From: Cyanidioschyzon merolae
Lineage: Eukaryota
Assembly: GCA_000091205.1 (NCBI GenBank)
Contig: AP006494.2
Strand: one strand, 5' to 3'
DNA: 64,000 nucleotides
Shown: positions 1 to 64,000 of the stretch, piece by piece
Numbering within the stretch: the first letter of the stretch is position 1
How the letters are laid out: each line of letters opens with the position of its first letter
Made by a program: the position numbers and the translations under genes
The notes under the pieces: generated by a model
The model's database searches: none
Told to the model about the DNA's origin: nothing
What the model saw: the letters and a program-made list of their open reading frames with translations, nothing else

Positions 1-1300
1 CTTAATATTACGTTCGCCTGCTTATCAACCTACGCGGATGAAAACAAGTATCGGCATGACATTTTTCACGTTACGACGATGAGTGGCGAGCAAGTTGACG
101 CAGTACTGCGGGATGAGATCATGAATACGCTGTATTTTCTGCTAACTTCCCGAGAGTCGGATGAGCAATCCTTCTGAATCTTTTGCTCCGCGGTGCGAGG
201 CAATCTTCTGTTCCGGTAGGTTCGGTGTTGGTCTGGTATTCGATCTAGTGCAGGGCCGGTGCAGCACTGTGCTCTAGTGGTCGCGTGGACTGCCACAGAA
301 CCGGGGCCAAAAGCCTTTGGGTTGTGTGCTAGCTCAGGGATCTGCGGATGAGCGGCGTGACGACCATGCGCGTTCGTCATTCACCGATGCTGGACAGCAA
401 TGGTCACAGTCGACCTCCACGGCTGTGTCGAAGTCGGAATTCGCCTGCCTGGCAAATATAGCACTTTCCTCTGTAAACTGCGTGGAACGATCATGTCTAG
501 TTTTCCATCGTCAGCTGAATCCATGCAGGCGCCCCAACGGCGACGCCAAATCCCCAGTTTACGACCGGATTGTATCGTCCGACTCGGTGAATGCGACGAC
601 TGGACTAGTACTGGTCAAAGCACATCGCTGTCGTTGTTGCTGTTGCTGCAGCAGCGGCAGCAGCGGCGGTTATGCTTGACCAGCGTGCCGCCTTTCTGCA
701 GCGCCACAGCCGCGGTCAAAGCGTCCGTGCGCAAAGAACGCGCTGAAATATCCAACACCGTACGCATCTCCACCAGGCAAGAGTTAGGGACCAGCATGCA
801 TCAACATCTGACTTTCACAGACCGCTACAGTTTTCATGCTCGGACGCTCCATTTGCGGATCTTCAACATTAGCCAAGCGTTGCTGCATCCTTTTTCTCGC
901 CGCATGAGCCAGCAGAGGCGAGCTCCAGAGCGCCGTGGGTGACTGCCGTTTCGGCTATGAATCCTCGCGCCACACCAAGGCATTGTTCAGCGGAAGCGTA
1001 TCGCGTGCTATCCACCGACTGCTCGTGCCCGCATGCGGACCGATATCACGTCGGGGCACCGCTTGTTGTAACAAGCAGCGAGCACGCTCGGTCAATGAAC
1101 CAATCATGTGCAGCGTTTCCATGCCGCTCGAAGCTTGCTCGCTATCCCGAAAAGTGTACGTTCGCTCGCAAACCCTCCTCGCTAGTCAACGGATCGTCAT
1201 GATGAACCTCCAGGGAAATGAATCCCGCGTTATCGTCGCTACCCGTGGTCGGGACTCTGCTCGTATTCGATTCCAAAGCTGCGAGCTTCAAATCCGACTT

Positions 1301-3028
1301 TTACTGCTCTGGACGGACGCGCTCTAGAAGCAGCTGCGCTTCAGAATAAAGAGGGCGCTGCAGGGTCCGGACCCAGCCACAATGTTGCGGAAAGGGTTCG
1401 CGCGGTTCCCAGTGATACAACCGCGCCCAGATCCGTAGATACATATCCTCAAGAGGTGCGGGTGTCATCAAAGTCTCTGGAGACTGATGCGCTCGCACGG
1501 GACGTTCTTGGCGAGACTGTGACGCCGTCGACGTCGACGACGATGACGTCGCGTCCGATGCGTGCAACGCCAAGACAGCGGGATCCAATAAAAGCCACTG
1601 CAGAAGCTCTGGAGTCTTCATGTGACTTGCGAGGAATCGAAGCGTGATGCGCGGCTCAAGACCGAGATCTTCAGCAATTTGCAAAATAATGGCGACTTGC
1701 ATTTGGTCTGTGTATGGAAGCAGGACTTTTCGAATCCTGGACTGGGTCTCGGATGTGAGAGGCGACGTGCTGGACTCTGTCATCGCAGCCTGCAAGCAGG
1801 CGAATGGCTGCGGTAGCATGTGCACCTGAATGCTGTGCAGGAGCGTACGCGTGTCCATGCTGGAAGCCGCTGGCACGTACAAGCTCTCGACGAGATCCCG
1901 GAATGCTGCCAGATGATGTTCATCACCAGGTTTTGGGGTCGATGGGTATCCCCGCATCCAGGGAACTGGTGTCCGTTGCTCAAAAATTGCATGCCTGGGG
2001 CAAGAGACACGCAAACGACCGCGGGAAACGAATCGCGGCTCTGGACGCCACCAGCCTGCCAGCAGTGCACACATGGGATGAAACACAACCGGGCAAGGAA
2101 CGTGGTGATCATCGTCTGGTTCGGAGTTTTTCTGCAACGGTACCCAGCAGCAGAACCGAAGTCCTCCCGCTGTTTCACAAAGCGTACATTGCTTGCTCAA
2201 GCACGAGTCGTGGTTAGGTGTCTCGTCCAGCACTTGCCGCGACACATGCTGCGGTGTGTGCGCGGATAGCGCAATCCCCTCGGCCGTTGAGGTCTCCTTC
2301 CCGAGTGAGGCTCTGTCTTCGCTCTTGACTGCGTCCTGGCAGCACCGAAATGCATCGAGGCATTCCCACGGCTCCGTAGGCTCTAATCGCGGATCCGCCA
2401 AGGCACAGATAACGTGAACGTAGCGCTCAACATGCGGTAGCTCGCTTGCAGCGTTCAGAGCGTTTGCTTCGATGATAGGTTTCATCGCTAGTCTATAGTC
2501 ACGTATCGGACACAATACACACTCAAATGGAGGCTCAGCGAGACACCGGGGCGATTCGCCGTGCGTACCGACGCCTGGACCAACAGCAGTCGACGGGTCC
2601 CTTTTCTTTCGTGAATCAACGGGGCTACTGGAAAATTCCAGATCGCAGTTATTTTCCGTGCGTGCATCCTGGTAGTTGTCCGGAAACACTGCATCAACCG
2701 ATGACGGTTCCGCTGTAGAACGTCGAGTGTCCCAGCAGACCGCGCAGTTCCACGCGAGTCCGAGCCAAGCCGGTTTCGTGCAGCTTCCCCCCGTTATCGG
2801 TGTCTGGTCTACGAGAGGGCTACGATGGACCTTCCGGTGCCGTTTCTGTGGGTTTTCGTTGGTTGGATGCACGTGTTGAGAAACGCTTGGTACTGATCTC
2901 CCTGGGAAGGGGAACGCCGGATAGCCGTAGCATGGCGCGTGTACCACGAGGCCACAGGCTTCGCAAGTCAGCGGCGGGTCTGACGGGGTAAACGGCTCGA
3001 GACAGACCCCACACAGTACCTTTTGCAT
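1301..3028 (-). CDS. PHD plus extended-PHD (PZP-like) zinc-finger protein, 575 aa
   Basis: Intact 575-aa ORF with a canonical Cys4-His-Cys3 pattern near the N-terminus (CGVCLEP...CEACGLVVHAPC). A second Cys/His-rich block follows (CVLCPIRDYRLAMKPI...VHVICA...CTLCETAGGLRFCC...HPMCA), typical of the PHD-Zn knuckle-PHD modules of BRPF/JADE/AF10-type chromatin readers. Codon usage matches neighbouring genes. Confidence 0.5.
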   Translation of the reverse strand: MQKVLCGVCLEPFTPSDPPLTCEACGLVVHAPCYGYPAFPFPGRSVPSVSQHVHPTNENPQKRHRKVHRSPLVDQTPITGGSCTKPAWLGLAWNCAVCWDTRRSTAEPSSVDAVFPDNYQDARTENNCDLEFSSSPVDSRKKRDPSTAVGPGVGTHGESPRCLAEPPFECVLCPIRDYRLAMKPIIEANALNAASELPHVERYVHVICALADPRLEPTEPWECLDAFRCCQDAVKSEDRASLGKETSTAEGIALSAHTPQHVSRQVLDETPNHDSCLSKQCTLCETAGGLRFCCWVPLQKNSEPDDDHHVPCPVVFHPMCALLAGWWRPEPRFVSRGRLRVSCPRHAIFEQRTPVPWMRGYPSTPKPGDEHHLAAFRDLVESLYVPAASSMDTRTLLHSIQVHMLPQPFACLQAAMTESSTSPLTSETQSRIRKVLLPYTDQMQVAIILQIAEDLGLEPRITLRFLASHMKTPELLQWLLLDPAVLALHASDATSSSSTSTASQSRQERPVRAHQSPETLMTPAPLEDMYLRIWARLYHWEPREPFPQHCGWVRTLQRPLYSEAQLLLERVRPEQ

Positions 3029-5480
3029 CCTTTGGAGAAGTTTGTTGCCTAACCGACCCTACCAAACCAGCTTCAGAAGTCGCGGTTTTGGTCAACTCAA
3101 ACGTGGACTTTGCGTCGTGCTGCGGACAAACCCAGACAGCGCTGGTTGTCGCTTGGCGGTGGCGTCTCGCGGGCGCAGCACGCCGGCGTTGCCGCTGCGG
3201 ATGCTACACTCGAGTCGGATAAAAATCGAGCACAGAATAGCTTTCCATCTCTTCCCAACACTTCATTTATTTCATAGATTTTTCTTAAATGTACAACCTG
3301 AGCGATCGAAGTGCAGCAATGAGAGATGAAGAGATCATGCGTAAATGAAGGATTCTTGGTCGTTTTTTGGAGTGGCTCTTTCGACGCTTTTCCGCTGGAC
3401 CTCGTTACGTCATCACGATGAAGGTGCGTCACCACCGACGTCACCACGCGTGCCCGAAATAACCGATATTATTATCCAGCTCACACGTTCAAGGTTTTAG
3501 CCTTCTCCGATCCTTACGTGCAGTATGCTCTAATTCACGTACCCGTCGAGGTTTCGAGCTTTCTATTTGAAGTCATCTGCTGGGCGCACTCGTTGGCGCC
3601 TATGGATTGACGGGACATATACTCGACGGCGTGCCTCGATGATGTTTCCGCAGGCTCATGCAGAATATGTTATGAGTTTCTCATGTCAACGGATCGATTC
3701 CGTTCCAAACGCGAATCCTCCTCTCTTCGTGGCCATAACTACAACAAAACGCGACAGCAGCATGATTCCTGTAACGGGAGACGCGCCAACAGGCTCCCGC
3801 CTCTTCTGTCTGCACGGAAACGGGTGCCGGATTCGCACCTGAGCCATCACAACGATCGCTTGGAGTGGAACGTGCGCCAATGCTTCGCGTGAAAGGAGTA
3901 TCGACGGATCGAAACTTCTCGACTTGTTTTGCATACCGAGCCTCGCTCCTGATCCTGTTTCCGTAGCGGACAATGTCGCATTCCACAAATCCTCTATCGA
4001 ATAAGACAGCGTGCCGTTGCGCGTGCAGCGCACAGAGTGCTCATCGACGGGATCGCGAAGAAGAAGCTCTTCTTCGTAGGGTATTGCACAGGGCGCGTAA
4101 ACGGAGGAAAGCATCGAGGCGCGCCGCTCTCAACCCGTCCAGGGCAAGTACCGGGCAATGACGCAAGCGTTCACGCGCCACAGATCTACGCTCGAGGAAG
4201 GACGGGGTTTCGTGGACTTCCTGAAACATCTAAGCACATTCAAACGTCATCGTTGCAAAAGACGCACTGTGGCTGTATAAAACGAATAGAAACAACGCAA
4301 ACGAAGCGTACATCGTACCTACTGCTTCTGCGTAAACAACGTCGACAACACCCAGAAGCCCCCACTCGCGACATGCACGTCACCATCAACATCCCGCAAC
4401 TGCTTCCAACGGAGCTGGGGGCAACGGCGAAACCGACGTATTGAACGCCAGCGATAAAAGAGCATATACAAGAGCAATCATCAAAAAACCCGCAAAGACT
4501 TGTGTTGTTGATGAAGATAGAAACCTAGAACTTAGTGTTTACGTCCGAGTTCACGAAATGGACCCATCCCATGGTTCATACGAACATCGCTGCCTAGCGC
4601 AGGCGCTCCGCGAGGATGCGATCATTGCGTGCAGATCGCCTCAGCGAGAGAGCGCCCCATCGAGATGCTCGCCCCAGGGTATATTCTAACAGCCAAGTTT
4701 CTCCAGCGTGTCGTGCAACGAAGACAAGCCTGCATCCGCAGACTGTCCGAGCACAAACTGACGACGAGACCCGATTCTACGTCGGGTGAACCACGCCTCG
4801 AGCCGACGCCCTTTGTGGTATAGCAAAGCCGTTCGAGCTCTATGAACTATCTGCTCCAGCGGTTCAAGCGCAAAGGTGGATGATTAGGGTAGGTACGAGG
4901 CACACACGATAGGACGTATGAAACGACCAAAATATCCGAGAAGAAGTCTAGGTAATGTAACTTGGAGGTAGGTGCTTCATCACGGACGCTTTCCCGAAAG
5001 CCGTTATCCGTTCCGAATTCTAGGATCCATGGTGAATGAAAACGTCTTGTCAATAAAAAAATCGCGCTCAATGGGCGCACCCCGGAGATCGGGCAGTCAA
5101 CTGACGCGATGCGCGTGCCGTTGTTGAAGGGAAACTCAATTGGGATCAGTAACGTGTTGTTCAGCTGTGAACGTCGGATATCGGTTCAGGCCATAGCAAA
5201 GTACAGTCTTTCGGTTCATTTTTGTTTCAAACTTCAAACAAGTCCAGTCAAGTGTTTTTTTGCAGTATATAACAGCAGGGTTCAAAGAGCGTTCTTGTTC
5301 AAAAAAAACTAATAAAAGGAAAACTATGCAAAAGTAAGTCGACGATCCTGGAGGCTCAGTGTCGCCGGCTACCAGAAGAAAACAAAAAACAGTGCCGAGT
5401 CCAGAAGAAAATGAAGAGAAGGAGGACTGAAAGGGGAGGCTCTACGTCGAAGGCGGCAAGAAAGACGACTGTACGACGAG

Positions 5481-5813
5481 ATGGTTGTGAAAACCTTTCT
5501 TCTTGGACATATGAAGGATCCCTACAAGGAAAAGTTGCGAGACGCTATCGAAACACGTGTCGACTCGTACTCGAAGAGTATTGTCAAGGCGTCGTCAGGA
5601 CTGATGCATTTAGCGAGGGACATGTACGAATACGTCGCGCACATGGAAACAGTCGAGATTCCAGACGAGTTTTTCGACAAGACGTTTATTGGTCGCCTGA
5701 TGCTTGGTACAGAGGAAGCGCGGAAGGAAAATGAGCTAGTGCATGCCCTCCACGAAAATTTTGCGGAATTCCGCTTCGAGGGTATTCGAATCAAGGGTGA
5801 CTGGGGTATTTAA
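5481..5813 (+). CDS. Possible N-terminal segment of the TnpB/Fanzor-like gene
   Basis: 110-aa ORF in the same frame as 5826..7439, separated from it only by a TAA at 5811-5813 plus 12 nt. An upstream ORF in another frame (5411..) begins MKRRRTERGGSTSKAARKTTVRRDG, an NLS-like basic peptide. This pattern suggests a decayed or intron-interrupted 5' end. Confidence 0.3.
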   Translation: MVVKTFLLGHMKDPYKEKLRDAIETRVDSYSKSIVKASSGLMHLARDMYEYVAHMETVEIPDEFFDKTFIGRLMLGTEEARKENELVHALHENFAEFRFEGIRIKGDWGI

Positions 5814-5825
5814 GACTCTGGGGCA

Positions 5826-7439
5826 ATGAAGTACATTACGAACCTGAAGAACCATTTGACAAAGAACCTGGAACGCTTCATGAAACGCGCCGTGTTTGCA
5901 CCCTACCCAGGCATCTCTTGCAATGGAAAATGGGCGATTATCCATGGCATCACGAATGATCGAAAGTATGAAGATGAGATCGAATTTGTCGACAAGAAGG
6001 CGTCAAAAGAGAGCACGAAAGAAGCTTCTGCGATCCGCGCGGTTTTACAAGAGCATCGTGCGCGACTGGGGCTGGCGAATCCAACAGGCAAGGTATCAGA
6101 GCTCAAAAAAGATAAGGAGAGATACTATCGCCTCATCCTGCGCTATTTTGTGTTGTTGGACCGTGAACTCGAACGCGAAGCGGAGATGAAGCTGAGTGAA
6201 GAGACAAATGAAGAGTGGGAGAGACGGAAGGCTTTCCTAACGGGGAAGCGCGTCAATGTGGTTCCGTTGGGCAACATCAAGTCACATTTTGTGACTATCG
6301 ACTCCGCAGTCCTTCATGGCATCATGAGGGAGATCAGTCCCGAGTTCGATGTTAGCAGGGAGGAATTCTCCGGTGAAAACCGGGAGACGTACTGGATGAG
6401 CATCTTCGATTTCAAACGTCCCAAAGTGAGCAAGAAAAAGGTATTCACAGGGTCGATCGAAACAGATGGAGTAGCCTTGTGTGTACACTATCGGCGGTTG
6501 AAGAAAGTTCGTCCAACTCCGCCTTCGGCTGCGCCCGTCATGAAGGATGAAGAAAACAAAGAGGAGGTTCCTGTGACGCAGGAGGAGCAGGATGACGACC
6601 TTGTCGTTGGCGTGACGAAGGATGAAGAAAACAAAGAGGAGGATCCTGTGACGCAGGAGGAGCAGGATAACGATTTTGTCGTTGGCGTGACGAAGGATGA
6701 AGATGAGAAGGAGGCGAGTCCTGCGACGCAGGAGGTGGAGAATAACGACTTTATGGTTGACGCGACGAAGCATGAAGAAAAGAAGGAGGCGGATCCTGCG
6801 ACCCACAAAGTGCAGGATAACGACTTTGTCGTTGGCGCGGACCCTGGGAATACGAGTATCATAAACATCGCTGCTCCCAAGCGTGCGGAAGATGGTACTG
6901 ATGGTAACTTACGTCAGAAAGACATGCGTCTGTTGAGGTTCTCGAGAGCCAGATACTATCGAGAATCGGGAATCATAAATGCAAGGAAGAAAATCGAGAC
7001 TTGGAATTCAGGAATGAAAGAGCACCTGGAAGCTTCGAGCGAGGTGACGAGCCGAGGAGCGGACTTTGAAGCTTTTCGGAAATTCACGGAAGTTCGCGTT
7101 GCTCATTGGGAGGCGCCGTGGGAGGAGTATACCAAGCCCCGGTGGGCTCGTTGGCGTATGAATTTGTATTGTGGGAAGCAGCGGGCATTCGCGAATTTTT
7201 TCAATCAACTGAGTGCCCTGAAGGAGAATCAAAGTGAGAGGTTGGTAGTGACGTACGGAGCAGGGCGCTGGATGACCCAAAAAGGAACTACGCCAGCTCC
7301 AACGACGAGAACGTACAAGGAGTGTGCACGGCGTTTTGTTACGATACCTGTAGATGAGTTCCGAACCTCGTATACACACCATGAGCTGGTGTGTACACTT
7401 CAGAGAGTTCGAGATGGAAAAGTGCCAGACGAACCCTGA
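5826..7439 (+). CDS. TnpB/Fanzor-like RuvC nuclease, main body (WED/REC-like region, RuvC-I, RuvC-II)
   Basis: 537-aa ORF. The motif [16 protein letters not shown] (Asp codon 6840-6842) matches the RuvC-I G-x-D-x-G motif of TnpB/Fanzor. The motif [11 protein letters not shown] (Glu codon 7355-7357) matches the RuvC-II V-x-E-x-x-TS motif. Spacing between the two is about 172 aa. An internal 4 x 25-aa acidic tandem repeat lies just upstream of RuvC-I. Confidence 0.5.
6543..6842 (+). repeat. Four tandem 75-bp in-frame repeats (25-aa acidic units) inside the TnpB/Fanzor-like ORF
   Basis: The unit gacgAAGGATGAAGAAAACAAAGAGGAGG.TCCTGTGACGCAGGAGGAGCAGGATAACGA.TTTGTCGTTGGCGTGACG repeats at 6543-6617, 6618-6692, 6693-6767 and 6768-6842, diverging progressively. 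Each copy ends in D(N/D)DFVVG(V/A), and the last copy runs into the RuvC-I GADPG motif. Confidence 0.9.
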
Positions 7440-7740
7440 GGATATGAAAAAGTACGGACCGCTGACGGAGGAGCAAATGGAAAGGAGAGCGAAATTTCGA
7501 GGGCTACTTGCATTAGTAAGTACAACCAGTGATGGCACGAAACGTATGGAGTTTGTGAACCGTGACTTTCATGCCGCTGTGAATATACGGAGATGCACGG
7601 TGCTGGAGAAGAGACCTCCAGAGTGGACAAGAGAGAACTTTGTTGGACAACCTCTCAAAGTCGAACTATATGAGAAAAAGTTGGAAGCAATAATAGGTGG
7701 CCGGTCCAGAAAGGCTGGGACGCATCTGCACGTCAGTTGA
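7354..7740 (+). CDS. C-terminal segment of the TnpB/Fanzor-like gene carrying RuvC-III
   Basis: 128-aa ORF overlapping the end of 5826..7439 in the +1 frame. It contains FVNRDFHAAVNIRRC (Asp codon 7564-7566), matching the D-x-N-A-A-x-N-I RuvC-III signature of IS605 OrfB/TnpB, Cas12 and Fanzor proteins. Cys/His residues between RuvC-II and RuvC-III (CVHF...EKC) may be a degenerate zinc finger. The frame shift implies a pseudogene or a short intron. Confidence 0.5.
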   Translation: MSSEPRIHTMSWCVHFREFEMEKCQTNPEDMKKYGPLTEEQMERRAKFRGLLALVSTTSDGTKRMEFVNRDFHAAVNIRRCTVLEKRPPEWTRENFVGQPLKVELYEKKLEAIIGGRSRKAGTHLHVS

Positions 7741-7827
7741 TGACGATTTGTATAGCGCGCGTTCGCCGCCACTACTGTACACTGCCAGCGACGTCGTTCG
7801 ACTTTCGAAGGGCGGTGACACAAGACC

Positions 7828-8871
7828 GTGTACATAAACATGTCTCAGTTGGATGACACACACGATCTACTAAACATGGGGGATGCGGGTTCCGGATCGA
7901 AAGAATCAGACTCTGCCTTGAGGCGTGGTGGTGACGTTTCGGGCGGCAAAGCAGCGCCAGTGAACGGTGCCGTGGCTGCTTCCGAAAGCGACAACGCAAG
8001 CAGCAGTAGCGCCGCATTACGTAATAGCAGCGCGTCGTTCCGGGAAGGTCCACCTGGAAGGCCACCTCTATTGAGCCAGAGGTTTACGGTGGCCCGTCAG
8101 CATCTACCGGGTCAGCTGCATGAGATCCTTATGTGGCGGAACAAGTACCGCTCGGGGCTCGCTTTCGCCTTGGGTAACTTGTTCTTCTATTTCACCACGT
8201 TCGGGGAACTGAGCATCATCACCGTATTCTCTATGATCGTGTTTTGGATCGTGCTACTGGGTTCGTGTCTCGTTCTCCTGAGCCGCGCACTGGCGTACCT
8301 GACGTCAGCGAGCCCCGTACCTGGCGCATCACCCGTTGGTACGACGGCACCGACGCGTCGCTTGCTGAACCGAGAAACTGCGGAGCGGCTCACGGAGAGC
8401 ACCATGAAAACGGTTAACGGGTTGGAGAACCTTTTGCGCGACGCAGCGCATTGTCGTGATTGGCAGCTCACCGTGAAGGTGCTCCTTGGCTCCTATCTGA
8501 TCGGCAAACTGGGACCGCTGTTTCTGAATATGTACATGGGATGGCTCATCTTTCTCAGCGTAATGACGTTACCCAAGGTTTACGAATGGAAGCAGCGTGA
8601 CATTGACGATCTCATTCGGGAAATTCAACCCGTTCTCCAGAGCAAGCTCTATGAAGCCGAGGCGCTCATCAAGAATCATATCAGCAGCGTGCTCTCCCAG
8701 ATACCGCCCAAGGTCCACGAGTACTCCGAGATGCTTCGAGCGCAGCTGCGCGCGCTGACGGGCGCATCCGACCGTGCACGAAGCAGCAGCAGCCGCCCGC
8801 CGTTTTCAGCCGGAACCAGTGCCGCAACATCGTCGTCCATGACAACCAGCGCTGAAACAAAGGAAGACTAA
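7828..8871 (+). CDS. Reticulon-like (RHD-containing) membrane protein, 347 aa
   Basis: An N-terminal acidic/Ser-rich region is followed by LHEILMWRNKYRSGLAFALGNLFFYFTTFGELSIITVFSMIVFWIVLLGSCLVLL, about 35 hydrophobic residues. A second long hydrophobic segment (VKVLLGSYLIGKLGPLFLNMYMGWLIFLSVMTL) follows, matching the two hairpin membrane segments of a reticulon homology domain. Confidence 0.5.
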   Translation: MYINMSQLDDTHDLLNMGDAGSGSKESDSALRRGGDVSGGKAAPVNGAVAASESDNASSSSAALRNSSASFREGPPGRPPLLSQRFTVARQHLPGQLHEILMWRNKYRSGLAFALGNLFFYFTTFGELSIITVFSMIVFWIVLLGSCLVLLSRALAYLTSASPVPGASPVGTTAPTRRLLNRETAERLTESTMKTVNGLENLLRDAAHCRDWQLTVKVLLGSYLIGKLGPLFLNMYMGWLIFLSVMTLPKVYEWKQRDIDDLIREIQPVLQSKLYEAEALIKNHISSVLSQIPPKVHEYSEMLRAQLRALTGASDRARSSSSRPPFSAGTSAATSSSMTTSAETKED

Positions 8872-9496
8872 GAGGCATCAGCAGGAGCGGTTATGGGCAT
8901 AAAGCTTAGTCTGCGATCTTCACAACAGATGAAACTGGTGTATTTTAAACGCGAGGTGAGGGGATGGAGATCCATTGTATTTGGACTGGTATAAAGTGCT
9001 TGAACTCGTTCGCCCTGGGCAGCATGCAGACGCTCACCATCCTTCCTGGCGAGGAACGCGTTTCGGACCGTGTATGTCTGCTGTTGACGGCTACAGCAAC
9101 TGACAGACGCCTGCTGCGCGTGCCTGTGCGCCGCGTGAATGAAGCAGGAGCAGCATGCCCTGCGCTCACTTGGACAACTTGCTCATAACCCGGAGACTGC
9201 ACCGTACGTGGCGACCAAGTTGTATCTGCGTTGCCGAGAGCATGCCTCACGCAGACGCGCCCTTCGAGTAACGAATGGGATACCGCCGCTACGGAGGATA
9301 CCCGGGGGGAATCGTCATCGCCACCATCCCCGAGGAAAGACGCGCACCTCGATGGCTGCGCCTCTCGAGCGGGGCGAGGCGGCCGCCGTCGGCTCCATGT
9401 CATAAATGTCTAGTTTGATCTCATTCGAGGCGGAAGTGCTGACAGCGCTGTGCGCCTCGATAGACGGCTTCACTGGCGCGTTCCAGGTGTGCCATT

Positions 9497-11191
9497 GTGT
9501 GCCCTGCTACGAAGCGCACTCGATCCTACTGGGGGTTACAGGGTGCCCGCTCGTGCTTTCCAATCGACGAGGACATGGGGGATTTCTTGTTAAACGGGAA
9601 CCCAAAGTCGCCAGTGGAACGCAAGCTTGCGTCTTCGCCCGTGCAGAAAGCAAAGCCGCTGCCTCCGTGTCCTTTTAACGAGCAGGAGCTTTTTTACTGC
9701 AGCGACGGTGCCTCCGCTGCGGAAGTTTTCGAGAACTCCACCGTAGGCTACGCTTACAACGACATCATACTCCTGCCTGGGCATATCTACTTCTCTTCGG
9801 ATGATGTGAGCTTAGAAACGCGTATATCGCGTCGCATCGCGCTGAAAACCCCGCTTGTCTCGTCGCCGATGGATACGGTGACCGAGTCCGCGATGGCGAT
9901 TCACATGGCGCTGCACGGGGGTCTCGGAGTCATCCACTACAACAACACGATACGTGAACAGAAGAAAGAGGTTGATCGGGTGAAGCGGTTCGAAAACGGC
10001 TTTATTACGGACCCCAAAACGCTCTCTCCGGAACACACAATCGCCGACGCGAGAGCGATCAAAGCGCGCTACGGCTTTATGGGTATACCGATCACGGAGA
10101 ACGGCGCCATGTATAGCCGGCTGCTGGGGATTGTCACGAATCGTGACATCGAGTTCATCCGCGACCCCAATACCAAGCTCGGCGACGTCATGACCCGAGA
10201 CCTGGTGACTGCCCCCGAAGGCATCGGCCTCGATGAAGCGTACGCGATCGTGAAGGAGAGCAAGAAGGGCAAGTTGCCGATTGTGAATGAGCGCCACGAA
10301 CTCGTAGGACTTGTTGCACGCACGGACATCTTGAAAAACCGGGATTTTCCGAACGCGACAAAGGATCGGGTGGGAAAGAAACTTCTCTGTGGCGCAGCGA
10401 TCGGTACACGCCTGGAGGATCGCGAACGCCTGGATGCACTCGTGGAGGTCGGGGTTGACCTCATTGTCCTTGATTCGTCCCAGGGCGACTCGGTATTTCA
10501 ATTGGAGATGCTTCGGTATATTAAGAACAAGTACAGCCACCTCGAGGTCGTCTGTGGGAACGTTGTGACCACGACCCAGGCGTACCATTTGCTCAAAGCA
10601 GGCGCTGACGGGTTACGCATCGGTATGGGGTGCGGCAGCATCTGCACAACCCAGGAGGTCATGGCGTGTGGTCGACCACAAGCCACTGCAGTGTATCAGG
10701 TAAGCAAGTTTGCGCGCGAGCACGGGGTCCCGACCATTGCCGACGGCGGTGTGAGCAGCATCGGCCATATTATCAAGGGTCTCGCATGTGGCGCCAGCTG
10801 TGTCATGATGGGCAGCATGCTGGCTGGTACCGAGGAGGCACCCGGCGAGTATTTCTACAAGGACGGTGTTCGCCTGAAAAAGTACCGCGGAATGGGTAGC
10901 GCTGAAGCAATGCAAAAAGGCAGCGCTGTGCGCTATTTTAGCGAAGATGATCGGATTTTTGTGGCGCAGGGGGTCAGCGGCGCCGTCGTCGACAAGGGTT
11001 CACTACGACGATACCTCCCGTATTTGATCAATGGTATCAAACACGGTTTTCAAGATCTGGGCGTACCCAGTTTGGAAGAGTTGCATAACCGGCTGTACAA
11101 CGGAAGATTACGGTTTCAAGTGCGCACGCTCGCGGGCCAACTCGAAGGTGCCGTGCACTCTCTCTACACTTATGAACGTAGCGCAGTTTAG
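9497..11191 (+). CDS. IMPDH: Inosine-5'-monophosphate dehydrogenase (IMPDH); likely true start at ATG 9575
   Basis: About 65% identity by eye to human IMPDH2 across the whole length. It has a tandem CBS pair ([13 protein letters not shown]...[22 protein letters not shown]), the catalytic Cys loop [26 protein letters not shown], and the C-terminal KKYRGMGS...RYFSE...VAQGVSGAV region. The ORF is intact. Confidence 0.94.
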
Positions 11192-12047
11192 CTGGCCGAA
11201 GCAGGTACTGCGACCTGGATCAGTCGAGTCTCCGTCTATACCTATGTACACAGCGTGGTGTTGATTTTCCCTGGAGGTCTTGGAGCATGTCGACGTCGAG
11301 CCAAGGCGCCAAGCGCACCCATCTACCAGGCATGTATCCGCTTTCCCGGACACGACAGACAACGCCGCCCGAGAAACCCATAGCCACGCGAGCACGCGCC
11401 CTGGCATACAGGCCCGGTGCCGTTGTGTCCCCCGTTTCCCGAGACAGGTCATAAACAAACCTCAGAAAAGCAGACTCCCACGACTAACGGTTACCGCTTG
11501 CACGCCTCATACGCTGTGCATGCTGCGTACGATCGACGGCATCGAATAAGCGCGTCATGAGGTTGCCGTTTGAGAGCGCCGGCCCAGAACGCCAAGCTAT
11601 GAAAAGCGCGCAGGTACCGGAAAAGCAGCTTGGTTTGTTACTGGAGCGAGGTTGTGTGCAGCTTTAGGAGGCGAGACATGCTGGAGACCGCGTTTCTTCA
11701 GTTGTTCCCGGTTGAAAAACCAGGAACAAGCAACCATTCGTCAACTGTGGTGGCACCGTGCGAAATGTTTGCATGCAGCATCTCGTCCACTGGCCTGGGA
11801 ACGTGCACGAACCGCTGGACGGTGCACGGAAGCCTTGCACCCGTCGTTTGGAATCCAGGCGGACACGAACAGTCCAGTCGCGATATCATGCAGGCATGCC
11901 GCTGACAACGCTGAAGGCACTGCTCCAGCGCTCTAGTCGTGTTGGATTAGAATGAAGCACTGAACTGCTTTCTGTATTTCTGGGCTGGGATTTTTCTCCG
12001 ACTTTTTTCTCTGAGACATACGGCCTCGGCGCTGGGAACGCAGCTAC

Positions 12048-12680
12048 AAGGGTTTACGGATGCGTACGCAGTTTGAGAATTCTCGGACGTCTTTTCGGTG
12101 TGGCCTGTTCGACTTTCTGCCGCTGGCTTTCGGTACATTACCGGACTGAAGATGGCTGGTGACGCTCTCGGAAACGGAGTCGTAAACTATCCGACATCAT
12201 GATCGAACGCTCACGTACAAATATTCATTCCTCAGTTTTCCTTACGTGTGGCATAGTTAAATCGTGCATGCTTTCTGTTTCTCTATCTTTCTATTTGACG
12301 CAACTCCCGGGGGCTGCAGTTCGTTGTCATGGACCTACGATCTTGTGAATTAGTCACCAAGCGCTACCATCGAGTTTTTTCCCTCGTCAATCCAGCTGCA
12401 CAAATTGCTATGTGCACAAGTTTCGCTGAAACAGAAAAAAGATAGACAGACGGCCAGCGTACGAAATCTGAGCATGCCAAACGTAAGGAAAACTGAGGAA
12501 TGAATACTTGTACGTGAGCGTTCGATCATGATGTCGGATAGTTTACGACTCCGTTTCCGAGAGCGTCACCAGCCATCTTCCGTCCGGTAATGTACCGAAT
12601 GCCAGCGGCAGAAAGTCGAACAGGCCGCACCGAAAAGACGTCCGAGAATTCTCAAACTGCGTACGCATCCGTAAACCCTT
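12048..12680. repeat. Near-perfect inverted repeat (two 200-bp arms, about 98% identical, 233-bp loop) forming a potential 633-nt hairpin
   Basis: Arm 12048-12247 (AAGGGTTTACGGATGCGTACGCAGTTTGAGAATTCTCGGACG...CCTCAGTTTTCCTTACGT) is the reverse complement of 12481-12680 with only 4 mismatches. The six-frame track shows the same peptide (MYR.PAAESRTG.TEKTSENSQTAYASVNP) on opposite strands at 11947-12138 and 12590-. Confidence 0.9.
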
Positions 12681-12890
12681 GGTGGTGCTCGCTGAATGTC
12701 CGGAATGTACATCTGAAAAGAGTATCGAACAAGTCGCAAGGCAGGAGCACAGCGAGTAGTTCTGTGTTCGATTGTAATCTGACACGGGTGTTCGGTACAC
12801 GCATCAAAGTACATGCGTATCGTCGCGAAACTGCACGGTTCCCATGCTTGCCGCCTACCACGCAGCACACCCGTGATAAATCGGATATCG

Positions 12891-14480
12891 TCAAACCTGC
12901 TTTTTCGATTCGCTACTATTTCCCTGCTCGAGATGCTTCTGCTCTACGTTGCCGTTCCCATCGGATACATCTGCTTTGCCGCTTGCGTCCGGAAGAGCTC
13001 TAGTCCAGCCGATCTCGGTGACGAGCAGGGCAACTCGCTGTTTGAAGCCGGCTTCAGCGAGCGTCATCGCGCTGTGGCTCGCTGGCGAATACGCTCGCTT
13101 GGGAAAGTTCGTGGTGAGCTCGAAGCGATCAAAGTCGATATCGGCAGAGGTCTCGGCCCAGTCGAAAAGATCGCGGAAGCTCCGTGATAACTCGAAGCGA
13201 CGCTGAGTACTCTTTCCGTCTGGTAAGCGTAGTAGCACTGTGACGACATGCTCACCCGGTTCTGGCTCAGGGCCTAGGGCAGCCCGCTTACGATCCAGCA
13301 TCGCCATCCGTTCGCGCCTTCGTTGATCCTGCTCCGCTGCTTCCTCACGAGCGCGTTGCTCGAATTCTCGACGGGCACGTTCCGCTGCTTGATCCGCCGC
13401 CAGCGCCTCTTGAAACTCTCTATCTTGCTCCTCACGCAGTCGCTGCGCTGATCGGCGTCGCTCACGCATGGTATGAGCAGTTCGAAGCGCATCCCCGTAC
13501 TCCAGAAGCACATTCTGGAGCCATAACAGCACATCAGTGGCAGTGATTGGCGCGTCTCTGCCACCACGCATCGAACGATCCAAATCACTTAGTACTCGAA
13601 GATCGATCAGCTGCCCGAGCGGCCATCGACGTGAAGCGAAGACCACCGCCAGGTACGGGTATCCGGCAGGTGTGAAGTAGGAGGCCAGCTCTACTGCTTC
13701 AGGAGAACGGTTCACCGAGGCTGCATAGAAAACAAAGTTCTCATTCACAAACTGAATGAAGCTCTCATCCGAAAGTATCTCACGGACGAAACGATCTGTC
13801 GCGTGGTGAATTTCTGAATGCAAGTAGAGCAGCACCAATTTGCACCTCTGCGTTGAGTGCTCCAGGGCTTCCTTGAATGTTCCATGGTAAATCGTTGGAT
13901 AGCGGATTGTCATACCGTATCTAGTGCGCAAGTTCTCCTCTAGCTCGGCGACTGCGGCTGCGCCCACAGCTCGCGAGCGACCAGCGTATCGGTAATAACG
14001 ATCTATGCCCATAATACGAGTCACCAGAGATGCGCACCATGCTAATACCATGCGTAATGCTTGGAAGGGGAGCGCCAGGAGCCGACGCAGATGCCCCAGC
14101 ACACCTGAAGGTGTTGCTTGTGCCAGTGCCGGCTGCAGCGCCCGCTCCGGTGTCGACGTTTCCGCGAGTGCGGGTGTCAGCGGCTGCGACTCACTGAGCC
14201 TAGACGCGTGCAGCTGCCCAGAGACCGGGGCACTCGACAGCTCGGACGCATCTGGTGTAGTGCCCGAGGTGTCAGATGTTGACGCGAATTCCAAACTTCC
14301 AGTTCGATTAGGCGGCTGCAGTGCGCCCTCGACACCGCGAGTCAGGAAAGCATCAACGGCTCTTTCAATGTTCCAGTTGTGCGCAGACAAAATGGCTCTC
14401 GCAACTTCGTTATCATCCAGAGCGGCGATATTCTTGAAAAGTGCGAGGGTTTCGTTCTGAGAATCCTCCGTAGCAGCCAT
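12891..14480 (-). CDS. FAF2/UBXD8-like UBX-domain protein (UBA-like, UAS/thioredoxin-like, coiled coil, UBX), 529 aa
   Basis: N-terminal UBA-like segment (ALFKNIAALDDNEVARAILSAHNWNIERAVDAFL). UAS/thioredoxin-like region (CKLVLLYLHSEIHHATDRFVREIL...FVFYAASVNRSPEAVELASYF). Glu/Arg-rich coiled coil (REFEQRAREEAAEQDQRRRERMAMLDRKRA). C-terminal UBX fold (VTVLLRLPDGKSTQRRFELSRSFRDLFDWAE...FELTTNFPKRAY). Confidence 0.8.
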   Translation of the reverse strand: MAATEDSQNETLALFKNIAALDDNEVARAILSAHNWNIERAVDAFLTRGVEGALQPPNRTGSLEFASTSDTSGTTPDASELSSAPVSGQLHASRLSESQPLTPALAETSTPERALQPALAQATPSGVLGHLRRLLALPFQALRMVLAWCASLVTRIMGIDRYYRYAGRSRAVGAAAVAELEENLRTRYGMTIRYPTIYHGTFKEALEHSTQRCKLVLLYLHSEIHHATDRFVREILSDESFIQFVNENFVFYAASVNRSPEAVELASYFTPAGYPYLAVVFASRRWPLGQLIDLRVLSDLDRSMRGGRDAPITATDVLLWLQNVLLEYGDALRTAHTMRERRRSAQRLREEQDREFQEALAADQAAERARREFEQRAREEAAEQDQRRRERMAMLDRKRAALGPEPEPGEHVVTVLLRLPDGKSTQRRFELSRSFRDLFDWAETSADIDFDRFELTTNFPKRAYSPASHSAMTLAEAGFKQRVALLVTEIGWTRALPDASGKADVSDGNGNVEQKHLEQGNSSESKKQV

Positions 14481-15040
14481 TCAACAAACGTAGAGGAAAA
14501 TGAATAGAATCTTGACAAGTTCCTCAAGGTAAAAGAGCTGCGGCTACACAGAACGAACGCGATCGGAAGCGTCAACGTGTGCGCAAACAGAGTCCCAAGT
14601 GAGCCCGCAGCCGTGAAACTGCCCTGAAACAGTCGAAACACTTGTCACAACCGTCAAATCTTTAATCAGTTCTCTCAAACCGAGCGATGTAAGTGACTGC
14701 ACTTCTCTCTGTTGATCGTTGCACGAAGCCTGTCGTCGGTGACACGCGTAGAAGTACCGCGCGAGACGAGAGATGCTGCTGCTGCTGCTGCTGAATGCAC
14801 ACCATGTCACGAGCGTTCCTGTCACAGGCGTTGCGGCATTAACGATCGCCATCGAGTGCAGGCGCGGAGGCCGGCGTGCGTCGGCGTCCGTTCGACGGTG
14901 CCAACGGCACAGCGCCGACCACGCAAGCGCCGCGCAACGAGCGGTGCGTCTGGATATGCCCAACGCTGACTACCGCTGATGCTTGCATTGTCAAGAGCCA
15001 ATGATTTTAGGCAATATAGTACAAGCATTTCAAGTTGTAA

Positions 15041-15290
15041 GCGATGTTTGTGACGTAAAGAATCAAGGCTTTTAACTAGTAGAGTATACGGTGATTACAA
15101 GCAACGAGCGAGTCTTTTAGCATAGACAGTCAGCGTTTTCAACCGGTGTAGCATGGGGATTGCATGCAACAGGAGATGCCTCTAACGTGAAGAATCAAGG
15201 TTTCTGAACAGTGTCGCACTGGCATTACAGGCTGCAGGCGATGCTTCCGCTGTACAGAATGAACGCTATTGTTATTTAAACTCGGGAAAA
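15041..15290. repeat. Degenerate tandem array (about 66-bp unit) in the divergent promoter region between the UBX gene and the 16102 gene
   Basis: Clear copies of GATG..T.T.ACGT[AG]AAGAATCAAGG[CT]TT.T.AAC.GT...GG.ATTACA[AG]G start at 15041 and 15172. Weaker copies start near 15107 and 15238. Confidence 0.4.
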
Positions 15291-16101
15291 TCTCGGTGTC
15301 GGGTAGCATTGAGCAGCACACAGCCAGCAGTTGAAGCCAATTTTACGGGGAGCAATGCCTTTATACCCGTAGGCTGACCGGGGAAGCCCCATGCTCCGTT
15401 TGCTGCCCACGAGGTCGCAACATCAGACTCAGCGGCAGTGTCCTGCGGAGAGAAAACACTTTTAACGCATCCTATAAGTTCCATGTGACGGACGCTTAGA
15501 GCGTCCAGAGCACTCGAGCACAGGTGCACCCGTCGGTCTGAATATTCCCCGCCGAAGCAACACCTCTAACGATCGCAGACGCCGCCACGCGCCACGTCCG
15601 TACGGAGAGCAAGCGGTCGTCATTGCCTGCGCATGGGCGCTTCGCTGTGATTCCCGCTACTGAACGCCGGCGAACGCGCTTTTGAAGGGATCCCGAATAC
15701 AACCAGTATACCGATAATCGCGGGTGTCATGATAACACGAGCAGGTTCTCCGTGCCATGCCTGACGCACGCATGCGCCTCCAACGACGCCGTCCGTTGCG
15801 CCACGTATCTGTTGGCGATCACGCGATGCCCCGCGTGAACCTTGTTGCAGTCACGTGACATTGCTTCCGGCAATGCGCACCGATGGAGATGATGGCGCTG
15901 CGCGTGCGCGTAGCTGCATCTGCGCCGTCGCAAATGAAGTTTCGACGTCTTAGCGCGTGCACTTGCCAGGGAATCGACGCCCGGGAATGAGGGTTTAGTG
16001 TGGTATATTTTTGACGAGGAGCGGACCGGACTGCTGCGCAAAGGCAAAATCTTCCAAAACAACTTTACTGTACTTATATATAGGGAATTGAGTCCGTCAG
16101 T

Positions 16102-19100
16102 ATGCAGATTCCTGAGAACACCGACCATGTTCAGCTGGAACTTGAGGCACGTCGGCGGCCTGGTCGGCCTCCGGTGCACGTTTGGGTTGACCTCCCCGAC
16201 GAGCTTCTCTCTCCAGAACAGAAGCGAAAGAAAAGAGCGATACTCCTGCGCAGGGCGAGACAACAACGTCTGTATGAGCGCCGGAAACTGTTGAGGGCGG
16301 GTATAGTCTCGACACCGTCGGAGAAAGCGGTGATACCGCCGTCCTGCGAGCACGCAGCTGGTGCGCCTCCCGCCAGCCGTAGTCAGGCACAAGCCGAGCG
16401 CATCGACGGCGAACCGCGTTCTATGTCTGCTGATTCGGGACAATTTTCAGGTCGGGCAAACGTTGAATCCGGCGTTGAAGACACCTGGACTGCAGAGCTG
16501 TCCTATACAAATGCACCGAGTGGGGCTCGCAAAAACCTTGAGGGGCAGAAAATTTTTGCAGGGCGGCCACAACTGCTGCCGACCCCGGGACACATGGGAT
16601 TCCGTACCACAGATACACAGAAAAGAAACTGGGAAGGGGCCTTTCCAGATGGGAATAAGCCCAGTGGCATTCGTCTCGAGCCGATGCGGGGAGCACTGGC
16701 TTGCAGCAAGCCCTCGCTCAACGCACCGCATGACACAGACGGAGCGCATATCGACTCGCGATATCCGGACGCATCCTTGATGAAGCATGCCAAGGATGGG
16801 GTATTCGTCGCACAACCGACGCCTCTTGAAGGGGGATCTTATCCGTGCTACCGCGGCGCTTGGGAAGGGCCATCCCGGGAGGCACTTCGGATCCACCCCG
16901 TGACATCATGTGCACTGACGTCGGCCGGTGCCCCGGGCTATGTTTCGGCCTATGGTGAGATCACGGCTGCCCAGCTGGTGCCATCATACGTGATGCCGGC
17001 TGCAGCGCTCATGGGAATCAAGCAAGGCGCTCCAGCGATCGCGGGCAAGGCATCCGTCCATATTGGGAAAGCTGCACTTCCTTCTGTGGTGCCGGCATCT
17101 CCGGGAACCTATGGTGAAAGCCGAGGAATCCGTGAGCCCCAACAGACTCCAGGGATGACGGGCTCAGTCCTGGTCATGTCGCCGGTAACGCCTCCCGACC
17201 TGGATGTGAAGCATTTGGAGATGTCTAGTTCCCAGGCATGGATAACAAAAGGGAGCAACGAGCGGCACGGGCAGAGCTATCTTACGAGACCCACTGTCCA
17301 GGGTTTGCGCACCGATCAAATTTCTGTTGAAGGCCAAGGTCGGGGAACGAATATATGCGACGCGAATGGGATGCTATTGAAGGCTGGGCATCAGGGCGCA
17401 CACCAGGAGACACTCCACAGAACTAAAGCAGAGGCAGAGGTTTGGGGAGATGTGAGCACGCCTCGGCTGCTGGAATCGCGAGTGCGCACGGCGGGAACCT
17501 TACGGAATATCTCCACCGCAGACATGCGTGTTTTCCAACCTGATGCATTGTTGAAGCTTTACCATTCCGTATCGGACTTTGAGCAACGTCTTTTCGTGCG
17601 CCTTACGCTGCCTCCTGCGTGTATAGACGAAGAATTGGTTGCAGTATTGGTTTCGGATGAGGAAAATCCATCCGTATTGAAGGAATCGGATGAAAGCGCT
17701 TCGGGATCAGGGGGACGGCATCTCGAAGAGAACGCCACCGGCCAGGAACAGAGCCACAAGCATGAAGCCGGAAAACGAAGGGCCATAGCATCGGCATTGA
17801 GTGTGTTCGTCGATCACGGATTGTTGCGTCGCGCTAGTTCCTGCTATATTGCAAACGCTTCCTGGCGAGAATTTGTTCAAAGCGTCGTAGCAAACGATCC
17901 AGAGCAAGTTGCGCATGTCTCGCGAGAAGTTCGTGAACGATTCTGCGCCGAATCTTGCGATGCACAGCGCCGTTTTGTGGTATGGATACTCGATCGCTTC
18001 ATTCGCGACGCGCCTGCACTTCCGAATGGCCTGCATTTTGATGATCAAGTAGGCAGCTGTATTCAAGCATGGTTTGCGGAATCGAAGAATCTGTTGGCAG
18101 CGCTTGCGTTTGCATCTGCACAGCGAAGTCGAGCGCTTTCGCAGCTTCTGATTCGAGGCTATTCGGTGATGCGCATGTGCATTTCTCCAGAAGTGCGCGT
18201 GAACTATTTGAGACAAGCGCTGGCGCTGCTTCACCGAACACCGGACTCGGAATCGATTTATGAGTCGAGCGATGCGGCTTCGAGCGGATTGGCGTCGGAG
18301 CGCCAGCAATGCATGCTGGTCAAGTACATGCCACAGAGCGAAGAGGAGGCTCTCTTGCTGCAACTCTTAGGGGCGTCCCTAGTCGACATGCTTCACGTGG
18401 AGGAAGCAGAGCAGCCACTCTGCCAGGCGCTGCGTTATTTCATCGGAGCTCTGGCGCGTCAATTGGGCGTGTCCGATGCAACCATTGAAAAAATTGATGA
18501 TTTATGCCTCGATGAAGAGATCGCCCTCATTCAGAGCGGCTTCTGCGCCGGCGGTAACGCGCCATCAAAGAAACCCGCGCCCCAGGCAACCGAGCTAACG
18601 CGCAAGTGCCAAGCGCGTATGGCGCTTTTACGGTTGGATATGCTGCTGGAGTTGTATCAGCGAAAAGCTGCGGATCAAACGAGCGACGTGTCGTATGTAA
18701 CATCAGAGCCGCGATCCGTGAGTGCCTCACAATCACCAAGTGCTGCATCCGAAGCAAGCCCTCGTTGGAAGGAGGATACAGCGTGTGCGGTACACCAGCA
18801 AAACGCCAGTAATCCGCGAGAGCTACTCCAGTGCTGCGTTGTGTCGCTTCTGCTGCTGAGTCTTCGAATCGGTCTCGAGGGCTCTCGTTCCGAGGCCTGC
18901 GATCTTCTCTACATGTGCCTGCACATTCTCCACGCGCTGGGCTTTTCACGAAGCACGCATGCGGCTGCGACGCTGCTATCGCTCGCTGGAACCTACCTGA
19001 CAAGCGGGCAGTTGATGCGCGCCCGTGACGTGTGCCATCGAGCGCTGGACGTGCTGCGCGAGGGCAGCTTTACCCACACGCCCGTCTATGCCGACGCGCT

Positions 19101-19551
19101 CGGTATGGTCGGTGCAATCGAGCTCATCGAAGGACTGCACCCAGCAGCTGCGGAGCACTTTAGCGCTGCACTCAAAGTGCTAGACTCGTGGCTCGATACC
19201 TATGGAGGTCTACCGCACGAGCACTGTCTCAATAGTCCAGACGATGTCCAGTACTTGCCGCTTCAACACTGCCAAGAGTTGCATCTCTGGCTCTCCATTG
19301 GGCTAGCCCGCACCTGCCGAGCACAGCAGCAACATGAAGCAGCGGAGCGGATCGCGAGCGCTGCGATGACGTGCTGGCGGCGTATCGTTGCGGTCGCCGC
19401 AGTGGACGCAGCGCCGACACCAAAGCCGTGTGTGAGTCTCGGGGCGGCAAACGCTTCCATCCCATCACCGTCATCATCAGCGTATATGGAGGCAGTCTCG
19501 TTGTTGCCTCCTGTTTTTCAAGATTTTGGGAACCTGCGCCACATTTATTAA
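16102..19551 (+). CDS. Large hypothetical protein, 1149 aa, with a C-terminal helical/TPR-like region
   Basis: Single intact ORF with host-like GC-rich codon usage. The C-terminal third is predicted helical repeats (LLSLAGTYLTSGQLMRARDVCHRALDVL...AAEHFSAALKVLDSW). No family is confidently recognised; the true start may lie downstream. Confidence 0.45.
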   Translation: MQIPENTDHVQLELEARRRPGRPPVHVWVDLPDELLSPEQKRKKRAILLRRARQQRLYERRKLLRAGIVSTPSEKAVIPPSCEHAAGAPPASRSQAQAERIDGEPRSMSADSGQFSGRANVESGVEDTWTAELSYTNAPSGARKNLEGQKIFAGRPQLLPTPGHMGFRTTDTQKRNWEGAFPDGNKPSGIRLEPMRGALACSKPSLNAPHDTDGAHIDSRYPDASLMKHAKDGVFVAQPTPLEGGSYPCYRGAWEGPSREALRIHPVTSCALTSAGAPGYVSAYGEITAAQLVPSYVMPAAALMGIKQGAPAIAGKASVHIGKAALPSVVPASPGTYGESRGIREPQQTPGMTGSVLVMSPVTPPDLDVKHLEMSSSQAWITKGSNERHGQSYLTRPTVQGLRTDQISVEGQGRGTNICDANGMLLKAGHQGAHQETLHRTKAEAEVWGDVSTPRLLESRVRTAGTLRNISTADMRVFQPDALLKLYHSVSDFEQRLFVRLTLPPACIDEELVAVLVSDEENPSVLKESDESASGSGGRHLEENATGQEQSHKHEAGKRRAIASALSVFVDHGLLRRASSCYIANASWREFVQSVVANDPEQVAHVSREVRERFCAESCDAQRRFVVWILDRFIRDAPALPNGLHFDDQVGSCIQAWFAESKNLLAALAFASAQRSRALSQLLIRGYSVMRMCISPEVRVNYLRQALALLHRTPDSESIYESSDAASSGLASERQQCMLVKYMPQSEEEALLLQLLGASLVDMLHVEEAEQPLCQALRYFIGALARQLGVSDATIEKIDDLCLDEEIALIQSGFCAGGNAPSKKPAPQATELTRKCQARMALLRLDMLLELYQRKAADQTSDVSYVTSEPRSVSASQSPSAASEASPRWKEDTACAVHQQNASNPRELLQCCVVSLLLLSLRIGLEGSRSEACDLLYMCLHILHALGFSRSTHAAATLLSLAGTYLTSGQLMRARDVCHRALDVLREGSFTHTPVYADALGMVGAIELIEGLHPAAAEHFSAALKVLDSWLDTYGGLPHEHCLNSPDDVQYLPLQHCQELHLWLSIGLARTCRAQQQHEAAERIASAAMTCWRRIVAVAAVDAAPTPKPCVSLGAANASIPSPSSSAYMEAVSLLPPVFQDFGNLRHIY

Positions 19552-21281
19552 GTAGGGGTTTATGTGTGTGTTCTCATGATTCTGTTTTAGGGGAATTCAT
19601 GAACGCGGGCATCATCATCATCGTCGTCGACTAGCTGGTCTTGCGGGGAAGGTGCGGCGTGAGCGCGGGCAGCGGCGCGCCTGGCGTTGATCGTGATGCG
19701 TATCCGCGGTGTCGCTAGTTAAAAGGTATTTTGAATGAGTATCAGATCTTGAAGAGGGATTAGAGCGTCTTCTGGTGCATGGAACACCTGCCCAAGAAAA
19801 CAGAGTGCTGCCGCGGTTGTCGGTCCAGTGTCTCGCGTGTTCACGAGTGCAGTGAGCGAGTGCACTGCTCCTGGTTAGGTGCCTGCGGCTCTGTGCTCAG
19901 TGGCATGATCGCCGCGTGATCGTTCGTGAAGGAGCTACCTGTTCCGCATCGGGTTGGCGGCCTCTCTGATACGGTAGATCGCGTTTGTGGTAGGTTGCTC
20001 CTGACGCTGAACGCAGCTCCTATCGCTGGCGGAATCACTTTGAGCGATGGACCACGGTGACATGGGACGTGTCCAGCAACTTGCTGCTCCGCTGTGACCG
20101 GTGGGACAATCCTTCAGTATATGCGTCGCTGCATTCATGCGCGAGGTCAGCTCCGTGTCGTTCCCAGGAGACTTGTTGGCCTGCGTCCATAGACAGGTGT
20201 CTATGGATTCTCGTTTACCGATGCAGTAGAGCATGCTTTGCGATCCCTGCGTGAAACGGAGCCAGGTAAGCCGATTGCAGATCGTGCCGCGTCACTAGAC
20301 CAGACGTTGGTTGCTTCGGAGCGTATCGGATGCTCGTGCATGTTGCTTTTTTCTTCGGAAGGTGCAAAGCGCATACGAAACAAAGCCCTATCACCGACAT
20401 AGGTTGTAAAGTTGCCGCAGCGCAAGCCACGTAGCACCGCTGTTGGCGATGCTGGTGATAAGCGAACCGGGATGCTTGGCGGATCCGCTGGCATCTGCAG
20501 CTTCCCCGCGTCAAAACTGGGACTGGAAGCGTCTTCACTCTACTGCGAAGAAACAGTTCCGAGAAAACTGGTACGACACTGTTATATGGGGCACGTGCCG
20601 CTCATTCAACAGCGCTACCCGTAGCATTTCGGTAAAGCGGGCGCGCCGCATCTCTCGCGGACGCCGCAGAACGCCCTGCAAGGCCGCCGAGTGTCCGTCG
20701 ACCGTTCCCGAGTTCTCACGAAACGAATGATGGGTATTCACAGGGTGCTCCGCCGAGGCATTTTGCCTCGATAAGTAAACCGGGCGAGGAAACTAGAACG
20801 CTGCTTCTGTAACTGGTGACCTGAGCCAGTCTAGCTGTCCACGGATTCCATCATCGGTTTTTTATGTTTTAAAATGCATGAAACAAGCCAGATGACCCCA
20901 GGTGTGCGAGTGATGCTAGGCGGTACCGATACCCGCGGCAGTGGCGTCAGCGTCGCTGTACCTGCCGCCATATCCGCTTCACAGCCATTCCATGCGGCAT
21001 GTGCGTAGCGACAGACCCCGCGAACATCGCGTCCGTTTTATACCATTGAGTATAAATAAATTCAGTTGCTGGAAGCTTTCCGTTGACGTCCTGCGCGCAT
21101 CACCATCCACGATCTCAGGGAGCGGCGCTCGCTACGTGCAGAAACGCCGCCGCCCCAGTGATCGAAGGCGGTCCAGATAGCAGCGCCCGCACCTGGAAAC
21201 AGTGCAGCGCCAGTGCACGCATAACGCCCTGCACGCGCGAGGCTCGTTGCGCGTCGGAAAGCGGCGTCGATCAGCGCACGC

Positions 21282-23216
21282 GTGCAAGGACACGTGTCCA
21301 TCCGCCGCCAGGTGATGGAGGCGACACTGCGGCGGCTCCGGAATCGGGGTGCCGCCGACATCGCTCACCCGTCGCAGGCGGGAACGGAAAATCACCCGAC
21401 ACCCGCTGCTTTGCGTGTGAGGCGCGTAATTATCCGTTGGTCTTCCGGAGCGCGCCTCGCTATGGGAAGTGACGCTTGTTATGGGCGTTGGGAGCTCCAT
21501 ATTAAGAGGAATAGACGTATACTTTTGCAGGGAAGTGGTGTTGATAAGTGTTCTTCGGAGAAGGCTTCTCAGGTGAAGTCTTCACCAGGTTCAATGGCCA
21601 GCAGAGCAACTGAAGCGCCGCGCGAGCAGCCAAGCACTGCCGCAGACGCAAGGAACCCAAGGAACCCAGTGGAGACTAGCGGTGTTTCTTGGGCAGCTGT
21701 GCAAGATGCTGACGTAGGAACCCATAAGAAAGAGTCGAAGACAGCTGGCACCGCAGCTGAGACTGGGGGAAGCTGTGAACCGCTTACGCCTCCAAAAACG
21801 GTTGGATCAAAGCGCCACCACAGTCCCATGGTGGCGGTGAAGGCGCGAATACCACCGAGCGGAGCAGGGGAGGCCGAGCTTTCGGCACCAGAAATACCGC
21901 AGGCACCAGTGGACAGGGCTAGTGGCGACGGGCGCAACTTTCCCGACGGTGTAACCTGGTCTGCGCTCTACACGCGCCTGTTACAGGCTATGCAGCGCAC
22001 GCGCGAGTTCGAGGTGCAGCTCTCCCTCGCAAAGTCTGACCTGATGCGCCTCCAGACAGAATGGTTACAAGCTGTCTGGACTCGACGTCATGCGGCCAGT
22101 TTAGAGCTGGTGACGGGTGTTTCCGAGACCGGCGTCAGCTGGGAAGTTCCAGCGCGAACATCAGTGCCAGCCGGGGCAGGGCCTGCACAGTTGTTCTCTA
22201 CGACGGGAATGCATGCGAATGCGTCAATAGGTACGATTCCAGACACACGAACAGCAAGTCATGGTGTCTGGTTGACCATTCCGGACGCACCTGCGGTGCC
22301 TCTCCAGTCCGCAGCACCAACGAGTTCGCTGACGCGCACATTGCCCTGTGGATCAAACCTGCAAAGTGACAGCATAGATTCGAGCTCGTGCTTGTACCAA
22401 GGAAGCGAAGCCAAACCAGGGGTGCATGCCTGCAACTGCTCAACTGCGAGCAGTCGAACATTTGGTGAGCACGACACCCCGTCCGCTTCAGAATCGGAGA
22501 AGTTCTATCCACAGCATCCAACTGCGGATGCACATTCGACGGAGCAAATATCGCTGCCGCCCGCTGCATCAACGACACCGAAGACGAGTGGCTCGAACCA
22601 AAGTCGTCGTCGTCGTTGTCGTCGTCGTCATCGACAGTCAAGTCCTGTCCCGGGTACGTCAAGATACTGGACGGAGGCTGAGCACAAGCTCTTCCTGGAA
22701 GCGCTCAAGATCTACGGCCACCGCAATCTCAAAGCGATCAGTGCTCATGTTGGCACGCGGAATCCGACACAGGTACGAACTCATGTTCAGAAGTACTTTA
22801 TGCGCCTCACTCGAGAAGCCCTGCGGCTCGAAGACACTCGCAGGACCTCAGTGCAACCCTCGATGCAGTCGGCGACATCCGCTACGTCCTCCCGCGGCGA
22901 CGGCGCGTCTGCGCCTTTTGGCAGCACAGAGCAGCTGCCAGCGCCGGGCATCGAGCTTCGCTGCAGCGGAGCGTGCGCGCAGCCGCACGCGTTAATGCCG
23001 TGCGAGCCTGCCCAAGCGCCTGCCTCTGCAGCATCGACCAGTTACACTGAGGAGACACCATCAGACTACCGAGCACGCAACCAGGAGCACGGCTCCAGTG
23101 TCCCTGGAGAGATCGAGGAGCATCCTCGCGAGACGCGTAGGCAGCCGTTCAACTCGGTACCAGATACTTGTGGCGTTCATTTGTTGTCACTTGTTGCACA
23201 GGAGAATATGCTATAG
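21282..23216 (+). CDS. MYB/SANT-domain protein of the SHAQKYF class, about 644 aa
   Basis: Contains WTEAEHKLFLEALKIYGHRNLKAISAHVGTRNPTQVRTHVQKYFMRL, a single MYB repeat with the SHAQKYF-type signature of plant and protist RVE/CCA1-like factors. Long low-complexity flanks; an Arg-rich run precedes the domain. The start is uncertain. Confidence 0.6.
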   Translation: MQGHVSIRRQVMEATLRRLRNRGAADIAHPSQAGTENHPTPAALRVRRVIIRWSSGARLAMGSDACYGRWELHIKRNRRILLQGSGVDKCSSEKASQVKSSPGSMASRATEAPREQPSTAADARNPRNPVETSGVSWAAVQDADVGTHKKESKTAGTAAETGGSCEPLTPPKTVGSKRHHSPMVAVKARIPPSGAGEAELSAPEIPQAPVDRASGDGRNFPDGVTWSALYTRLLQAMQRTREFEVQLSLAKSDLMRLQTEWLQAVWTRRHAASLELVTGVSETGVSWEVPARTSVPAGAGPAQLFSTTGMHANASIGTIPDTRTASHGVWLTIPDAPAVPLQSAAPTSSLTRTLPCGSNLQSDSIDSSSCLYQGSEAKPGVHACNCSTASSRTFGEHDTPSASESEKFYPQHPTADAHSTEQISLPPAASTTPKTSGSNQSRRRRCRRRHRQSSPVPGTSRYWTEAEHKLFLEALKIYGHRNLKAISAHVGTRNPTQVRTHVQKYFMRLTREALRLEDTRRTSVQPSMQSATSATSSRGDGASAPFGSTEQLPAPGIELRCSGACAQPHALMPCEPAQAPASAASTSYTEETPSDYRARNQEHGSSVPGEIEEHPRETRRQPFNSVPDTCGVHLLSLVAQENML

Positions 23217-23670
23217 ATGCATGCGTATGGCATAGAGGACGATTAGAAGCGTTGAACGCGGCACCATGAATACAAAACGAGTCCGCATTCACTGCAATGT
23301 ATGTATAGCGAAGCGGCGGTCTGTAGCCAAGTACGAACGGCTGTTACTGGGACAAGTCGCGAAAAGCGCACTGTTGTATCATCGTTGGGGTTTGGATCCT
23401 GCGTTCATATGCAGGGTGGTTTTTTATGTTTTGTGTGGGAAGCATTGTCGTCACGGAGACAGTGCCGCATTCTGGGGCACGTGCATCCCGGACGGTGACG
23501 GCACTGCTTCCGAGACGTTCGCCTTTCACGGGCATATTTACGGGTAAAGGGGAACTTTCACTGGGCAAGCTCGCGCAGCATCTATTGCAACTCTGAGGCG
23601 CTGGTGCCGCCCATGCAAACGAGTCCAGCGGTTACCGACGAAGACAACCACGGCTGCCATGCTACTTGGA

Positions 23671-24531
23671 TCATCGGTTTGCGATTGCTCGCTCACAGCC
23701 ACTCCCAATGTACGTACGAATCGAAACGGCTGATGGACGCGCAAGGTGCTTTTCGTTCCTGTACATACCCAGATCAGGCTCGAGAAGTAGCAACTGCGAG
23801 GTATCTGCTGGATCGTGGATCGCTGCTGGCGACACCGTCCAGTCCAAAGCGTTGGCCGTACCACCGCCAGCACCCTCTTCTGCATCCGCGTCATCCAATG
23901 TCGTCCTGCTCGTTTGAACTCGTTGAGCTATCCGGGCGAGGTTCTGTTGGACTTGGCGAACGCGGTTCAGAGCGGCCACAAAGACGGGTACGAACTGTGC
24001 AAACCGACCCTGTGCAAACTCCAAGCGCAGCCGAAAACTCCGTGGTAGCGCCACCTGATCAGCAAAGGCGTTCACCAACAGCTCCAGACGACAAGCACCA
24101 AAAAGCGGCTGCTGAAAACGCTCGTTCCAAATGCCGTGCAAAGGCACCTCGAGACTGTACAGGGGCTGAGGTGCGCCCCAGTTTACCTCCCCTGGGGCAC
24201 GCGCTGGCGCCAGCAGCACCATGCGTACGTTCGTGAGCACTGCAGTCGCTCGGTACAAGTAGCCGAATTGTGACGGGTCCCTGAGTACGTGAGACAAACG
24301 AGCTTGCCAACGAACCGGTGTTTCCAGTGAGAACAGAAAGCAGTCCAGTCCAGACTGCCGCCCGAGGTAACGCTCATCCAAGTACGCAATCGGTAGGCGC
24401 TGTTCCGGGTCGAGTTCAACGTTCGTCGCCATAAACCAATGAATACTAGCCTCCGCCAATGCTTGCAACTGCCACACCGATGAACATGTTCCCAACGAAG
24501 GAGCGCTTCTCGAGAGCAAGCGACCACGCAA
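23671..24531 (-). CDS. Hypothetical protein, about 286 aa
   Basis: Intact ORF on the minus strand with host-like codon usage (...MATNVELDPEQRLPIAYLDERYLGRQSGLDCFLFSLETP...). No family recognised. An overlapping plus-strand ORF (23604..24236) is judged a shadow ORF. Confidence 0.35.
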   Translation of the reverse strand: MRGRLLSRSAPSLGTCSSVWQLQALAEASIHWFMATNVELDPEQRLPIAYLDERYLGRQSGLDCFLFSLETPVRWQARLSHVLRDPSQFGYLYRATAVLTNVRMVLLAPARAPGEVNWGAPQPLYSLEVPLHGIWNERFQQPLFGACRLELLVNAFADQVALPRSFRLRLEFAQGRFAQFVPVFVAALNRVRQVQQNLARIAQRVQTSRTTLDDADAEEGAGGGTANALDWTVSPAAIHDPADTSQLLLLEPDLGMYRNEKHLARPSAVSIRTYIGSGCERAIANR

Positions 24532-25336
24532 GACTCGTAGCCTGTATTACTACGCTTTCACGAGCTGTTCACGCGTTCACCTGCCCGCGGGGAAACTTTC
24601 TCGCTTCAGGAGCGCAGGGTGCGCTGGCCTCGGCGACTGCCACGCACAGGCGTGTCCCGAGGCGCTACGCTGCGCTCTATCAGGAGACGCTCGCGCGAGT
24701 GCGCGACACTTGCCAGAAACAGTGAGGATAATGATCAAAGACGCACCGCCACGCGTACCACTGACCCTAGAACCGGCTTGCTACTTGGCATAGCGTCCAG
24801 ATCCGTTGTCGAACTGGGGGTCCTGCAATAGACGCTGACGCTGCGCCTCCTCTAACCCTCGCTACTGCGTTGGATGCTTGCTGCCGTCACCTGCGTGCCG
24901 TAACGACACACCGCAAGACTGGGCGGTGCACGAACCAATAGCTCTGGAGACAAGTCTGGGTCGCTATAATCGCACCATCCCCAGGACTTGGTGATGCAAT
25001 GAACAATGAATCCGAAGGCAAGCATTGGTGATTGCTAGCTAGTTAGCTAGCGGATCCTGAAAGTAGGTGCGGCAGCATAATGGACGCTTTTTCAACTACC
25101 AATATCCATGCATTCCGCAATCTGGGATCCATGATCAATGGAAACGTGTTGTCATCGAAAAAGAATCAGCACTAGTGCTGCGGACGTGGCACTGCGATCC
25201 CGTGAACGCATCCAAGAGCGGACGCACCGAGAACGGAACTCTTGGCTTTGGCTGCCGTTGCCGACCGCTGTGGCATACGTTGAAGCGACTGTTTCGGCAC
25301 TTGCAAGGTATATTACAGAAAAGTGCGTTGTACTAA

Positions 25337-26125
25337 ATGCATTGCGTTCAGAAGTTGGGGTTTGTTCCACATTTGTTTGATGTGCACCGAGCAGGGGCCA
25401 CTGGACGGAAACAGAGCGCTGCAGCTTGTACAGCGATCAGGAAGCGTACCCGAAAACAAGTCCAGGCGCTCTTTACCGGGCTTGTTGAGGAGCTTGGCAC
25501 CATCGTGCAGCGCACGGAGACACAACGTGAGCCTCCCGCAGTGGAGCTCAGCATCCGTGCGCCGGGTATCTTTCCAAGTCTGAAGCTTGGCGATAGCGTG
25601 GCGGTGAACGGTGCATGTCTGACGGTCGCGTCGCTTTTGCCGCAACCGGCTTTCCAGGTGACCCTCGCCCCGGAGACACTGAGACGCACGAGTCTCGGGC
25701 AGCTCGGCCTCGGGGATCAAGTGAACCTGGAACGTTCCATGGCCGCTGACGGTAGGTTCGGAGGTCACATCGTGCAAGGACACGTGGACACCACCGGTGA
25801 GGTGCTCGACGTGCGCCTCGAAGGCGATGCGCTGTGGTATACGGTTCGGGTGCCGCGTTCAGCAGCGTCCATGGGGTCAGCGCTACAGCCGGACTGCTTT
25901 CTGTATGTTGTGCCCAAGGGGTTCATCGCTGTGGACGGGGTCAGCTTGACAGTGTGTGACGTGAACGATCGAGAGCGAACGTTCACGTTCATGCTTGTTC
26001 CATACACTCAGGAACATGTGACGTTACCGGGACGACGCCCTGGTGACCTCGTGAATCTGGAGATGGATATCATCGGCAAGTACGTTCAGCGACTTGTTGA
26101 ATCACGACTATCCGCGGTGCGCTGA
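25337..26125 (+). CDS. RIB5: Riboflavin synthase alpha chain (two lumazine-binding repeats)
   Basis: LFTGLVEELGTIVQ...LKLGDSVAVNGACLTV...LGQLGLGDQVNLERS forms repeat 1. GHIVQGHVDTTGEV...KGFIAVDGVSLTV...LVNLEMD forms repeat 2. Collinear with E. coli RibC and yeast Rib5. About 45 extra N-terminal residues precede the conserved (M)FTG start. Confidence 0.88.
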   Translation: MHCVQKLGFVPHLFDVHRAGATGRKQSAAACTAIRKRTRKQVQALFTGLVEELGTIVQRTETQREPPAVELSIRAPGIFPSLKLGDSVAVNGACLTVASLLPQPAFQVTLAPETLRRTSLGQLGLGDQVNLERSMAADGRFGGHIVQGHVDTTGEVLDVRLEGDALWYTVRVPRSAASMGSALQPDCFLYVVPKGFIAVDGVSLTVCDVNDRERTFTFMLVPYTQEHVTLPGRRPGDLVNLEMDIIGKYVQRLVESRLSAVR

Positions 26126-26520
26126 ATGCTCGAGAGAGATGACGCACCGGCGCCTGCACACGTGACGTCAGCGGTTGCAGCAGCGGCAGCACTGCTGGTG
26201 GCAAAGGCTAGGCTTTCGAGTGCAAAGCACAGCGGGCAAGCAACCCACGAGCACTCCCTGCCAGTGCTGAGAACCAGTGTCGATATTTGTACTTGCATGC
26301 ATCTTTTTATGGTTGATAGTCTGTGAAACACAACGTGGCATGGTCGGATGACCGTGTCGAATGTGGTGTAGCGTCTGACGTTATTTTGCCTCGGTTGGCA
26401 GCTGACCTCGGTAGCCAAGCGTGAGTGACTATCTAGGCGGGGTCCACTTGACTCGAGACGCCGTGACCCGCCGCAGGAGCCTACACAATGTCTTCCTCGC
26501 AGCCTCGATAACTGCATGCG

Positions 26521-26690
26521 CAGAAGCCGCTGATCCGGTGACATACATTGGTATGCACGGTTCATGCATGCGGTGTTGTGTTGTGTTGTGTGTCTTTTTC
26601 TATCACTCTCTCTCACTCAGAAGCCACTGATGCGGTACCGTATATTGGCATTCGCGGCGCGTGGATTCTGTGTTGTGTCCGTCCACTGGT
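26521..26690. repeat. Two copies of a 40-bp motif 97 bp apart (26521-26560 and 26618-26657), each followed by a GT/TG-rich tract
   Basis: cagaagccGctgatCcggtGACatacattggTatGcAcgg versus cagaagccActgatGcggtACCgtatattggCatTcGcgg, with (TGTTG)n/(TGTG)n tails. Confidence 0.45.
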
Positions 26691-27990
26691 GGCAGATGTG
26701 TACGGGATTTGCGTATGAGCGCGACACGCTGAACCGCAGACAATACCTGCATATGCCCCGTCCAGAGGTTGCTGTGTGCTGCATATGCTGCAGAAAACGA
26801 TTTCGGAACTCGTTGAGAGGGTGCTAAAACGTTGCACTCTAGTGTCCTTCTCTGCCGATTCCCCAAGTTGGTGTGCTCTTCAACGAAGCCGCGAGACGCG
26901 GGAAGCGTGCCGGCGTTTGGCAAGCGCTTCCACCACCAGACGAGCATTGTCTGATTCACGAACACCAGCATTGAGGAGCAGGCGCTTACCACACCGGCAG
27001 GCATGCCTTTCGGACGTTCTCTCGCGTTGCTGAAGCCTTCTACGAATGGAGAGAAAAGATGATCCATGAATATGAGAGCGCAGCAGGAAGCCACGAGCTC
27101 AGCACCCTCACGATACAAGTTCCAACCGAATCAGGCAGACTTGTTCCGGTCTCGTTGAAAAAGCGCTCCGCAACCGAGGCAGAACACAGACCCGTCTCAT
27201 GCATAGCACGCAACGTGAGTCGCGGCGTGCAGTTCTCGCGGAACATAGCGGCACCGGTGATTTCTTTGAAAATATCGATAAAAAACCGAGATTCTTTCGC
27301 GTTGCACCACAAGACCCTTCGAGTTAACGAGTCGAGAACGTGCGCGGCAACCTCGCATTGTTCTGGGTAGCCAAGCGGACGCTCGCAGAAACCGCTTGCT
27401 CGAACGTTCCTATACCGAACCGAGGACTCGGCCGGAGAGCGACCAGCGTCAGACGGTATGGAGGCAGCGGTTCGGTGCGGAAGCGCGATCTTGGCCAAAC
27501 ACCCGCTAAACTGAAGCGATGCGCATTTTACAGGCCTCTTTTGTTGTCTGGCACATCTCTAGTGTCTATCATGGTTGGCACTGTATCGGATACGCAGCGT
27601 GCTTTCGAAGAAGCTTTCGCGTATCTGCAGTCGAAGCGGTACCGAGCGCTGTTGCAGGTGCGTGCACAGCAGCGCTTCGTTACCCTAACCTATCCTTACG
27701 TGCTTCGCCTCACCAGGTAGTGCATTACCGTCGTGCTGTTCCGTGCTGGACGTTGTCGATAAGCACGTCAGCGAAGCGGAGCCACGCACAGCTCCGAACA
27801 GCTGGGGCTACTTCTGGGTAACCTTACGAACAAAGCGCGGACTTGCTGCTTCTTTTATTCTTAAAAGCCAATACCTTTTCAGGTTTAGGGCTGAAGCGCA
27901 CACCCCGCAGCGCAAACCGTTCGTGGGCTACCGCAGCGCTGGTGCGCACCCTCGGCAACTACAAGCGTTACGTCGTCAGCGTGCACAGCT

Positions 27991-29442
27991 TTGCGAAGTA
28001 ACAACAGCCGCTTGCACCCACAAGAACCTCCAACGTTACCTGAAGCACGCGCTGCAATCCGACTCTTTTACGCGTGCCCAGAAAAGGTGCCCATTAGCCT
28101 GTGGAGTCGGTGCCCCCATTACCACCGTAGCCGCCAGGCTGCGTCAAGCGCTCCGGGGCGAAGTATTTTCCCGCAGGCGGCGTTTCCCGCTTCAGTCATT
28201 GCGGAGATTGCATGGGCTCCACTTGTCGCCGCCATGACCCGCAAACGAGTCGAAGCCACTGTGGGGTTCGCAACCACCATAATCAGTGCGAGTGTAGTGC
28301 GCTCTGAAAGTAAGCTTAGAGCGAAGCGACGCCTTAGCAAGATTGCCCTCGCACTACGGGGCAGCGTCGCTAGCCTGGGCGAGGCCGGGCCTCCGCACAA
28401 GACCTGTTTCTCGCCGTGGTACGCGATCGCCGTACCTGTGGAGGAGCTGGATCTTCCTTTATGTCTAGAAGCCGGACAGACTTTTCGCTGGAAACAACGC
28501 GAGAATGGTCTTTGGTGCGGCGTACATGCTGAACTCGCTTGGAACCTCTACCGACCCGATGCCACCACGCTGCGCTACTGCTACGCGCCGGCTACCGTTG
28601 ATCCAGTTCGCGCCCGCCTCGTGCTACAGGATTTTTTGCGGCTATCCGATGATGCACCATCTCTAGTCAGTTTATATGAGGATTGGAGCAGCAGTGATCC
28701 GCATTTTCGTAGCGTTGCACCTTTCTTCCAGGGAACGCGAGTTCTTCGCCAGGACCCGGTCGAATGTCTGTTCTCGTTCCTATGTTCGAGTAATAACCAT
28801 ATTCGACGCATCTCGGGCATGGTCGAGTTTCTCGCTCGACGCTACGGGCGGGCGATCGGCTCTGTACCCGCGGGTTTGGCCGATGATGAATATTACGCAT
28901 TCCCGAGCGTTGCCGAGCTCGCAGCTCAAGCGAGTGTTGCAGAACTGCGGGCGAACGGTTTCGGGTATCGTGCGGAATTTGTGGTGAATACTGCGAAGGA
29001 GCTGGAGTCGCGCGGCGGCAACTCGTATCTGCGAGGTTTGCGGTCTCGGGAAAACAAGGATGAGGTTATTCGGGAACTTGTAACATTGCCAGGTGTCGGG
29101 CGCAAGGTCGCTTCGTGCATCGCGCTGCTGTCGTTGGACTGCGCGCACGAGGTGCCCGTCGACACGCATGTGTGGCAACTGACGCTGCGCCACTACGCGC
29201 CGGACTGGCGAACGAAATCCCTGACTGAGAAGCGGCACGAGGAGATCGGTGCGCTGTTCCGAGAGCGTTTCGGACCGCTTTGCGGCTGGGCACACCAGGT
29301 GCTCTTCATTGCAGACTTAGACGCCTTCCAGGATCGATTGCCGGAAGCTCTACGAGCAGAGCGTACGCTTGCCCGGAAGCGGACGCGGGCAGCAATATCT
29401 GCTCGAAAACCTGCAACTCCGCCAGCACAGCGGTCCGAATAG
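27991..29442 (+). CDS. OGG1: 8-oxoguanine DNA glycosylase OGG1 (OGG_N plus HhH-GPD); probable start at ATG 28234
   Basis: N-terminal OGG_N signature (EELDLPLCLEAGQTFRW). HhH-GPD core (LCSSNNHIRRISGMVEFLARRYG...ELRANGFGYRAEFV...LVTLPGVGRKVASCIALLSLDCAHEVPVDTHVWQLTLRHY), with the catalytic Lys/Asp positions conserved. A basic amphipathic presequence (MTRKRVEATVGFATTIISASVVRSESKLRAKRRLSK) precedes the domain. Confidence 0.85.
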   Translation: MRSNNSRLHPQEPPTLPEARAAIRLFYACPEKVPISLWSRCPHYHRSRQAASSAPGRSIFPQAAFPASVIAEIAWAPLVAAMTRKRVEATVGFATTIISASVVRSESKLRAKRRLSKIALALRGSVASLGEAGPPHKTCFSPWYAIAVPVEELDLPLCLEAGQTFRWKQRENGLWCGVHAELAWNLYRPDATTLRYCYAPATVDPVRARLVLQDFLRLSDDAPSLVSLYEDWSSSDPHFRSVAPFFQGTRVLRQDPVECLFSFLCSSNNHIRRISGMVEFLARRYGRAIGSVPAGLADDEYYAFPSVAELAAQASVAELRANGFGYRAEFVVNTAKELESRGGNSYLRGLRSRENKDEVIRELVTLPGVGRKVASCIALLSLDCAHEVPVDTHVWQLTLRHYAPDWRTKSLTEKRHEEIGALFRERFGPLCGWAHQVLFIADLDAFQDRLPEALRAERTLARKRTRAAISARKPATPPAQRSE

Positions 29443-29844
29443 TTGGCGCGCTGTTTAACTCAGTGAAGGACCGGAGTTACAGACGAAGCGCTACTCGAAA
29501 CTGGTTTCTTTGCAGGATGCTTTCTGCAACGCATCACATGATTCCATGTAGAAAAAAATGCGGCTGTTTCAGTCGCGCGGGTCAGCAGTCGGGCGCAATT
29601 TGCGCACGCACGCGCGCCCTGGATGTATCTGGATTCTCTTGTACTTTCAGGGTACATACTAAACATATATGAATCATCATGGACAGGATGTTTACGAACG
29701 TCGACGCTCGGCCGGCGGCGTGTCACGCATGCGTGATGTCACGCGTCCCCTCAGTCACGCCGACCTATTTGTGACCAGCGCTTTTGTTTCTTTCAACCGA
29801 TTTGAAGTTTTCGTTGAACGGGCGTTGAAGGCGTTGTTCACACG

Positions 29845-29862
29845 GTGTGTGTGTGTGTGTGT
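29845..29862. repeat. (GT)9 microsatellite
   Basis: ggtgtgtgtgtgtgtgtgtgtt read directly in the sequence, in the intergenic region upstream of the PHD gene. Confidence 0.9.
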
Positions 29863-29935
29863 TCACAGTAGCACTCCGTCAAACTATTCATCTATCTCAC
29901 AAGCGGATCAGCGGTTAAAGATTGAGGCGTAAAGC

Positions 29936-32410
29936 TTGCCAGCGCTGTTGTGTCTCAGTCCACGCGGTCCGGCCTGGTGGGAAACCGAGGGTGCACGTAC
30001 GTCACGCAAGGGCCTCTCGAGGGACACGGTTTCACTGCCGGTACCCTGGGGTCCCGTACGCGGGCGCTTGATGCCGTCAGCTCTCGATGCGCTCGCTGAG
30101 GCTGCAGTACTACAATCTATAGAGAGCAACAACGCGTCAGTTTCGTCGGATGTCAAGAAGCCGGTAGTCTGGGTGGACCCCCAGCGAACAAGCGATGTGA
30201 CTCGTGAGTGCACGACGTCGAACGCAGCGTCCACCGGGGGTTCAGGGCTTGCCTCCAGCGACGGCACTGCGACCGCTGTGAACTCGGACTTGAATCAGCG
30301 GGAGACGTCGCGCGTACCCGAGCGAACAGTCGTGGACGCAGAGCAGCAACAACACCAGCAAATCATTGGAACATTGTGCCAGTTGCGGAACGAGTCCATA
30401 CAGAAGTTTGATTCAGACAGTTACGCGCGTCAGAAGCACTCGTATTCGGAAAAACAATGTACGACAGATGCTGATAGTACGGGGCAGAGTTTCCTCGCGC
30501 AGGTGAAGCAAGAGCCACCGAGGGACGCGAACGCCGCAGTATGTATGCAGAGCAACCGTGAGCGGGCACTGCAAGCTGCACTAGCGTTCGGCTTTCGTGA
30601 CAAAGACGGCGAAATCACCCGCTGTCCCTGCGGAAGCAGCGCTTACCAGGGCTTTATGCTGGCCTGCGAGTCTTGCGGTGTCTGGCAGCACGGAAAATGC
30701 ATGGGTATTCGCCGCGCGGCAGATGCGCCTGATCAGTATTTCTGCGAATTGTGTCGCCCGGATCTTGTTCGTCAGCAATGCGTTATTTACGTAAGCAGTG
30801 CGACCGAACCGTCAAAGAAGAAGAAAAGCTCTCGGGGAAAGCGACCGGCGACAGAGAAAGCAAACAGTACGGACAGCAAGAGCACAAGTGGTCGTAGCGG
30901 GGCTAGTGCCGCCACAGCGCCAGCCGGTTCATTCGCTGCGAATGATCACGACAAGCCGGAAACGAACACCAGCGCTGCATCGGTTATGCAACGCACGTCA
31001 GAGAGCACTGACGTGTCGTCGATGACAAACCATTGCGCGGATGATGGAAGACCAGCAGTATGGTCCTCCGTCGACGGCAAGAAACCCGATGATATCGACA
31101 GCGGCAGTGGAAAAACAGAGACGAGTGCGCTGCTGGAAACGGAGCACAACTCCCCGAGACGCTCGCGCCACACAGCGCCGAAGACGACCACACCGGCGTT
31201 GAGCCCTCCGGTGCAGTCACGGACAGACCCGCAGACACCATCTTTGTTGTTTCCACAGTCGCCTGGCGGAAGTCTTAGCCGGGAGGAGCGGAAACTGCAG
31301 CATATCTTACAGCAATTCCAGCGCATGGAGGCGGAGGAAGAACGTCGGCGCCGTCGCGAGGCCGAGCAACACAACGTCCATGTGGAGCGGAGCCCCGGTG
31401 AAGGCAACCGCGGCACTAGCGGTTGCGGTAGCGCAACCGACTCAAGCACCGCCATGACAACAGCAACGACTGGCGTCCATGTGGAGCGTGCCCCAGTGAG
31501 TCCCAGGAAGTCAGCGCGTTCTGAACACGAAGCGAAGCGTGCACGTGGACCAGCGCGCGTGGGACGTAACCCAGGAGCGCCTTCCCCAGGTCAGGGTCTC
31601 GTGACGCATCACTGGGAAGAAACGGAGACTACATCGAGCAATGAGAGAATCGAGTCGCACGAGCGCCCGTCGTCGCCAACGCGTCAGTCGGAGCGCTCGC
31701 CTACGGTCGCATCTGCGGGTTCCGCAGCGGCAGCACCGGAGCATCCGAATAGTGCTTCCGTCGAGCTACCTGGCAGTAAGCGCGGAGCTACCCGTGGACA
31801 TTTAGCATCGGCATCGGAGAGTGATTCGAACGCTGGGAATCCGGTCCACCTGAGAATCCCCTTGCCCGCGAGCTTGTCGGCTTCTTTGCTGGGCAATATC
31901 TATGTCACCTGCGCACCGACAGATGCGACACCCGGAGATACCTACTCCAGTTCATCGTCGATGCAAATCGCTGCACCGCGAGCGTCCCCACTAGCCAGGG
32001 GAAGCTGGCTCTCGTTCCAGCCGAAGCAAAGCTCTCCCGAGGGCGGCGGATTCCTGCCGAGCGACCCGGCTGCCGAGACTCCGCACAGTGCGCGCTTTGG
32101 AAAGAAGCTATGGCTACTGCACCAACACTATCGCGAGCAGCTGGCATGTCTGGTCGATCACTCAGCCAGCAGCAGCAGCAGCAGCATCAGCAGCAGCACC
32201 AGCACCGGCAGTAGTGCCGGCCCCAGCGTTGCACCGACACTCGACTCGCTTCCCGATCATCTGGAACATTTGCGCATTCGAGTGCAACAGGCCTCTCGTT
32301 ATCCGGACGATATCCTCTACGCCTTTTTACCCGTCAAAAAGAAGACTGCGGCAGCGTTCCGGCTCGCAGACCACCCGGTCACGGTACCAGCACCCGACTC
32401 GCTATCGTAG
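29936..32410 (+). CDS. PHD-finger protein, about 824 aa, largely low-complexity
   Basis: One canonical PHD finger (CPCGSSAYQGFMLACESCGVWQHGKCMGIRRAADAPDQYFCELCRP) sits in a long Ser/Ala/Thr/Arg-rich ORF with host codon usage. The C-terminus has a poly-Ser run and a conserved-looking tail (LEHLRIRVQQASRYPDDILYAFLPVKKK). Confidence 0.55.
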   Translation: MPALLCLSPRGPAWWETEGARTSRKGLSRDTVSLPVPWGPVRGRLMPSALDALAEAAVLQSIESNNASVSSDVKKPVVWVDPQRTSDVTRECTTSNAASTGGSGLASSDGTATAVNSDLNQRETSRVPERTVVDAEQQQHQQIIGTLCQLRNESIQKFDSDSYARQKHSYSEKQCTTDADSTGQSFLAQVKQEPPRDANAAVCMQSNRERALQAALAFGFRDKDGEITRCPCGSSAYQGFMLACESCGVWQHGKCMGIRRAADAPDQYFCELCRPDLVRQQCVIYVSSATEPSKKKKSSRGKRPATEKANSTDSKSTSGRSGASAATAPAGSFAANDHDKPETNTSAASVMQRTSESTDVSSMTNHCADDGRPAVWSSVDGKKPDDIDSGSGKTETSALLETEHNSPRRSRHTAPKTTTPALSPPVQSRTDPQTPSLLFPQSPGGSLSREERKLQHILQQFQRMEAEEERRRRREAEQHNVHVERSPGEGNRGTSGCGSATDSSTAMTTATTGVHVERAPVSPRKSARSEHEAKRARGPARVGRNPGAPSPGQGLVTHHWEETETTSSNERIESHERPSSPTRQSERSPTVASAGSAAAAPEHPNSASVELPGSKRGATRGHLASASESDSNAGNPVHLRIPLPASLSASLLGNIYVTCAPTDATPGDTYSSSSSMQIAAPRASPLARGSWLSFQPKQSSPEGGGFLPSDPAAETPHSARFGKKLWLLHQHYREQLACLVDHSASSSSSSISSSTSTGSSAGPSVAPTLDSLPDHLEHLRIRVQQASRYPDDILYAFLPVKKKTAAAFRLADHPVTVPAPDSLS

Positions 32411-32945
32411 TTGACGGGTATGGGGCTACTTGGGCATCCTGAACGATAGCAACTTTTGCGTACCCTTAAACTTGGTTCAGCTTTGCGTCGCTGTCACTCG
32501 CTGTGCAGTATAGTGCGCATGCTTCCCCAGACGCGTTAAATAAGCAAGCAAGCGAGCAAGCAACACTCGAATAGTCACGATCGCACGTGTGCAAGCGGTT
32601 GCGTCAACATTCAGAAACCCCAGCTCGGGTTTTTATATGATGTTCGTGCTCGCGTTGAAAGCGCTCGTTTCACGTCAACCGACCTCGGCAGCGAAGCGCG
32701 CTTCAGTCCCCAAGCCCACTCGTACTCAGCCATTCATCCAACTCATCGTGTTTGCTAAGGACTACCGACGTAGAAACGACACTGATTCCATAGCGATCCG
32801 CATCTTCTGGTCACGAATCGTGGCACTGAGTCAAAGAAAGCACACTCGAGCTGCTGGAAGCGAAACGTACCGGGTGCTGTTGTCCTCAGAGGCTTGGGCG
32901 CGTGCGTAGCGACCGCTCAACAACCCCTGTTTCTTCTCCTTCTTC

Positions 32946-35900
32946 TTGGATGCTGCTGGACAGCCGTTCCACTCAATTCACAATCCGAACTCGTTTGTTC
33001 GTTTGTTGGAGTGCATGAATGACGCGCTTTATTTTCTCTACCAGCATACGAGTAGCTTTGAAAAGTTAACGGACTATGAACCAGCGGTGCTGGTCGAGGC
33101 GTCACCACTGGAGCCGTACCAGACCCTGGCTCCAGCGGACGTCGAGCTGGACTTTGCTGTACTGGTTCCCGAGGCTTGTGCTCGGCTCTGGGGCTGGCCA
33201 CGAAACACCCTTGTCTCGGTAAACGGTAAACACTGGGCGTATGTGGAACTCGTAGAAAGCGAGGTGCAGCATTCGACGCAACCGGCACAGGTCTGGTTGA
33301 CGCAACCGCTCTGGTGGACGCTGCACCACAGCGACGACGACGATGAGGTACCGTGTCCAACGACTCGTCGTTGCTGGTTGAGTCTCCGTCAAGCAGCGCG
33401 TTATGAACCGATCCGCTGGCGACTAGGAAGCGTGCCGGCGACTCGGGTCGTTGCGGAAGCAGTTCCTCGCGCAAAGCGTGTACGCGTGGCGGTCATCAAC
33501 GACGGTAGGATCAGGGACCTCGACGCTGAGGTCGCATCAGCGCTCGTACAAGCGGCATTTCGTCGATTCATAACCGAACGAGCACCTCATAGACCGCTCT
33601 TGCTCAAGGTCGGGGATGTGCTGGCGGTGCCGTTGCCCGCCTTTGCTGAGCCCGAACGGCAAGCGCAGACTCGCGCGGACTCCAGTGAGGTGCCCTGTCG
33701 AGCCGCTGCACCAGGCACGGAATTCGTGCAGCACTCGCTTACCAGCTGGTTCGAGTCCATTCATCGCCCGGTATTCTATACACGGGTTATGGCGGTGGAT
33801 GCTGACGATGACGCTGCTGCCTCGGTATCGACGTCGTCACTGCAGAAGATCGTCAGCGACCTCGGTGCAGCTGTCGATGCCGATCGAACTCGACTGCTGC
33901 AGGAGGCGCACCTTCCCGGACAGACTGTCTATCCGCTGCGGAATCGTTGGCATCTCCGAGCTCGAGCCTGGGAGAGAATGCTCTTCGAGCAGGCACTGGA
34001 GCCGCTGAACAAGTTGAAACAGGTGCTGGACGCGAGCCTCGCATGGATGCGTTCACCGGGTAGCGAGTCGAGCAGCAAGCGGGGTGCCCCAGGCCCACCG
34101 CTCTCCGTTTTGGCGGTGCTCGTGTATGGAAATCGGCCACTTCAGACGTTGTGGACGTGTTTGCAGGAACTGAATGCCTGGGGTATGCATTTATGTGAAA
34201 TCGATTGCGCACTGCTAATGCCGGCAGGTGTCGCAGACCGGACACCCGCGAGCGCTTCCAACTCGAGGGCGACGGCAACGCTGGACCCGTGGCAAACGCT
34301 GTTAGCTCATTTGCGACTGGCAGAGGAGCGGTGGCGAGACGCCTGGCCTGCTGTCCTGTTTCTGTCTCGCTTTGACGTTCTGGTGCGACTTGTATCACCG
34401 GGCGCTTTGGAGCAGGGCGTCAACGTGGAGGTGCAACGCGCACTGCTGGCAACGCTGCGGCGTCTGCTGGGCGATCGCACCTGGTACATAGACACGGCAA
34501 GCGTAGGTAGCAGCTCGACGAAGCCACCGCTGACCCGTTCGGTGTCCGGAGTGGTGCATCACGGAATGCGCTCAGAGACGGTAAGTGGACAGGTTAGGCG
34601 CTGGTTGGTGTTTGTGGATGTTTCAGCGACGACGTTGACGCCGGCGGATTTGCCTGCATCCTTGCGGGGTTTACTGACCGCTGCTTTGGAGACGCCTCCA
34701 GTGACGCGGTTGGAAGTTGTACGGGCGCTTGAGCGTACGCTGGTGCATGAATTGGGCACCAGCATTCCGTTTGGCGACGCTTTCCGCCGCAGACTGGGGG
34801 CAGCGCTTGCCGATATCCAGACCTGGAGAGAGTCGGAAGCGTTGGCCTTGCTTCGGCGTTTGGCGGGTCGTTTGCAGGTGGCCTCTGTGAACGGCACCCC
34901 GGCGCCAGGCGATATCGAGCAGTACATTACGTTGGTTGCTGATAGTGCGCGCTTCTTCCAGCGGATGCGAATGGCGGTTACTGTGGGGATTCCCAGTGTA
35001 CCACAGGTCCGCTGGACCGATATCGGTGGACTCGAGGCCGCCAAGGAGGAAGTCCGCACCCTCTTGGGATCAGGTCCGGGATTCTCGTCGTCGTCGTCGT
35101 CAGCAGCAGCAGCAGCAGCGGGGAGACGGCTACCTCGTCGATCAGGGATTCTGTTTTACGGACCTCCGGGGACGGGTAAAACGCTGTTGGCCAAGGCGAT
35201 AGCAAGCGCGTGCGGATGTGCATTTATTAGTGTCAAGGGACCCGAACTCATGAATATGTATATTGGCGAAAGCGAGCGGAATATTCGGGAGATTTTCACG
35301 AGAGCCCGACAAAGCGCGCCTTGTGTCATTTTCTTTGACGAACTCGATAGCATTGCGCCTCGACGGGGTGCTGGCAGTGACTCGGGAGGCGTCTCTGATC
35401 GCATGGTTGCCCAGCTGCTCGCGGAAATCGATGCTTGTCAGATGAGCAGTCGTCCAGGTCGACTTGCATCCGTGGCAACGGTGCTTGGGGCAGCCGTCGA
35501 TGATGCAGCAGCAGCAGCAGCAGCAGTGGATACGTCGGCTTCGCGGCCCACAGCGGCGGTATTTGTCCTTGGTGCTACCAATCGACCCGATTTGTTGGAT
35601 CCAGCGCTCTTACGACCTGGTCGCTTCGAGCGCTTGGTATATATCGGTGCCCCGTCGACGATGGCGGAGAAGCTTCAGGTCTTGGAAGCGCTCACCTCGA
35701 AGTTTCAGCTCGCACCGGATGTGGATCTCCAGCAGGTTCTTGCTTCTGCACCTCCCGTGCTCACTGGAGCAGACCTGTACGGGCTTGCGGCGCAGGCGTG
35801 GGTACGTGCTGCAAAACGAACCCTTGCTGAAAGCACGCTCGGAAATGCGTACAGGGACCTCATGAAACGACTTGTTGGTGACAGCGACCAGCGCGGTAGT

Positions 35901-36239
35901 TCAGAGGCCGCATCGAATGGTGCTACCACTGCCACTGCTGCTGCTGCTGAAACTACTGGAGATGCTGCGACATCGACCAGGTTGTCTACGACGTCCGCAA
36001 ACGGTAGCGAGCCGGTATCTAGCGTCGCAGACGCCTCCTCGGAGACCGTAACACCGCTGGTGATCGTACGGCAGGAGGATTTGCTGGAAGCAGCGCTTCA
36101 AGCGACCAGCTCAGTGAGTTCCACGGACCTGCAGCGCTACCGGGAGCTGTTTGAGCGCTTTACCACCTCGAATCGAAACGATGTTGCCTCATGGGATGGG
36201 AACCTGGATGCCGTCACCGCCACCGCGACGCAACCCTGA
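32946..36239 (+). CDS. PEX1/PEX6-family type II AAA ATPase (peroxin-like), 1097 aa
   Basis: Divergent N-terminal half with a degenerate D1 domain. Canonical D2 AAA module: GILFYGPPGTGKTLLAKAIASACGCAFISVKGPELMNMYIGESERNIREIFTRARQSAPCVIFFDELDSIAPRRGAGSDSGGVSDRMVAQLLAEID...VLGATNRPDLLDPALLRPGRFERLVYIG, nearly collinear with PEX1/PEX6 D2. A poly-Ala/Asp insert lies between sensor regions. Confidence 0.75.
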   Translation: MDAAGQPFHSIHNPNSFVRLLECMNDALYFLYQHTSSFEKLTDYEPAVLVEASPLEPYQTLAPADVELDFAVLVPEACARLWGWPRNTLVSVNGKHWAYVELVESEVQHSTQPAQVWLTQPLWWTLHHSDDDDEVPCPTTRRCWLSLRQAARYEPIRWRLGSVPATRVVAEAVPRAKRVRVAVINDGRIRDLDAEVASALVQAAFRRFITERAPHRPLLLKVGDVLAVPLPAFAEPERQAQTRADSSEVPCRAAAPGTEFVQHSLTSWFESIHRPVFYTRVMAVDADDDAAASVSTSSLQKIVSDLGAAVDADRTRLLQEAHLPGQTVYPLRNRWHLRARAWERMLFEQALEPLNKLKQVLDASLAWMRSPGSESSSKRGAPGPPLSVLAVLVYGNRPLQTLWTCLQELNAWGMHLCEIDCALLMPAGVADRTPASASNSRATATLDPWQTLLAHLRLAEERWRDAWPAVLFLSRFDVLVRLVSPGALEQGVNVEVQRALLATLRRLLGDRTWYIDTASVGSSSTKPPLTRSVSGVVHHGMRSETVSGQVRRWLVFVDVSATTLTPADLPASLRGLLTAALETPPVTRLEVVRALERTLVHELGTSIPFGDAFRRRLGAALADIQTWRESEALALLRRLAGRLQVASVNGTPAPGDIEQYITLVADSARFFQRMRMAVTVGIPSVPQVRWTDIGGLEAAKEEVRTLLGSGPGFSSSSSSAAAAAAGRRLPRRSGILFYGPPGTGKTLLAKAIASACGCAFISVKGPELMNMYIGESERNIREIFTRARQSAPCVIFFDELDSIAPRRGAGSDSGGVSDRMVAQLLAEIDACQMSSRPGRLASVATVLGAAVDDAAAAAAAVDTSASRPTAAVFVLGATNRPDLLDPALLRPGRFERLVYIGAPSTMAEKLQVLEALTSKFQLAPDVDLQQVLASAPPVLTGADLYGLAAQAWVRAAKRTLAESTLGNAYRDLMKRLVGDSDQRGSSEAASNGATTATAAAAETTGDAATSTRLSTTSANGSEPVSSVADASSETVTPLVIVRQEDLLEAALQATSSVSSTDLQRYRELFERFTTSNRNDVASWDGNLDAVTATATQP

Positions 36240-38395
36240 ATATGCGTCCAGCTGAGAGTCCGGAGCGTTCTGGGCGAACACTCCGGATGACTCAATGCAC
36301 GGCGATGGACGTGGTGCGCTCGCTGCTGACTTGTCGCTCACGCAGCAGCGACAAGTCACGAGAAAACCCTCCATGAACGCACTGCATGATACTCGCGGAA
36401 TCGAGGCCAGCAACTGCGGTCTGGTATCGTTTGGCTAGTGCGCGCTGCTGCCCGCTCTTGCGTCTTCTCCCGTGGGTTACACTCGTATCCGATGAACATG
36501 GGAGAATAAACAGCCCGCCCGGTACCTGCCTAGCCACGGGGTTTTGGGCTTGTGTCGATGTACAGATTGCCTAGTCGAGGTGCAGCGATAATGTATCACG
36601 GATTCACGTGTTTTTCTAGGATTCTGAATCGACTCTGCATGGTTCCATTGACGTTTTTCTCCATATCTTCGATCGTTCCGTTCGAGAGCAACGCTTAGGC
36701 GCAGTCACAAGCGCTGCTGGATCGTCGAGTATCCATGATCGACGTCATTTTCTGAGGCTTGCTTCATACGATCATGTCAGCGGATCACTGAACATGTTAC
36801 GATGAATCATTGATCCGCCTCGAAAGGCCAATGAATCGGTATTCGTGGCCATGCAGCAGGAGCAGCAGTGGGATACTTTGCATACACCATGCATCCGGAG
36901 GCTCCCGTCTCTTCTGGTTGCATAGAAATGGGCCTTGGAGTTTCATCTTCGCAGCAACGGTGTTTCGTGGAGCGTTCGTCAACGCTCTGGATGACGGGGC
37001 ATAGACGGATCGAATTCGTCGATTGCTTCTCCAATCTGGATTTTACGTGCGGTACTCGTTTCATCGTGGACAACATCGCGTTTCGTGATTGCTTTGTCGA
37101 ATGGAACAGCGTGCACATGCGTCTCCGGTAGACAGCGTACTCGCACTGGGAATCGTCAAGCACGAGCTTGTGATCCCCCGGTGTCTGGCATTGTGTGCAG
37201 CAGCAACGGAAACCAGCATCAAATTGTATCACCTGTATGTGTCAAGGGCATGTACCGAGCGATGAAGCAAGCATGGACGCGCCGCAGTGCTCCAACCGGA
37301 CCAAGAGGTGTGATATTCATTCGGGGAACCGGTAACCGCTGTGAAATGTCACCGCTTTGAGACGCGCGCTAAACCTGCATACAAAGACAGCGTGATCCCC
37401 GGGGAAGCGAAGCGTAGATCGACATGACGCGCTGCGCGTGAAACGCTCGAACAACATCCCAAAGTGGCGACACACGAAGCTGGAGCGCCAAGAGCAACCA
37501 GCACATATAAAGCCGCAGAAACGAGTGAGGACAAGGACGCAGTCTCAGATCAAGCATGCCAACACTGGTGTACACCACGATAATGAACGACGAGACGCAA
37601 TCTTAAGCGTCGACGCTCGAGTCAGAGGAGCATCTCCACGCAACGCGGACACGGGGTGCAGGACTAGGAATCCGATCTACAGTAGAGATCGAGCCAGCGA
37701 ACTGTACCTCGGTAGCGTACCCATATCACCTGATGCTTTCGAGTTGGTACAGCTTACCGAATCACGAGCAATCTCTTAGGATGGTATGCTGCAGCTATGC
37801 GGTGCGTCGACGCCGCGCCCCCGAACGCAGTACCCCGACAGACGGCCAAGCACAGGCGCGTGTTTCTCTCCGGGTAGGTTTGCGTCTTGGCATATAAGAC
37901 GCGATCAGGGCCAAGTCTAGGTAACGGAGCGTACATCCGTTTTCGATGCTATCGAGTACAACGTGTCCAAATGGACACATGATTCCCGCAGATGACGCGC
38001 AACTGGGACACTGATGAATACGAGCGGCCGGCCTGATGCTCCCGCAAGGCGCCACGCTTCCGACAACTCGCTTTCGTATGCGCAAGCACGCGCGCATGCA
38101 CCCTTTCAACACCCTGGAGCGCCATACCCGCCTCCATACGCCCGAGTGATGCTCCAAAGCGCCGCCTTGCCTCATCTCTACTGCACGCTTCGTCATCCGG
38201 TGCAGTGCGCCTCCAATATCGTGCGACGGTAGGCGCAGAGAAAGCGCCAGTGATCGCTGGCAAACACCAGCGCGCCGTTCCCTGTGGACGCACCACACAC
38301 TGCCGCTCGACAACGTTACCTCCATAATGCTGAGCTGCAGCCGCATCGATGGAGGCATCTCGAATCCCGGTGTGCATCCGCGCCTGTACAACGGA

Positions 38396-41300
38396 TCATT
38401 TGCGTCGCTCAGCATCGCGTATGACGTGGAGCGGCGATTCGACGAGAGCGGCAACATGCCAGAGTAACCGATGCGAGACGGTGCTCGCGAGCTCCTGCTT
38501 TGTCCATCCATCGCCGGTACCCGCGCTTGCAGCGGATTCGTCTCCAGGGGATGTTGTGAGCAGGCGCAGGCTCGTGGCACTAGCACGCTGCATAGCGTCG
38601 AGGTTCGCGTCTCGTCCGGTGCCGGACTCGAGAACCTGAACCAGTGCCGCCGACAATACGCCGATAAGGGCCAAAAATTCCGCAGCCCAGGGAATCGCTT
38701 CCTCTGTCGACTGCGACGACTCGGAGTCAGCATCGCGAACGTGCATCATTGCGGCTTCGCGTTCAGTGTACAGCCAGCAGCCCAAACCGTGGAGCAACAC
38801 AAGATCTTGAGCGTTCTCCACTGACAGGACGCGCCAGCGAAGGAAAATATACAGGATCCAAAGCGCCAGCAGTTGCACGCGACTGAACGGCGGTGCGTTC
38901 CAGAGGATTCGCAGCCAGAAACACCACGGCGATGCGGCGGGCTCGCCGCCAGCCACCGCACCCGTCACGACTCGCAGCGCGTGGAGCGTGGACGCACGTC
39001 GGACGGTGCTCGCAGCGCCAATGATCGCTACGAAACCCAGGCAACCGACAAGCACGAGTTCCTGGCACGGCGAGCGAGCATCGTGATCCTGTCCGCTGAC
39101 CTGCTGCAGCCAGGATGCGACACTGCGTCCCATGTGACCTAGATACGCACTGGCGCGTTCTGCAGCATCGCCAGCATCAGCGTCGGTCTGCACCAGCGTC
39201 AACGCCAACGCCTGCATCGCGGAGAGCGCGGATAGCAGGTCTGCAGGTCCGAGTGCGTACTCGCTGGCAGCAAGTTCGCACAGATGCGCAGCAAGATCGC
39301 TTCGAGACGATACCAGTTGAGAAGTGCCCGCCGGGTGTGCAGCGCGGCGAACGCGCTGCCGCAGCTCATCCCAGAGCAGTGCACCAGCAACCCGAACCAG
39401 TGCCATACGCCTCGCGTAATCCTGTCGATGCAGGGTGTCGGGTACCTGCAGCGGTCTCGCGTCCGGTGCTCCCGGTCTATCCAGTGACGCGTGCAACCCA
39501 CTGAGAAGCCAAGGTAGTACTTGGCTTCGATGGATTGCATCCATGAGCGCTTGTGTTTCGGAGGCGTTCGGGCACTGGCCTGGCAGCGACCTGAACCACG
39601 CATCGGCGAACTGAACGAAGCGAGCGCGATCGTTGGTACGCAGCGTCAGCAACAGCACCTGGCGCCAGTGCCGCCATGGCGCCGCTCGCTGACGAATCGC
39701 AGCAGCGATCGCGTGAACGCGCCAGCTTTCCGAGACCGCTTCCGTGGCCTCGGATGACGTTGCCATCATCCATTCGTGCAGCGGCACCTGCTCGAGCAGC
39801 CACGACACAAGGTTCACCGGCAAGCGACTACCTGCCCAATGCATCCACAGAAAAATGACGTTGTCTTTCCAGGTCGTTTGCGCGGACTGTCCGCGCACCT
39901 CTGTACCTGGAAACAGATCTGCGCTGGTCTCTGGCATTCGCGATACGCTGAGCGCATCCAGCCAGTCGAAGAGTTCCGGTTGCCGACCAGCGAAGCATTT
40001 GTGGAAGCGCTGGCTACCTGTTGGCTGCGCGAGGACGGAACGCACAGCTTGGCGAGCGCGCTTCTCCAGAAGCGTCCGCTGAACCTGCGCATACCAGGCA
40101 AGTGGTGTGCACGGAACCGATGGACTCGACGCCGCAGTGTATCCCAGCAAGGTCCGCATCGCTGCCAACGACTCGACCAGCGCCTCGCCGGTCACGAATG
40201 ACGAGGCAGCGTCGCCCGTGGACGCGTCGTCGTCGTCGTCGTCGTGTAGCAGTACACGCCTTGGCGTCCTTGCTTCGTCTTCCGAGCACACCACCGGTAG
40301 CACTGCTTCGTAACGAATGCACGGCAGATTGCAAAGGCATCGCATCAAGGAATGCAGCACGGAAGCAATGGCCGGCAGCAGCTCTGTTCTGGACGGCTCC
40401 GTGTGCAGCGCCAGGAACGAGATGCGCCACAGCAGTATTGGATGCTGGGCAGCGCGAATCAGACGATGGCATTCTTCGAGATTCTTTCCGAGCGGTTGCA
40501 GGATTGGCCAGATCCGGATGAGCCACCAGCACCAGAGCCGCGGCGCGACGCTCGTCTGTGCGCATGAAAATACGTGGTTGTTGTTGTTGTCGTCGTCGTC
40601 GCCGCCGACATCACCACCAGCACCACCATCACCATCATCATCAACAATGTCGTCATGCTGGTCGTCGTCGTCGTCGTCGACTGCTGGCATCCGACCGGTG
40701 GCGTGGCGTTCACGGACTCGACGCTGGTGCTCGCGGTGTCGCGTGCTGGCTGCCGGAGACGGGCCCTGCTCGCCGCTAGCGTCGAGCGCAGTCACGGTAC
40801 CAGTGTCCGCGAATCCACTCGCTTCGACGGCTGCGCGATGGAGCACGCAAGTCGGCAGCGTCTCAACGATAAACGAGCGAGCAAGCGCAGCGCTCCCGGA
40901 AGCAGCGGACGCAACTTGTGCTGCGCTCTCAACCAGGTCGCGGAACTTGTCGCATGCGTACAAGGTCTCCAACAAAGATCTCCCCTGATCAGCACCGATA
41001 CCACGTTGCAGTTGCTGGAGCAGGCACGACGCAAAAACCCTTTCCTGGTCGGCTGCCGGGCACCTGGTGCATTCGGCGATGCGCAGGCGCTGGGCCAAGG
41101 CTCCGAACATCCCGCGCAGCGCGTGCCTGATGGGCGCCGAGCATCCGATGCCGGCGCGCTGCCGCTGTTGGGACAAGTCGCTCACCAGTGCCGCAAACTG
41201 GCGAATGACCTGTTCGTGACAGGGTATGCCTGTAGTCTTGACCAGTTTTCGGAGCACGGTCAGCAGTTCGAGCAGAAATCGCGATTGCTGTTGGTGCACG

Positions 41301-43156
41301 CCCCTGGAAATGCTCCAGCCTGGAGCTCGACAGCCATGCTCGTCAAGAAGTTTGCTCGCATGATGGCAGCACAGTGTGAACAGGAGCGTTGATCGACTAG
41401 AGAGTTCTTCCGACGGGAGTACCGCGCAAACCTGGAAGCAGGCGCGGAGTCGCAACTGACTTGAATCGCTCGTCACGAGACGCCCCGGCTGGGGTGCGTC
41501 TTGCGTCCAGCGTCGCGATGACAGCGGCGATGCCCAGGTTTGCCCGGCGGGTCCGCGCGCTGCGTCACCGTACGCGAGCGAGGCGCCCGGTTGGACCGCG
41601 ATCCCGGCATCCGCTGGTAACTGACGGTCACCGGATTTCTTTTCCAGGACTGCACCGTCACAGCAAATGCATTCTACCACATAGTCCGCGAAGCCGGAAA
41701 TGCGCAACGCCTCTGCGTCTTCCCAAAGGACGGCGTTCTCGTCGGCAGAGCGCACTGCGGCTGCGAGGACGCGCCCCAGCACCTGCAGCATGCCACGCAA
41801 GGAGCGCAACGCGAGGAGATTCAGCTCGAGGAAGTACGGCTGTGCGATGCATCGTTTCAAAAAATCCGACCATGGCGCCGACAAGGCGACCCGTCGCCAC
41901 CCGACGAATAGGTTCTCGGAATGCATTCGAGGTTGCACCTTAGCTATGCGCTGACACATGACGCTCGACATGGAGAGCACATTGGCGGCGTCGGCTGAGC
42001 AGGCACACCGCAGCGCTCGATGTGACACGAGTTGCATCAGTCGAGTGCAACATGAAAGCGCCGTCTCGGGGCTCATATACGCTCCCAGAGCTTGCATGAG
42101 CAGGCGCATGGTGTATAAGACACGCGTCGTCGCATTCGCCGCCTCGATGGCGGTTTCCCGATCTTGGCTACACTGAAGAAGCAGCTCGTGATCGAGGAAG
42201 GCGAGCAGCGCCTCAAACGCATCACGGCAAACGGTTCCGAGACGCTCGCGCCAACTAGCTGAATCAGAGACGGGCCCGGTGACGGCCGCTCGATAACCAA
42301 AACGGCACTGCTGCATTGCGACTAGCGGCTGACCAGCCTTCTCCCGGCACTGGGCGACTGCCACAAAGAATTGCAGAAAAGCACGCATCTCATGCCATAC
42401 GCCGTCCAGGCTGGCACAATGATGAGCAACCCCAACGAGGTATACGGTTTCCAGGGTGGAGGCGTCACCTTCAGGCCGCGCTCTCGAAATCTGCTGTGTG
42501 CATTTGGACGTGACGCAGCATCCGCTCATGGCGTTGTGAAGGTCAAACGCCCGGCTCGTGATCTGACAGAGCACCTGCAGAAGCGACGTGGTCAGGGCCC
42601 TCTGGCGACTGCTCGGTTTCAACGCTCGCTGCGTGGCCTGCTCCATTGGCGGCGGATTTGGTGCAAGCTCGGCACTGCCAGCAGCTACCGCAGTTGCGAT
42701 GCCATGAATCAGATACGCCAGCGCCTCGCCAAGCGCCGTGGCAGTAGCAGCAGCAGCAGCAGCAGCAGCCATGGAACCCTGCGACATCCCCAACGTGCCA
42801 TCCAAACCAGCAGGCGACTCGAGGAGCTCTAACCAGTCCAGGGCATACTGCAGCCTTGTCGCTGCACCCCGGTGATGCTCATCGGCGAGCACACGCACGA
42901 AGCACACAACACAGGGCTGTGCAGGCGCCAACGATCTTGAGCGCGAACGTGCAGCTCTTTCCAAGATCAGCCAACGACTTGGCTCTCCTGGATGCAACTT
43001 TTCGCACTCGTTCGAGTGGCTTTCCATCGAAGAAACCCCAGCGAAGTTTGATGTGTTTGTGAAAGCAACCCGACACAAAGACCTGCAATGACACGAGCGC
43101 GTACACACTCCAGAAATGCGTGCATGGAATACAAAACAAAGTCTGCAGCGCAGCAC
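38396..43156 (-). CDS. Giant hypothetical protein, 1586 aa, alpha-helical with long poly-Asp/His/Asn acidic tracts
   Basis: Single uninterrupted 4.76-kb ORF on the minus strand with host codon usage. Leu/Ala-rich predicted helical repeats throughout. Acidic tracts at VDDDDDDQHDDIVDDDGDGGAGGDVGGDDDDNNNN and LLHDDDDDDASTGD. No family recognised. Large antisense ORFs within it are shadow ORFs. Confidence 0.5.
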   Translation of the reverse strand: MLRCRLCFVFHARISGVCTRSCHCRSLCRVAFTNTSNFAGVSSMESHSNECEKLHPGEPSRWLILERAARSRSRSLAPAQPCVVCFVRVLADEHHRGAATRLQYALDWLELLESPAGLDGTLGMSQGSMAAAAAAAATATALGEALAYLIHGIATAVAAGSAELAPNPPPMEQATQRALKPSSRQRALTTSLLQVLCQITSRAFDLHNAMSGCCVTSKCTQQISRARPEGDASTLETVYLVGVAHHCASLDGVWHEMRAFLQFFVAVAQCREKAGQPLVAMQQCRFGYRAAVTGPVSDSASWRERLGTVCRDAFEALLAFLDHELLLQCSQDRETAIEAANATTRVLYTMRLLMQALGAYMSPETALSCCTRLMQLVSHRALRCACSADAANVLSMSSVMCQRIAKVQPRMHSENLFVGWRRVALSAPWSDFLKRCIAQPYFLELNLLALRSLRGMLQVLGRVLAAAVRSADENAVLWEDAEALRISGFADYVVECICCDGAVLEKKSGDRQLPADAGIAVQPGASLAYGDAARGPAGQTWASPLSSRRWTQDAPQPGRLVTSDSSQLRLRACFQVCAVLPSEELSSRSTLLFTLCCHHASKLLDEHGCRAPGWSISRGVHQQQSRFLLELLTVLRKLVKTTGIPCHEQVIRQFAALVSDLSQQRQRAGIGCSAPIRHALRGMFGALAQRLRIAECTRCPAADQERVFASCLLQQLQRGIGADQGRSLLETLYACDKFRDLVESAAQVASAASGSAALARSFIVETLPTCVLHRAAVEASGFADTGTVTALDASGEQGPSPAASTRHREHQRRVRERHATGRMPAVDDDDDDQHDDIVDDDGDGGAGGDVGGDDDDNNNNHVFSCAQTSVAPRLWCWWLIRIWPILQPLGKNLEECHRLIRAAQHPILLWRISFLALHTEPSRTELLPAIASVLHSLMRCLCNLPCIRYEAVLPVVCSEDEARTPRRVLLHDDDDDDASTGDAASSFVTGEALVESLAAMRTLLGYTAASSPSVPCTPLAWYAQVQRTLLEKRARQAVRSVLAQPTGSQRFHKCFAGRQPELFDWLDALSVSRMPETSADLFPGTEVRGQSAQTTWKDNVIFLWMHWAGSRLPVNLVSWLLEQVPLHEWMMATSSEATEAVSESWRVHAIAAAIRQRAAPWRHWRQVLLLTLRTNDRARFVQFADAWFRSLPGQCPNASETQALMDAIHRSQVLPWLLSGLHASLDRPGAPDARPLQVPDTLHRQDYARRMALVRVAGALLWDELRQRVRRAAHPAGTSQLVSSRSDLAAHLCELAASEYALGPADLLSALSAMQALALTLVQTDADAGDAAERASAYLGHMGRSVASWLQQVSGQDHDARSPCQELVLVGCLGFVAIIGAASTVRRASTLHALRVVTGAVAGGEPAASPWCFWLRILWNAPPFSRVQLLALWILYIFLRWRVLSVENAQDLVLLHGLGCWLYTEREAAMMHVRDADSESSQSTEEAIPWAAEFLALIGVLSAALVQVLESGTGRDANLDAMQRASATSLRLLTTSPGDESAASAGTGDGWTKQELASTVSHRLLWHVAALVESPLHVIRDAERRK

Positions 43157-43191
43157 GCATTATAGACGCTGATGCGTGCGCTGATGGAGAC

Positions 43192-43263
43192 ACGTCATTT
43201 AGCGCACGCATGAACGCACGCATGAACGCACGCATGAACGCACGTCATTCAGCGCACGCATGC
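43192..43263. repeat. Nested short tandem repeat: 3 x 12-mer (GAACGCACGCAT) flanked by a 21-bp direct repeat
   Basis: acgtcatttagcgcacgcatg aacgcacgcatg aacgcacgcatg aacgc acgtcattcagcgcacgcatgcg. The ORF track shows it as MNARMNARMNAR. Confidence 0.8.
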
Positions 43264-46200
43264 GTAAACTGCGATCGCATGGAATGCGCAACGTGCTCAG
43301 GTGCCAGCCGGATTCACCTTCTGTGTGTGTGTGATCAGCAAAACGACAAACGTTCTACGACCATGACGGGTAAATATAAATACCCTTTCACAGACGCATC
43401 CTAGGCTTATTTGACCCGCCGACTGCTATCGAGTTCAGTTTTTCCTTCTAAACTTCGAGCCTGAGAGGCTGTACCACCAAGTTGGCTCGCGTCAACTCCG
43501 CGGGTCTCTTGTCTTTGGCACCGCGCATCGACTTGTATATTAATCGAGGCGTTGACGTCTCGGCTCACGAACTCTTTCCGTGGATTGACGCAGGTTGAAT
43601 CCATCAGTGCAAGAAATGTTAGAACTCGTGCGCTCTCTGCCACTGCAGTCTCATCGTTATCCTGTCGGGCAAACATCTTTCCTCGCCTATCTATCCTCTA
43701 CTTCTTCTATGTCAATTGCTCTTCTTCGCTCGATAGTCGACGACGCGAACATGTTTCGTTCTTCTCTGGCATCCGGCAATGACGGCCGTTCAGGATCCTC
43801 GACGTGCATCTCCAGACCTGTCTCTTAGATTCTTAATATCTTCAAATGAACGCGCTCGGAGCGCAGCTGCTGTAAACCGCGGAAAAGTATTTGATGACAC
43901 GCACCTAAGCTTGGAACATACTTGAGATGATTGACTAGAAAAGCGCACTGAGCGACTGAGACGCTTCTGCTTGCGGGCTGCTCAGTTGCATGGTGGCATG
44001 TGTGTGCGGGCTTCTCATGCTCGAACAGGGCGCACGTGCGCATCTATACTTCATGGGAGCGACACACGCGCGACGCTGAATCAAGCGAGTCCCGCGGGGC
44101 GCTGCTATGGAAGGGCTGGCGAAGCCGCTCGGCGATAGCTCACTCGTGGCGTTTTAGCAGCGACACCAGCGGCAGCTGCGACAGATACAAGTGCATGTAA
44201 TTGATGCGGGTGGCCATGTGCTCACTCGGACGCCTCTCGAGGCAGGTGTTGCGCGTTGGGACGTCCGGTCCACGGTGCCGCAGGTACCACGAGGGTATCG
44301 TTGCATAGCGTCTGAAAGCACGCGCACTCTTGGAACAAGTCACTGGTGTTGCAGAAGTATTTGCTGCGTGTAAACGCGAACTCTTTTGAAGTCTCGTGTG
44401 CGTGTAAATACCACGGTACTTCTGTAGAGCGGGCAGCGCGACCTCCACGTGACGTCTTTCTCACAGCGCCTGACCTGAACGGCACTGTCCAGGCGGACGA
44501 AAGCTGGAATACCCGTGTGCGGCTTTGCTTCCTTGCGTTAGTCGGGTCTGCTCGAGCTCACGGTTGCACAGGTCCCGTCAATACTGCTCAGTCGTTTCCC
44601 AGCGACCGCGGTATCACCAAGGTCGCAACACGTCGCCCCAGGCGTCAGCATTGTGTGCACGATTGGTCAAATCGACAGATCGATCAGGCACCTCGTCCGG
44701 TGTCCGATGAACGTGGCGTACTGGACTGCTCGCTGAGTTCCTGCTGTTCGATCTCTTTTCTGAACATTTATGAATGCACGTTCGCAGCACTCCATGTACA
44801 GAAGACAGGAATTACGGATTCATACGTGGTTTTAGGATTCGTGATCATCCTTTGGGTATGCCTATCGACGAAACCGCACGCTATACCCTCTTGATATCTC
44901 GCGCGGGAAACGTACGCAGAGGTGTACATCTCGTCTATTTGCATGAAAACAGGGGTTCTTGGACCCGGAGTTTATTAATCGCAGCGATTGTGTCTAGCGA
45001 GGAACGCATCACGATTGTGCTTAAAGCGAGTTTAGAAAGATCGAGATTTTCGCACTGGTTCTTTAGGTTGGATGCCCTTCCAGTACTTGTCATATCATGG
45101 ACATGCTATTGTTCCACGATTTCTCTATGTGATGTACCAGTGTGCGCGTGGGTTTCCACAGGATACAGTACTCGTCGACGGGCCACTCAGAGCAATTTGG
45201 TTACTGTGGAATACGACACTAGACGCGGGCGCACACGAGGCCATCGCGGGCAGCCTCTCTCCTTGTCACCGGAATGTACCGAGCGATCATGCAAACGTTC
45301 ACGCGTTACAGCGCGACGAGTACCAGGAGGACGAGGACCGGTGATCATGGACATATGGGATGCTGATTACATTCAAGTGTCACTACTGCGAGTGGCGCAC
45401 CGAGAATCTATCGAAAAAAAGACGAAAATGGCAAGCAGAGTGTAGATAACAACTGCCGTCTGTGCATGAAACGCGTTGTCAATAACCGGAAACAGGACAA
45501 AATGTACCTTAACAATGCCATCGACGTTCTTCCACTGCTTCTAGTGAAGCTTGGTACCAGAAGAGACCTGTTTATTTCAAGCCTGACGATATGTAAGAGA
45601 AACGGAAACTGTCGAAGAACAATCCCACAAATCCTAATAGTTATGACAACGAGAAGAACTGAGTTTGAAACGCGTACACCCGAGTTCGATTCCCCGTTCC
45701 ATTTTCTCCTGAAGCAGCTGTCGTGGAACGTGGCAGAGGTCTGGAACGCGACCGCGGGCGCTGCATCATTGATCAGAAGCCTCACTGATAACCAACGCGT
45801 ACTTGGAAATCCCTGGTCAATGTAAAACGCTCTCCAAAACGATGGAAAATGGATCTGGTGCTAGAAGCAAACCTTTCCTGAAACAGTGCAGGCATCGACA
45901 TCTCGTACGCGCTGTACTGTGGAGGTTGCCAGAAGAAAGAAGCGCGCCCCAGTTCGGCGCGACGCAGCGCCAAGCAATGTGAGCGGGCGTTGCGCTCAGC
46001 GTCCAGCATTCTACTTGCCCATGTTAGCGAGGCAGCCAACACGTTTACGTCTAGAGCCATTGGATCTGGAAACCCTCGATAGGGTGATTCAGAGACGGCA
46101 CGAGGAGCGGGCTATTCCGGAGCGAGCGACGCGGGACTTGGCGCCGGCCGAGCAGGACAGGACACTAGCTTCTGGCAGGGCGAGCGTCTCCGCCGGTCCA

Positions 46201-46495
46201 CCGGGCGTTGGCGGTAAGCTGCTGCCGCGTGGTGCAGGTCTGACGACGCGTCAGCGCATCGGTCTTGAATAGCGCGCTCTGCAAGCTTTCGGTAGCTCGC
46301 ACTCCGCTCGACGCTTGAAAGGAAACCGCGCGACCTTGTGCAGTGTTGGAGCTCCGCGGAAGCGCCTCCGAAACGGCGCGTCGGGGTGCTCCGGCACAGC
46401 ACCGTTTATGCTCAGGTGCCGCTGAACAAGGCAAGACTAGACTGAACGCACGTGCTTCACGCCGGGATATGATATCTGGGCAGCGCGCTACACCT

Positions 46496-48616
46496 TTATA
46501 CTAGGTCTATCGATGATGCTTGTGACGAGCTTCGGTAGCGACGCTGCGGCCGGCTTGTCCCGGGCCCACGACTAGGGGTCAGTGGCCGCGCAGTGAACGG
46601 CCAAGGTGCCTCGCTCGGTAACCAGCCGCGTCGACTTGCATACGTCGATGCCTGCGGCATTTCCAGCGGTTGGTACGCTCCTTCAGCAGGTGCGTCCGAG
46701 TAGAGCGCCTTGTCAGGGACGGATTCCGACTCAGTGTCCGCTAACCGACCAGCTATGGCATACACCACTTCCACGTAGAGTGCGCCTCCGATGAGGTCCA
46801 ACAAGTAGTGGTGCTGGAGGTAGAGTGCTGCCCACCAAACCCAGAGGGTATAGGCCCAGAGGAACCGGCCTTGCTGGGGCTCGAAACTCGCCATCAGGTA
46901 CGGCCATGCTGCATGGAGACTGGGAAAGGTTCCGAACACAACTTTGCCAGCGGTCGCATACATGGTCCTGTAAAAATGAATCCCAAACGCATCATCAATC
47001 CGATCGAGTAAAGCAGGATCCCCTTTCATCGTATAGTCTGGTGGCCGAAATCCGAACTTTTCATAGTACCATGGCGGAGCAGTTGGCACGAAGAGATGCG
47101 TCAAGACACCAAGTAAGGACACCAGCCCTAGAAGGCGTCCAAACTGCAGAATGCGTCGCGCTGGCGTTCGCCGCAAGATCAACAATGCGATGAATGCGAA
47201 CGGGAGCCCAGCGTGGACGGTATAGGGGAAAGCGGCAAGAAAGTCTAAGAAACTCGCTCCGCGACCGTGATCGTAGCCGAAAAAGAACCATCGATGAGGG
47301 TACAGCAGATATGATTCGAGTATCGGAATCCAGCGTACGTGGATGTACTTTGGTTTCCATGCACTCGGTATCACATCAAAGAAGTTGAACACGGAGAGCC
47401 AGGCGATCACCGGCCATAAGTACCATAGAACGGTGCGTAGCAGAAAAACCGCTTTTGCGGAAAGAGATGAACGCATGGCGAGCTCCTCTCTGAGCGGTGG
47501 CTGTGTACTCACCCCTCTAAATACCGTCTGTAGAAGCCTTGTGCAGTGATCTGCCGCTCGTCCTACCGCTGTCGTACAGCTGTTCCAAGCGCGGTACAGC
47601 CGCGTCTCTCCAGAGGGCGAAAATCGCTCCTCATTGGCATCATAGACACAGAAGCGCGCATTCGATTGCACTGACTCCAAGTCAGGGTTGCCTTCCGTCG
47701 CCGCCGGAAGAAACCTCATTTCCAGCTCTGAATGTCGCGCAGACGAGTGCTCGTTCGCTTCCGCATCCGATGAGCTCGACGCATCATACACAGCTTCAGG
47801 AGTCGAGGATGCGCTGCCCTCGACAAAACTGCTCATCGAGAGCATGCTATCTGCTTTGGACAAGACTAGCGTCCCAGACTGCAACTCTGTTTTTGAGTGC
47901 AACGCCTTGCCGTCATCATCGAAGGAAAACGAACGCCCCGAATGCCCTGAACGTCGCTTACGAGAGCCTCGTTTTCTACTCGGACGTGGCTCGCTATCGC
48001 TACCACTTCCACCGCTAGTCGATGATGTATAAGAAACGCTGCATGGGGAGCGTTCCGGAGGAAAGAATACAAACCTCGCAAGTCGATAACCTAAGAGGCG
48101 GAAGTTGTTCCACACGGAGGACTCGCGGCCTCGCTCCGTGGCGCGGATGCGGCTCTCCGAGCCGTGAACGAAACGCTCGCTCCAGAGCGATTGTGAACGG
48201 CGGCGACCAGTATACAACTCCTGCTCTTTCTCAGGCGCAGTACGCGACGAAAATGACTCGCTGAACGGTTCACCACCAGAAGCCAACAAGTTACCCGTTT
48301 GGACACTCGAGAGTGTGCCAAGCGACGGGTACCTTGTGCGGCCTACCAGCTGTTGTCTCGCTTCAGCGTTTGAGGGATTCCTGTTCCTGCTTGGCGGTCT
48401 CCAGTCCGTCGAAAGGTCAACTATTGTCGAGGGTAGAGATGCGGAGCGGGCGTGTCGGGGTGCCGCCGCCGCCGCCGCCACCGCCACCTCAATGTGTCGG
48501 AACGAGCCCGTTGCTTCGTTTGCAGCTGCGCTCTGCGCTGTTCCGAAAGGCTGCGCGCGCTCGCTGTCATCCAACTGCGTTACTACATAATCATTTTGTG
48601 CTTCCTGAGCGTCCAT
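46496..48616 (-). CDS. AUR1: AUR1-like inositol phosphorylceramide synthase (PAP2 superfamily) with a long disordered N-terminal extension, 706 aa
   Basis: The C-terminal roughly 300 aa has multiple transmembrane segments and the PAP2/IPC-synthase catalytic motifs FGTFPSLHAAWPYL (PS.H) and HHYLLDLIGGALY (H-Y-x-x-D-x-x-G-G), in the order seen in fungal Aur1. The N-terminal roughly 400 aa is a Ser/Arg-rich low-complexity extension. Confidence 0.65.
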   Translation of the reverse strand: MDAQEAQNDYVVTQLDDSERAQPFGTAQSAAANEATGSFRHIEVAVAAAAAAPRHARSASLPSTIVDLSTDWRPPSRNRNPSNAEARQQLVGRTRYPSLGTLSSVQTGNLLASGGEPFSESFSSRTAPEKEQELYTGRRRSQSLWSERFVHGSESRIRATERGRESSVWNNFRLLGYRLARFVFFPPERSPCSVSYTSSTSGGSGSDSEPRPSRKRGSRKRRSGHSGRSFSFDDDGKALHSKTELQSGTLVLSKADSMLSMSSFVEGSASSTPEAVYDASSSSDAEANEHSSARHSELEMRFLPAATEGNPDLESVQSNARFCVYDANEERFSPSGETRLYRAWNSCTTAVGRAADHCTRLLQTVFRGVSTQPPLREELAMRSSLSAKAVFLLRTVLWYLWPVIAWLSVFNFFDVIPSAWKPKYIHVRWIPILESYLLYPHRWFFFGYDHGRGASFLDFLAAFPYTVHAGLPFAFIALLILRRTPARRILQFGRLLGLVSLLGVLTHLFVPTAPPWYYEKFGFRPPDYTMKGDPALLDRIDDAFGIHFYRTMYATAGKVVFGTFPSLHAAWPYLMASFEPQQGRFLWAYTLWVWWAALYLQHHYLLDLIGGALYVEVVYAIAGRLADTESESVPDKALYSDAPAEGAYQPLEMPQASTYASRRGWLPSEAPWPFTARPLTPSRGPGTSRPQRRYRSSSQASSIDLV

Positions 48617-51313
48617 TGGGCACCTGACCAGCTCTCAAATGCAAGCGTAGTTCAGCAACACAAACACACACACGTCGTCCTTGTTGACGTCGCTGCACTG
48701 AAGCCTACGCAGCGTCCCCTGTGCGGCCACCTGAGCACCGCTCTGTTTGCACCCTATTGCCCACCTTCAACGCTTAAGTGCGACAAAATCCACAAGAGCA
48801 ACCTTCGCTCCGTAATGGGACAAGGTGCAGTGACAAGGAGGTGGAATACCTCCTGGTACTTGTTTCACCTCCAGTTCGTGCTCGTCAGCAATCGATATCG
48901 AGCAGTGTCAGAGTGGATTTCATCGCGATACCCGTCGAGGCTTCTGTTTGCGGGCTGGCTCGAGTGCGCACGCGCCTTGTGGCTGCAGCGTACTGTGATT
49001 CGAAGCAGCGGCGGCGGCAGGCGGCGGCAGGCGATGCGTAACGCGAACGTTTGAACAACGGCCGCCGATGCACGCTGAGACGGCGGCGCGATCCGGGGGG
49101 AATGCCCGCGCTAGCACGCATGCCTGTGCAGCTGCTGCGCTGGCGCGATGCTACCATGGAATCGCATGCATCCAGCGAGGATGGACCTCTGCTTGTGTCT
49201 ATGTGGATTTGATATCGATGATTGGGATAGCGTCTATCAAGCCGCGTCCAATGTTCAAGTTCCAGACGCGTAGGCTTGGGAGCGTGCGCACCGGCCTTGT
49301 TATTTTCTCTCATCCCGGTTTTGGTTCGCACTCGGTGCAATAGATAGCAGGTGATCGACATCACAGTGCAATGTACCGTATAGATCGTAGATGAATTGCC
49401 TGTAGGCTATATATGCTTTCGTGAACAGTGCAAGGCGGACTGCATTCCTCCTGCGGGTAAGTCGTACCACAGTAGTCAGATGGTTGAAGAACGCTGAAAG
49501 AAACAAGTAGATGCGCTCAGCGCCGCATACTGGTATTGTAAAAGACCACTTGCGGTCAGCGGCAGAAGAGCGTCTTTTTGATCACCTTACGGCAAGCGAA
49601 AAGCGACGATCGTATCAACCAACGGCGTCTCTGTTTCTAAGTAGCTTGTTCGTGTAGCTCTAAAAACAATGCGATACGATCGCGGAAAAGAGTTCAGTTT
49701 CATACACGGCCATCTTCCACGCAAAACGCAACTATACGAATAGTTCCTGGAACTCAACGATCGGTATGATGCACAGCAAGAACGAAAATAGGCATTCACG
49801 AAGCTCATCGGATGCACTAGAACAAACTTGCACCATTGTCTTCGCGGACGAACATATGCGTATTCTGATATGCGAGTGCACGAGCAGCGCGTCTCTCTTG
49901 TTGGCTACATGCATACATTCATACATGCATGCAAGTAGTAGTTCTCTAGTGGCATCGACCATGTGCGTATGTTCACCAGTCAGGCATTTTTAGGGAACGC
50001 AAACCCGTATCGCAACTCCGCCAGGATCACCTGTCTACCGCTACCTTACCGCGCGATGCAGTATACCACGGTGCTTGGGCCACTTGCAGTGCGTTCGTCC
50101 ACACAGTATGGGCCAAGTCTGGGCATACACGCCATCAGGATATCCGTCCGGCGATATGGAGGGAAAGTTTCAGCGTGCGCGCTTCTACCGCCCAGTCGAA
50201 AGGCACGGGGAACCAGAGTCGCTCGCTGCCCGGATCCCGAGGCCCTGGCGTATTGAAAGACTGCTTAAACTTCGGCACTGAGAACATAGCAGTTGGACTT
50301 TGGCATGGATACGCCAAATTTTAACCGCGATGTTCATAGGGAGCAGGGAAGGCGCCTTGCGAAGAGCCTCACTGGCGAAGCGGCAACATATCCGGCTTGG
50401 TACGAGCACGGGCTACAAGCGCAGCTGGTCGGTTCATCAGGCCCCAAATACAGCGAGGGTAGTCTGCATATCGCCATAAAATCGTTCTCGCCTTGCTCTT
50501 GAAAAAATACCCCTGAAGCTGATCCATTCACTACGTCACATGCATGATATGAGGAGGAACAAATGCGCTTCCCGTTAAACTGCGTGGGCGCGTGCTTGAA
50601 CGGCTTACTGCCTGGGTATCTGCTCGAGTTTCCGCGTGTATGCTTGCGTAGCGGCAATTTGATCAACATTCATGCACCTTGTATTCGGTATTGCGGTGCC
50701 TTGAACGCATTTTCGCTTCTCGAGAAGAATCATTTGGAATCGGTCAGGCGTTTCGCAAGTACTCCTGTTTTGACGCACGACAAAACATGAACGTGGTTCA
50801 ACACGCCTCTTCACCAAAGCTCCCAGGCAAGCTCCAGATTTCAGCTGGGTTTCCAGTTTCAACCCAGGCGCCTTGACGATCGTGAACATGCGGCCTGCAT
50901 CGATAAACAGCAGGAAAAAGGCATAGCGCTCAGATCATCGGCGCGTTCTCGATCGTATCGTTTTTGTGTAGTTCGACGCTCAGTGCTCATGAATGCAACT
51001 TTAGCAAGAGATAGAGATGGGGCTGTTTCAAAGCAGACACGCTTGCGCCATTTTCGTCACCATAACATCCAAAGCGTATCGCCATGGGTAGCGCTCTGAA
51101 ATCACCGCTCGGTCCCTACACACGAACAACAGCTTGCGCCCTTGTTGTAAAACGAGCCATACGAGCCCCGCTGCGTGTCGTTAGTGCGTTCGTACGCGCC
51201 CAGAACCGCTATTCTGTCGGTGCGCTCGTCGACCTGTCGCTTGAGCAAGAACACCAGCAACTGTGCATACCGCGCCACTGCAGTTGTGCTCTCAATCCTG
51301 ACCTGTGCACTGT

Positions 51314-52435
51314 TCATCCCCGAGATGGAGCCTCAGACTCTGTGTAGTTCAAGATGAGAATGCGAGCTGTCGCTGATCGCCACAGTTTGAACTGGCGGTA
51401 CAGAAAACGCACATCAACGGCGAGAAAAATGAGATAATGTGCGATGAGCGCCGTACGCAGCGCTACCAACGCGTTCGCTTCGACCACAGAGCGAACCGCA
51501 TGACTCCCGCGATACAACGCTCGCGATAAGGGTTCCAAGGCGGCAGTTTGCTTCACCAAATGCGCCAGTTCCTGACCCTGACGAAAAATGTGCCGCGAGA
51601 ACAGTCCAATGTAGATAATGTGGAGCCAATGAAGCCATCGACTGGCAATTGCTGGATCTTGGCGCTGTGCTTGGGTCAGCGCCTGCCAGCCCCGCAGAAT
51701 CCACACCATAAATGAGGGCGTCTGATTTTCCTGGTTTGCTGCCAGGTACTCCCAGTCTGCATTGTTTGCAGATGCCTGCAGAGAGGGAGCATCCCAGTCG
51801 GATGATGCCACGAACCAGTCGTCCTCGGCGGCATCATCGAGGTCGCTTCCGGCGCTCTTATCTCGGCGCAGCGGCCACTGAAACAGGAACTCATATGCCG
51901 GACGGAACTGTACCTGCGATGCGTACCGAAGGCCACAGATTTCACAACGCCAGCAGTTCGGGTCTGGCTGACGACGCAACCACTTTCGCAGGCACCCCTG
52001 GTGGACGTACTTGAGGGTTCCTGTGCACCGACACGGAGCTATGAGCGTCTTGGGATCACTCAAAGACTCCATATCGACTTGAGGACTGTTCTCAACGGTG
52101 CCGCGTACGTCGTCGAGCGCCTCCTTCTCGTAGGGCCGTAACTCGTCCTTGGTCTCGACCTCGCCGCAGGTAGCACCGAACCCCAGCTTGCGACGCAACC
52201 GACGCAGTTGGCGAACGAGCTTCAGAAGCAAACGCAAAGCACCACAGTGAACACGCCTGGTAAACTGGACGAAACCTCGAACGAGAATAAAGCTCCACGT
52301 CCTGAGAAGCTGCTGCTTCGTTTCCTCTGCTTTGCTCGCAAGGGGTGCAGCGTCGCCTCCGGGGAGGACCTGCTCCTCATGACAGATGCGACAGAAGCGC
52401 AAGTTCGTCGAGACTGCGCTCTCAACCCCCGCCAT
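51314..52435 (-). CDS. RING-CH (MARCH-type) zinc-finger membrane E3 ubiquitin ligase-like protein, 373 aa
   Basis: C4HC3 RING-CH signature: RFCRICHEE...(linker)...APCRCTGTLKYVHQGCLRKWLRRQPDPNCWRCEICG. Followed by Trp-rich hydrophobic segments (FMVWILRGWQALTQ..., IIYIGLFSRHIF, LIAHYLIFLAV) as in MARCH/Doa10-type ligases. Confidence 0.65.
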   Translation of the reverse strand: MAGVESAVSTNLRFCRICHEEQVLPGGDAAPLASKAEETKQQLLRTWSFILVRGFVQFTRRVHCGALRLLLKLVRQLRRLRRKLGFGATCGEVETKDELRPYEKEALDDVRGTVENSPQVDMESLSDPKTLIAPCRCTGTLKYVHQGCLRKWLRRQPDPNCWRCEICGLRYASQVQFRPAYEFLFQWPLRRDKSAGSDLDDAAEDDWFVASSDWDAPSLQASANNADWEYLAANQENQTPSFMVWILRGWQALTQAQRQDPAIASRWLHWLHIIYIGLFSRHIFRQGQELAHLVKQTAALEPLSRALYRGSHAVRSVVEANALVALRTALIAHYLIFLAVDVRFLYRQFKLWRSATARILILNYTESEAPSRG

Positions 52436-52813
52436 AAACTCCGAACCTAGTCCAGTATAGGCGCTATCCAGTTTCCTCGGGGAGCTCTGAACAAACAGTC
52501 TTCCACGGAATGGAGATGAAGAATTTGCCGGCGGTACGGATGCTGCGACGCTACCGCGATGGCCTCTGGCTGGCGCAGTGGCCGTAAACTGCTCTGCTGT
52601 GCTCTGCTCTGCATCTGGTTTGCGTTATCTTTGTATCATACTGGAGACAAGGAGCGCTTGTGGGCACCGTGAACACGTCTGAGAGACGGTGTTTTCATTG
52701 TGGGATAGCCCGAGCCGAACCGGGTACTATTTTGCGATCTCTTGGGAAACATCGCTTCAAACTTCTCATCTTTTAAAAGAGCAAGCTCGAAACAGTCCTT
52801 ATACTGAAACGCT

Positions 52814-55123
52814 TTGCGCACTCGACCTGGTTGTGGGGCAGTTGCCGAACTCAAGCGTTCTGTGGAGTTGAAGTCGCACTTCCGGGAGGAAACTGTTGCA
52901 TGCCTTGCACAGCTTCTGTTTCCTGGTAACGGACACGACGTTCGGCGTCAGCATCGTCAGAGTCGTTCGCGCTGCGCGTGCGCAACATCCGAAATGTCGT
53001 TCAGACCGGACCAGCTGAACCCAAACGACGAGTGGGTTCAGGCCCTGCAAGCACTGCTGCTTCGTAGTCACCGTGGCGTGGTTGTCCGCTTCCATGACGC
53101 TGACCAAGAGCAGCGTCGCTTGTTCGTGCACATCGAGTCCGGCAGGGCATGGCTCGCTGAAAACGCCGCTGCGGTCACCGGGGAACTAGACGCAACAGCA
53201 AACGAATCGGAAACCTTTCTGCGTGATCAGTTCCACCTGATATGCACTTCAGTTGCCGAAGAAGACTCCTTGGATTTACTCGTACATGTGCGAACCGCAG
53301 ACCATCTGGCGACGCTGGGTATCGCCTGCCAGCATGAAAACGCAACCCCGTTCGTGGTTGCACCGCCGCGACAGAAACTGGAGCAGTTCGCCGAGAACGC
53401 AGCGGTGCGGCTTCGGGTTCGTCGGGAGCAGAAGTCCCAGCCGCAAATCCTGTTTTCATTGACGAGTCTCGATGGGAGATACGCTCTCGCAAAGGCACCG
53501 TCGAAAGCAGATCCAACGCGGAGCAAAGGTTGCATTGGCCTCGAGCGCGTCTCGCTCGGCGGCGTCGTTATCGATGCTGCGGGCAGCCAAGCGCGCACAA
53601 GTGAAGCACGCTCGATGGCCCTGGGTTTTACCGTGAAAATGGACACGTATTGGATAGAGCGCGAGTGCTATCGCACGGTTTGGAAACGCTCCCAATTGGT
53701 GTGGCTCAGCAAGCATGCGGCGCACTGCCTCTCAGCTGACGCCGCAAAGACAAGCTGGGTGGACGTCGCACCGGCCCAAGTTGCCTGGATACGCGTTGCG
53801 GTAATGCTGCGGTACTGGCCTCAGCGGGTGCCGATCATGCTCCGCAATGGAGCCGTTGGAGGAAAGCCACTCGAGGGCGCCTGGTATGGCGTCGGCACGA
53901 ACCATTCATTAAGCCTCTGGCTGGACGCGAGTCCCGTAGTTTGCCTCAGAGACGAGTCGAGCGCATCGAAACCTCACTCGTGCTGGCAGGTTGGCGTCGG
54001 TCACGAAACAGTGTCCGCACCCGCCGTTTTTCGCATCGTATGGCGAGAGCGTCAGCAACGAGGATCGTGCTTTTTCGAACTTTGTTGCGTATCCGATGGA
54101 GCGCGCCCTGCAAACGACGGCATCGCATTGTACTTGGGAATCGACAAGCGCACCAAGCGGCTAGTGCTGAAACATCGTCCCCGGCAATGGGAAGCTTTTG
54201 AACTAGATACCGTCCAACGCGAGGAGCCGCAAGCAGGATCTGATGCGGATACCACGATAACACCAGGCGCTGCACCAGCATCTGGCGCTCGAGGCCTCGA
54301 GGAGGCATACTTTGCCGGCGCGCGACGCACGCTGCAGCGCGAGCGCACGCAGCACGCATCGTCTCCCGCGGATGCCGTGCAACGGCGGGAAAAGGCGCGC
54401 ACGCTGGCGCAGCGGCGCGCGCGCATTATGGACAGCGTTGCGCAGGCGCTCGCAGCGCGCGAAGCAGCGCGTTCAGTCGCTGCGCCCGCAGATCATACCG
54501 CAGCTGGCGCTCGCCGCAGAGGCGTCGTAGCCGATGATCGTTCCGCTGCAGCAGCGCCAGCGATGCCATCCGAGGAAACGAGCATCGAGGCACCGCATGA
54601 ATCAGGTGCGCAGCCTCAAACAGTGCAGGGCGCTATGTCATCGGGTCCAGCTCCATCACAGGTACGTTGTGCAGCGTGCCACGGGGCCATTGTTGGGCAG
54701 TACGTGCGCGCCTTATCGCAGAGCTATCATCCAGGATGCTTCGCGTGCAGCATCTGTCGACGGGCGTTGGCGCCAGAAACCAAATTCCGTACCAGCATCG
54801 GTAATCCGCTGTGTGAGGCATGCTACGCGGAGCATGTTGCTCCGCGCTGTGCCCGTTGCAAGGCACCGATTACCGATGTCGTGGTGACTGCCCTGGAACG
54901 CAAATGGCATCGCGGCTGTTTGTGGTGTGTGCGCTGCGGGCAACCGCTGTGTCACGAAGGCTCATCTGGCTCCAATACCTTCTACTTGTATCCCGGGCAA
55001 CCGGATCAGCCGCACTGCGAGTCATGTGTCCGCGGGAAAGATCGCGAACAGAGCGGTCGTCGCACGTTGCCGAGCCTTGGAGGCGGCATGCCCTCCGGTA
55101 CGGGCAGCTTCCGACTTGGCTGA
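52814..55123 (+). CDS. LIM-domain protein (C-terminal tandem LIM zinc fingers), up to 769 aa
   Basis: C-terminal CAACHGAIVGQYVRALSQSYHPGCFACSICRRALAPETKFRTSIGNPLCEACY and CARCKAPITDVVVTALERKWHRGCLWCVRCGQPLCHEG...HCESC match LIM consensus C-x2-C-x16-23-H-x2-C-x2-C-x2-C-x16-21-C-x2-(C/H/D). The N-terminal 600 aa is unrecognised; the true start is possibly the internal Met near 52994. Confidence 0.6.
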   Translation: MRTRPGCGAVAELKRSVELKSHFREETVACLAQLLFPGNGHDVRRQHRQSRSRCACATSEMSFRPDQLNPNDEWVQALQALLLRSHRGVVVRFHDADQEQRRLFVHIESGRAWLAENAAAVTGELDATANESETFLRDQFHLICTSVAEEDSLDLLVHVRTADHLATLGIACQHENATPFVVAPPRQKLEQFAENAAVRLRVRREQKSQPQILFSLTSLDGRYALAKAPSKADPTRSKGCIGLERVSLGGVVIDAAGSQARTSEARSMALGFTVKMDTYWIERECYRTVWKRSQLVWLSKHAAHCLSADAAKTSWVDVAPAQVAWIRVAVMLRYWPQRVPIMLRNGAVGGKPLEGAWYGVGTNHSLSLWLDASPVVCLRDESSASKPHSCWQVGVGHETVSAPAVFRIVWRERQQRGSCFFELCCVSDGARPANDGIALYLGIDKRTKRLVLKHRPRQWEAFELDTVQREEPQAGSDADTTITPGAAPASGARGLEEAYFAGARRTLQRERTQHASSPADAVQRREKARTLAQRRARIMDSVAQALAAREAARSVAAPADHTAAGARRRGVVADDRSAAAAPAMPSEETSIEAPHESGAQPQTVQGAMSSGPAPSQVRCAACHGAIVGQYVRALSQSYHPGCFACSICRRALAPETKFRTSIGNPLCEACYAEHVAPRCARCKAPITDVVVTALERKWHRGCLWCVRCGQPLCHEGSSGSNTFYLYPGQPDQPHCESCVRGKDREQSGRRTLPSLGGGMPSGTGSFRLG

Positions 55124-56188
55124 GAGCGCTTGCGGCCGTATGCTTTCTGTAGACGAGAGCACGTCGGCGGATCGTAGAGATCGGTTCCTGCCGAAAACCC
55201 GGTTTATGTGCAAGCCTGTACGAGGAAAAGTAGTTTGCGCAGCGGCGGCTTTGCTACTTGCGCAGCCTCTGCGTACGGTGCGCGCCCCCCGCAGGCTTTG
55301 ATGGCGGAGACCGGGCGATGACCGGGCCGCTCAGGGACCACCGCCCGCCCGCCCGCCCGTGCAAGGGAGCACCTGTTCTGTCCCGTGTCCACTGGTGCTG
55401 TGCAGAGAACACCCCATCACTGGATGCCTTCACGACGGTACTCACAACCTTTCCCGCATAGATTGTACATACAGGGTTGGCCACGTCCCGAGTCCCGCAT
55501 CGGGTGGCGGTTACTCTGCAGGGCGATGTGCATCGATGCGGTGCTTCCAGTTTGGAAATCCTTCGCGCGTCTCCATAGGCACCATTGTTGGCGGAGTGAG
55601 GCGGGCGCGGGTCGTGTCCCAACACAACACGCATCACCAGCCGTAGCTGCTGACAGTTAGCGGAAAGCAGTGCGCGATCACTGGTGCCCAGCGCATGCAA
55701 CAGAGCGTACCGGAGATGGCAAAGCAACGAGGTTCAGGTCAGCGGATCGAGACTCGCGCGTCGAACGAAGCAGCAGTATAACGGGAACGCGCGCGGCTGC
55801 TCATGAACAGCGAAGATGGCGACGTCACTCACGCAAATGTTCGGAGCCGCAAGCAGGACAGCACTGCCTGGCACAGCGTTGTCGTGGTCAGTGCGATGCT
55901 GCACCCTCGCGAATGACAACGGTGATGTTGCCGGTACTTGCGACTAGTCCAATACCCGCCGCATCGATAGAAACTAGTGCCTTGTGCCGGCATCAGACAA
56001 GCCCGCAGTGCTTCCGGAAGCGTGTCCGCTGCTTCTGCTCAGACGCTGCGGAATCTACTGTTATCATCCGAGGTGGTTTTGGAATCATTCTGTTCCCCGG
56101 TGTTAGTCTCGAGGTTTCGCAGCGTTCACGAGCCTATTCTCGTTTTGAGCCGGAGTAAAGCAGAGCGGACTGGTTTCCTGCGAATAAG

Positions 56189-57109
56189 TCATGATTTTCT
56201 GCGACTCCGATGACGTGTCCCCCCGAGCCCAGCGGCTCGTGCCAGCGCTTTCGCTCTCCGTTCTCGCTCTTTCTGTTTGGCTCTCAGGCCGCAAAGAATC
56301 TTCCGAGGGATCATCGGTCCACGATACGCAAACCAATCGATTCGTTTACGGCTGTGACGGCCATGCTTCACCAGTTCACCAATGTCTTTTCGAGTCTCAG
56401 CGAGCAGCTCGGCGATAGAGTCGTAGGTTCGTGCGGTCTCCTGCCGAGACGCAGCGCGGTGCGTTCCAGCGCGCGCTGCTCGCCGCCCAGGTACTCCATA
56501 TGACTCTTGCTCGCATTTTATCGTTTGACTGGTGCTCCAAATGCTGATTTCAGGTGAACACTTTGGCGAGCTCGCGGATCTGTCCTTGGCGGCGCGTTTG
56601 TCGAATCTTCCCTGCGTGGAAAGCGCTCCGCGATTACAAACCGCTGGCTTGGGCAGCCCCGCTCGAGTGTGTTTGTCGGACCCTAGACCCATTGCCGTAG
56701 CGTTCCCTGATGGTGAACTCGAGTGCTTTGGTTCGCGTCCAGTGCGCGCGTGCGGTTGCAGCTCGTTGGCCCTGGTGGGGCTTCCGACGGTTGCTTTCGT
56801 ACGAAGGCGTTTAGCTTCACGCTGAGGTGCTTCCGCGACCACCAGACTTTCAAGCTGATCGCTGTGTCTCCAGTCATCGAGACGAGCAGCGACTGCATCC
56901 TCGATGTCAAACGCCATGGAAACTCGCTGTCCCTTGCAGAAGAGAGCAACGTCGACTCTGGGCAATGTGGAACGCACCGGCGCGGGGGTCACGCTGCCGC
57001 TGGGTCGATGCCAACGGCAGCAGCGGGCGGAATGCCGGTGTTGGACGCAGTTGGAGCAGCGGGATCCGCGACCGTGGGTTACCTGGATTGACCAACGCTG
57101 TATTATCAA
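56189..57109 (-). CDS. Hypothetical basic protein, 306 aa
   Basis: Longest ORF in an otherwise unannotated 3-kb stretch, with host-like codon usage. Overlapping opposite-strand ORFs exist, so the call is weak. Confidence 0.25.
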   Translation of the reverse strand: MIIQRWSIQVTHGRGSRCSNCVQHRHSARCCRWHRPSGSVTPAPVRSTLPRVDVALFCKGQRVSMAFDIEDAVAARLDDWRHSDQLESLVVAEAPQREAKRLRTKATVGSPTRANELQPHARTGREPKHSSSPSGNATAMGLGSDKHTRAGLPKPAVCNRGALSTQGRFDKRAAKDRSASSPKCSPEISIWSTSQTIKCEQESYGVPGRRAARAGTHRAASRQETARTYDSIAELLAETRKDIGELVKHGRHSRKRIDWFAYRGPMIPRKILCGLRAKQKERERRAKALARAAGLGGTRHRSRRKS

Positions 57110-58553
57110 GAAAACAAGCTGCCCTGGGGCCTGCGGAACCTAGATGCGTCAGCGGCGGTGCTAGAGCTCGTTTGCTGGTTACTAGCAGGAGTTGCGCCCC
57201 TTTGCGGGGGTCTGGTAGGATGCAGCGGTACAACTCATGAAATTGGCTACAGGCATGAGCTTGCCCAAAGGCAACACCCTCGATCAGCTAGGAACATTAG
57301 GTTGGGATTGTCAGGAACTATGACGACCCAGTAACTGTTCGGGTATACAGAGCACGGTTTCCAGCGACGGCAGCCGTGCTGGGAATCGCGCACTGAGCGT
57401 GGGAAAGCTTCAGCGCTCGCTTTGAGGCGGCGCCACTTGCGTGAAGGGCGCGTCGCTCTCGCACATATCTGTATCCGATCAAATACGCAGAGCAAACTTT
57501 TCTCTCGCGACTTTCAGAGAAAGACAAGCCGTGCAGCGAGCAAGTGCTTGCACTGGGTCCTGCTGTGGCGTTGGATCCATACTGGGTCTTGTGCTGCTCA
57601 GAAAAGCCGTGAGGAAAGGGAACAGCGCCGTTCGCGATAGACGACCTGCACGAAGAACGCCGGAGACTCGAGACCTCCGTTGAACGACCGAAGTGGATGG
57701 GAGGCATTCACCAAAAGAGTTCTTCGAGAGTCGTCTACTTGCGGACCTGCATAGACGCACAGTGCCCACTGTGAAGCTCAGCGTCTTGTCCATGCGCCAT
57801 GCAAGTTGTTCATGTGGGGGCGCTTGAAACCCATAAAAGTACAGCTTTCAAGCGGTTGGGTCGGTTCTGCAACTTTCGATGGTTATGGTCCTGCAATATC
57901 GCTGAATCGAGTCCAGTACCCGAATGCCAACCGACATGTGAAAATAGAGAGAATACGCGAGTCATCGCGGTAGCAGAGTGCATAGACCACGGATCTCCTG
58001 GGTCATGATCATGAGACCCTACACCTAGTTCATTGGGTCGCAAAGTTCCAGCGGATGCGTCCAGCTAACCGCGCCCGCAAAGTCAACCACGCTGTACTCG
58101 CCTAGCCGCGAACCCTTCATGAAAGCTCTCGTTGTCTATTCGCTTTGAATGAGGGCGTGCTGCTTCAAACAGTATCCGGTTTCTCTACGAGTCGGTCACT
58201 TGACCGAATCACTGAACGTGTGCTATGCTCAGGCCGCTGTGTCCGCTCTTGGACACTATGCAGGATGCAGCGTACTTGTGAGTATGTGTTCATAGGAGCG
58301 ATAAACATTTCACAACCATGGGGTGTACATCTACATCCACTCTCAGACGCCTCCCAGGCTTTATTGAGCGGCGGCCTGCAAGCGGTCCCAGTGTACCCCG
58401 GCACACACTCCGCGCCTGAGAGGCTATCCGACAATGTTGGCGAGCATCAGCGTCGCGGGTCTGGTCTTCAGCATCACACGTTTTCTGAGCTCGATGCCGG
58501 CGTTGTAGTCTCGGTTCAAGAACTCATTTGCTTATTGCATCAGGTGGAACATG

Positions 58554-59027
58554 TCAATGCAAGGGTTCCTCGAACTCGTCCTCTCTGTGCCTCAATAGTC
58601 TCGTCATCGTTCCGTATGGCAGACGCGTTTTCTCGACCAATTGCCCGATTCTCCTTGTTCTTCGCAACTTGCTCTTCTTCTCTCGATGGTAGACGAGAAG
58701 CAGAGATTTTCGTTGTTTTTCGGCAGCTGGCGGCACCAGGTGTCCATGATCCTCGACTTGAATGTCCACACACATTCCTCTTGGATTTTTTATTTCCTTA
58801 AATAAAGGCACCTCTTTATGACCGTAGGTAGCGACCTTCCCGGACAGGGAAGAACTTGCGCAAGCACCACGAAATGTGCCCCAGTGCCACCATGTACTAT
58901 ACGCTTCAGCGATTCGCCCACTGGGGCACTCGTTCCGTTTCCCGATGAAGAACACTCCTTCAATGAGATTGAGCCACGGGGCGTACAGAGTACTGAAATG
59001 CAGCTCTAGCCCCGATACAACCCGCAA
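58554..59027 (-). mobile_element. Degenerate DDE-transposase fragment with a Tc1/mariner/IS630-like Y-[SA]-P-x-L-N-x-I-E signature
   Basis: The minus-strand ORF begins ...LHFSTLYAPWLNLIEGVFFIGKRNE, resembling the Tc1/mariner/IS630 C-terminal catalytic motif LPPYSPDLNPIEHLW with the Asp replaced by Trp. The reading frame upstream is broken by stops, and the local region (58400-59700) is lower GC. Confidence 0.3.
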
Positions 59028-60316
59028 AACCTCGAACGAAACGTGAATGGCGAAATGCCATGCTGATCAATACAAGGACGTTGCCATACATCAGGGAAAA
59101 GTCTTCAGCGATTCGACAAAGTGCTTGGTGCTGTTGTATGAGGCTTCCCTACAAGCCAAACTGAGGCCGCAGACTGAACCCACTGCAGTTCGAAAAGAAG
59201 ACGCCGTCGTTGTCTTCGAGTTCAATCGGACCTACAACGAACGCCCGCTTCGCAAATACCCACGTGGGATACGACCGCATCATCCGATGAATGCCTCATC
59301 GTCTGGAGAAAGAAACCGACGACCCCGTGCTTCACACCGATAACGGCCTTCTAGGAATGAAGTGCTTGCAATTTCAGGGGAAGATGGCCGTGTGTGAAAC
59401 TGGATTCTTTTTTATGATTGTAGCCCAGTGGTTTGGGGACCACACGAACGAGCTGCTGAGAAACAGAGACACCTGTTGTGGCTGCTATGGTCTCTTTTGC
59501 CGTAGGTAATGTGCTGAACGTGTTGTTTTCAACCCTGGGCCGCTGACAGTCTTGGAGAATAGCAGTTTTTGAATCGCATACTGCATATACTTGTTTCTTT
59601 CGGTGGTCCTCAACCATCTGAGTACTGTGACACGACTGACCTGGAGTAGGAATACAGTCCCGCTTGCACTGTTCAGGAAATAAAATATATCCTGCATTCA
59701 TAATGTCGACAATCTATAGGCAACATTGCATAGTCATGTCGTTTTCCTTCTACTCATCGAAGCTGCGGTGGTGGAACAGAATTGAGTCTACAGACAAGCA
59801 GCGGCTACATCTGTTGCTGGAAGCGTACCCGAACGGCCTTCGGCGGCGACTGCCTTCGGCCAACGACGACGCCCTGGGGTTTTCCAAGTCTTGGACTTGT
59901 TAGCGCTTCGCGCTGCTACGGAAACGACGACTTCTGTGGTACTCGAAGCGCAGGACTGGCTGCTTGGTTTTCATACGAAGGTTCTCGCGAGGCCTCCAGA
60001 ACTCCAGCGATAGGTTGACGCTCGCGTCACTCTTTGCGTGTTCGTTTGAGGCAGCACCTGCGGACAGTGCTTTTGCGTTCAAACCCGTACTACACGTCGC
60101 ATTTGTAGCTCTCTAAAACACTCTTCTATTTACAATAGACGAAAATTCCGTGCTTAGAAGTTTAAGCATTCCTCGCCTCGCGTCGTGCCCGGACACTCTT
60201 CCGTGCAGCGAAGGAAGAGAACGTGGTCGGACCACAGAGCAGCGCTCGTACGGATAGCGCTCGGGAATCTCATTTTGACTGTTCGACTAGAGCATCTTTG
60301 TTCAAAGGCACTATCT

Positions 60317-61753
60317 ATGGCAGCGTCTCAAGTTGCGGAGCGTGTGCAGGAGCTGCACCTCGACGACAACGGCAGAGGACCAGGATCCGAGTCACCAGAA
60401 CGGGTCCGAAACTTGAACATTGTGTTCATCGGACACGTAGACGCCGGCAAGTCGACACTGTGCGGCCACCTGCTCTACCTGACTGGCAACCTCGACGAGC
60501 GCACGTTGGAGAAATACGAAAAGGAGGCGAAGAGCAAAGGTCGCGAGTCATGGAAGTTCGCTTGGGCGCTCGATCTCACCGAACAGGAACGAAGCAAGGG
60601 AAAAACCACGGATTATGGCGTAGCTTCATTCCGAACCGCAACGAAACATATCACGATTATTGATGCGCCTGGCCACAAGGCCTATGTGCCGGCGATGATC
60701 TCAGGCACCGGACAAGCTGATGTGGCTATACTGGTGATTTCGGCCCGCAAGGGAGAGTTCGAGGCCGGCTTCGAACGAGGCGGACAGACCCGCGAGCACG
60801 CTATGCTCGCAAAAACGGCTGGTGTGCGACAACTCATCGTCGTCATCAACAAGATGGATGAACCTACCGTGCAGTGGAGCGAGGAGCGCTTTCGGGAGAT
60901 CTGCGACAAACTGGCACCCTTCCTGAAGCAGATTGGATATCGGCCGCAGGAGGTCAGCTGGGTACCTGTCAGTGGCTTCACAGGTGAGAATTTGCGCGAA
61001 CCGGTTCATCCAAGCACGTGTGCATGGTACAAAGGCGGATCGCTGCTCCAAGTGCTCGATGCACTGAAACTACCACCGCGGCCGCTGGATATGCCGGTGC
61101 GCATGACTGTCGTGGACAGATTTCGAGATATGGGCGTTTGTATCCTAGGCCGAGTCGAAGCCGGTACGATTCGCAGCGGTGATCGGCTACTGCTCATGCC
61201 ACCGCGACTTGTCGTGCATGTCACGAGCATCACAATGGATGCCGAGGAGGTGCCGCTCGCTGAGCCCGGAGACAACGTCAAGCTGCTTGTGAAAGGCGTC
61301 GAGGAAGACGATATTCATTCGGGTCAGGTGCTCTGTGCAGAGAACGATCCCGTTGAAGCGACAACGACCTTCGATGGCCAAGTGATGCTGGTCGAGCACA
61401 AGTCCATTCTGACTGCGGGGTACCGCTGTATTGCGCATATTCAAGCAGCGGCCGTTGAGGTTGTTTTCGAGCGTCTCCTCGCTGAGGTTGATCGCCGCAC
61501 AAACCAGATCGTCAAGAAACATCCCAAGTTTGTGCGACCCGGAAGTACCTTTATTGCGCGGTTAAGCGTCGCGCAGCCGGTCTGCGTTACCGCGTTCAAA
61601 GAGTTTGCGCCTCTGGGTCGTTTCATGCTGCGGGATGAGGGCACCACCATAGGAGCCGGGGTGGTGCTACGCATTCCCAGTCAACGAGCGAAATCGGAAA
61701 CAAATGCCGTTGTTTACCCTGATACGAACAAAACCGGAGCCGATGGACCCTAA
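60317..61753 (+). CDS. eRF3/HBS1-family translational GTPase (EF1A-like), about 478 aa from ATG 60317; ORF opens at 60185
   Basis: G domain NIVFIGHVDAGKSTLCGHLLYLTG...DAPGH...ARKGEFEAGFERGGQTREHAMLAKTAGVRQLIVVINKMDEPTVQWSEERF is nearly collinear with eRF3/GSPT1, with some HBS1-like positions (FKFAWALD). Domains II and III are present. There are only about 30 residues N-terminal to the G domain. Confidence 0.85.
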   Translation: MAASQVAERVQELHLDDNGRGPGSESPERVRNLNIVFIGHVDAGKSTLCGHLLYLTGNLDERTLEKYEKEAKSKGRESWKFAWALDLTEQERSKGKTTDYGVASFRTATKHITIIDAPGHKAYVPAMISGTGQADVAILVISARKGEFEAGFERGGQTREHAMLAKTAGVRQLIVVINKMDEPTVQWSEERFREICDKLAPFLKQIGYRPQEVSWVPVSGFTGENLREPVHPSTCAWYKGGSLLQVLDALKLPPRPLDMPVRMTVVDRFRDMGVCILGRVEAGTIRSGDRLLLMPPRLVVHVTSITMDAEEVPLAEPGDNVKLLVKGVEEDDIHSGQVLCAENDPVEATTTFDGQVMLVEHKSILTAGYRCIAHIQAAAVEVVFERLLAEVDRRTNQIVKKHPKFVRPGSTFIARLSVAQPVCVTAFKEFAPLGRFMLRDEGTTIGAGVVLRIPSQRAKSETNAVVYPDTNKTGADGP

Positions 61754-63806
61754 AATCCCTCGCACAGACCCGGGTGCAGACAACCTAGTCACTAGTGGGT
61801 GTACCATCCGAGATCGCAGCATGTGCGGCATCGCTGCGCCGTCTGACGCGGGGCTTGATCCATGGATCATCGCCGGTGACACCGTTCCCGGGAACACGCA
61901 CGCGCAGGACACGTTGCGGCGTCGTGTCAAGTGCAATCGAATGGCGGGATTCGAGCTGCGCAGGCCCGGCGTCCGAGTGTCGCATGCGTGCGGATCCGAA
62001 TGGACACACCCCAGGCAGCTGTGGATGCCTGACCTGCGGGGTCACGGTGCGCACACGAGGGCCGAGAGGCGCGGTGTGCGGCGCGCGCGAGCCGAGGTCA
62101 CTCCTGGCTTCCAGGGCATGCGACATCGAAGGAGGAATCCCGACTCCAGCAAGCCCAGGTGTCTCTGTGTGTCACTTTCTTGCACTTGGGGATATCTGCA
62201 GGGCGTGCTATGCCCCGTATTTGAACTCTTCACTGGTATTCATGGGGAATGGTGTGTGCGTTAGCGCCAAAGGCGGACGGTATCCGGTATATCGCATGCA
62301 GGCTGCGGCCTGATGCGTCATCACCCGCAGCACGATCTCGATGCGTATACGCGTTGTTTGCTTTTCAGGCGGCACAGAATCGTTTCCAGGAACGAGAGAT
62401 ACGTCACTGCTTGATGGTTATCGGCATCCGGGAGAGGCGTACTCGCAATGCGGATACGAATCCCGCCCCCTGTGTGTGCTCGGTAGCGCGGGGCTGCCCA
62501 GTTCCATCCCAGAGCCGAAAATCGCCATCCCATGTGCGTCGTCCGGGCGCCATCGGTGGCTCGCAGCGGCAGCGAAGTGCAGGGCGACAGGCACCTTTGT
62601 TCCGTGCATGCAAGCTCGATAGGCGTACCGGTTGACCGCATACCTCCGACGACGCCTACCTGCTGCAGTTTTGCGAGTCCCGTCAGCGCTCCGGCACCTG
62701 TTTCGAACACGTAACAGATCCGAATACCAGCAGAAGATTGGATTGCAGCGCTTGGTGGAGGCCGCTGGAAGCACCCGGCGCTCCGTGCTTCACTTGGAAG
62801 TTACCCAGCGCTCTGCTGTAAAGAACACACGACGCACCACACTCGAGTTATCGAGGACAGCACCCGAAATATGAAATCAGCAGGATCACGTCTGCTTATT
62901 GCGTCTCTTACCATGAAACAGCGCGCCTGTCAAATTACCCGCTACGGTACGGTTATACCAGCTGCAGACGAGCCAGTAAAGCCTACCTCACGGAATCGAC
63001 GCGACAGCGACTGCAGCTGCGTGACTGGCGGCCTCATCGAGCGTAAGTGGCGACATCGCGCACGGCCCTGAACTGCCGTCGAGTTCGGAGAGCGCCTGGG
63101 TATCGTGCTTCAGAAGAGCGGAAAGGTGGTTGCTGCTCTTTGCTCAGACGTTTTTTGTTCGTGTCATTGCTCCCTGTTTGGGGCATACACTTCCTCTCTG
63201 ATCTCCTGAATGCTTAGTAGATTAGGAACGAGTCGGGGAGGATCATCTGGGGCCGGGGCGAGAACGCTGCCTAAGCTGTCGCCGTCGCCACAAGCGCTGC
63301 CGCGTCACTCGGTGCAGCGCTGCGGCTGCAGCTGCTGCGGTGAACAGCACTACTCCCCGGAACTCATGCTGGTGGACGTGAATGTCGCCGCGTTAGGTTC
63401 TCGGGAACGTTCCCAAGGGTGGCTCCCCAAGGAGCACAGTAGCGCTTGCCTCGGTGGCTTCGTTGGACCCTGTTGGAACGTCAAGGGGGCGCCTCGGGGC
63501 GCCAGCAACTCCACCGGCGCTCAGTACACCTGCACGGGGCAACTGCGGAGTAGCTTGTGCGCACATGCATTGCACGCTTCCCGAGAGCAATGCATGGGTG
63601 GCAGAGGGCGCGCGAGCCTCTCTTGTGCGTCTCTAGTTGGCGGACGATCACGACGTGCGGAGCTCTTCACTCGATGCCCTGGAGCTGCAGGCAGGCTGAG
63701 GTCAACCGGCCGTTTTCCGCCCCGACTGTTGCCTGCTGGACAACTCATGGACAGTGGAGCGCGCAGCATGTATGCACAGGCCACAGGCGGTGCAAAAGGT
63801 CATCCC

Positions 63807-64000
63807 ATGAATGGCGATGTTCCGCGAGAACCAGCGAGCCCCAACGACAAACGAATAGAAAGCGAGGGTGAGTTGAACACGGACGCGATTGCCAAAGCAG
63901 ATGCCGCAAATGAGCACAAACGCGGACGACCAGCGACGCCTCAGCGGAGTCCAAAGGCTCCCGAGAACGCCACTGGTAAAGGCGGAAAGCGCAAAGATCG
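63807..64000 (+). CDS. 5' end of a gene running off the window; N-terminus with an AT-hook-like motif (KRGRPATPQRSPK)
   Basis: ATG at 63807 opens a frame with no stop to the window edge (MNGDVPREPASPNDKRIESEGELNTDAIAKADAANEHKRGRPATPQRSPKAPENATGKGGKRKD). Lys/Arg/Pro-rich with an RGRP core typical of AT-hooks. Absent from the ORF track because it has no stop. Confidence 0.3.
   Translation, partial: MNGDVPREPASPNDKRIESEGELNTDAIAKADAANEHKRGRPATPQRSPKAPENATGKGGKRKD

Follow-up and report, generated by a model that had tools for sequence, protein, structure and literature searches.

The locus analysed here raises the question of whether the RuvC motifs at positions 5411-7740 of the window (the whole stretch of 64,000 nucleotides that was analysed) belong to a working RNA-guided nuclease gene in a eukaryotic genome, possibly of an undescribed subfamily, as the earlier note on this DNA had proposed from the motifs alone. 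The window comes from chromosome 12 of Cyanidioschyzon merolae 10D, and the neighbouring ORFs are exact matches to proteins of this strain (CML240C, CML245C and others). One Fanzor1 family has been described in this species, the repeat CMe-1A, with ca. 150 genomic copies at about 80% identity each to a consensus of 3169 bp that encodes a 734-aa Fanzor1 protein, CMe-1; the type of element was left unclassified by the authors (Bao and Jurka, 2013, Mobile DNA 4:12; Repbase). At the DNA level, positions 648-3169 of this consensus align with 5063-7814 of the window at 85.8% identity over 2522 aligned columns. The locus is thus almost certainly a decayed copy of CMe-1A, the sole gene of which codes for CMe-1. 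Recognizing a Fanzor from motifs alone proved right, and so did the view that a eukaryotic genome here carries a transposon-derived gene for a RuvC nuclease of the TnpB/Fanzor family, since profile and fold matches were to Fanzor1 only. The subfamily, on the other hand, is not a new one: the 2013 publication already gave the family with its host, the number of copies and the consensus sequences of DNA and protein. There was no NCBI-sourced protein of the CMe-1 family among the matches of the protein search, which suggests that the C. merolae locus is unannotated.

The assignment to Fanzor1 does not depend on the consensus alone. A profile built from 10 sequences (the conceptual protein and its homologs) and run against the PDB matched only Fanzor1 chains, e.g., PpFz1 (9cf0, E 3.3e-17) and SpuFz1 (8gkh, E 1.1e-14). 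The Pfam models that had also been proposed as a check stayed below threshold on the window ORFs and on close homologs, PF07282 passing only in the distant relative P0039. For the proposed structural comparison we used a near-intact homolog, P0001, which is 76% identical to the repaired translation of the studied copy, so that the Fanzor1 architecture (WED/REC/RuvC) was tested on its AF2 model (pLDDT 73.9) and not on the broken copy. The top seven Foldseek matches of this model were all Fanzor1 structures, with SpuFz first (E 1.4e-16, TM 0.70 to target), and CMe-1 is accordingly predicted, by way of P0001, to have the three-dimensional architecture of Fanzor1. The overall fold is common to CMe-1 and SpuFz1 of Spizellomyces punctatus (PDB 8GKH, 9CEU-9CEZ), along with PpFz1 and GtFz1 (Foldseek E 1e-16), although the sequence identity between CMe-1 and SpuFz1 is only 12-15%.

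The catalytic motifs of the studied copy, all on the plus strand as are the other features described below unless stated, lie where the earlier note had placed them and at approximately the spacings it gave (172 aa from RuvC-I to RuvC-II and about 69 aa from RuvC-II to RuvC-III). A chance match is ruled out by the profile and by their invariance. The Asp codons of RuvC-I (FVVGADPG, 6840-6842, column D454 of our alignment A1) and RuvC-III (NRDFHAAVNI, 7564-7566, column D695, within the motif NRDFHAAVNIRRC) were located exactly, but the Glu codon of VDEFRTSYT is at 7356-7358 (column E626), one base from the position first reported (7355-7357). This glutamate, which aligns to LDEYKTS of SpuFz1, is the alternative one. 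The canonical RuvC-II site is occupied by TYGAG (7251-7265, Gly codon at 7257-7259; Y592 and G593 invariant), aligned to VVMGDW of SpuFz1, and since the RuvC-II Glu is rearranged and a Gly stands at the canonical site, the motif set is of the Fanzor type and not the canonical TnpB/Cas12 set that had been claimed. Such a rearranged site, with Gly or Pro at canonical RuvC-II and an alternative Glu in DE[FY]xT[ST], has been described as typical of Fanzor/TnpB2 (PMC10530073), and SpuFz1 has the same arrangement (Gly at canonical RuvC-II, Glu in DE[FY]xTS). Both RuvC-I and RuvC-III aspartates and the rearranged RuvC-II of Fanzor1 are therefore present, and all four columns are invariant among the homologs in A1, the acidic residues (D/E/D) down to 24% identity.

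The Cys/His stretch between RuvC-II and RuvC-III, which had been read as a zinc finger, is not a C4 finger: the CMe-1 clade has lost the ligand at three of four positions, and ...GLLALVSTTS stands in the window, as in the CMe-1 consensus, where SpuFz1 and P0039 keep CxxC...CxxxC. The C4 zinc finger of Fanzor1 was called "strictly conserved" in 2013. We treat it as typical of Fanzor1 but not decisive for membership, because the authors who defined Fanzor1 include CMe-1 in it. With this finger degenerate in the clade, intact CMe-1 copies might be inactive too. For a native algal Fanzor, CrFNuc-1, no cleavage was detected (Jiang et al.).

Whether the gene itself works is a different matter. The start of the consensus ORF, ATGGAAAAGGAAGTG, falls on the ATG at 5326, and the region 5326-7740 matches the consensus ORF of 734 aa, lengthened by 225 bp of additional repeat units and interrupted by five lesions that the consensus lacks. 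These are a TAA at codon 4 (5335-5337, GAA in the consensus), a TGA at 5428-5430 (CGA in other copies), a 1-nt deletion in a G run (5433-5436) that shifts the frame, detected in the global alignment to the consensus and in the copy alignment and shared by a few other copies (L019, L034, L045, L052), a TAA at 5811-5813 (Tyr in the paralogs, DIY-Y-GAMKY), and a 1-nt insertion, AGAGTT[C]GAGATG, near 7411, a frameshift in the interval between RuvC-II and RuvC-III where paralogs read RVEMEKC in one frame. One could suppose that the gene is intact and functional, with these interruptions being introns, programmed frameshifts or sites of read-through, and that the joined protein is made, given that an ORF of 537 aa is left and that the codons of the three catalytic residues survive. 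We give this hardly any credence, because the interruptions are single-base differences from the paralogs (TAA for Tyr, an extra C, a missing G), GT...AG intron boundaries are absent from all of them, two further stops fall within the first 35 codons, and the copy has diverged by 14% from the consensus, like other decayed copies. With three nonsense codons and two frameshifts, the copy is a non-functional pseudogene, and as these cut the ORF it would yield at best truncated products without RuvC-III. The claim of a working gene, or of an OMEGA-type system at this locus, consequently falls with the nuclease ORF. The ORFs 5481-5813 and 5826-7439 do not lie in different frames but in the same one, with a single TAA (5811-5813) between them; of the joined ORFs only 7354-7740 is shifted, by the one extra base near 7411. 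Likewise, the ORF that seemed to start with a nuclear localization signal (5411-5734, MKRRRTERGG...) overlaps the true N-terminal coding sequence out of frame, and the change from AAG that gave it an ATG is private to this copy. The true frame is basic as well in the CMe-1 consensus N-terminus (GKKRK, KTKKQKR; KTKKQKREARRQRLQERR), but the stops at 5335 and 5428, together with the frameshift, cut off this part in the studied copy.

The acidic insert had been taken as the possible hallmark of a new subfamily. It is an in-frame tandem repeat (6542-6837; TRF period 75 bp, 3.9 copies, 84% matches) whose unit encodes an acidic stretch of 25 aa directly N-terminal of the RuvC-I strand. The number of units varies from copy to copy, with four in the studied copy, one in the consensus and one to seven in other copies. 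In the AF2 model of P0001 the repeat region is disordered (residues 375-471, pLDDT below 30).

The unit common to all copies, the CMe-1 Fanzor1 element core, extends from 5061 to about 7820. Its left edge of similarity falls exactly at 5061 in 22 related loci and its right edge at 7809-7818 in most. The studied copy and the CMe-1A consensus share, besides the genome, the core DNA (at the 85.8% given above), the protein and the 3' end, and both are devoid of TIRs, while the elements of S. punctatus have inverted repeats. What differs is the 5' module. In the consensus the 5' 635 bp correspond to the repeat TE-N2_CMe, whereas here the core is abutted by a TE-N2_CMe-like fragment (4673-5060, minus strand) that is inverted and truncated, consensus positions 4-282 running along the minus strand from 5052 to 4770 of the window with 79.5% identity. 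The same module adjoins the core in L019, L021, L032, L034 and L047, and is inverted in L001 and L005. Because this module is inverted and truncated, the studied copy is a member of the CMe-1 Fanzor core family with a different 5'-module arrangement, as in the five loci just named (L019 to L047). Hairpins were found at both boundaries of the core, the one at the 5' side being a GC-rich inverted repeat (5064-5078, as seen when the boundaries of 20 loci are aligned) with the sequence GCGCTCAATGGGCGC in the studied copy and GCGCTCAGTGAGCGC in many others. This is reminiscent of the Helitron2-type non-autonomous Fanzor1 carriers of Chlamydomonas (CRe-1, CRe-2, CRe-3), also algal and without TIRs, which have a 3'-terminal hairpin and a 5'-boundary hairpin. 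However, no asymmetric terminal inverted repeats were evident in the CMe element on inspection, it has no known RepHel partner, and other repeats lie upstream of the 5' boundary of the core, so that the core edge need not be the true left end.

The gene had been placed in a low-GC island. The GC content of 5061-7820 is indeed lower than that of the window, but only modestly so (0.495 vs. 0.564). It would be tempting to see here a recent acquisition from a giant virus, hence the lower GC, since Fanzor1 genes are known in large DNA viruses and two distant relatives are found on IMG/VR contigs. A search for additional copies, along the lines suggested earlier, points elsewhere. It returned 310 relatives in hot-spring metagenome contigs, including the orthologous locus, 99.8% identical (L078), and many paralogs at 77-87%; of the 80 examined, only one distinct locus keeps a near-full ORF. 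The closest relatives are paralogs from the same genome or species (77-94% DNA identity), the two viral matches reach no more than 23-27% protein identity, no viral genes were seen around the element in the window, and the copy is old and decayed. We consider a viral provenance extremely improbable.

The coding region is followed by 80 nt of non-coding DNA (7741-7820) that are kept in the copies up to a sharp boundary and end in a long imperfect hairpin (ca. 7787-7820). A covariance model of this hairpin (R1) found 27 copies, including window positions 7776-7820 at 49.7 bits; pairing is seen in 85.5% of the cells, compared with 29-57% when the model is slid as a control, six pairs have changes on both sides (compensatory), and the hairpin is also kept in a second sequence class. 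It runs ca. 6-9 nt beyond the published end of the CMe-1A consensus. The region has no Rfam match, the hairpin of the studied copy carries mismatches, and the fold of its own 3' end is no better than that of shuffled sequence (z 0.21). The position is where Fanzor1 omega-RNA scaffolds lie, and Fanzors as a family are RNA-guided, with an omega RNA encoded at the 3' side (PMC10432273). In this copy the 80 nt may be an omega-RNA scaffold, a transposon end acting in cis, or both, and the hairpin could equally be a transposition signal acting at the DNA level.

The element ends ca. 20 bp before the ATG (7840) of a reticulon-like gene, an arrangement that is retained in metagenomic strains at 99.4-99.8% identity. 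This allows for a reading in which the coding part is dead and the locus persists as a "ghost" source of omega RNA, or as promoter or 5' UTR of the reticulon-like gene; in the former variant the 3' RNA would be loaded onto the Fanzor made by a rare intact copy, and the guide would read into the start of the reticulon-like gene. Ghost loci with an omega RNA and without an ORF do exist in S. punctatus, and the 3' 80 nt here are as conserved as those of other copies and recognized by R1. Yet the mismatches and the unremarkable stability of the fold argue against it, and the conservation may merely mirror the age of the element. We regard such a role as unlikely, and prefer to see in the locus simply a decayed copy of CMe-1A.

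The analysis establishes the family, the homology to Fanzor1 and its fold, the catalytic residues kept as codons, the lesions, the presence of many copies and the limits of the element; RNA guidance in the family, what the 3' hairpin does and any activity left in the studied copy are inferred. Going by its homologs, CMe-1 in intact form would work as an RNA-guided RuvC endonuclease that binds an omega RNA transcribed from the conserved 3' end (ca. 80 nt) of the element encoding it, takes as guide the sequence just past the right end of the element, and cuts matching DNA adjoining a short adjacent motif. Cutting would presumably help the element to persist, which has been shown for the TnpB of IS200/IS605 elements (e.g., ISDra2). 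These have in common with CMe-1A the D..E..D order of RuvC residues, a nuclease gene lying towards the 3' end, terminal hairpins and a guide RNA taken from the right end, the last being a prediction for CMe-1A. TnpB, however, belongs to prokaryotes; its RuvC-II glutamate is at the canonical site, its zinc finger is intact, and its partner is the transposase TnpA, while CMe-1A encodes no transposase and the Pfam TnpB models miss its ORFs in the window. RNA guidance has been demonstrated for SpuFz1, and for CMe-1 it is predicted.

As a discovery the locus carries little weight, as the family was published in 2013 and the RNA guidance of Fanzors was demonstrated in 2023. What is added to the reference locus are the exact boundaries of the core, an inventory of its lesions, the inversion of the TE-N2 module, the acidic tandem repeat of one to seven units, the loss of zinc-finger ligands in the CMe-1 clade and the hairpin that goes past the published consensus end. 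A bolder picture, in which the Cyanidiales CMe-1 clade is a zinc-finger-less Fanzor1 lineage kept active in a thermoacidophilic alga by rare intact copies, decayed copies supply omega RNAs from their conserved 3' hairpins, and this locus guides into or drives the reticulon-like gene, seems to us quite improbable. For a Fanzor from an alga of acid springs at 42-45 °C it is the rare intact copies, and not the locus studied here, that offer a useful start.

The Fanzor-like gene in the window belongs, in decayed form, to a family already published in 2013, and is neither a candidate for a working system nor a new subfamily. Bao and Jurka (2013; PMC3627910) listed one Fanzor1 family for C. merolae, CMe-1A, whose ca. 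150 copies each match the consensus at about 80% identity and are in some cases still intact; it has no TIRs, its TSDs were left undetermined, and its 5' 635 bp correspond to another repeat, TE-N2_CMe. The supplement of that paper provides a 3169-bp CMe-1A consensus and the 734-aa CMe-1 protein. The alignment of consensus positions 648-3169 with window 5063-7814 (85.8% identity over 2522 columns) disposes of the "possibly undescribed subfamily" of the earlier note, and the published protein shares an identical 26-residue stretch with the repaired window protein. The acidic insert is a variable tandem repeat within a disordered linker. TRF found a 75-bp in-frame unit in 3.9 copies at 6542-6837, the consensus has a single unit, and the spacing of the flanking anchors across copies falls into classes 75 bp apart, equivalent to ca. 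1-7 units, a variation that deprives the insert of the value as a subfamily character it had been given.

The assignment to the TnpB/Fanzor family was nevertheless right. Three-frame translation of 5400-7900 located the three RuvC motifs where they had been read from the sequence, i.e., GADPG (Asp codon 6840-6842), VDEFRTS (Glu codon 7356-7358, one base away from the figure first given) and NRDFHAAVNI (Asp codon 7564-7566). ORFs 5481-5813 and 5826-7439 are in the same frame with a single TAA between them, and a +1 shift sets the ORF that ends at 7740 apart from them. The individual window ORFs found no match in Pfam, and a single-sequence phmmer search against PDB gave only a borderline match to SpuFz1 (E 0.87), so that a profile was required. 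The conceptual window protein has 39 homologs in a large protein collection, down to 23% identity; P0001 (752 aa) is near-intact and 76% identical to it, and the distant relative P0039 exceeds the Pfam TNB/OrfB_Zn_ribbon threshold. Searching the protein database by profile a second time brought in only three more relatives, all distant. The three acidic residues are invariant columns in a 10-sequence alignment (A1), and the profile built from it matched only Fanzor1 chains in PDB (PpFz1, E 3.3e-17; SpuFz1, E 1.1e-14). Along similar lines, when the AlphaFold model of P0001 (mean pLDDT 73.9, acidic repeats disordered) was compared with PDB by Foldseek, the top seven matches were all Fanzor1 (SpuFz, PpFz, GtFz; best E 1.4e-16, TM 0.70 on the target), with Cas12 variants, Fanzor2 and Cas12f ranking far below. 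The RuvC motif observation is real and far above chance.

In Fanzors the canonical RuvC-II position is occupied by Gly or Pro, and an alternative glutamate further on is used (Jiang et al., PMC10530073). In the alignment to SpuFz1, the invariant Tyr-Gly within TYGAG (7251-7265) falls on VVMGDW and the window DEF Glu on LDEYKTS, which indicates a Fanzor-type rearranged catalytic site at this locus, with the VDEFRTS Glu away from the RuvC-II position that is canonical in most TnpBs. The zinc finger departs from the motif described as "strictly conserved" (Bao and Jurka, 2013; PMC3627910): of the four ligand positions in CxxC...CxxxC, the window, the CMe-1 consensus and close relatives have lost three, and the ligands are progressively retained in the more distant P0038 and P0039, and in SpuFz1. 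With this loss, even intact CMe-1 proteins might be inactive.

With the CMe-1A consensus ORF as reference (its start corresponds to the window ATG 5326), five lesions were found in the window copy: three nonsense codons, namely TAA at 5335-5337 where the consensus has GAA, TGA at 5428-5430 in place of the CGA of other copies, and TAA at 5811-5813 for a Tyr codon of the paralogs, together with the loss of one G from the run at 5433-5436 and an extra C near 7411. The C. merolae genome is compact and nearly without introns. All five lesions are single-base differences from paralogs, for which reason a rescue of the ORF by introns or recoding was rejected, and none has intron boundaries. Judged by these lesions, the window copy of CMe-1A is a pseudogene. 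Among the best 80 of 310 related loci, only one that is distinct (L001/L005) retains a nearly complete ORF in which the three motifs are all present, with 722 aa counted from the internal Met. In one paralog (L032:4143 and L034:5240) the C-terminal part of the Fanzor ORF reads through the element end into the flank without a stop, an ORF of 801 aa that is probably accidental. The ORF at 5411-5734 in which an NLS-like start had been seen has to be discounted, being out of frame relative to the Fanzor ORF and having an ATG produced by an AAG-to-ATG change that the window shares with just one paralog. The N-terminus of the CMe-1 consensus is also basic in the correct frame (MEKEVEDPGGPVSPAAGKKRKTVPSPEEQEKTKKQKREARRQRLQERR...), and an N-terminal NLS-like region, cut off in the window copy, is plausible for the family.

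The GC content of the core (0.495, vs. 0.564 for the window) fits a transposon, though it is not striking. Of the viral or transposon provenance suggested from it, the transposon half stands; recent entry from a virus was rejected as unsupported, viral contigs having provided only two relatives, both distant (23-27% identity). The scan of metagenome contigs yielded 310 relatives, of which the best 80 were analysed, mostly from hot-spring samples that also contain the orthologous locus L078 (99.8% identity). In 22 loci the similarity to the window starts exactly at 5061, at a GC-rich inverted repeat, and the repeated modules upstream differ from copy to copy. Given these variable modules next to a constant boundary, the core (5061 to ~7820) behaves as a conserved unit. 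Window 4673-5060 is a TE-N2_CMe-like module that is inverted relative to the published consensus, as in five more loci (L019, L021, L032, L034 and L047), and L001/L005 has the consensus orientation; depending on the copy, the module adjoins the same core boundary in either orientation. Other copies have unrelated repeated modules at 5061, of ca. 440-660 bp (class A) or ca. 1.1 kb (class B), the core thereby adjoining several different repeats at a single sharp boundary. More 5' ends were sought by a fuzzy motif scan, which proved too permissive to be informative.

Contigs with the neighbouring reticulon-like protein contained no empty insertion site, all true orthologs carrying the element, and allowed neither a target-site duplication nor an adjacent motif to be defined. 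Two apparent empty sites (L089:1-1377 and L092:1-968) were rejected as assembly chimeras whose join falls within the final 25-55 bp of the element; the unrelated sequence beyond the join in L092 is an aconitase-B-like gene. Two further CMe-1 relics, much more decayed, sit in lower-GC stretches of the window on the minus strand, at 43391-43925 (consensus 2904-3083 and 800-967, at 69-72% identity) and 58417-58587 (consensus 2849-3012 vs. 58417-58576, at 68%), and the RuvC-III region is matched in both by tblastn with P0001. A solo TE-N2_CMe relic probably occupies 25044-25157 (-), a 114-bp fragment with 78% identity to the initial 107 bp of the CMe-1A consensus, which belong to its TE-N2_CMe part.

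At the 3' side, similarity among copies stops at 7809-7818 in most loci and the flanks diverge beyond. In almost every copy the last 35-45 nt, folded as a single sequence, form a long and imperfect hairpin, with pairing that runs 6-9 nt beyond the published consensus end and is kept in two sequence classes (…CGTTCGA-CTT-TCGAACG… and …CGTTTTTC-TTTT-GAAAGACG…). A covariance model built on the first class matched 27 copies, including window 7776-7820, with 85.5% of cells paired vs. 29-57% when the partners were slid, and with changes on both sides in six pairs, figures that lean towards structure because the alignment was fitted to it. The second class could not be aligned by this model, so compensation between the classes rests on the single-sequence folds. 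RNAalifold detected almost no consensus structure in a mixed 33-copy 3'-end alignment and, in 20 copies of the same class, a weakly covarying three-helix model on which we do not rely. There was no Rfam match within 4500-8000 at a permissive threshold, and the 3' 82 nt of the window copy are no more stably folded than shuffled sequence (z 0.21). With 80 nt from the stop (7738-7740) to the element end (~7820), the layout is consistent with an omega RNA, and the conserved 3' end would by analogy be a candidate for one. It is equally possible that the terminal hairpin is a DNA-level transposition signal.

Exact sequence look-up found five of the six long window ORFs identical to annotated proteins of C. 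merolae strain 10D, e.g., CML240C (1301-3028) and CML245C (16102-19551), which makes the window part of chromosome 12 of the red alga. The IMP dehydrogenase gene (9497-11191) is intact, with Pfam IMPDH and CBS domains on its orthologs; look-up with a guessed start at 9572 gave no match and, from the 534-538 aa of the orthologous gene calls, the true start must be elsewhere. No NCBI-sourced proteins of the CMe-1 family were among the matches of either protein database search, and the run of accession numbers from CML240C to the UBX protein has space only for the reticulon-like and IMPDH genes. From both facts, the Fanzor locus appears to be unannotated in the C. merolae reference. The reticulon-domain gene (ATG 7840; Pfam PF02453, E 1.4e-22) begins only ca. 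20 bp after the end of the element (window 7820-7842), and this junction is conserved at 99.4-99.8% identity in related metagenomic strains. With so short a gap, the promoter or 5' UTR of the gene must lie largely within the 3' end of the element.

Follow-up and report, generated by a model that had tools for sequence, protein, structure and literature searches.

What occupies the compositionally distinct stretch that separates two genes in this window, a 64,000-nucleotide stretch of Cyanidioschyzon merolae DNA (contig AP006494.2), and how much of it belongs to a mobile element? A sequence-only reading had proposed that a 4.7-kb island of about 45-50% GC at 3050-7830 marks the extent of an inserted Fanzor/TnpB-type element. 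The dip itself is real, but it lies at the upper edge of that range: GC is 50.6% for 3050-7830, whereas the window averages 56.3% (sd 2.2, 4781-bp windows), and only 0.5% of 4781-bp windows are equally low, all of them overlapping the island itself. The depression is modest and also uneven, since 400-bp windows at 3800-5000 reach 53-57%, while the lowest stretches are found at 3200-3600 (46.5%) and 5000-6000 (44-49%). The dip is the intergenic region separating a PHD-like zinc-finger gene on the left (1301-3028, minus strand; PHD-type Pfam matches, all under the curated cut-offs) from a reticulon gene on the right (ATG at 7840; significant Pfam match), and both flanking genes are as previously described. 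The A/T-rich tracts noticed earlier were located at about 5053-5061 and 5257-5330, and the longest ORF in 3050-5400 does not exceed 142 aa, as had been claimed.

Three segments can be distinguished within the dip, with GC contents of 52.5% (3050-4672), 50.0% (4673-5060) and 49.5% (5061-7818). The last of these (plus strand, 2.76 kb, comprising a leader, a Fanzor1 pseudogene and a 3' tail) is, judged by consensus and copy alignments, a degenerate core copy of CMe-1A, a Fanzor1 family already described from C. merolae in 2013. The published consensus (3169 bp) does align, with its positions 648-2193 matching 5063-6612 at 82.5% identity and 2122-3169 matching 6766-7814 at 89.6%; consensus 283-647 has no counterpart in the window copy. 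The core is also 80-85% identical to approximately 60 metagenome copies with sharp ends. Together with the Fanzor1 profile and fold matches given below, the consensus alignment bears out the presence of a Fanzor/TnpB-type element.

The left end of the core carries a 6-bp hairpin (GCGCTC aat GGGCGC, 5061-5079, plus strand; family consensus GCGCTC ggt GAGCGC) and begins ATCGCGCTC..., a start which is joined to at least eight unrelated upstream sequences in independent copies. The right end is sharp at 7814-7818, where the homology to all other copies stops, and metagenome contigs yielded at least 38 independent right ends (78-87% identity). A 3' boundary had been predicted at about 7650-7830, running into the reticulon gene, and the observed end indeed lies 21-25 nt ahead of the reticulon ATG. 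The element ends ATCGCG... and ...GGCGTT are not TA-flanked. In copies elsewhere the 5' ends are variable or truncated and the 3' end does not vary. The ends of 3000-8000 are not linked by any inverted repeat, so terminal inverted repeats (TIRs) are absent; no recognisable target site duplication (TSD) was found for the element, no transposase gene lies within it, and no clear motif is shared by the left flanks of independent copies. The two ends, joined to many unrelated flanks, are now sharper than in the original CMe-1A description.

A short unique flank (7819-7839, plus strand) separates the element end from the reticulon ATG, and the orthologous contigs run on across it at >99% identity. 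The insertion is present in every orthologous contig recovered. Because no empty site was found among these contigs, the insertion at this locus is read from the repeat boundaries alone. The sequence-only reading had itself named what would undo its proposal, namely that the dip is a plain, long, AT-richer promoter or intergenic region in which the nuclease gene is incidental. The modest and patchy GC dip and the low-copy spacer at 3050-4672, found in all orthologous contigs, would suit such a region, but the repeat at 5061-7818 coincides with the lowest-GC part, its GC of 49.5% is matched by 49.6-50% in other copies wherever these are located, and no relative lacking the nuclease gene was found at the locus. 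We therefore regard this explanation of the dip as improbable.

Adjoining the left end of the core is a 388-bp fragment (4673-5060, minus strand) that matches the 5' part of CMe-1A, with consensus 4-282 aligning inverted to window 5052-4770 at 79.5% identity. The 5' 635 bp of CMe-1A is TE-N2_CMe according to the authors of the family (Bao and Jurka, 2013, PMC3627910). Around other copies the TE-N2-like unit occurs on either side, upstream or downstream, and in either orientation. Five loci (L001, L013, L019, L022, and L030) have their left breakpoint at 4673, and a sixth, L067, has it at 4680. The left boundary is thus ambiguous, lying at 5061 if the core is meant or at 4673 for a composite subfamily with an inverted TE-N2-like part (L013, L019, L022, and L030).

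The remaining left part of the dip, 3050-4672, is low-copy intergenic DNA outside the Fanzor element. It is carried by orthologous contigs L083-L085 at 96-99.6% identity, and no locus was found with this stretch contiguous to the core. Pieces of 3280-4462 have blastn matches of just 63-73% at a few loci, and by this measure the sequence at about 3600-4460 holds diverged remnants of an older repeat. The 142-aa ORF (3686-4114, minus strand; ORF scan) is probably not a conserved gene: a protein database search returned only the ORF itself, no Pfam match was obtained, and it does not resemble the ORF that occupies the corresponding place in the distant ortholog L086, with tblastn stretches 34-48% identical to it occurring near other Fanzor copies. 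On the plus strand, 3672-3998 gives a weak tblastn match to a DDE_3 transposase (query L088 protein, 24% identity, E 0.009), which could be an older transposase relic upstream of the element.

This match, and the diverged paralogs of 3600-4460 near other copies, are what might be expected if the whole 4.7-kb island were one composite insert, for example of Tc1/mariner type with a decayed DDE_3 gene upstream of Fanzor, as in the metagenomic relatives L087-L096 (44-51% aa identity, same orientation, total approximately 3.6 kb). However, a Pfam search with translations of 3534-4441 gives no trace of DDE_3 up to E 10, DDE_3 relics of the same genome give no match to 3000-5200, the island is without TIRs, and an unrelated inverted TE-N2-like fragment separates the two parts. 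Moreover, 3050-4672 is contiguous with the core in no copy and is absent from the published CMe-1A consensus. A single composite insert is highly improbable and has already been largely refuted, and the 4.7-kb island does not stand as the extent of the element, given that the repeated DNA covers only 4673-7818. Overall, the dip is very probably an intergenic patchwork of low-copy spacer, inverted TE-N2_CMe-like fragment and degenerate CMe-1A core rather than one insert.

Is the nuclease gene of this core still a working gene? The coding region (5326-7740, plus strand) was defined by global alignment to a 734-codon consensus CDS, with 87% identity. It carries premature stops at 5335 (TAA), 5428 (TGA) and 5811 (TAA), and two uncompensated frameshifts, -1 at about 5434 and +1 at about 7406-7410. 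Because of these three stops and two frameshifts the window copy cannot make a Fanzor1 protein; it is a pseudogene and a dead member of the family. Comparison with the consensus CDS also revealed an in-frame, acidic tandem repeat of 75 bp (25 aa) in four units (6536-6839, plus strand), three of which (225 bp) are extra relative to CMe-1A. The number of units differs between copies, and the counterpart in the intact homolog P0001 (residues 390-470) is disordered in the AF2 model. P0001 is the one intact gene among 30 sampled full-length metagenome copies, the other 29 being disrupted at differing places.

It could be argued that the gene is functional and that the stops and frameshift represent introns, recoding or sequencing errors, considering that the codons for all three catalytic residues (D, E, and D) are still there and that one family member is intact. 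We find this hardly credible. The lesions are five and independent, the stop at 5811 is a one-base change of a conserved Tyr codon, aligned to a Tyr of P0001 without an intron-sized gap, and the P0001 frame is continuous across the position equivalent to 7410 (protein alignments). Independent metagenome assemblies of the locus show the same sequence (97-99.6% identity), and 29 of 30 copies are broken, each at different places.

By profile, predicted fold and invariant catalytic residues, the protein family to which this pseudogene belongs is Fanzor1. The family profile matches PpFz1 (9cf0; 2e-26), SpuFz1 (8gkh; 2.3e-17) and GtFz1 (9cer; 7.4e-13) in the PDB, the window ORF alone reaching only E 0.84. 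The AF2 model has a pLDDT of 80.6, and Fanzor1 structures fill its top seven Foldseek ranks (E 4e-16 to 2e-13). All 36 sequences of alignment A3 keep the catalytic D484, E656, and D725. The corresponding plus-strand codons persist in the window at 6840-6842 (RuvC-I Asp, GADPGN), 7356-7358 (Glu in VDEFRTS, aligned to IDEFRTS of PpFz1) and, in the shifted frame, 7564-7566 (RuvC-III Asp in NRDFHAAVN, aligned to NRDQAA of PpFz1). Pfam PF07282 is carried by the most distant homologs only, and no CxxC pairs (zinc finger) occur between DEFRTS and NRD in the family or in relatives at 24-51% identity. As the fold and profile matches are strong, the missing CxxC...CxxC is treated as clade variation.

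Downstream of the coding region, a non-coding 3' tail (7741-7818, plus strand; alignment of 39 independent right ends) is the candidate omega RNA scaffold. Within it are a conserved block, CCACTACTGTAC, and a stem, GGCG/CGCC, that is paired in 84% of cells without covariation. The tail closes with a terminal hairpin, degraded in the window copy (7789-7816, plus strand), for which the family consensus is CGTCGTTCGA-CTT-TCGAACGGCG followed by TT, and variant copies have AACGTTTTTC-TTTT-GAAAGGCGTT. The small palindromes spotted earlier in this segment were confirmed (cgacgtcg, 7789-7796; ttcgactttcgaa, 7797-7809) and turn out to be this terminal hairpin. It is kept in about three quarters of the 39 independent copies (mean z -1.66). 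Three helices were proposed by eye, namely two small stems and the terminal hairpin. Pairing holds in 69% of their cells vs. 37-56% in slid controls, but their covariation across the 39 right ends was not above shuffles. RNAalifold gave no consensus fold of the 3' end (-0.89 and -3.77 kcal/mol) and an Rfam search gave no match. The proposed check for structure and covariation across copies was thus answered in part, with a conserved terminal hairpin but neither covariation nor a consensus fold; RNAalifold, covariation counts, z-scores and Rfam do not support a conserved structured RNA. An omega RNA from the 3' end of the element is plausible.

By analogy with solved Fanzor1 complexes, an intact CMe-1A copy would encode a TnpB-like RuvC nuclease that binds an omega RNA transcribed from the 3' end of the element, with the last roughly 15-20 nt, copied from DNA past the right end, guiding cleavage of matching DNA. 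An omega RNA of the window copy, if one is made, would take its guide from the flank 7819-7839, and this copy could at most supply RNA in trans to the one intact copy of the 30 full-length metagenome copies.

The terminal and subterminal hairpins may instead be DNA-level transposition signals for an HUH-type transposase encoded elsewhere (rolling-circle or single-strand, Helitron- or IS200/IS605-like) and not an omega RNA scaffold. Helitrons begin with 5' TC and end with 3' CTRR, carry a subterminal hairpin near the 3' end, insert between A and T, and have a Rep-helicase encoded somewhere in the genome. The core starts with TC, which follows an A in most independent copies, has the 3' hairpin, and is followed by T after the terminal GGCG in most copies, but the CTRR terminus is absent and a Rep/helicase gene was seen in none of the examined loci with Pfam annotation. 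IS200/IS605-like elements are recognised by a TnpA (Y1 HUH) gene and by subterminal hairpins on the left and on the right; here a hairpin lies at each end, and a TnpA gene is absent from the element. The lack of TIRs and TSD, the constant 3' and variable or truncated 5' ends, a variant contig (L080) whose breakpoint coincides with the 5' foot of the terminal hairpin, and the listing of Chlamydomonas Fanzor1 families as Helitron-borne would all agree with an HUH-type signal. However, G-U is the commonest pair at two terminal-hairpin stem positions and is possible on the sense strand only, which fits a sense-strand RNA better than DNA. The two roles are also compatible. The right end of IS200/IS605 elements serves as transposition signal and RNA scaffold alike. 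We consider a purely DNA-level role unlikely, though deserving of some weight.

A bolder proposal is that in natural Cyanidioschyzon populations, where the one intact gene, P0001, would persist, the TIR-less core (ends ATCGCGCTC... and ...GGCGTT; sense-strand terminal hairpin) is still active as a self-sufficient, omega-RNA-guided element, spread or retained without its own transposase, and that the insertion now serves as reticulon promoter or 5' UTR; this we judge very unlikely. In itself, the finding re-identifies a single decayed member of a Fanzor1 family on record since 2013, and it matters little. The intact copy and the conserved terminal hairpin would be starting points for testing a red-algal Fanzor and its omega RNA.

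CMe-1A has about 150 copies, each ~80% identical to the consensus, with no TIRs and with TSDs given as undetermined (Bao and Jurka, 2013, Mob DNA 4:12, PMC3627910). The window copy resembles it in the family traits of copies at ~80% to consensus, lack of TIRs, no determined TSD and TE-N2_CMe association, and is 82.5-89.6% identical to the consensus over the whole core; the CMe-1 protein (734 aa) is the same protein, with motifs including NRDFNAAIN in common. It differs in that its TE-N2-like part is inverted and shortened (388 vs. 635 bp), consensus 283-647 is missing, three 75-bp units are extra, and the ORF is destroyed. The solved Fanzor1 proteins SpuFz1 (8GKH), PpFz1 (9CF0) and GtFz1 (9CER) resemble the family in fold, with TM reaching 0.71 on the target, match its profile significantly and have an identical catalytic D/E/D; the non-coding stem-loop tail of the element ends at the element boundary, where the omega RNA of those enzymes meets the guide. 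Compact omega RNA scaffolds of only two stem-loops are known (Saito, 2023, PMC10432273; Xu, 2024, PMC11423790). However, sequence identity is only 12-16%, the whole CMe-1 clade lacks CxxC...CxxC between DEFRTS and NRD, and the CMe-1 family, known here from sequence and predicted fold alone, contains an acidic insert of 25-aa repeats.

TnpB of bacterial IS200/IS605 elements, together with its omega RNA (reRNA), would be comparable in its RuvC nuclease gene, a guide RNA that extends outwards past the right end, hairpins in subterminal position, and lack of TIR or TSD, but the host here is eukaryotic, TnpA is absent, and sequence similarity to TnpB is seen only via Fanzor1 or Cas12 folds. The closest relatives are the Tc1/mariner-borne Fanzor1 proteins of L087-L096, 44-51% identical to the CMe-1 family; PUl-1 and PUl-2 are likewise "Mariner" Fanzor1 families (Bao and Jurka, 2013, PMC3627910). 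A relic elsewhere in the window (58.4-59.8 kb) has DDE_3 followed by a Fanzor C-terminus, in the gene order of L087-L096. The element described here was itself considered as a Tc1/mariner (DDE_3) element and rejected, with no TIRs, no Pfam DDE_3 in 3534-4441, and ends that are not TA-flanked. L087-L096 have a DDE_3 transposase gene together with TIRs of roughly 28-30 bp that end in TA, whereas CMe-1A has none of these. The nearest relatives of CMe-1A thus ride in Tc1/mariner elements, and CMe-1A has lost both transposase and TIRs.

The Fanzor family to which the window element belongs is already published: CMe-1A was described in Cyanidioschyzon merolae by Bao and Jurka (2013; PMC3627910). They reported about 150 copies with identities of about 80% to a consensus of roughly 3 kb, no TIRs and no TSDs determined, and noted that the 5′ 635 bp are identical in sequence to another element, TE-N2_CMe. 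The 3169-bp consensus was taken from the supplement of that paper and aligned to the window. Consensus 648-2193 matches 5063-6612 (+) at 82.5% identity, consensus 2122-3169 matches 6766-7814 (+) at 89.6%, and consensus 4-282 aligns to 5052-4770, inverted, at 79.5%. By these alignments, the window element is a CMe-1A copy in which the TE-N2-like part is inverted and shortened. Together with the base composition, the match points to C. merolae or a near relative as the source.

At the protein level, direct searches of the window ORFs against Pfam, NCBIfam, PHROGs, and PDB gave nothing significant, so the search had to be made with a family profile; by itself, the window ORF reaches SpuFz1 at no better than E 0.84. 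The ORF did retrieve 111 homologous proteins, nearly all from JGI metagenomes, and a profile of 36 family members matched all three solved Fanzor1 nucleases in PDB, namely PpFz1 (2e-26), SpuFz1 (2.3e-17), and GtFz1 (7.4e-13). An AlphaFold model of P0001, an intact family protein, reached a pLDDT of 80.6 and a pTM of 0.77, and its first seven Foldseek hits were solved Fanzor1 structures followed by Cas12 proteins. The Fanzor element suspected in the sequence-only reading had therefore been correctly spotted, by consensus match as well as by Fanzor1 profile and fold. The Asp, Glu, and Asp of the motifs GADPGN, DEFRTS, and NRDFNAA are invariant across the 36-member alignment, whereas the CxxC pairs of the usual Fanzor zinc finger are lacking in this clade. 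An acidic 25-aa (75-bp) repeat at 6536-6839 separates the RRLKK..PPSA segment from the GADPGN motif; its unit number differs among copies (locus L001 and others), and the AF2 model shows the corresponding P0001 residues, 390-470, as disordered.

Alignment to the 734-codon consensus CDS shows that translation of the window copy (+) would stop prematurely at 5335, 5428, and 5811. Its frame is also shifted by -1 at about 5434, without compensation, and by +1 at about 7406-7410, and the 75-bp repeat is expanded in frame by 225 bp; judged by these lesions, the copy is a pseudogene. Only one of 30 full-length copies, that of L001 encoding P0001, keeps the full ORF. Differences among copies at codon positions 1, 2, and 3 are 0.15, 0.13, and 0.22, a mild third-position bias that fits neutral decay after insertion. 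P0001 (752 aa, L001:10001-12259), the sole intact family member found, is encoded by a gene with a 2OG-Fe(II) oxygenase gene on one side and a GRAM/VASt gene on the other, belongs to a 90%-identity cluster of 22 member sequences, and is found again, at 99% identity, in L002, which comes from another metagenome; this may be the active or master copy. Head-to-head pairs of partial or full copies occur in several of the loci L043, L044, L056, L058, L060, L042, L052, and L055, with breakpoints inside the 75-bp repeat region or close to it, and three loci of this set carry 5′-truncated copies with a common start equivalent to window 6880-6883.

The extent of the element was defined by blastn of the window against 71 loci fetched in a scan with P0001. 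The core, 5061-7814/7818, is common to about 60 of these loci at 80-85% identity; its right end is sharp at 7814-7818, and on the upstream side of its left end the copies carry at least eight sequences unrelated to one another. The adjoining 4673-5060 is a separate repeat, which occurs either way round and on the upstream or the downstream side of other Fanzor copies, and abuts the core as it does in the window in one subfamily (L013, L019, L022, L030). No sequence left of 4673 travels with the core among the fetched loci. The insert therefore does not span the whole 4.7-kb island, which had been proposed as its candidate extent. Pieces of 3280-4462 gave only short matches of 63-73% in a few loci, and a TIR search of the island was negative. 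Conserved homologs of the 142-aa ORF at 3686-4114 (-) were not found and it was rejected as a conserved gene, while follow-up searches gave no corroboration for a DDE_3 transposase relic in 3500-4500. Window 3600-4460 belongs to a diverged repeat family (63-72% nt, 34-48% aa) without a Pfam match, which is also present in L001, L038, L040, L041, L049, L054, and L057 and recurs at most 5 kb from several Fanzor copies.

As for composition, the claimed GC island is genuine but modest and patchy. G+C in 3050-7830 is 50.6%, against a mean of 56.3% (sd 2.2) for 4781-bp windows of the whole stretch, and the 0.5% of such windows that are equally low all overlap the island. The lowest stretches are 3200-3600 and 5000-6000, and 400-bp windows between 3800 and 5000 reach 53-57%. 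Smaller features of the same reading held up: 3050-5400 has no ORF above 142 aa, the A/T tracts are present on inspection, and the palindromes cgacgtcg and ttcgactttcgaa lie at 7789-7796 and 7797-7809. The genes of the window are eukaryotic, intron-poor, and about 56% GC. One flank of the island holds a PHD-like zinc-finger gene whose Pfam matches all fall below curated cut-offs, and the other a reticulon gene with a significant Pfam match.

The 3′ boundary was predicted accurately, the element ending at 7814-7818, 21-25 nt before the reticulon ATG (7840). This spacing, in the same orientation, is seen in every orthologous contig recovered. Because the right end is so close to the ATG, the reticulon promoter or 5′ UTR must, going by position, lie within or read out of the element 3′ end. 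Reticulon contigs from ten samples either carry the element at over 97% identity or end inside it, and the zinc-finger side is carried by three contigs that run into the repeat. The comparison with orthologous loci thus produced no element-free allele among the recovered contigs carrying the reticulon or zinc-finger protein; the sole distant ortholog, L086, has no reticulon nearby. Two contigs were set aside. L073 was rejected as a different upstream context, its 5′ half being another copy (82% identity) joined at the tandem repeat, and it is probably an assembly chimera. L080:1-1404 (JGI 3300050386, Ga0506592_001031) is a variant of the zinc-finger/reticulon locus in which no more of the element stands ahead of the reticulon gene than its final 27 nt, which make up the terminal hairpin. 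Homology breaks precisely at the 5′ foot of the hairpin, and upstream of this point lies unrelated DNA that contains a 383-aa ORF and tandem repeats of 123 bp. L080 may reflect a genuine rearrangement or a chimeric assembly and, as a single case, was not accepted as an empty site.

Whether the 3′ end encodes an omega RNA can be argued from both sides. A terminal hairpin, CGTCGTTCGA-CTT-TCGAACGGCG plus TT, is common to 39 independent right ends, and a variant subfamily has a hairpin of different sequence, AACGTTTTTC-TTTT-GAAAGGCGTT, that also folds and has the same GGCGTT end. The terminal hairpin is retained in about three quarters of copies (mean z -1.66, below -1.5 in half), and at two stem positions the commonest pair is G-U, a pair that forms on the sense strand only. 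Recurrence, z-scores, and sense-strand G-U pairs would be in favour of a structured RNA. Counting against it, the structure and covariation check across copies gave almost no consensus structure in RNAalifold (-0.89 kcal/mol over 223 columns, -3.77 over 112) and no covariation above shuffles in three helices proposed by eye (two small stems and the terminal hairpin), the final 100 nt or so fold with unexceptional energies (window copy z = +0.81), and Rfam gave no match. A tRNA search was negative. The 3′ tail is also less conserved than the ORF, pairwise differences of 0.31 vs. 0.22 at third codon positions refuting the opposite view. Overall, a candidate omega RNA at the CMe-1A 3′ end is plausible, since among the solved Fanzor1 omega RNAs there are very small ones that have two stem-loops only.

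Other relics are scattered through the window. A DDE_3 (Tc1/mariner-type) transposase relic at 58932-59834 (-; tblastn E 2.7e-15) is closely followed, on its downstream side, by a Fanzor C-terminus relic at 58417-58576 (-), 68% identical to consensus 2849-3012. The gene order is that of the related TIR-bearing loci L087-L096; no TIRs were found around the pair (58.4-59.8 kb). An older CMe-1-like relic with an internal deletion, at 43391-43574 (-) and 43754-43925 (-), is 69-72% identical to consensus 2904-3083 and 800-967 and is situated just downstream of a long ORF (38396-43156), beside a local GC dip. An isolated fragment at 25044-25157 (-) is 78% identical to the first 107 bp of the consensus (TE-N2_CMe part). 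A 251-nt inverted repeat pair (12040-12290 and 12438-12688, 91% complementary, 147-nt spacer), which lies in a further local GC dip downstream of the IMPDH gene, looks like a foldback or MITE-like element, its arms giving very weak DDE_3 tblastn matches (E 0.14 and 0.87).

It is possible that CMe-1A spreads by a rolling-circle or single-strand mechanism, as its subterminal hairpins, the (A)TC start of the core, and the constant 3′ end across copies would suggest; however, no CTRR end was seen, nor any Rep gene in the fetched loci with Pfam annotation. Fanzor proteins 44-51% identical to the family sit in DDE_3-bearing, TIR-bearing elements, and the 3′ tails of L088 and L093-L096 have in common a stem-loop with ACTG(T/G)A after it, in an alignment too poor for statistics. 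Compared with CMe-1A, which has lost the transposase gene, the TIRs, and the TA ends, these DDE_3 relatives carry an upstream DDE_3 transposase gene and 28-30-bp TIRs ending in TA.

What the first reader, a model, noticed from the sequence alone, without database searches (positions are those of the whole stretch)
12048..12680. 633-bp near-perfect hairpin (200-bp arms, 4 mismatches) in the convergent intergenic region between IMPDH and the UBX gene
Seen directly: 12048-12247 and 12481-12680 are reverse complements at about 98% identity, separated by a 233-bp A/T-richer loop. Such young or homogenised long inverted repeats are atypical for ordinary intergenic DNA. Candidate explanations are a hairpin-RNA (endo-siRNA) locus, a foldback or MITE-like element, or a palindromic fragile site. 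No target-site duplication is evident at the outer ends (acaag versus ggtgg). It sits where transcripts from two convergent genes would meet, so it could act as a dsRNA source or transcription terminator.
Basis: seen in the sequence. Interest (0 to 1): 0.65.

Follow-up and report, generated by a model that had tools for sequence, protein, structure and literature searches.

The report
Mirror-image poly(A) sites between convergent genes
The long inverted repeat is real, but in this red alga, which has no RNA-interference machinery, each arm carries the polyadenylation signal and cleavage site where one of two facing genes ends its mRNA, so it acts as a two-way gene-end module rather than a small-RNA source or a transposon.

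Summary
The repeat is confirmed. The window is Cyanidioschyzon merolae 10D chromosome 12. The repeat lies between the convergent IMPDH (+) and UBX/FAF2-like (-) genes.

It is not an assembly artefact: six independent metagenome contigs span it at about 99% identity. I found no target-site duplication and no second copy, in the window or in a metagenome scan, and the sister genus Cyanidiococcus has no repeat at the syntenic site.

The decisive evidence comes from environmental transcript contigs that end in non-templated poly(A). UBX mRNA is cleaved inside the right arm at 12508-12523 (four contigs). IMPDH mRNA is cleaved at the mirror place in the left arm, after 12203 (one contig). In each arm the cleavage lies 20-37 nt downstream of UAAA, the published C. 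merolae poly(A) signal, at the mirror positions 12183(+) and 12545(-).

Mature mRNAs therefore carry only one arm. C. merolae also lacks Dicer and Argonaute, so the hairpin-siRNA reading fails. The terminator idea is supported. Whether the arrangement is selected or incidental is not settled.

The parts
12047..12254 (+). Left arm (208 bp). Read on the + strand, it forms the last ~157 nt of the IMPDH mRNA plus ~50 nt downstream of the cleavage site.
   Evidence: 203/208 complementary to 12474-12681. The IMPDH transcript contig L037 runs into it and ends in poly(A).
12474..12681 (-). Right arm (208 bp). Read on the - strand, it has the same sequence as the left arm and forms the last ~159-174 nt of the UBX mRNA.
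   Evidence: UBX transcript contigs L001, L002, L035 and L036 end in poly(A) inside it.
12255..12473 (.). Spacer (219 bp, GC 45.7%). Its outer parts, 12255-12290 and 12438-12473, are a degraded (~66%) continuation of the repeat. The core, 12291-12437, is unique.
   Evidence: No Rfam, tRNA or ORF signal.
12183..12186 (+). UAAA poly(A) signal for IMPDH transcripts, in the left arm.
   Evidence: UAAA is the C. merolae poly(A) signal at 93% of primary sites and lies 3-35 nt upstream of cleavage (PMC8831791).
12542..12545 (-). UAAA poly(A) signal for UBX transcripts, in the right arm. It is the exact mirror of 12183-12186 and the first UAAA on the - strand after the UBX stop codon.
12203..12204 (+). 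Observed IMPDH cleavage/polyadenylation site: 12 non-templated A follow 12203.
   Evidence: L037, JGI sample 3300050368. Its allele at 12164 differs from that of the UBX-side arm in the same sample.
12508..12523 (-). Observed UBX cleavage/polyadenylation zone, with tails starting after 12521-12523, 12518 and 12508-12510.
   Evidence: L036, L001, L002 and L035, from four samples, each with 9-13 non-templated A.
11192..12203 (+). IMPDH 3' UTR, long isoform (~1012 nt in 10D; 72 nt longer in wild strains).
   Evidence: L037 is colinear from 9488 to 12203.
12508..12890 (-). UBX 3' UTR (368-383 nt).
9575..11191 (+). IMPDH coding sequence (538 aa; identical to BAM80830.1 of C. merolae 10D).
12891..14480 (-). 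UBA-FAF1-UBX (FAF2-like) coding sequence (529 aa; identical to BAM80831.1).

Best explanation
The 635-bp inverted repeat is an inverted duplication of a 3'-end-processing region. It now gives the two convergent genes mirror-image copies of one poly(A) site.

RNA polymerase II coming from IMPDH enters the left arm and transcribes UAAA at 12183. The RNA is cleaved and polyadenylated about 20 nt later, after 12203. Polymerase coming from UBX enters the right arm and transcribes the identical UAAA at 12545 on the - strand. That RNA is cleaved 22-37 nt later, at 12523-12508. The two cleavage zones face each other across roughly 300 bp.

As a result the mature mRNAs do not overlap. Each contains one arm only and cannot form the hairpin. 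The two mRNAs end in the same ~160-nt sequence in the same sense, so they are not complementary to each other.

Shown here: the repeat, its presence in wild populations, the poly(A) tail positions, and the UAAA positions. Inferred: that termination follows cleavage in the usual way; that the structure arose by inverted duplication rather than by transposition; and that the arms stay alike because the duplication is recent and/or because the arms exchange sequence.
For: - The repeat is real and spanned by independent assemblies: L005 and L006 (ENA), and L021, L028, L029 and L030 (JGI), all 99.1-99.5% identical to the window.
- Four UBX contigs from four samples end in 9-13 non-templated A inside the right arm. 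One IMPDH contig ends in 12 non-templated A at the mirror place in the left arm.
- The short contigs behave like transcripts. Their 5' ends cluster at 14754-14787 for UBX (seven contigs) and one starts at 9488 for IMPDH. JGI produced poly-A and RiboMinus metatranscriptomes of a '10D-like' C. merolae population (PMC11662350).
- UAAA sits at exact mirror positions, 12183(+) and 12545(-), and 12545 is the first UAAA downstream of the UBX stop codon.
- UAAA is the poly(A) signal of 93% of primary sites in C. merolae, lying 3-35 nt (mean 17) upstream of cleavage (PMC8831791).
- L037 has G at 12164, 40 nt from its tail. The UBX-side contig of the same sample (L026) has C there. This argues against the tail having been borrowed from UBX reads.
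Against: - The IMPDH poly(A) site rests on a single contig. Because the arms are nearly identical, a short-read assembler could attach UBX-derived tail reads to the IMPDH-side path. The allele argument assumes one dominant strain per sample.
- All transcript evidence comes from wild relatives about 99.4% identical to 10D, not from 10D itself.
- That the samples are metatranscriptomes is inferred from the contigs and from PMC11662350, not from sample metadata.
- Some RNA contigs run past the cleavage sites into the spacer (L023, L025, L034, L048, L049), so read-through or distal sites exist.
- An earlier UAAA at 11452(+) may give IMPDH a shorter isoform.
- Nothing here shows that the arrangement is selected. 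In an organism whose signal is just UAAA, any inserted sequence carrying UAAA would be used.
Confidence: 0.68

Rival explanations
1. Selectively neutral structural accident. A recent local inverted duplication, or a foldback insertion, has no function of its own, and the use of its UAAA sites is a by-product.
For: - Single locus, with nothing comparable elsewhere in the 64-kb window.
- No repeat in either Cyanidiococcus lineage at the syntenic site.
- The C. merolae intergenic region minus the repeat (1699-635 = 1064 bp) is about the size of the Cyanidiococcus one (1115-1129 bp).
- Variation in the arms looks unconstrained: five variable sites, each simply making or breaking a pair, and no compensatory double changes.
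Against: It is compatible with the mechanism above and differs only on selection. The repeat is present in every wild contig that reaches it, from more than 20 samples, so it is fixed and not a transient rearrangement.
Confidence: 0.2
2. Non-autonomous transposon of the MITE or foldback type.
For: The structure is almost entirely inverted repeat with a short spacer. A broken TnpB/Fanzor-like ORF lies 4.3 kb away (5826-7740), so mobile DNA exists nearby.
Against: - No target-site duplication.
- No second copy in the window, even at word size 7.
- The terminal 22-mer is found only at this locus in the metagenome collection.
- No empty site in any wild contig.
- No match in viral or prokaryotic collections.
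- C. merolae is reported to have only about 0.7% transposable elements (PMC1955436).
- Two conserved syntenic genes separate it from the TnpB-like ORF.
Confidence: 0.07
3. Hairpin-RNA locus producing small interfering RNAs.
For: If both arms are transcribed together, the predicted stem is 208 bp (-477 kcal/mol). Some RNA contigs extend beyond the poly(A) sites into the spacer.
Against: - C. merolae is reported to lack Argonaute and Dicer (PMC11376382).
- Mature mRNAs end in the proximal arm.
- No sequence in the window is complementary to the arms, so there is no candidate target.
Confidence: 0.03
4. Assembly artefact, meaning a falsely duplicated arm.
For: Many short-read contigs break inside or at the edge of the repeat.
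Against: - Six independent contigs from two pipelines span both arms and the spacer.
- Contig breaks fall at the outer edge of the repeat (L020) or at arm-to-arm mismatch positions (12601 in L009-L011), as expected for a true inverted repeat.
- The 10D reference was finished with no gaps (PMC1955436).
Confidence: 0.01

Closest known systems
Bidirectional termination zones / bidirectional terminators between convergent genes in Saccharomyces cerevisiae (bioRxiv 10.1101/2022.11.02.514956)
   Same: Both are compact-genome solutions in which one intergenic element ends transcription from both strands. The sequence symmetry puts the same poly(A) signal on both strands, and the 3' ends of the two convergent mRNAs map symmetrically.
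   Different: In yeast a single short palindromic motif (UAUAUA) in a ~120-bp zone serves both strands, and the transcripts usually overlap. Here a non-palindromic signal (UAAA) with ~200 bp of context is present as two full copies in mirror orientation, 362 bp apart. The mRNAs do not overlap, and the symmetry comes from a long, nearly perfect duplication.
Bidirectional intrinsic terminators of bacteria (from my own knowledge: hairpin flanked by A- and U-tracts between convergent genes, Ju et al. 2019)
   Same: A palindromic element between convergent genes works in both directions.
   Different: In bacteria the RNA hairpin itself causes termination. Here each mRNA is cut before the second arm is transcribed, so the hairpin is not needed for the observed 3' ends.
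Hairpin-RNA (hpRNA) endo-siRNA loci of animals and plants
   Same: A long, nearly perfect inverted repeat with a spacer of a few hundred bp, lying in transcribed DNA.
   Different: Dicer and Argonaute are reported absent from the organism. Transcripts end within the first arm, and no target was found.
MITE / foldback transposons
   Same: The overall architecture, which is almost entirely terminal inverted repeat.
   Different: No target-site duplication, single copy as far as could be tested, and no presence/absence polymorphism.
Large palindromes kept alike by arm-to-arm gene conversion (for example on primate sex chromosomes; from my own knowledge)
   Same: The arms are 97.6-99.5% identical, with a sharp boundary against a much more diverged inner part. 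The same alleles turn up on either arm in different assemblies.
   Different: The arms are about a thousand times smaller. The allele sharing may also be an artefact of assembling collapsed arms from short reads.

Membership tests
hpRNA / endo-siRNA locus | Dicer and Argonaute are present in the organism | tested here: not met
   Literature only: C. merolae lacks Argonaute and Dicer and RNAi does not work there (PMC11376382). The window is identified as C. merolae 10D by exact protein matches.
hpRNA / endo-siRNA locus | Both arms lie on one stable transcript | tested here: not met
   Poly(A) tails are added inside the proximal arm for both genes. Read-through RNA into the spacer exists, but no contig carries both arms as RNA.
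hpRNA / endo-siRNA locus | Small RNAs of 20-25 nt map to both arms | not testable with these tools
   No small-RNA data are available.
MITE / foldback transposon | Target-site duplication flanks the terminal repeats | tested here: not met
   The flanks are GCAGCTA and GTGGTGC, with no direct repeat at any plausible boundary.
MITE / foldback transposon | Multiple dispersed copies in the genome | tested here: inconclusive
   None in the 64-kb window. The exact 22-mer scan of metagenome contigs gave three contigs, all at this locus. The full 16.5-Mb genome could not be searched, and diverged copies would be missed.
MITE / foldback transposon | Presence/absence polymorphism (empty sites) | tested here: not met
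   Every wild contig that reaches the site enters the repeat.
Bidirectional terminator between convergent genes | Lies between the 3' ends of two convergent genes | tested here: met
   IMPDH (+) ends at 11191 and UBX (-) at 12891. The same gene order is found in Cyanidiococcus.
Bidirectional terminator between convergent genes | The 3' ends of both transcripts map inside the element | tested here: met
   UBX at 12508-12523 (four contigs) and IMPDH at 12203 (one contig).
Bidirectional terminator between convergent genes | The organism's poly(A) signal is present on both strands at the right distance | tested here: met
   UAAA at 12183(+) and 12545(-), 20-37 nt (U to cleavage) upstream of the tails. 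Signal definition from PMC8831791.
Bidirectional terminator between convergent genes | Polymerase actually stops within the element, with no invasion of the partner gene | not testable with these tools
   This needs nascent-RNA or strand-specific coverage. Some contigs show RNA beyond the cleavage sites.
Yeast-type bidirectional termination zone | One shared palindromic signal serves both strands, with overlapping 3' UTRs | tested here: not met
   There are two separate signal copies 362 bp apart, and the cleavage zones are about 300 bp apart and do not overlap.
Palindrome homogenised by arm-to-arm gene conversion | The same variants are shared between arms across individuals | tested here: inconclusive
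   The five variable sites (12101, 12128, 12147, 12164, 12221 and their partners) show both alleles on both arms in different contigs. For example, the left-arm haplotype of 10D sits on the UBX side in L021 and L030. Short-read assemblers can swap or collapse alleles between identical arms, so this is not conclusive.

The most novel reading that the evidence does not exclude
The repeat may be more than two poly(A) sites that happen to mirror each other. It could be a maintained two-layer terminator. In the first layer, each arm ends its own gene's mRNA. In the second, any polymerase that reads through transcribes the second arm and creates a 208-bp RNA hairpin. That hairpin would trigger a fail-safe cut, by an RNase III-type enzyme or at the UAAA that lies at the far end of the distal arm (12672 on +, 12056 on -). 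This would protect the partner gene from antisense transcription in an organism that cannot dispose of double-stranded RNA by RNAi. Arm-to-arm gene conversion would keep the two halves identical. As a side effect, both mRNAs would share an identical ~160-nt 3' end that could co-regulate them.
Probability: 0.12. Interest if true: 0.6.

Novelty: new variant of a known kind. Interest (0 to 1): 0.4.

Why it matters
The result shows one simple way in which a compact genome can gain a two-way gene end: duplicate a poly(A) region in inverted orientation between facing genes. It gives two unrelated genes identical 3' UTR ends. It also places a long perfect hairpin in transcribed DNA of a eukaryote without RNAi. 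C. merolae allows gene targeting, so the locus is a ready-made natural test case. One could ask how termination between convergent genes is enforced, what happens to long double-stranded RNA without Dicer, and whether short palindrome arms exchange sequence. It remains a single locus, so its general importance is modest unless more cases are found.

Tried and rejected
- **RNA families and tRNAs.** Rfam at gathering threshold on the whole window and at E<=1 on 11150-12950 found nothing. A tRNA/tmRNA scan found none.
- **Coding potential.** The arms have stop codons in all six frames.
- **Classical poly(A) motifs.** AATAAA, ATTAAA and TGTAA are absent or irrelevant. The right motif, UAAA, came from the literature.
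- **Outgroup alignment.** Aligning the intergenic region to Cyanidiococcus to decide which arm is ancestral gave no detectable homology. The two Cyanidiococcus lineages do not even align with each other there.
- **Foreign origin.** Exact-pattern scans of viral and prokaryotic genome collections gave no match.
- **Published coordinates.** Full-text search for gene ids CML241C-CML245C found no papers. The supplement of the polyadenylation paper has no entries for these genes.
- **L031.** This contig leaves the locus at 12630 inside the right arm and at first looked like a dispersed copy. It is a chimera with a ~70% GC polyadenylated transcript from another organism, with no Pfam hit.
- **Flipped spacers.** The spacer is flipped in L008/L018, L034 and L049. 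I considered real flip-flop inversion, but short-read assemblers cannot orient a spacer between identical 208-bp arms, so it is not evidence.
- **Centromere.** I considered this for the lower-GC stretch at 4-8 kb and did not pursue it. That stretch is the TnpB-like ORF, not the repeat.
- **Last contig look-up.** L051 and L052 ended about 95 nt after the IMPDH stop and added nothing about 3' ends.

Full report
Positions 12048-12247 and 12481-12680 are reverse complements at 196/200. The near-perfect arms are a little longer, 12047-12254 and 12474-12681 (203/208), symmetric about i+j=24728. Inside them the complementarity continues in degraded form to 12290/12438. The repeat finder reports 251-nt arms at 91%, and the extra 44 positions match at about 66%. 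The spacer between the near-perfect arms is 219 bp and slightly AT-richer (GC 45.7% versus ~50% in the arms). Chance is excluded: a 39-mer of the arm occurs exactly twice where shuffles give none, and the RNA fold is -477 kcal/mol against -200 +/- 6 for shuffles. No other local inverted repeat of comparable size exists in the 64-kb window.

**2. Where we are.** The 538-aa IMPDH (9575-11191, +), the 529-aa UBA-FAF1-UBX protein (12891-14480, -) and the 1149-aa protein at 16102-19551 are identical to BAM80830.1, BAM80831.1 and CYME_CML245C of Cyanidioschyzon merolae 10D. So the window is chromosome 12 of this red alga. The repeat lies in the 1699-bp space between the two convergent stop codons. 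It starts 855 bp after the IMPDH stop and ends 209 bp before the UBX stop.

**3. It is not an artefact, and it is fixed in wild populations.** Exact-protein look-ups retrieved about 50 contigs of C. merolae-like populations from JGI, ENA and Logan, 99.0-99.6% identical to the window. Six long metagenome contigs from two assembly pipelines span both arms and the spacer colinearly (L005, L006, L021, L028, L029, L030). Many other contigs stop inside the repeat. They do so at its outer edge (L020 starts at 12047) or at positions where the two arms differ (L009-L011 stop at 12601). A de Bruijn-graph assembler is expected to break this way at a true inverted repeat. No contig shows an empty site. 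The 10D reference was finished with no gaps (PMC1955436).

**4. It is not a repeat family as far as could be tested.**
- There is no target-site duplication.
- A word-7 BLAST of the whole intergenic region against the window finds only the two arms.
- Viral and prokaryotic collections have no match.
- The arms have stops in all frames, and there is no Rfam or tRNA hit.
- In the sister genus Cyanidiococcus the gene order reticulon-IMPDH-UBX is conserved, but the 1115-1129-bp intergenic region has no long inverted repeat and no detectable similarity. The C. merolae spacing minus the repeat (1064 bp) is about the same size, which fits an insertion or duplication of ~635 bp in the Cyanidioschyzon lineage. 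This is inference.

**5. The decisive finding is where the mRNAs end.** Many of the short JGI contigs behave like assembled transcripts. For UBX they start in a narrow window (seven contigs between 14754 and 14787) and are 2.2-2.6 kb long. Four of them, from four samples, end in 9-13 A that are not in the genome. L036 has its tail after 12521-12523, L001 after 12518, and L002 and L035 after 12508-12510. All of these sites lie inside the right arm, 159-174 nt from its outer end. An IMPDH contig (L037) starts at 9488, runs through the coding region and a ~1-kb 3' UTR into the left arm, and ends in 12 non-templated A after 12203. That is the mirror image of 12525.

Because the arms are nearly identical, I checked whether this tail could have been borrowed from UBX reads. 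L037 carries G at 12164, 40 nt from the tail, whereas the UBX-side contig of the same sample (L026) carries C at the mirror position. In addition, no UBX contig has a tail at exactly that base. JGI poly-A and RiboMinus metatranscriptomes of a '10D-like' C. merolae population at Lemonade Creek are described in PMC11662350. That these particular sample numbers belong to that project is my inference.

**6. The signal.** Long-read sequencing of C. merolae mRNA identified UAAA as the poly(A) signal at 93% of primary sites, 3-35 nt (mean 17) upstream of cleavage (PMC8831791). UAAA is sparse here, at 1.5 per kb per strand. On the - strand the first UAAA after the UBX stop is at 12545, in the right arm. 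On the + strand there is one at 11452 and the next is at 12183, in the left arm. Positions 12183 and 12545 are exact mirror positions. Measured from the U of UAAA, the observed tails begin 20 nt downstream for IMPDH and 22, 27 and 35-37 nt downstream for UBX.

**7. How it most likely works.** Each arm, read from the outside inwards, is an ordinary poly(A) site. The inverted duplication places this site in the right orientation for both convergent genes. Each mRNA is cut within the first arm it meets, and the two cleavage zones face each other across about 300 bp. Mature mRNAs therefore do not overlap, contain one arm only and cannot form the hairpin. Their last ~160 nt are identical in sense, not complementary.
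- Shown: the tail positions and the UAAA positions.
- Inferred: that polymerase terminates soon after cleavage.

Some RNA contigs continue into the spacer (L023 to 12256, L025 to 12445, L048 to 12253, and L034 and L049 into the spacer). Read-through, nascent RNA or distal sites therefore exist, and only such RNAs could fold into the 208-bp stem. Further UAAA motifs lie at 12258(+), 12672(+) and 12056(-). The last two sit at the far end of the distal arm. They could serve as back-up sites, but one UAAA per arm per strand is about what chance gives.

**8. Why the siRNA reading fails.** C. merolae is reported to lack Argonaute and Dicer, and RNAi does not work in it (PMC11376382). Mature transcripts lack the second arm. 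Nothing in the window is complementary to the arms.

**9. History of the repeat.** Five arm positions vary among 10D and the wild contigs: 12101, 12128, 12147, 12164 and 12221, with their partners. At each one, one allele restores pairing and the other breaks it. No compensatory double change was seen. The arms differ by 0-5 mismatches depending on the contig. Both alleles occur on both arms. For example, the 10D left-arm haplotype sits on the UBX side in L021 and L030. This is what arm-to-arm gene conversion or inversion would produce. It is also what short-read assemblers produce when they collapse or swap bubbles between identical arms, so I treat it as suggestive only. The same caveat applies to the flipped spacer in L008/L018, L034 and L049.

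The sharp step from ~98% to ~66% identity at 12254/12255 is unexplained. It could mark the limit of homogenisation, or an older short repeat that seeded a later, longer duplication.

**10. Comparison with known systems.** Functionally the closest known system is the bidirectional termination zone of yeast convergent genes, where a palindromic UAUAUA motif serves both strands (bioRxiv 10.1101/2022.11.02.514956). Bacterial bidirectional terminators are a more distant analogue. The logic is the same: symmetry puts the same signal on both strands. The implementation differs. Here there are two full copies of a non-palindromic signal with ~200 bp of context, 362 bp apart, and the transcripts do not overlap. 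Structurally the element resembles hpRNA loci and foldback transposons, but it fails their defining tests.

**11. Verdict.** This is a real and unusual structure with an ordinary molecular job. I rate it as a new variant of a known kind and of moderate interest (0.4). It is a tidy, testable example in a genetically tractable organism, but it is a single locus, it shows no sign of selection, and one of its two halves rests on a single transcript contig.

Noticed in passing
window 5826-7740 (+): A broken ORF (537 aa plus an overlapping 128-aa frame) carries TnpB/Fanzor-like motifs (DEFRTS..., NRDFHAAVNIRR). It has only a weak sub-threshold hit to PF07282, the Cas12f1-like TNB domain (E=0.04), and no hit in solved structures. 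It is absent from the syntenic position in Cyanidiococcus. It is probably one of the eight 'bacterial-type transposase-related elements' reported for C. merolae (PMC1955436). Wild contigs also show it split into several ORFs.
   Followed up: partly
window 6542-6837: A 75-bp tandem repeat, 3.9 copies at 84% identity, lies inside the TnpB-like ORF and encodes acidic repeats ([18 protein letters not shown]..). A wild contig (L019) breaks here.
   Followed up: no
window 11223-11300 (IMPDH 3' UTR): All wild contigs that cover this stretch carry a tandem duplication here, with a net gain of 72 bp over 10D (intergenic 1771 versus 1699 bp). This is a length polymorphism in the long IMPDH 3' UTR.
   Followed up: partly
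window 49345-49731 and 59366-59752: A second, older inverted repeat pair (170 and 133 nt blocks, 74-76% complementary) is apparently non-coding. It brackets about 9.6 kb holding three ORFs of 306-769 aa.
   Followed up: partly
L031:2189-3306; L022, L024 and L032 5' ends: Chimeric transcript contigs. L031 joins the UBX 3' UTR at window 12630 to a ~70% GC polyadenylated transcript of another organism (328-aa ORF, no Pfam hit). L022, L024 and L032 carry unrelated 5' sequence, and L032 starts with an Illumina adapter. This is a warning about these public assemblies.
   Followed up: partly
L008/L018, L034, L049 versus window 12255-12473: The spacer appears in the opposite orientation in some contigs. 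This is either real flip-flop inversion between the arms or, more likely, the assembler's arbitrary choice between two equally valid paths.
   Followed up: partly
window 12254/12255 and 12473/12474: Arm identity drops abruptly from about 98% to about 66% while the register is kept. No explanation tested here accounts for it.
   Followed up: no
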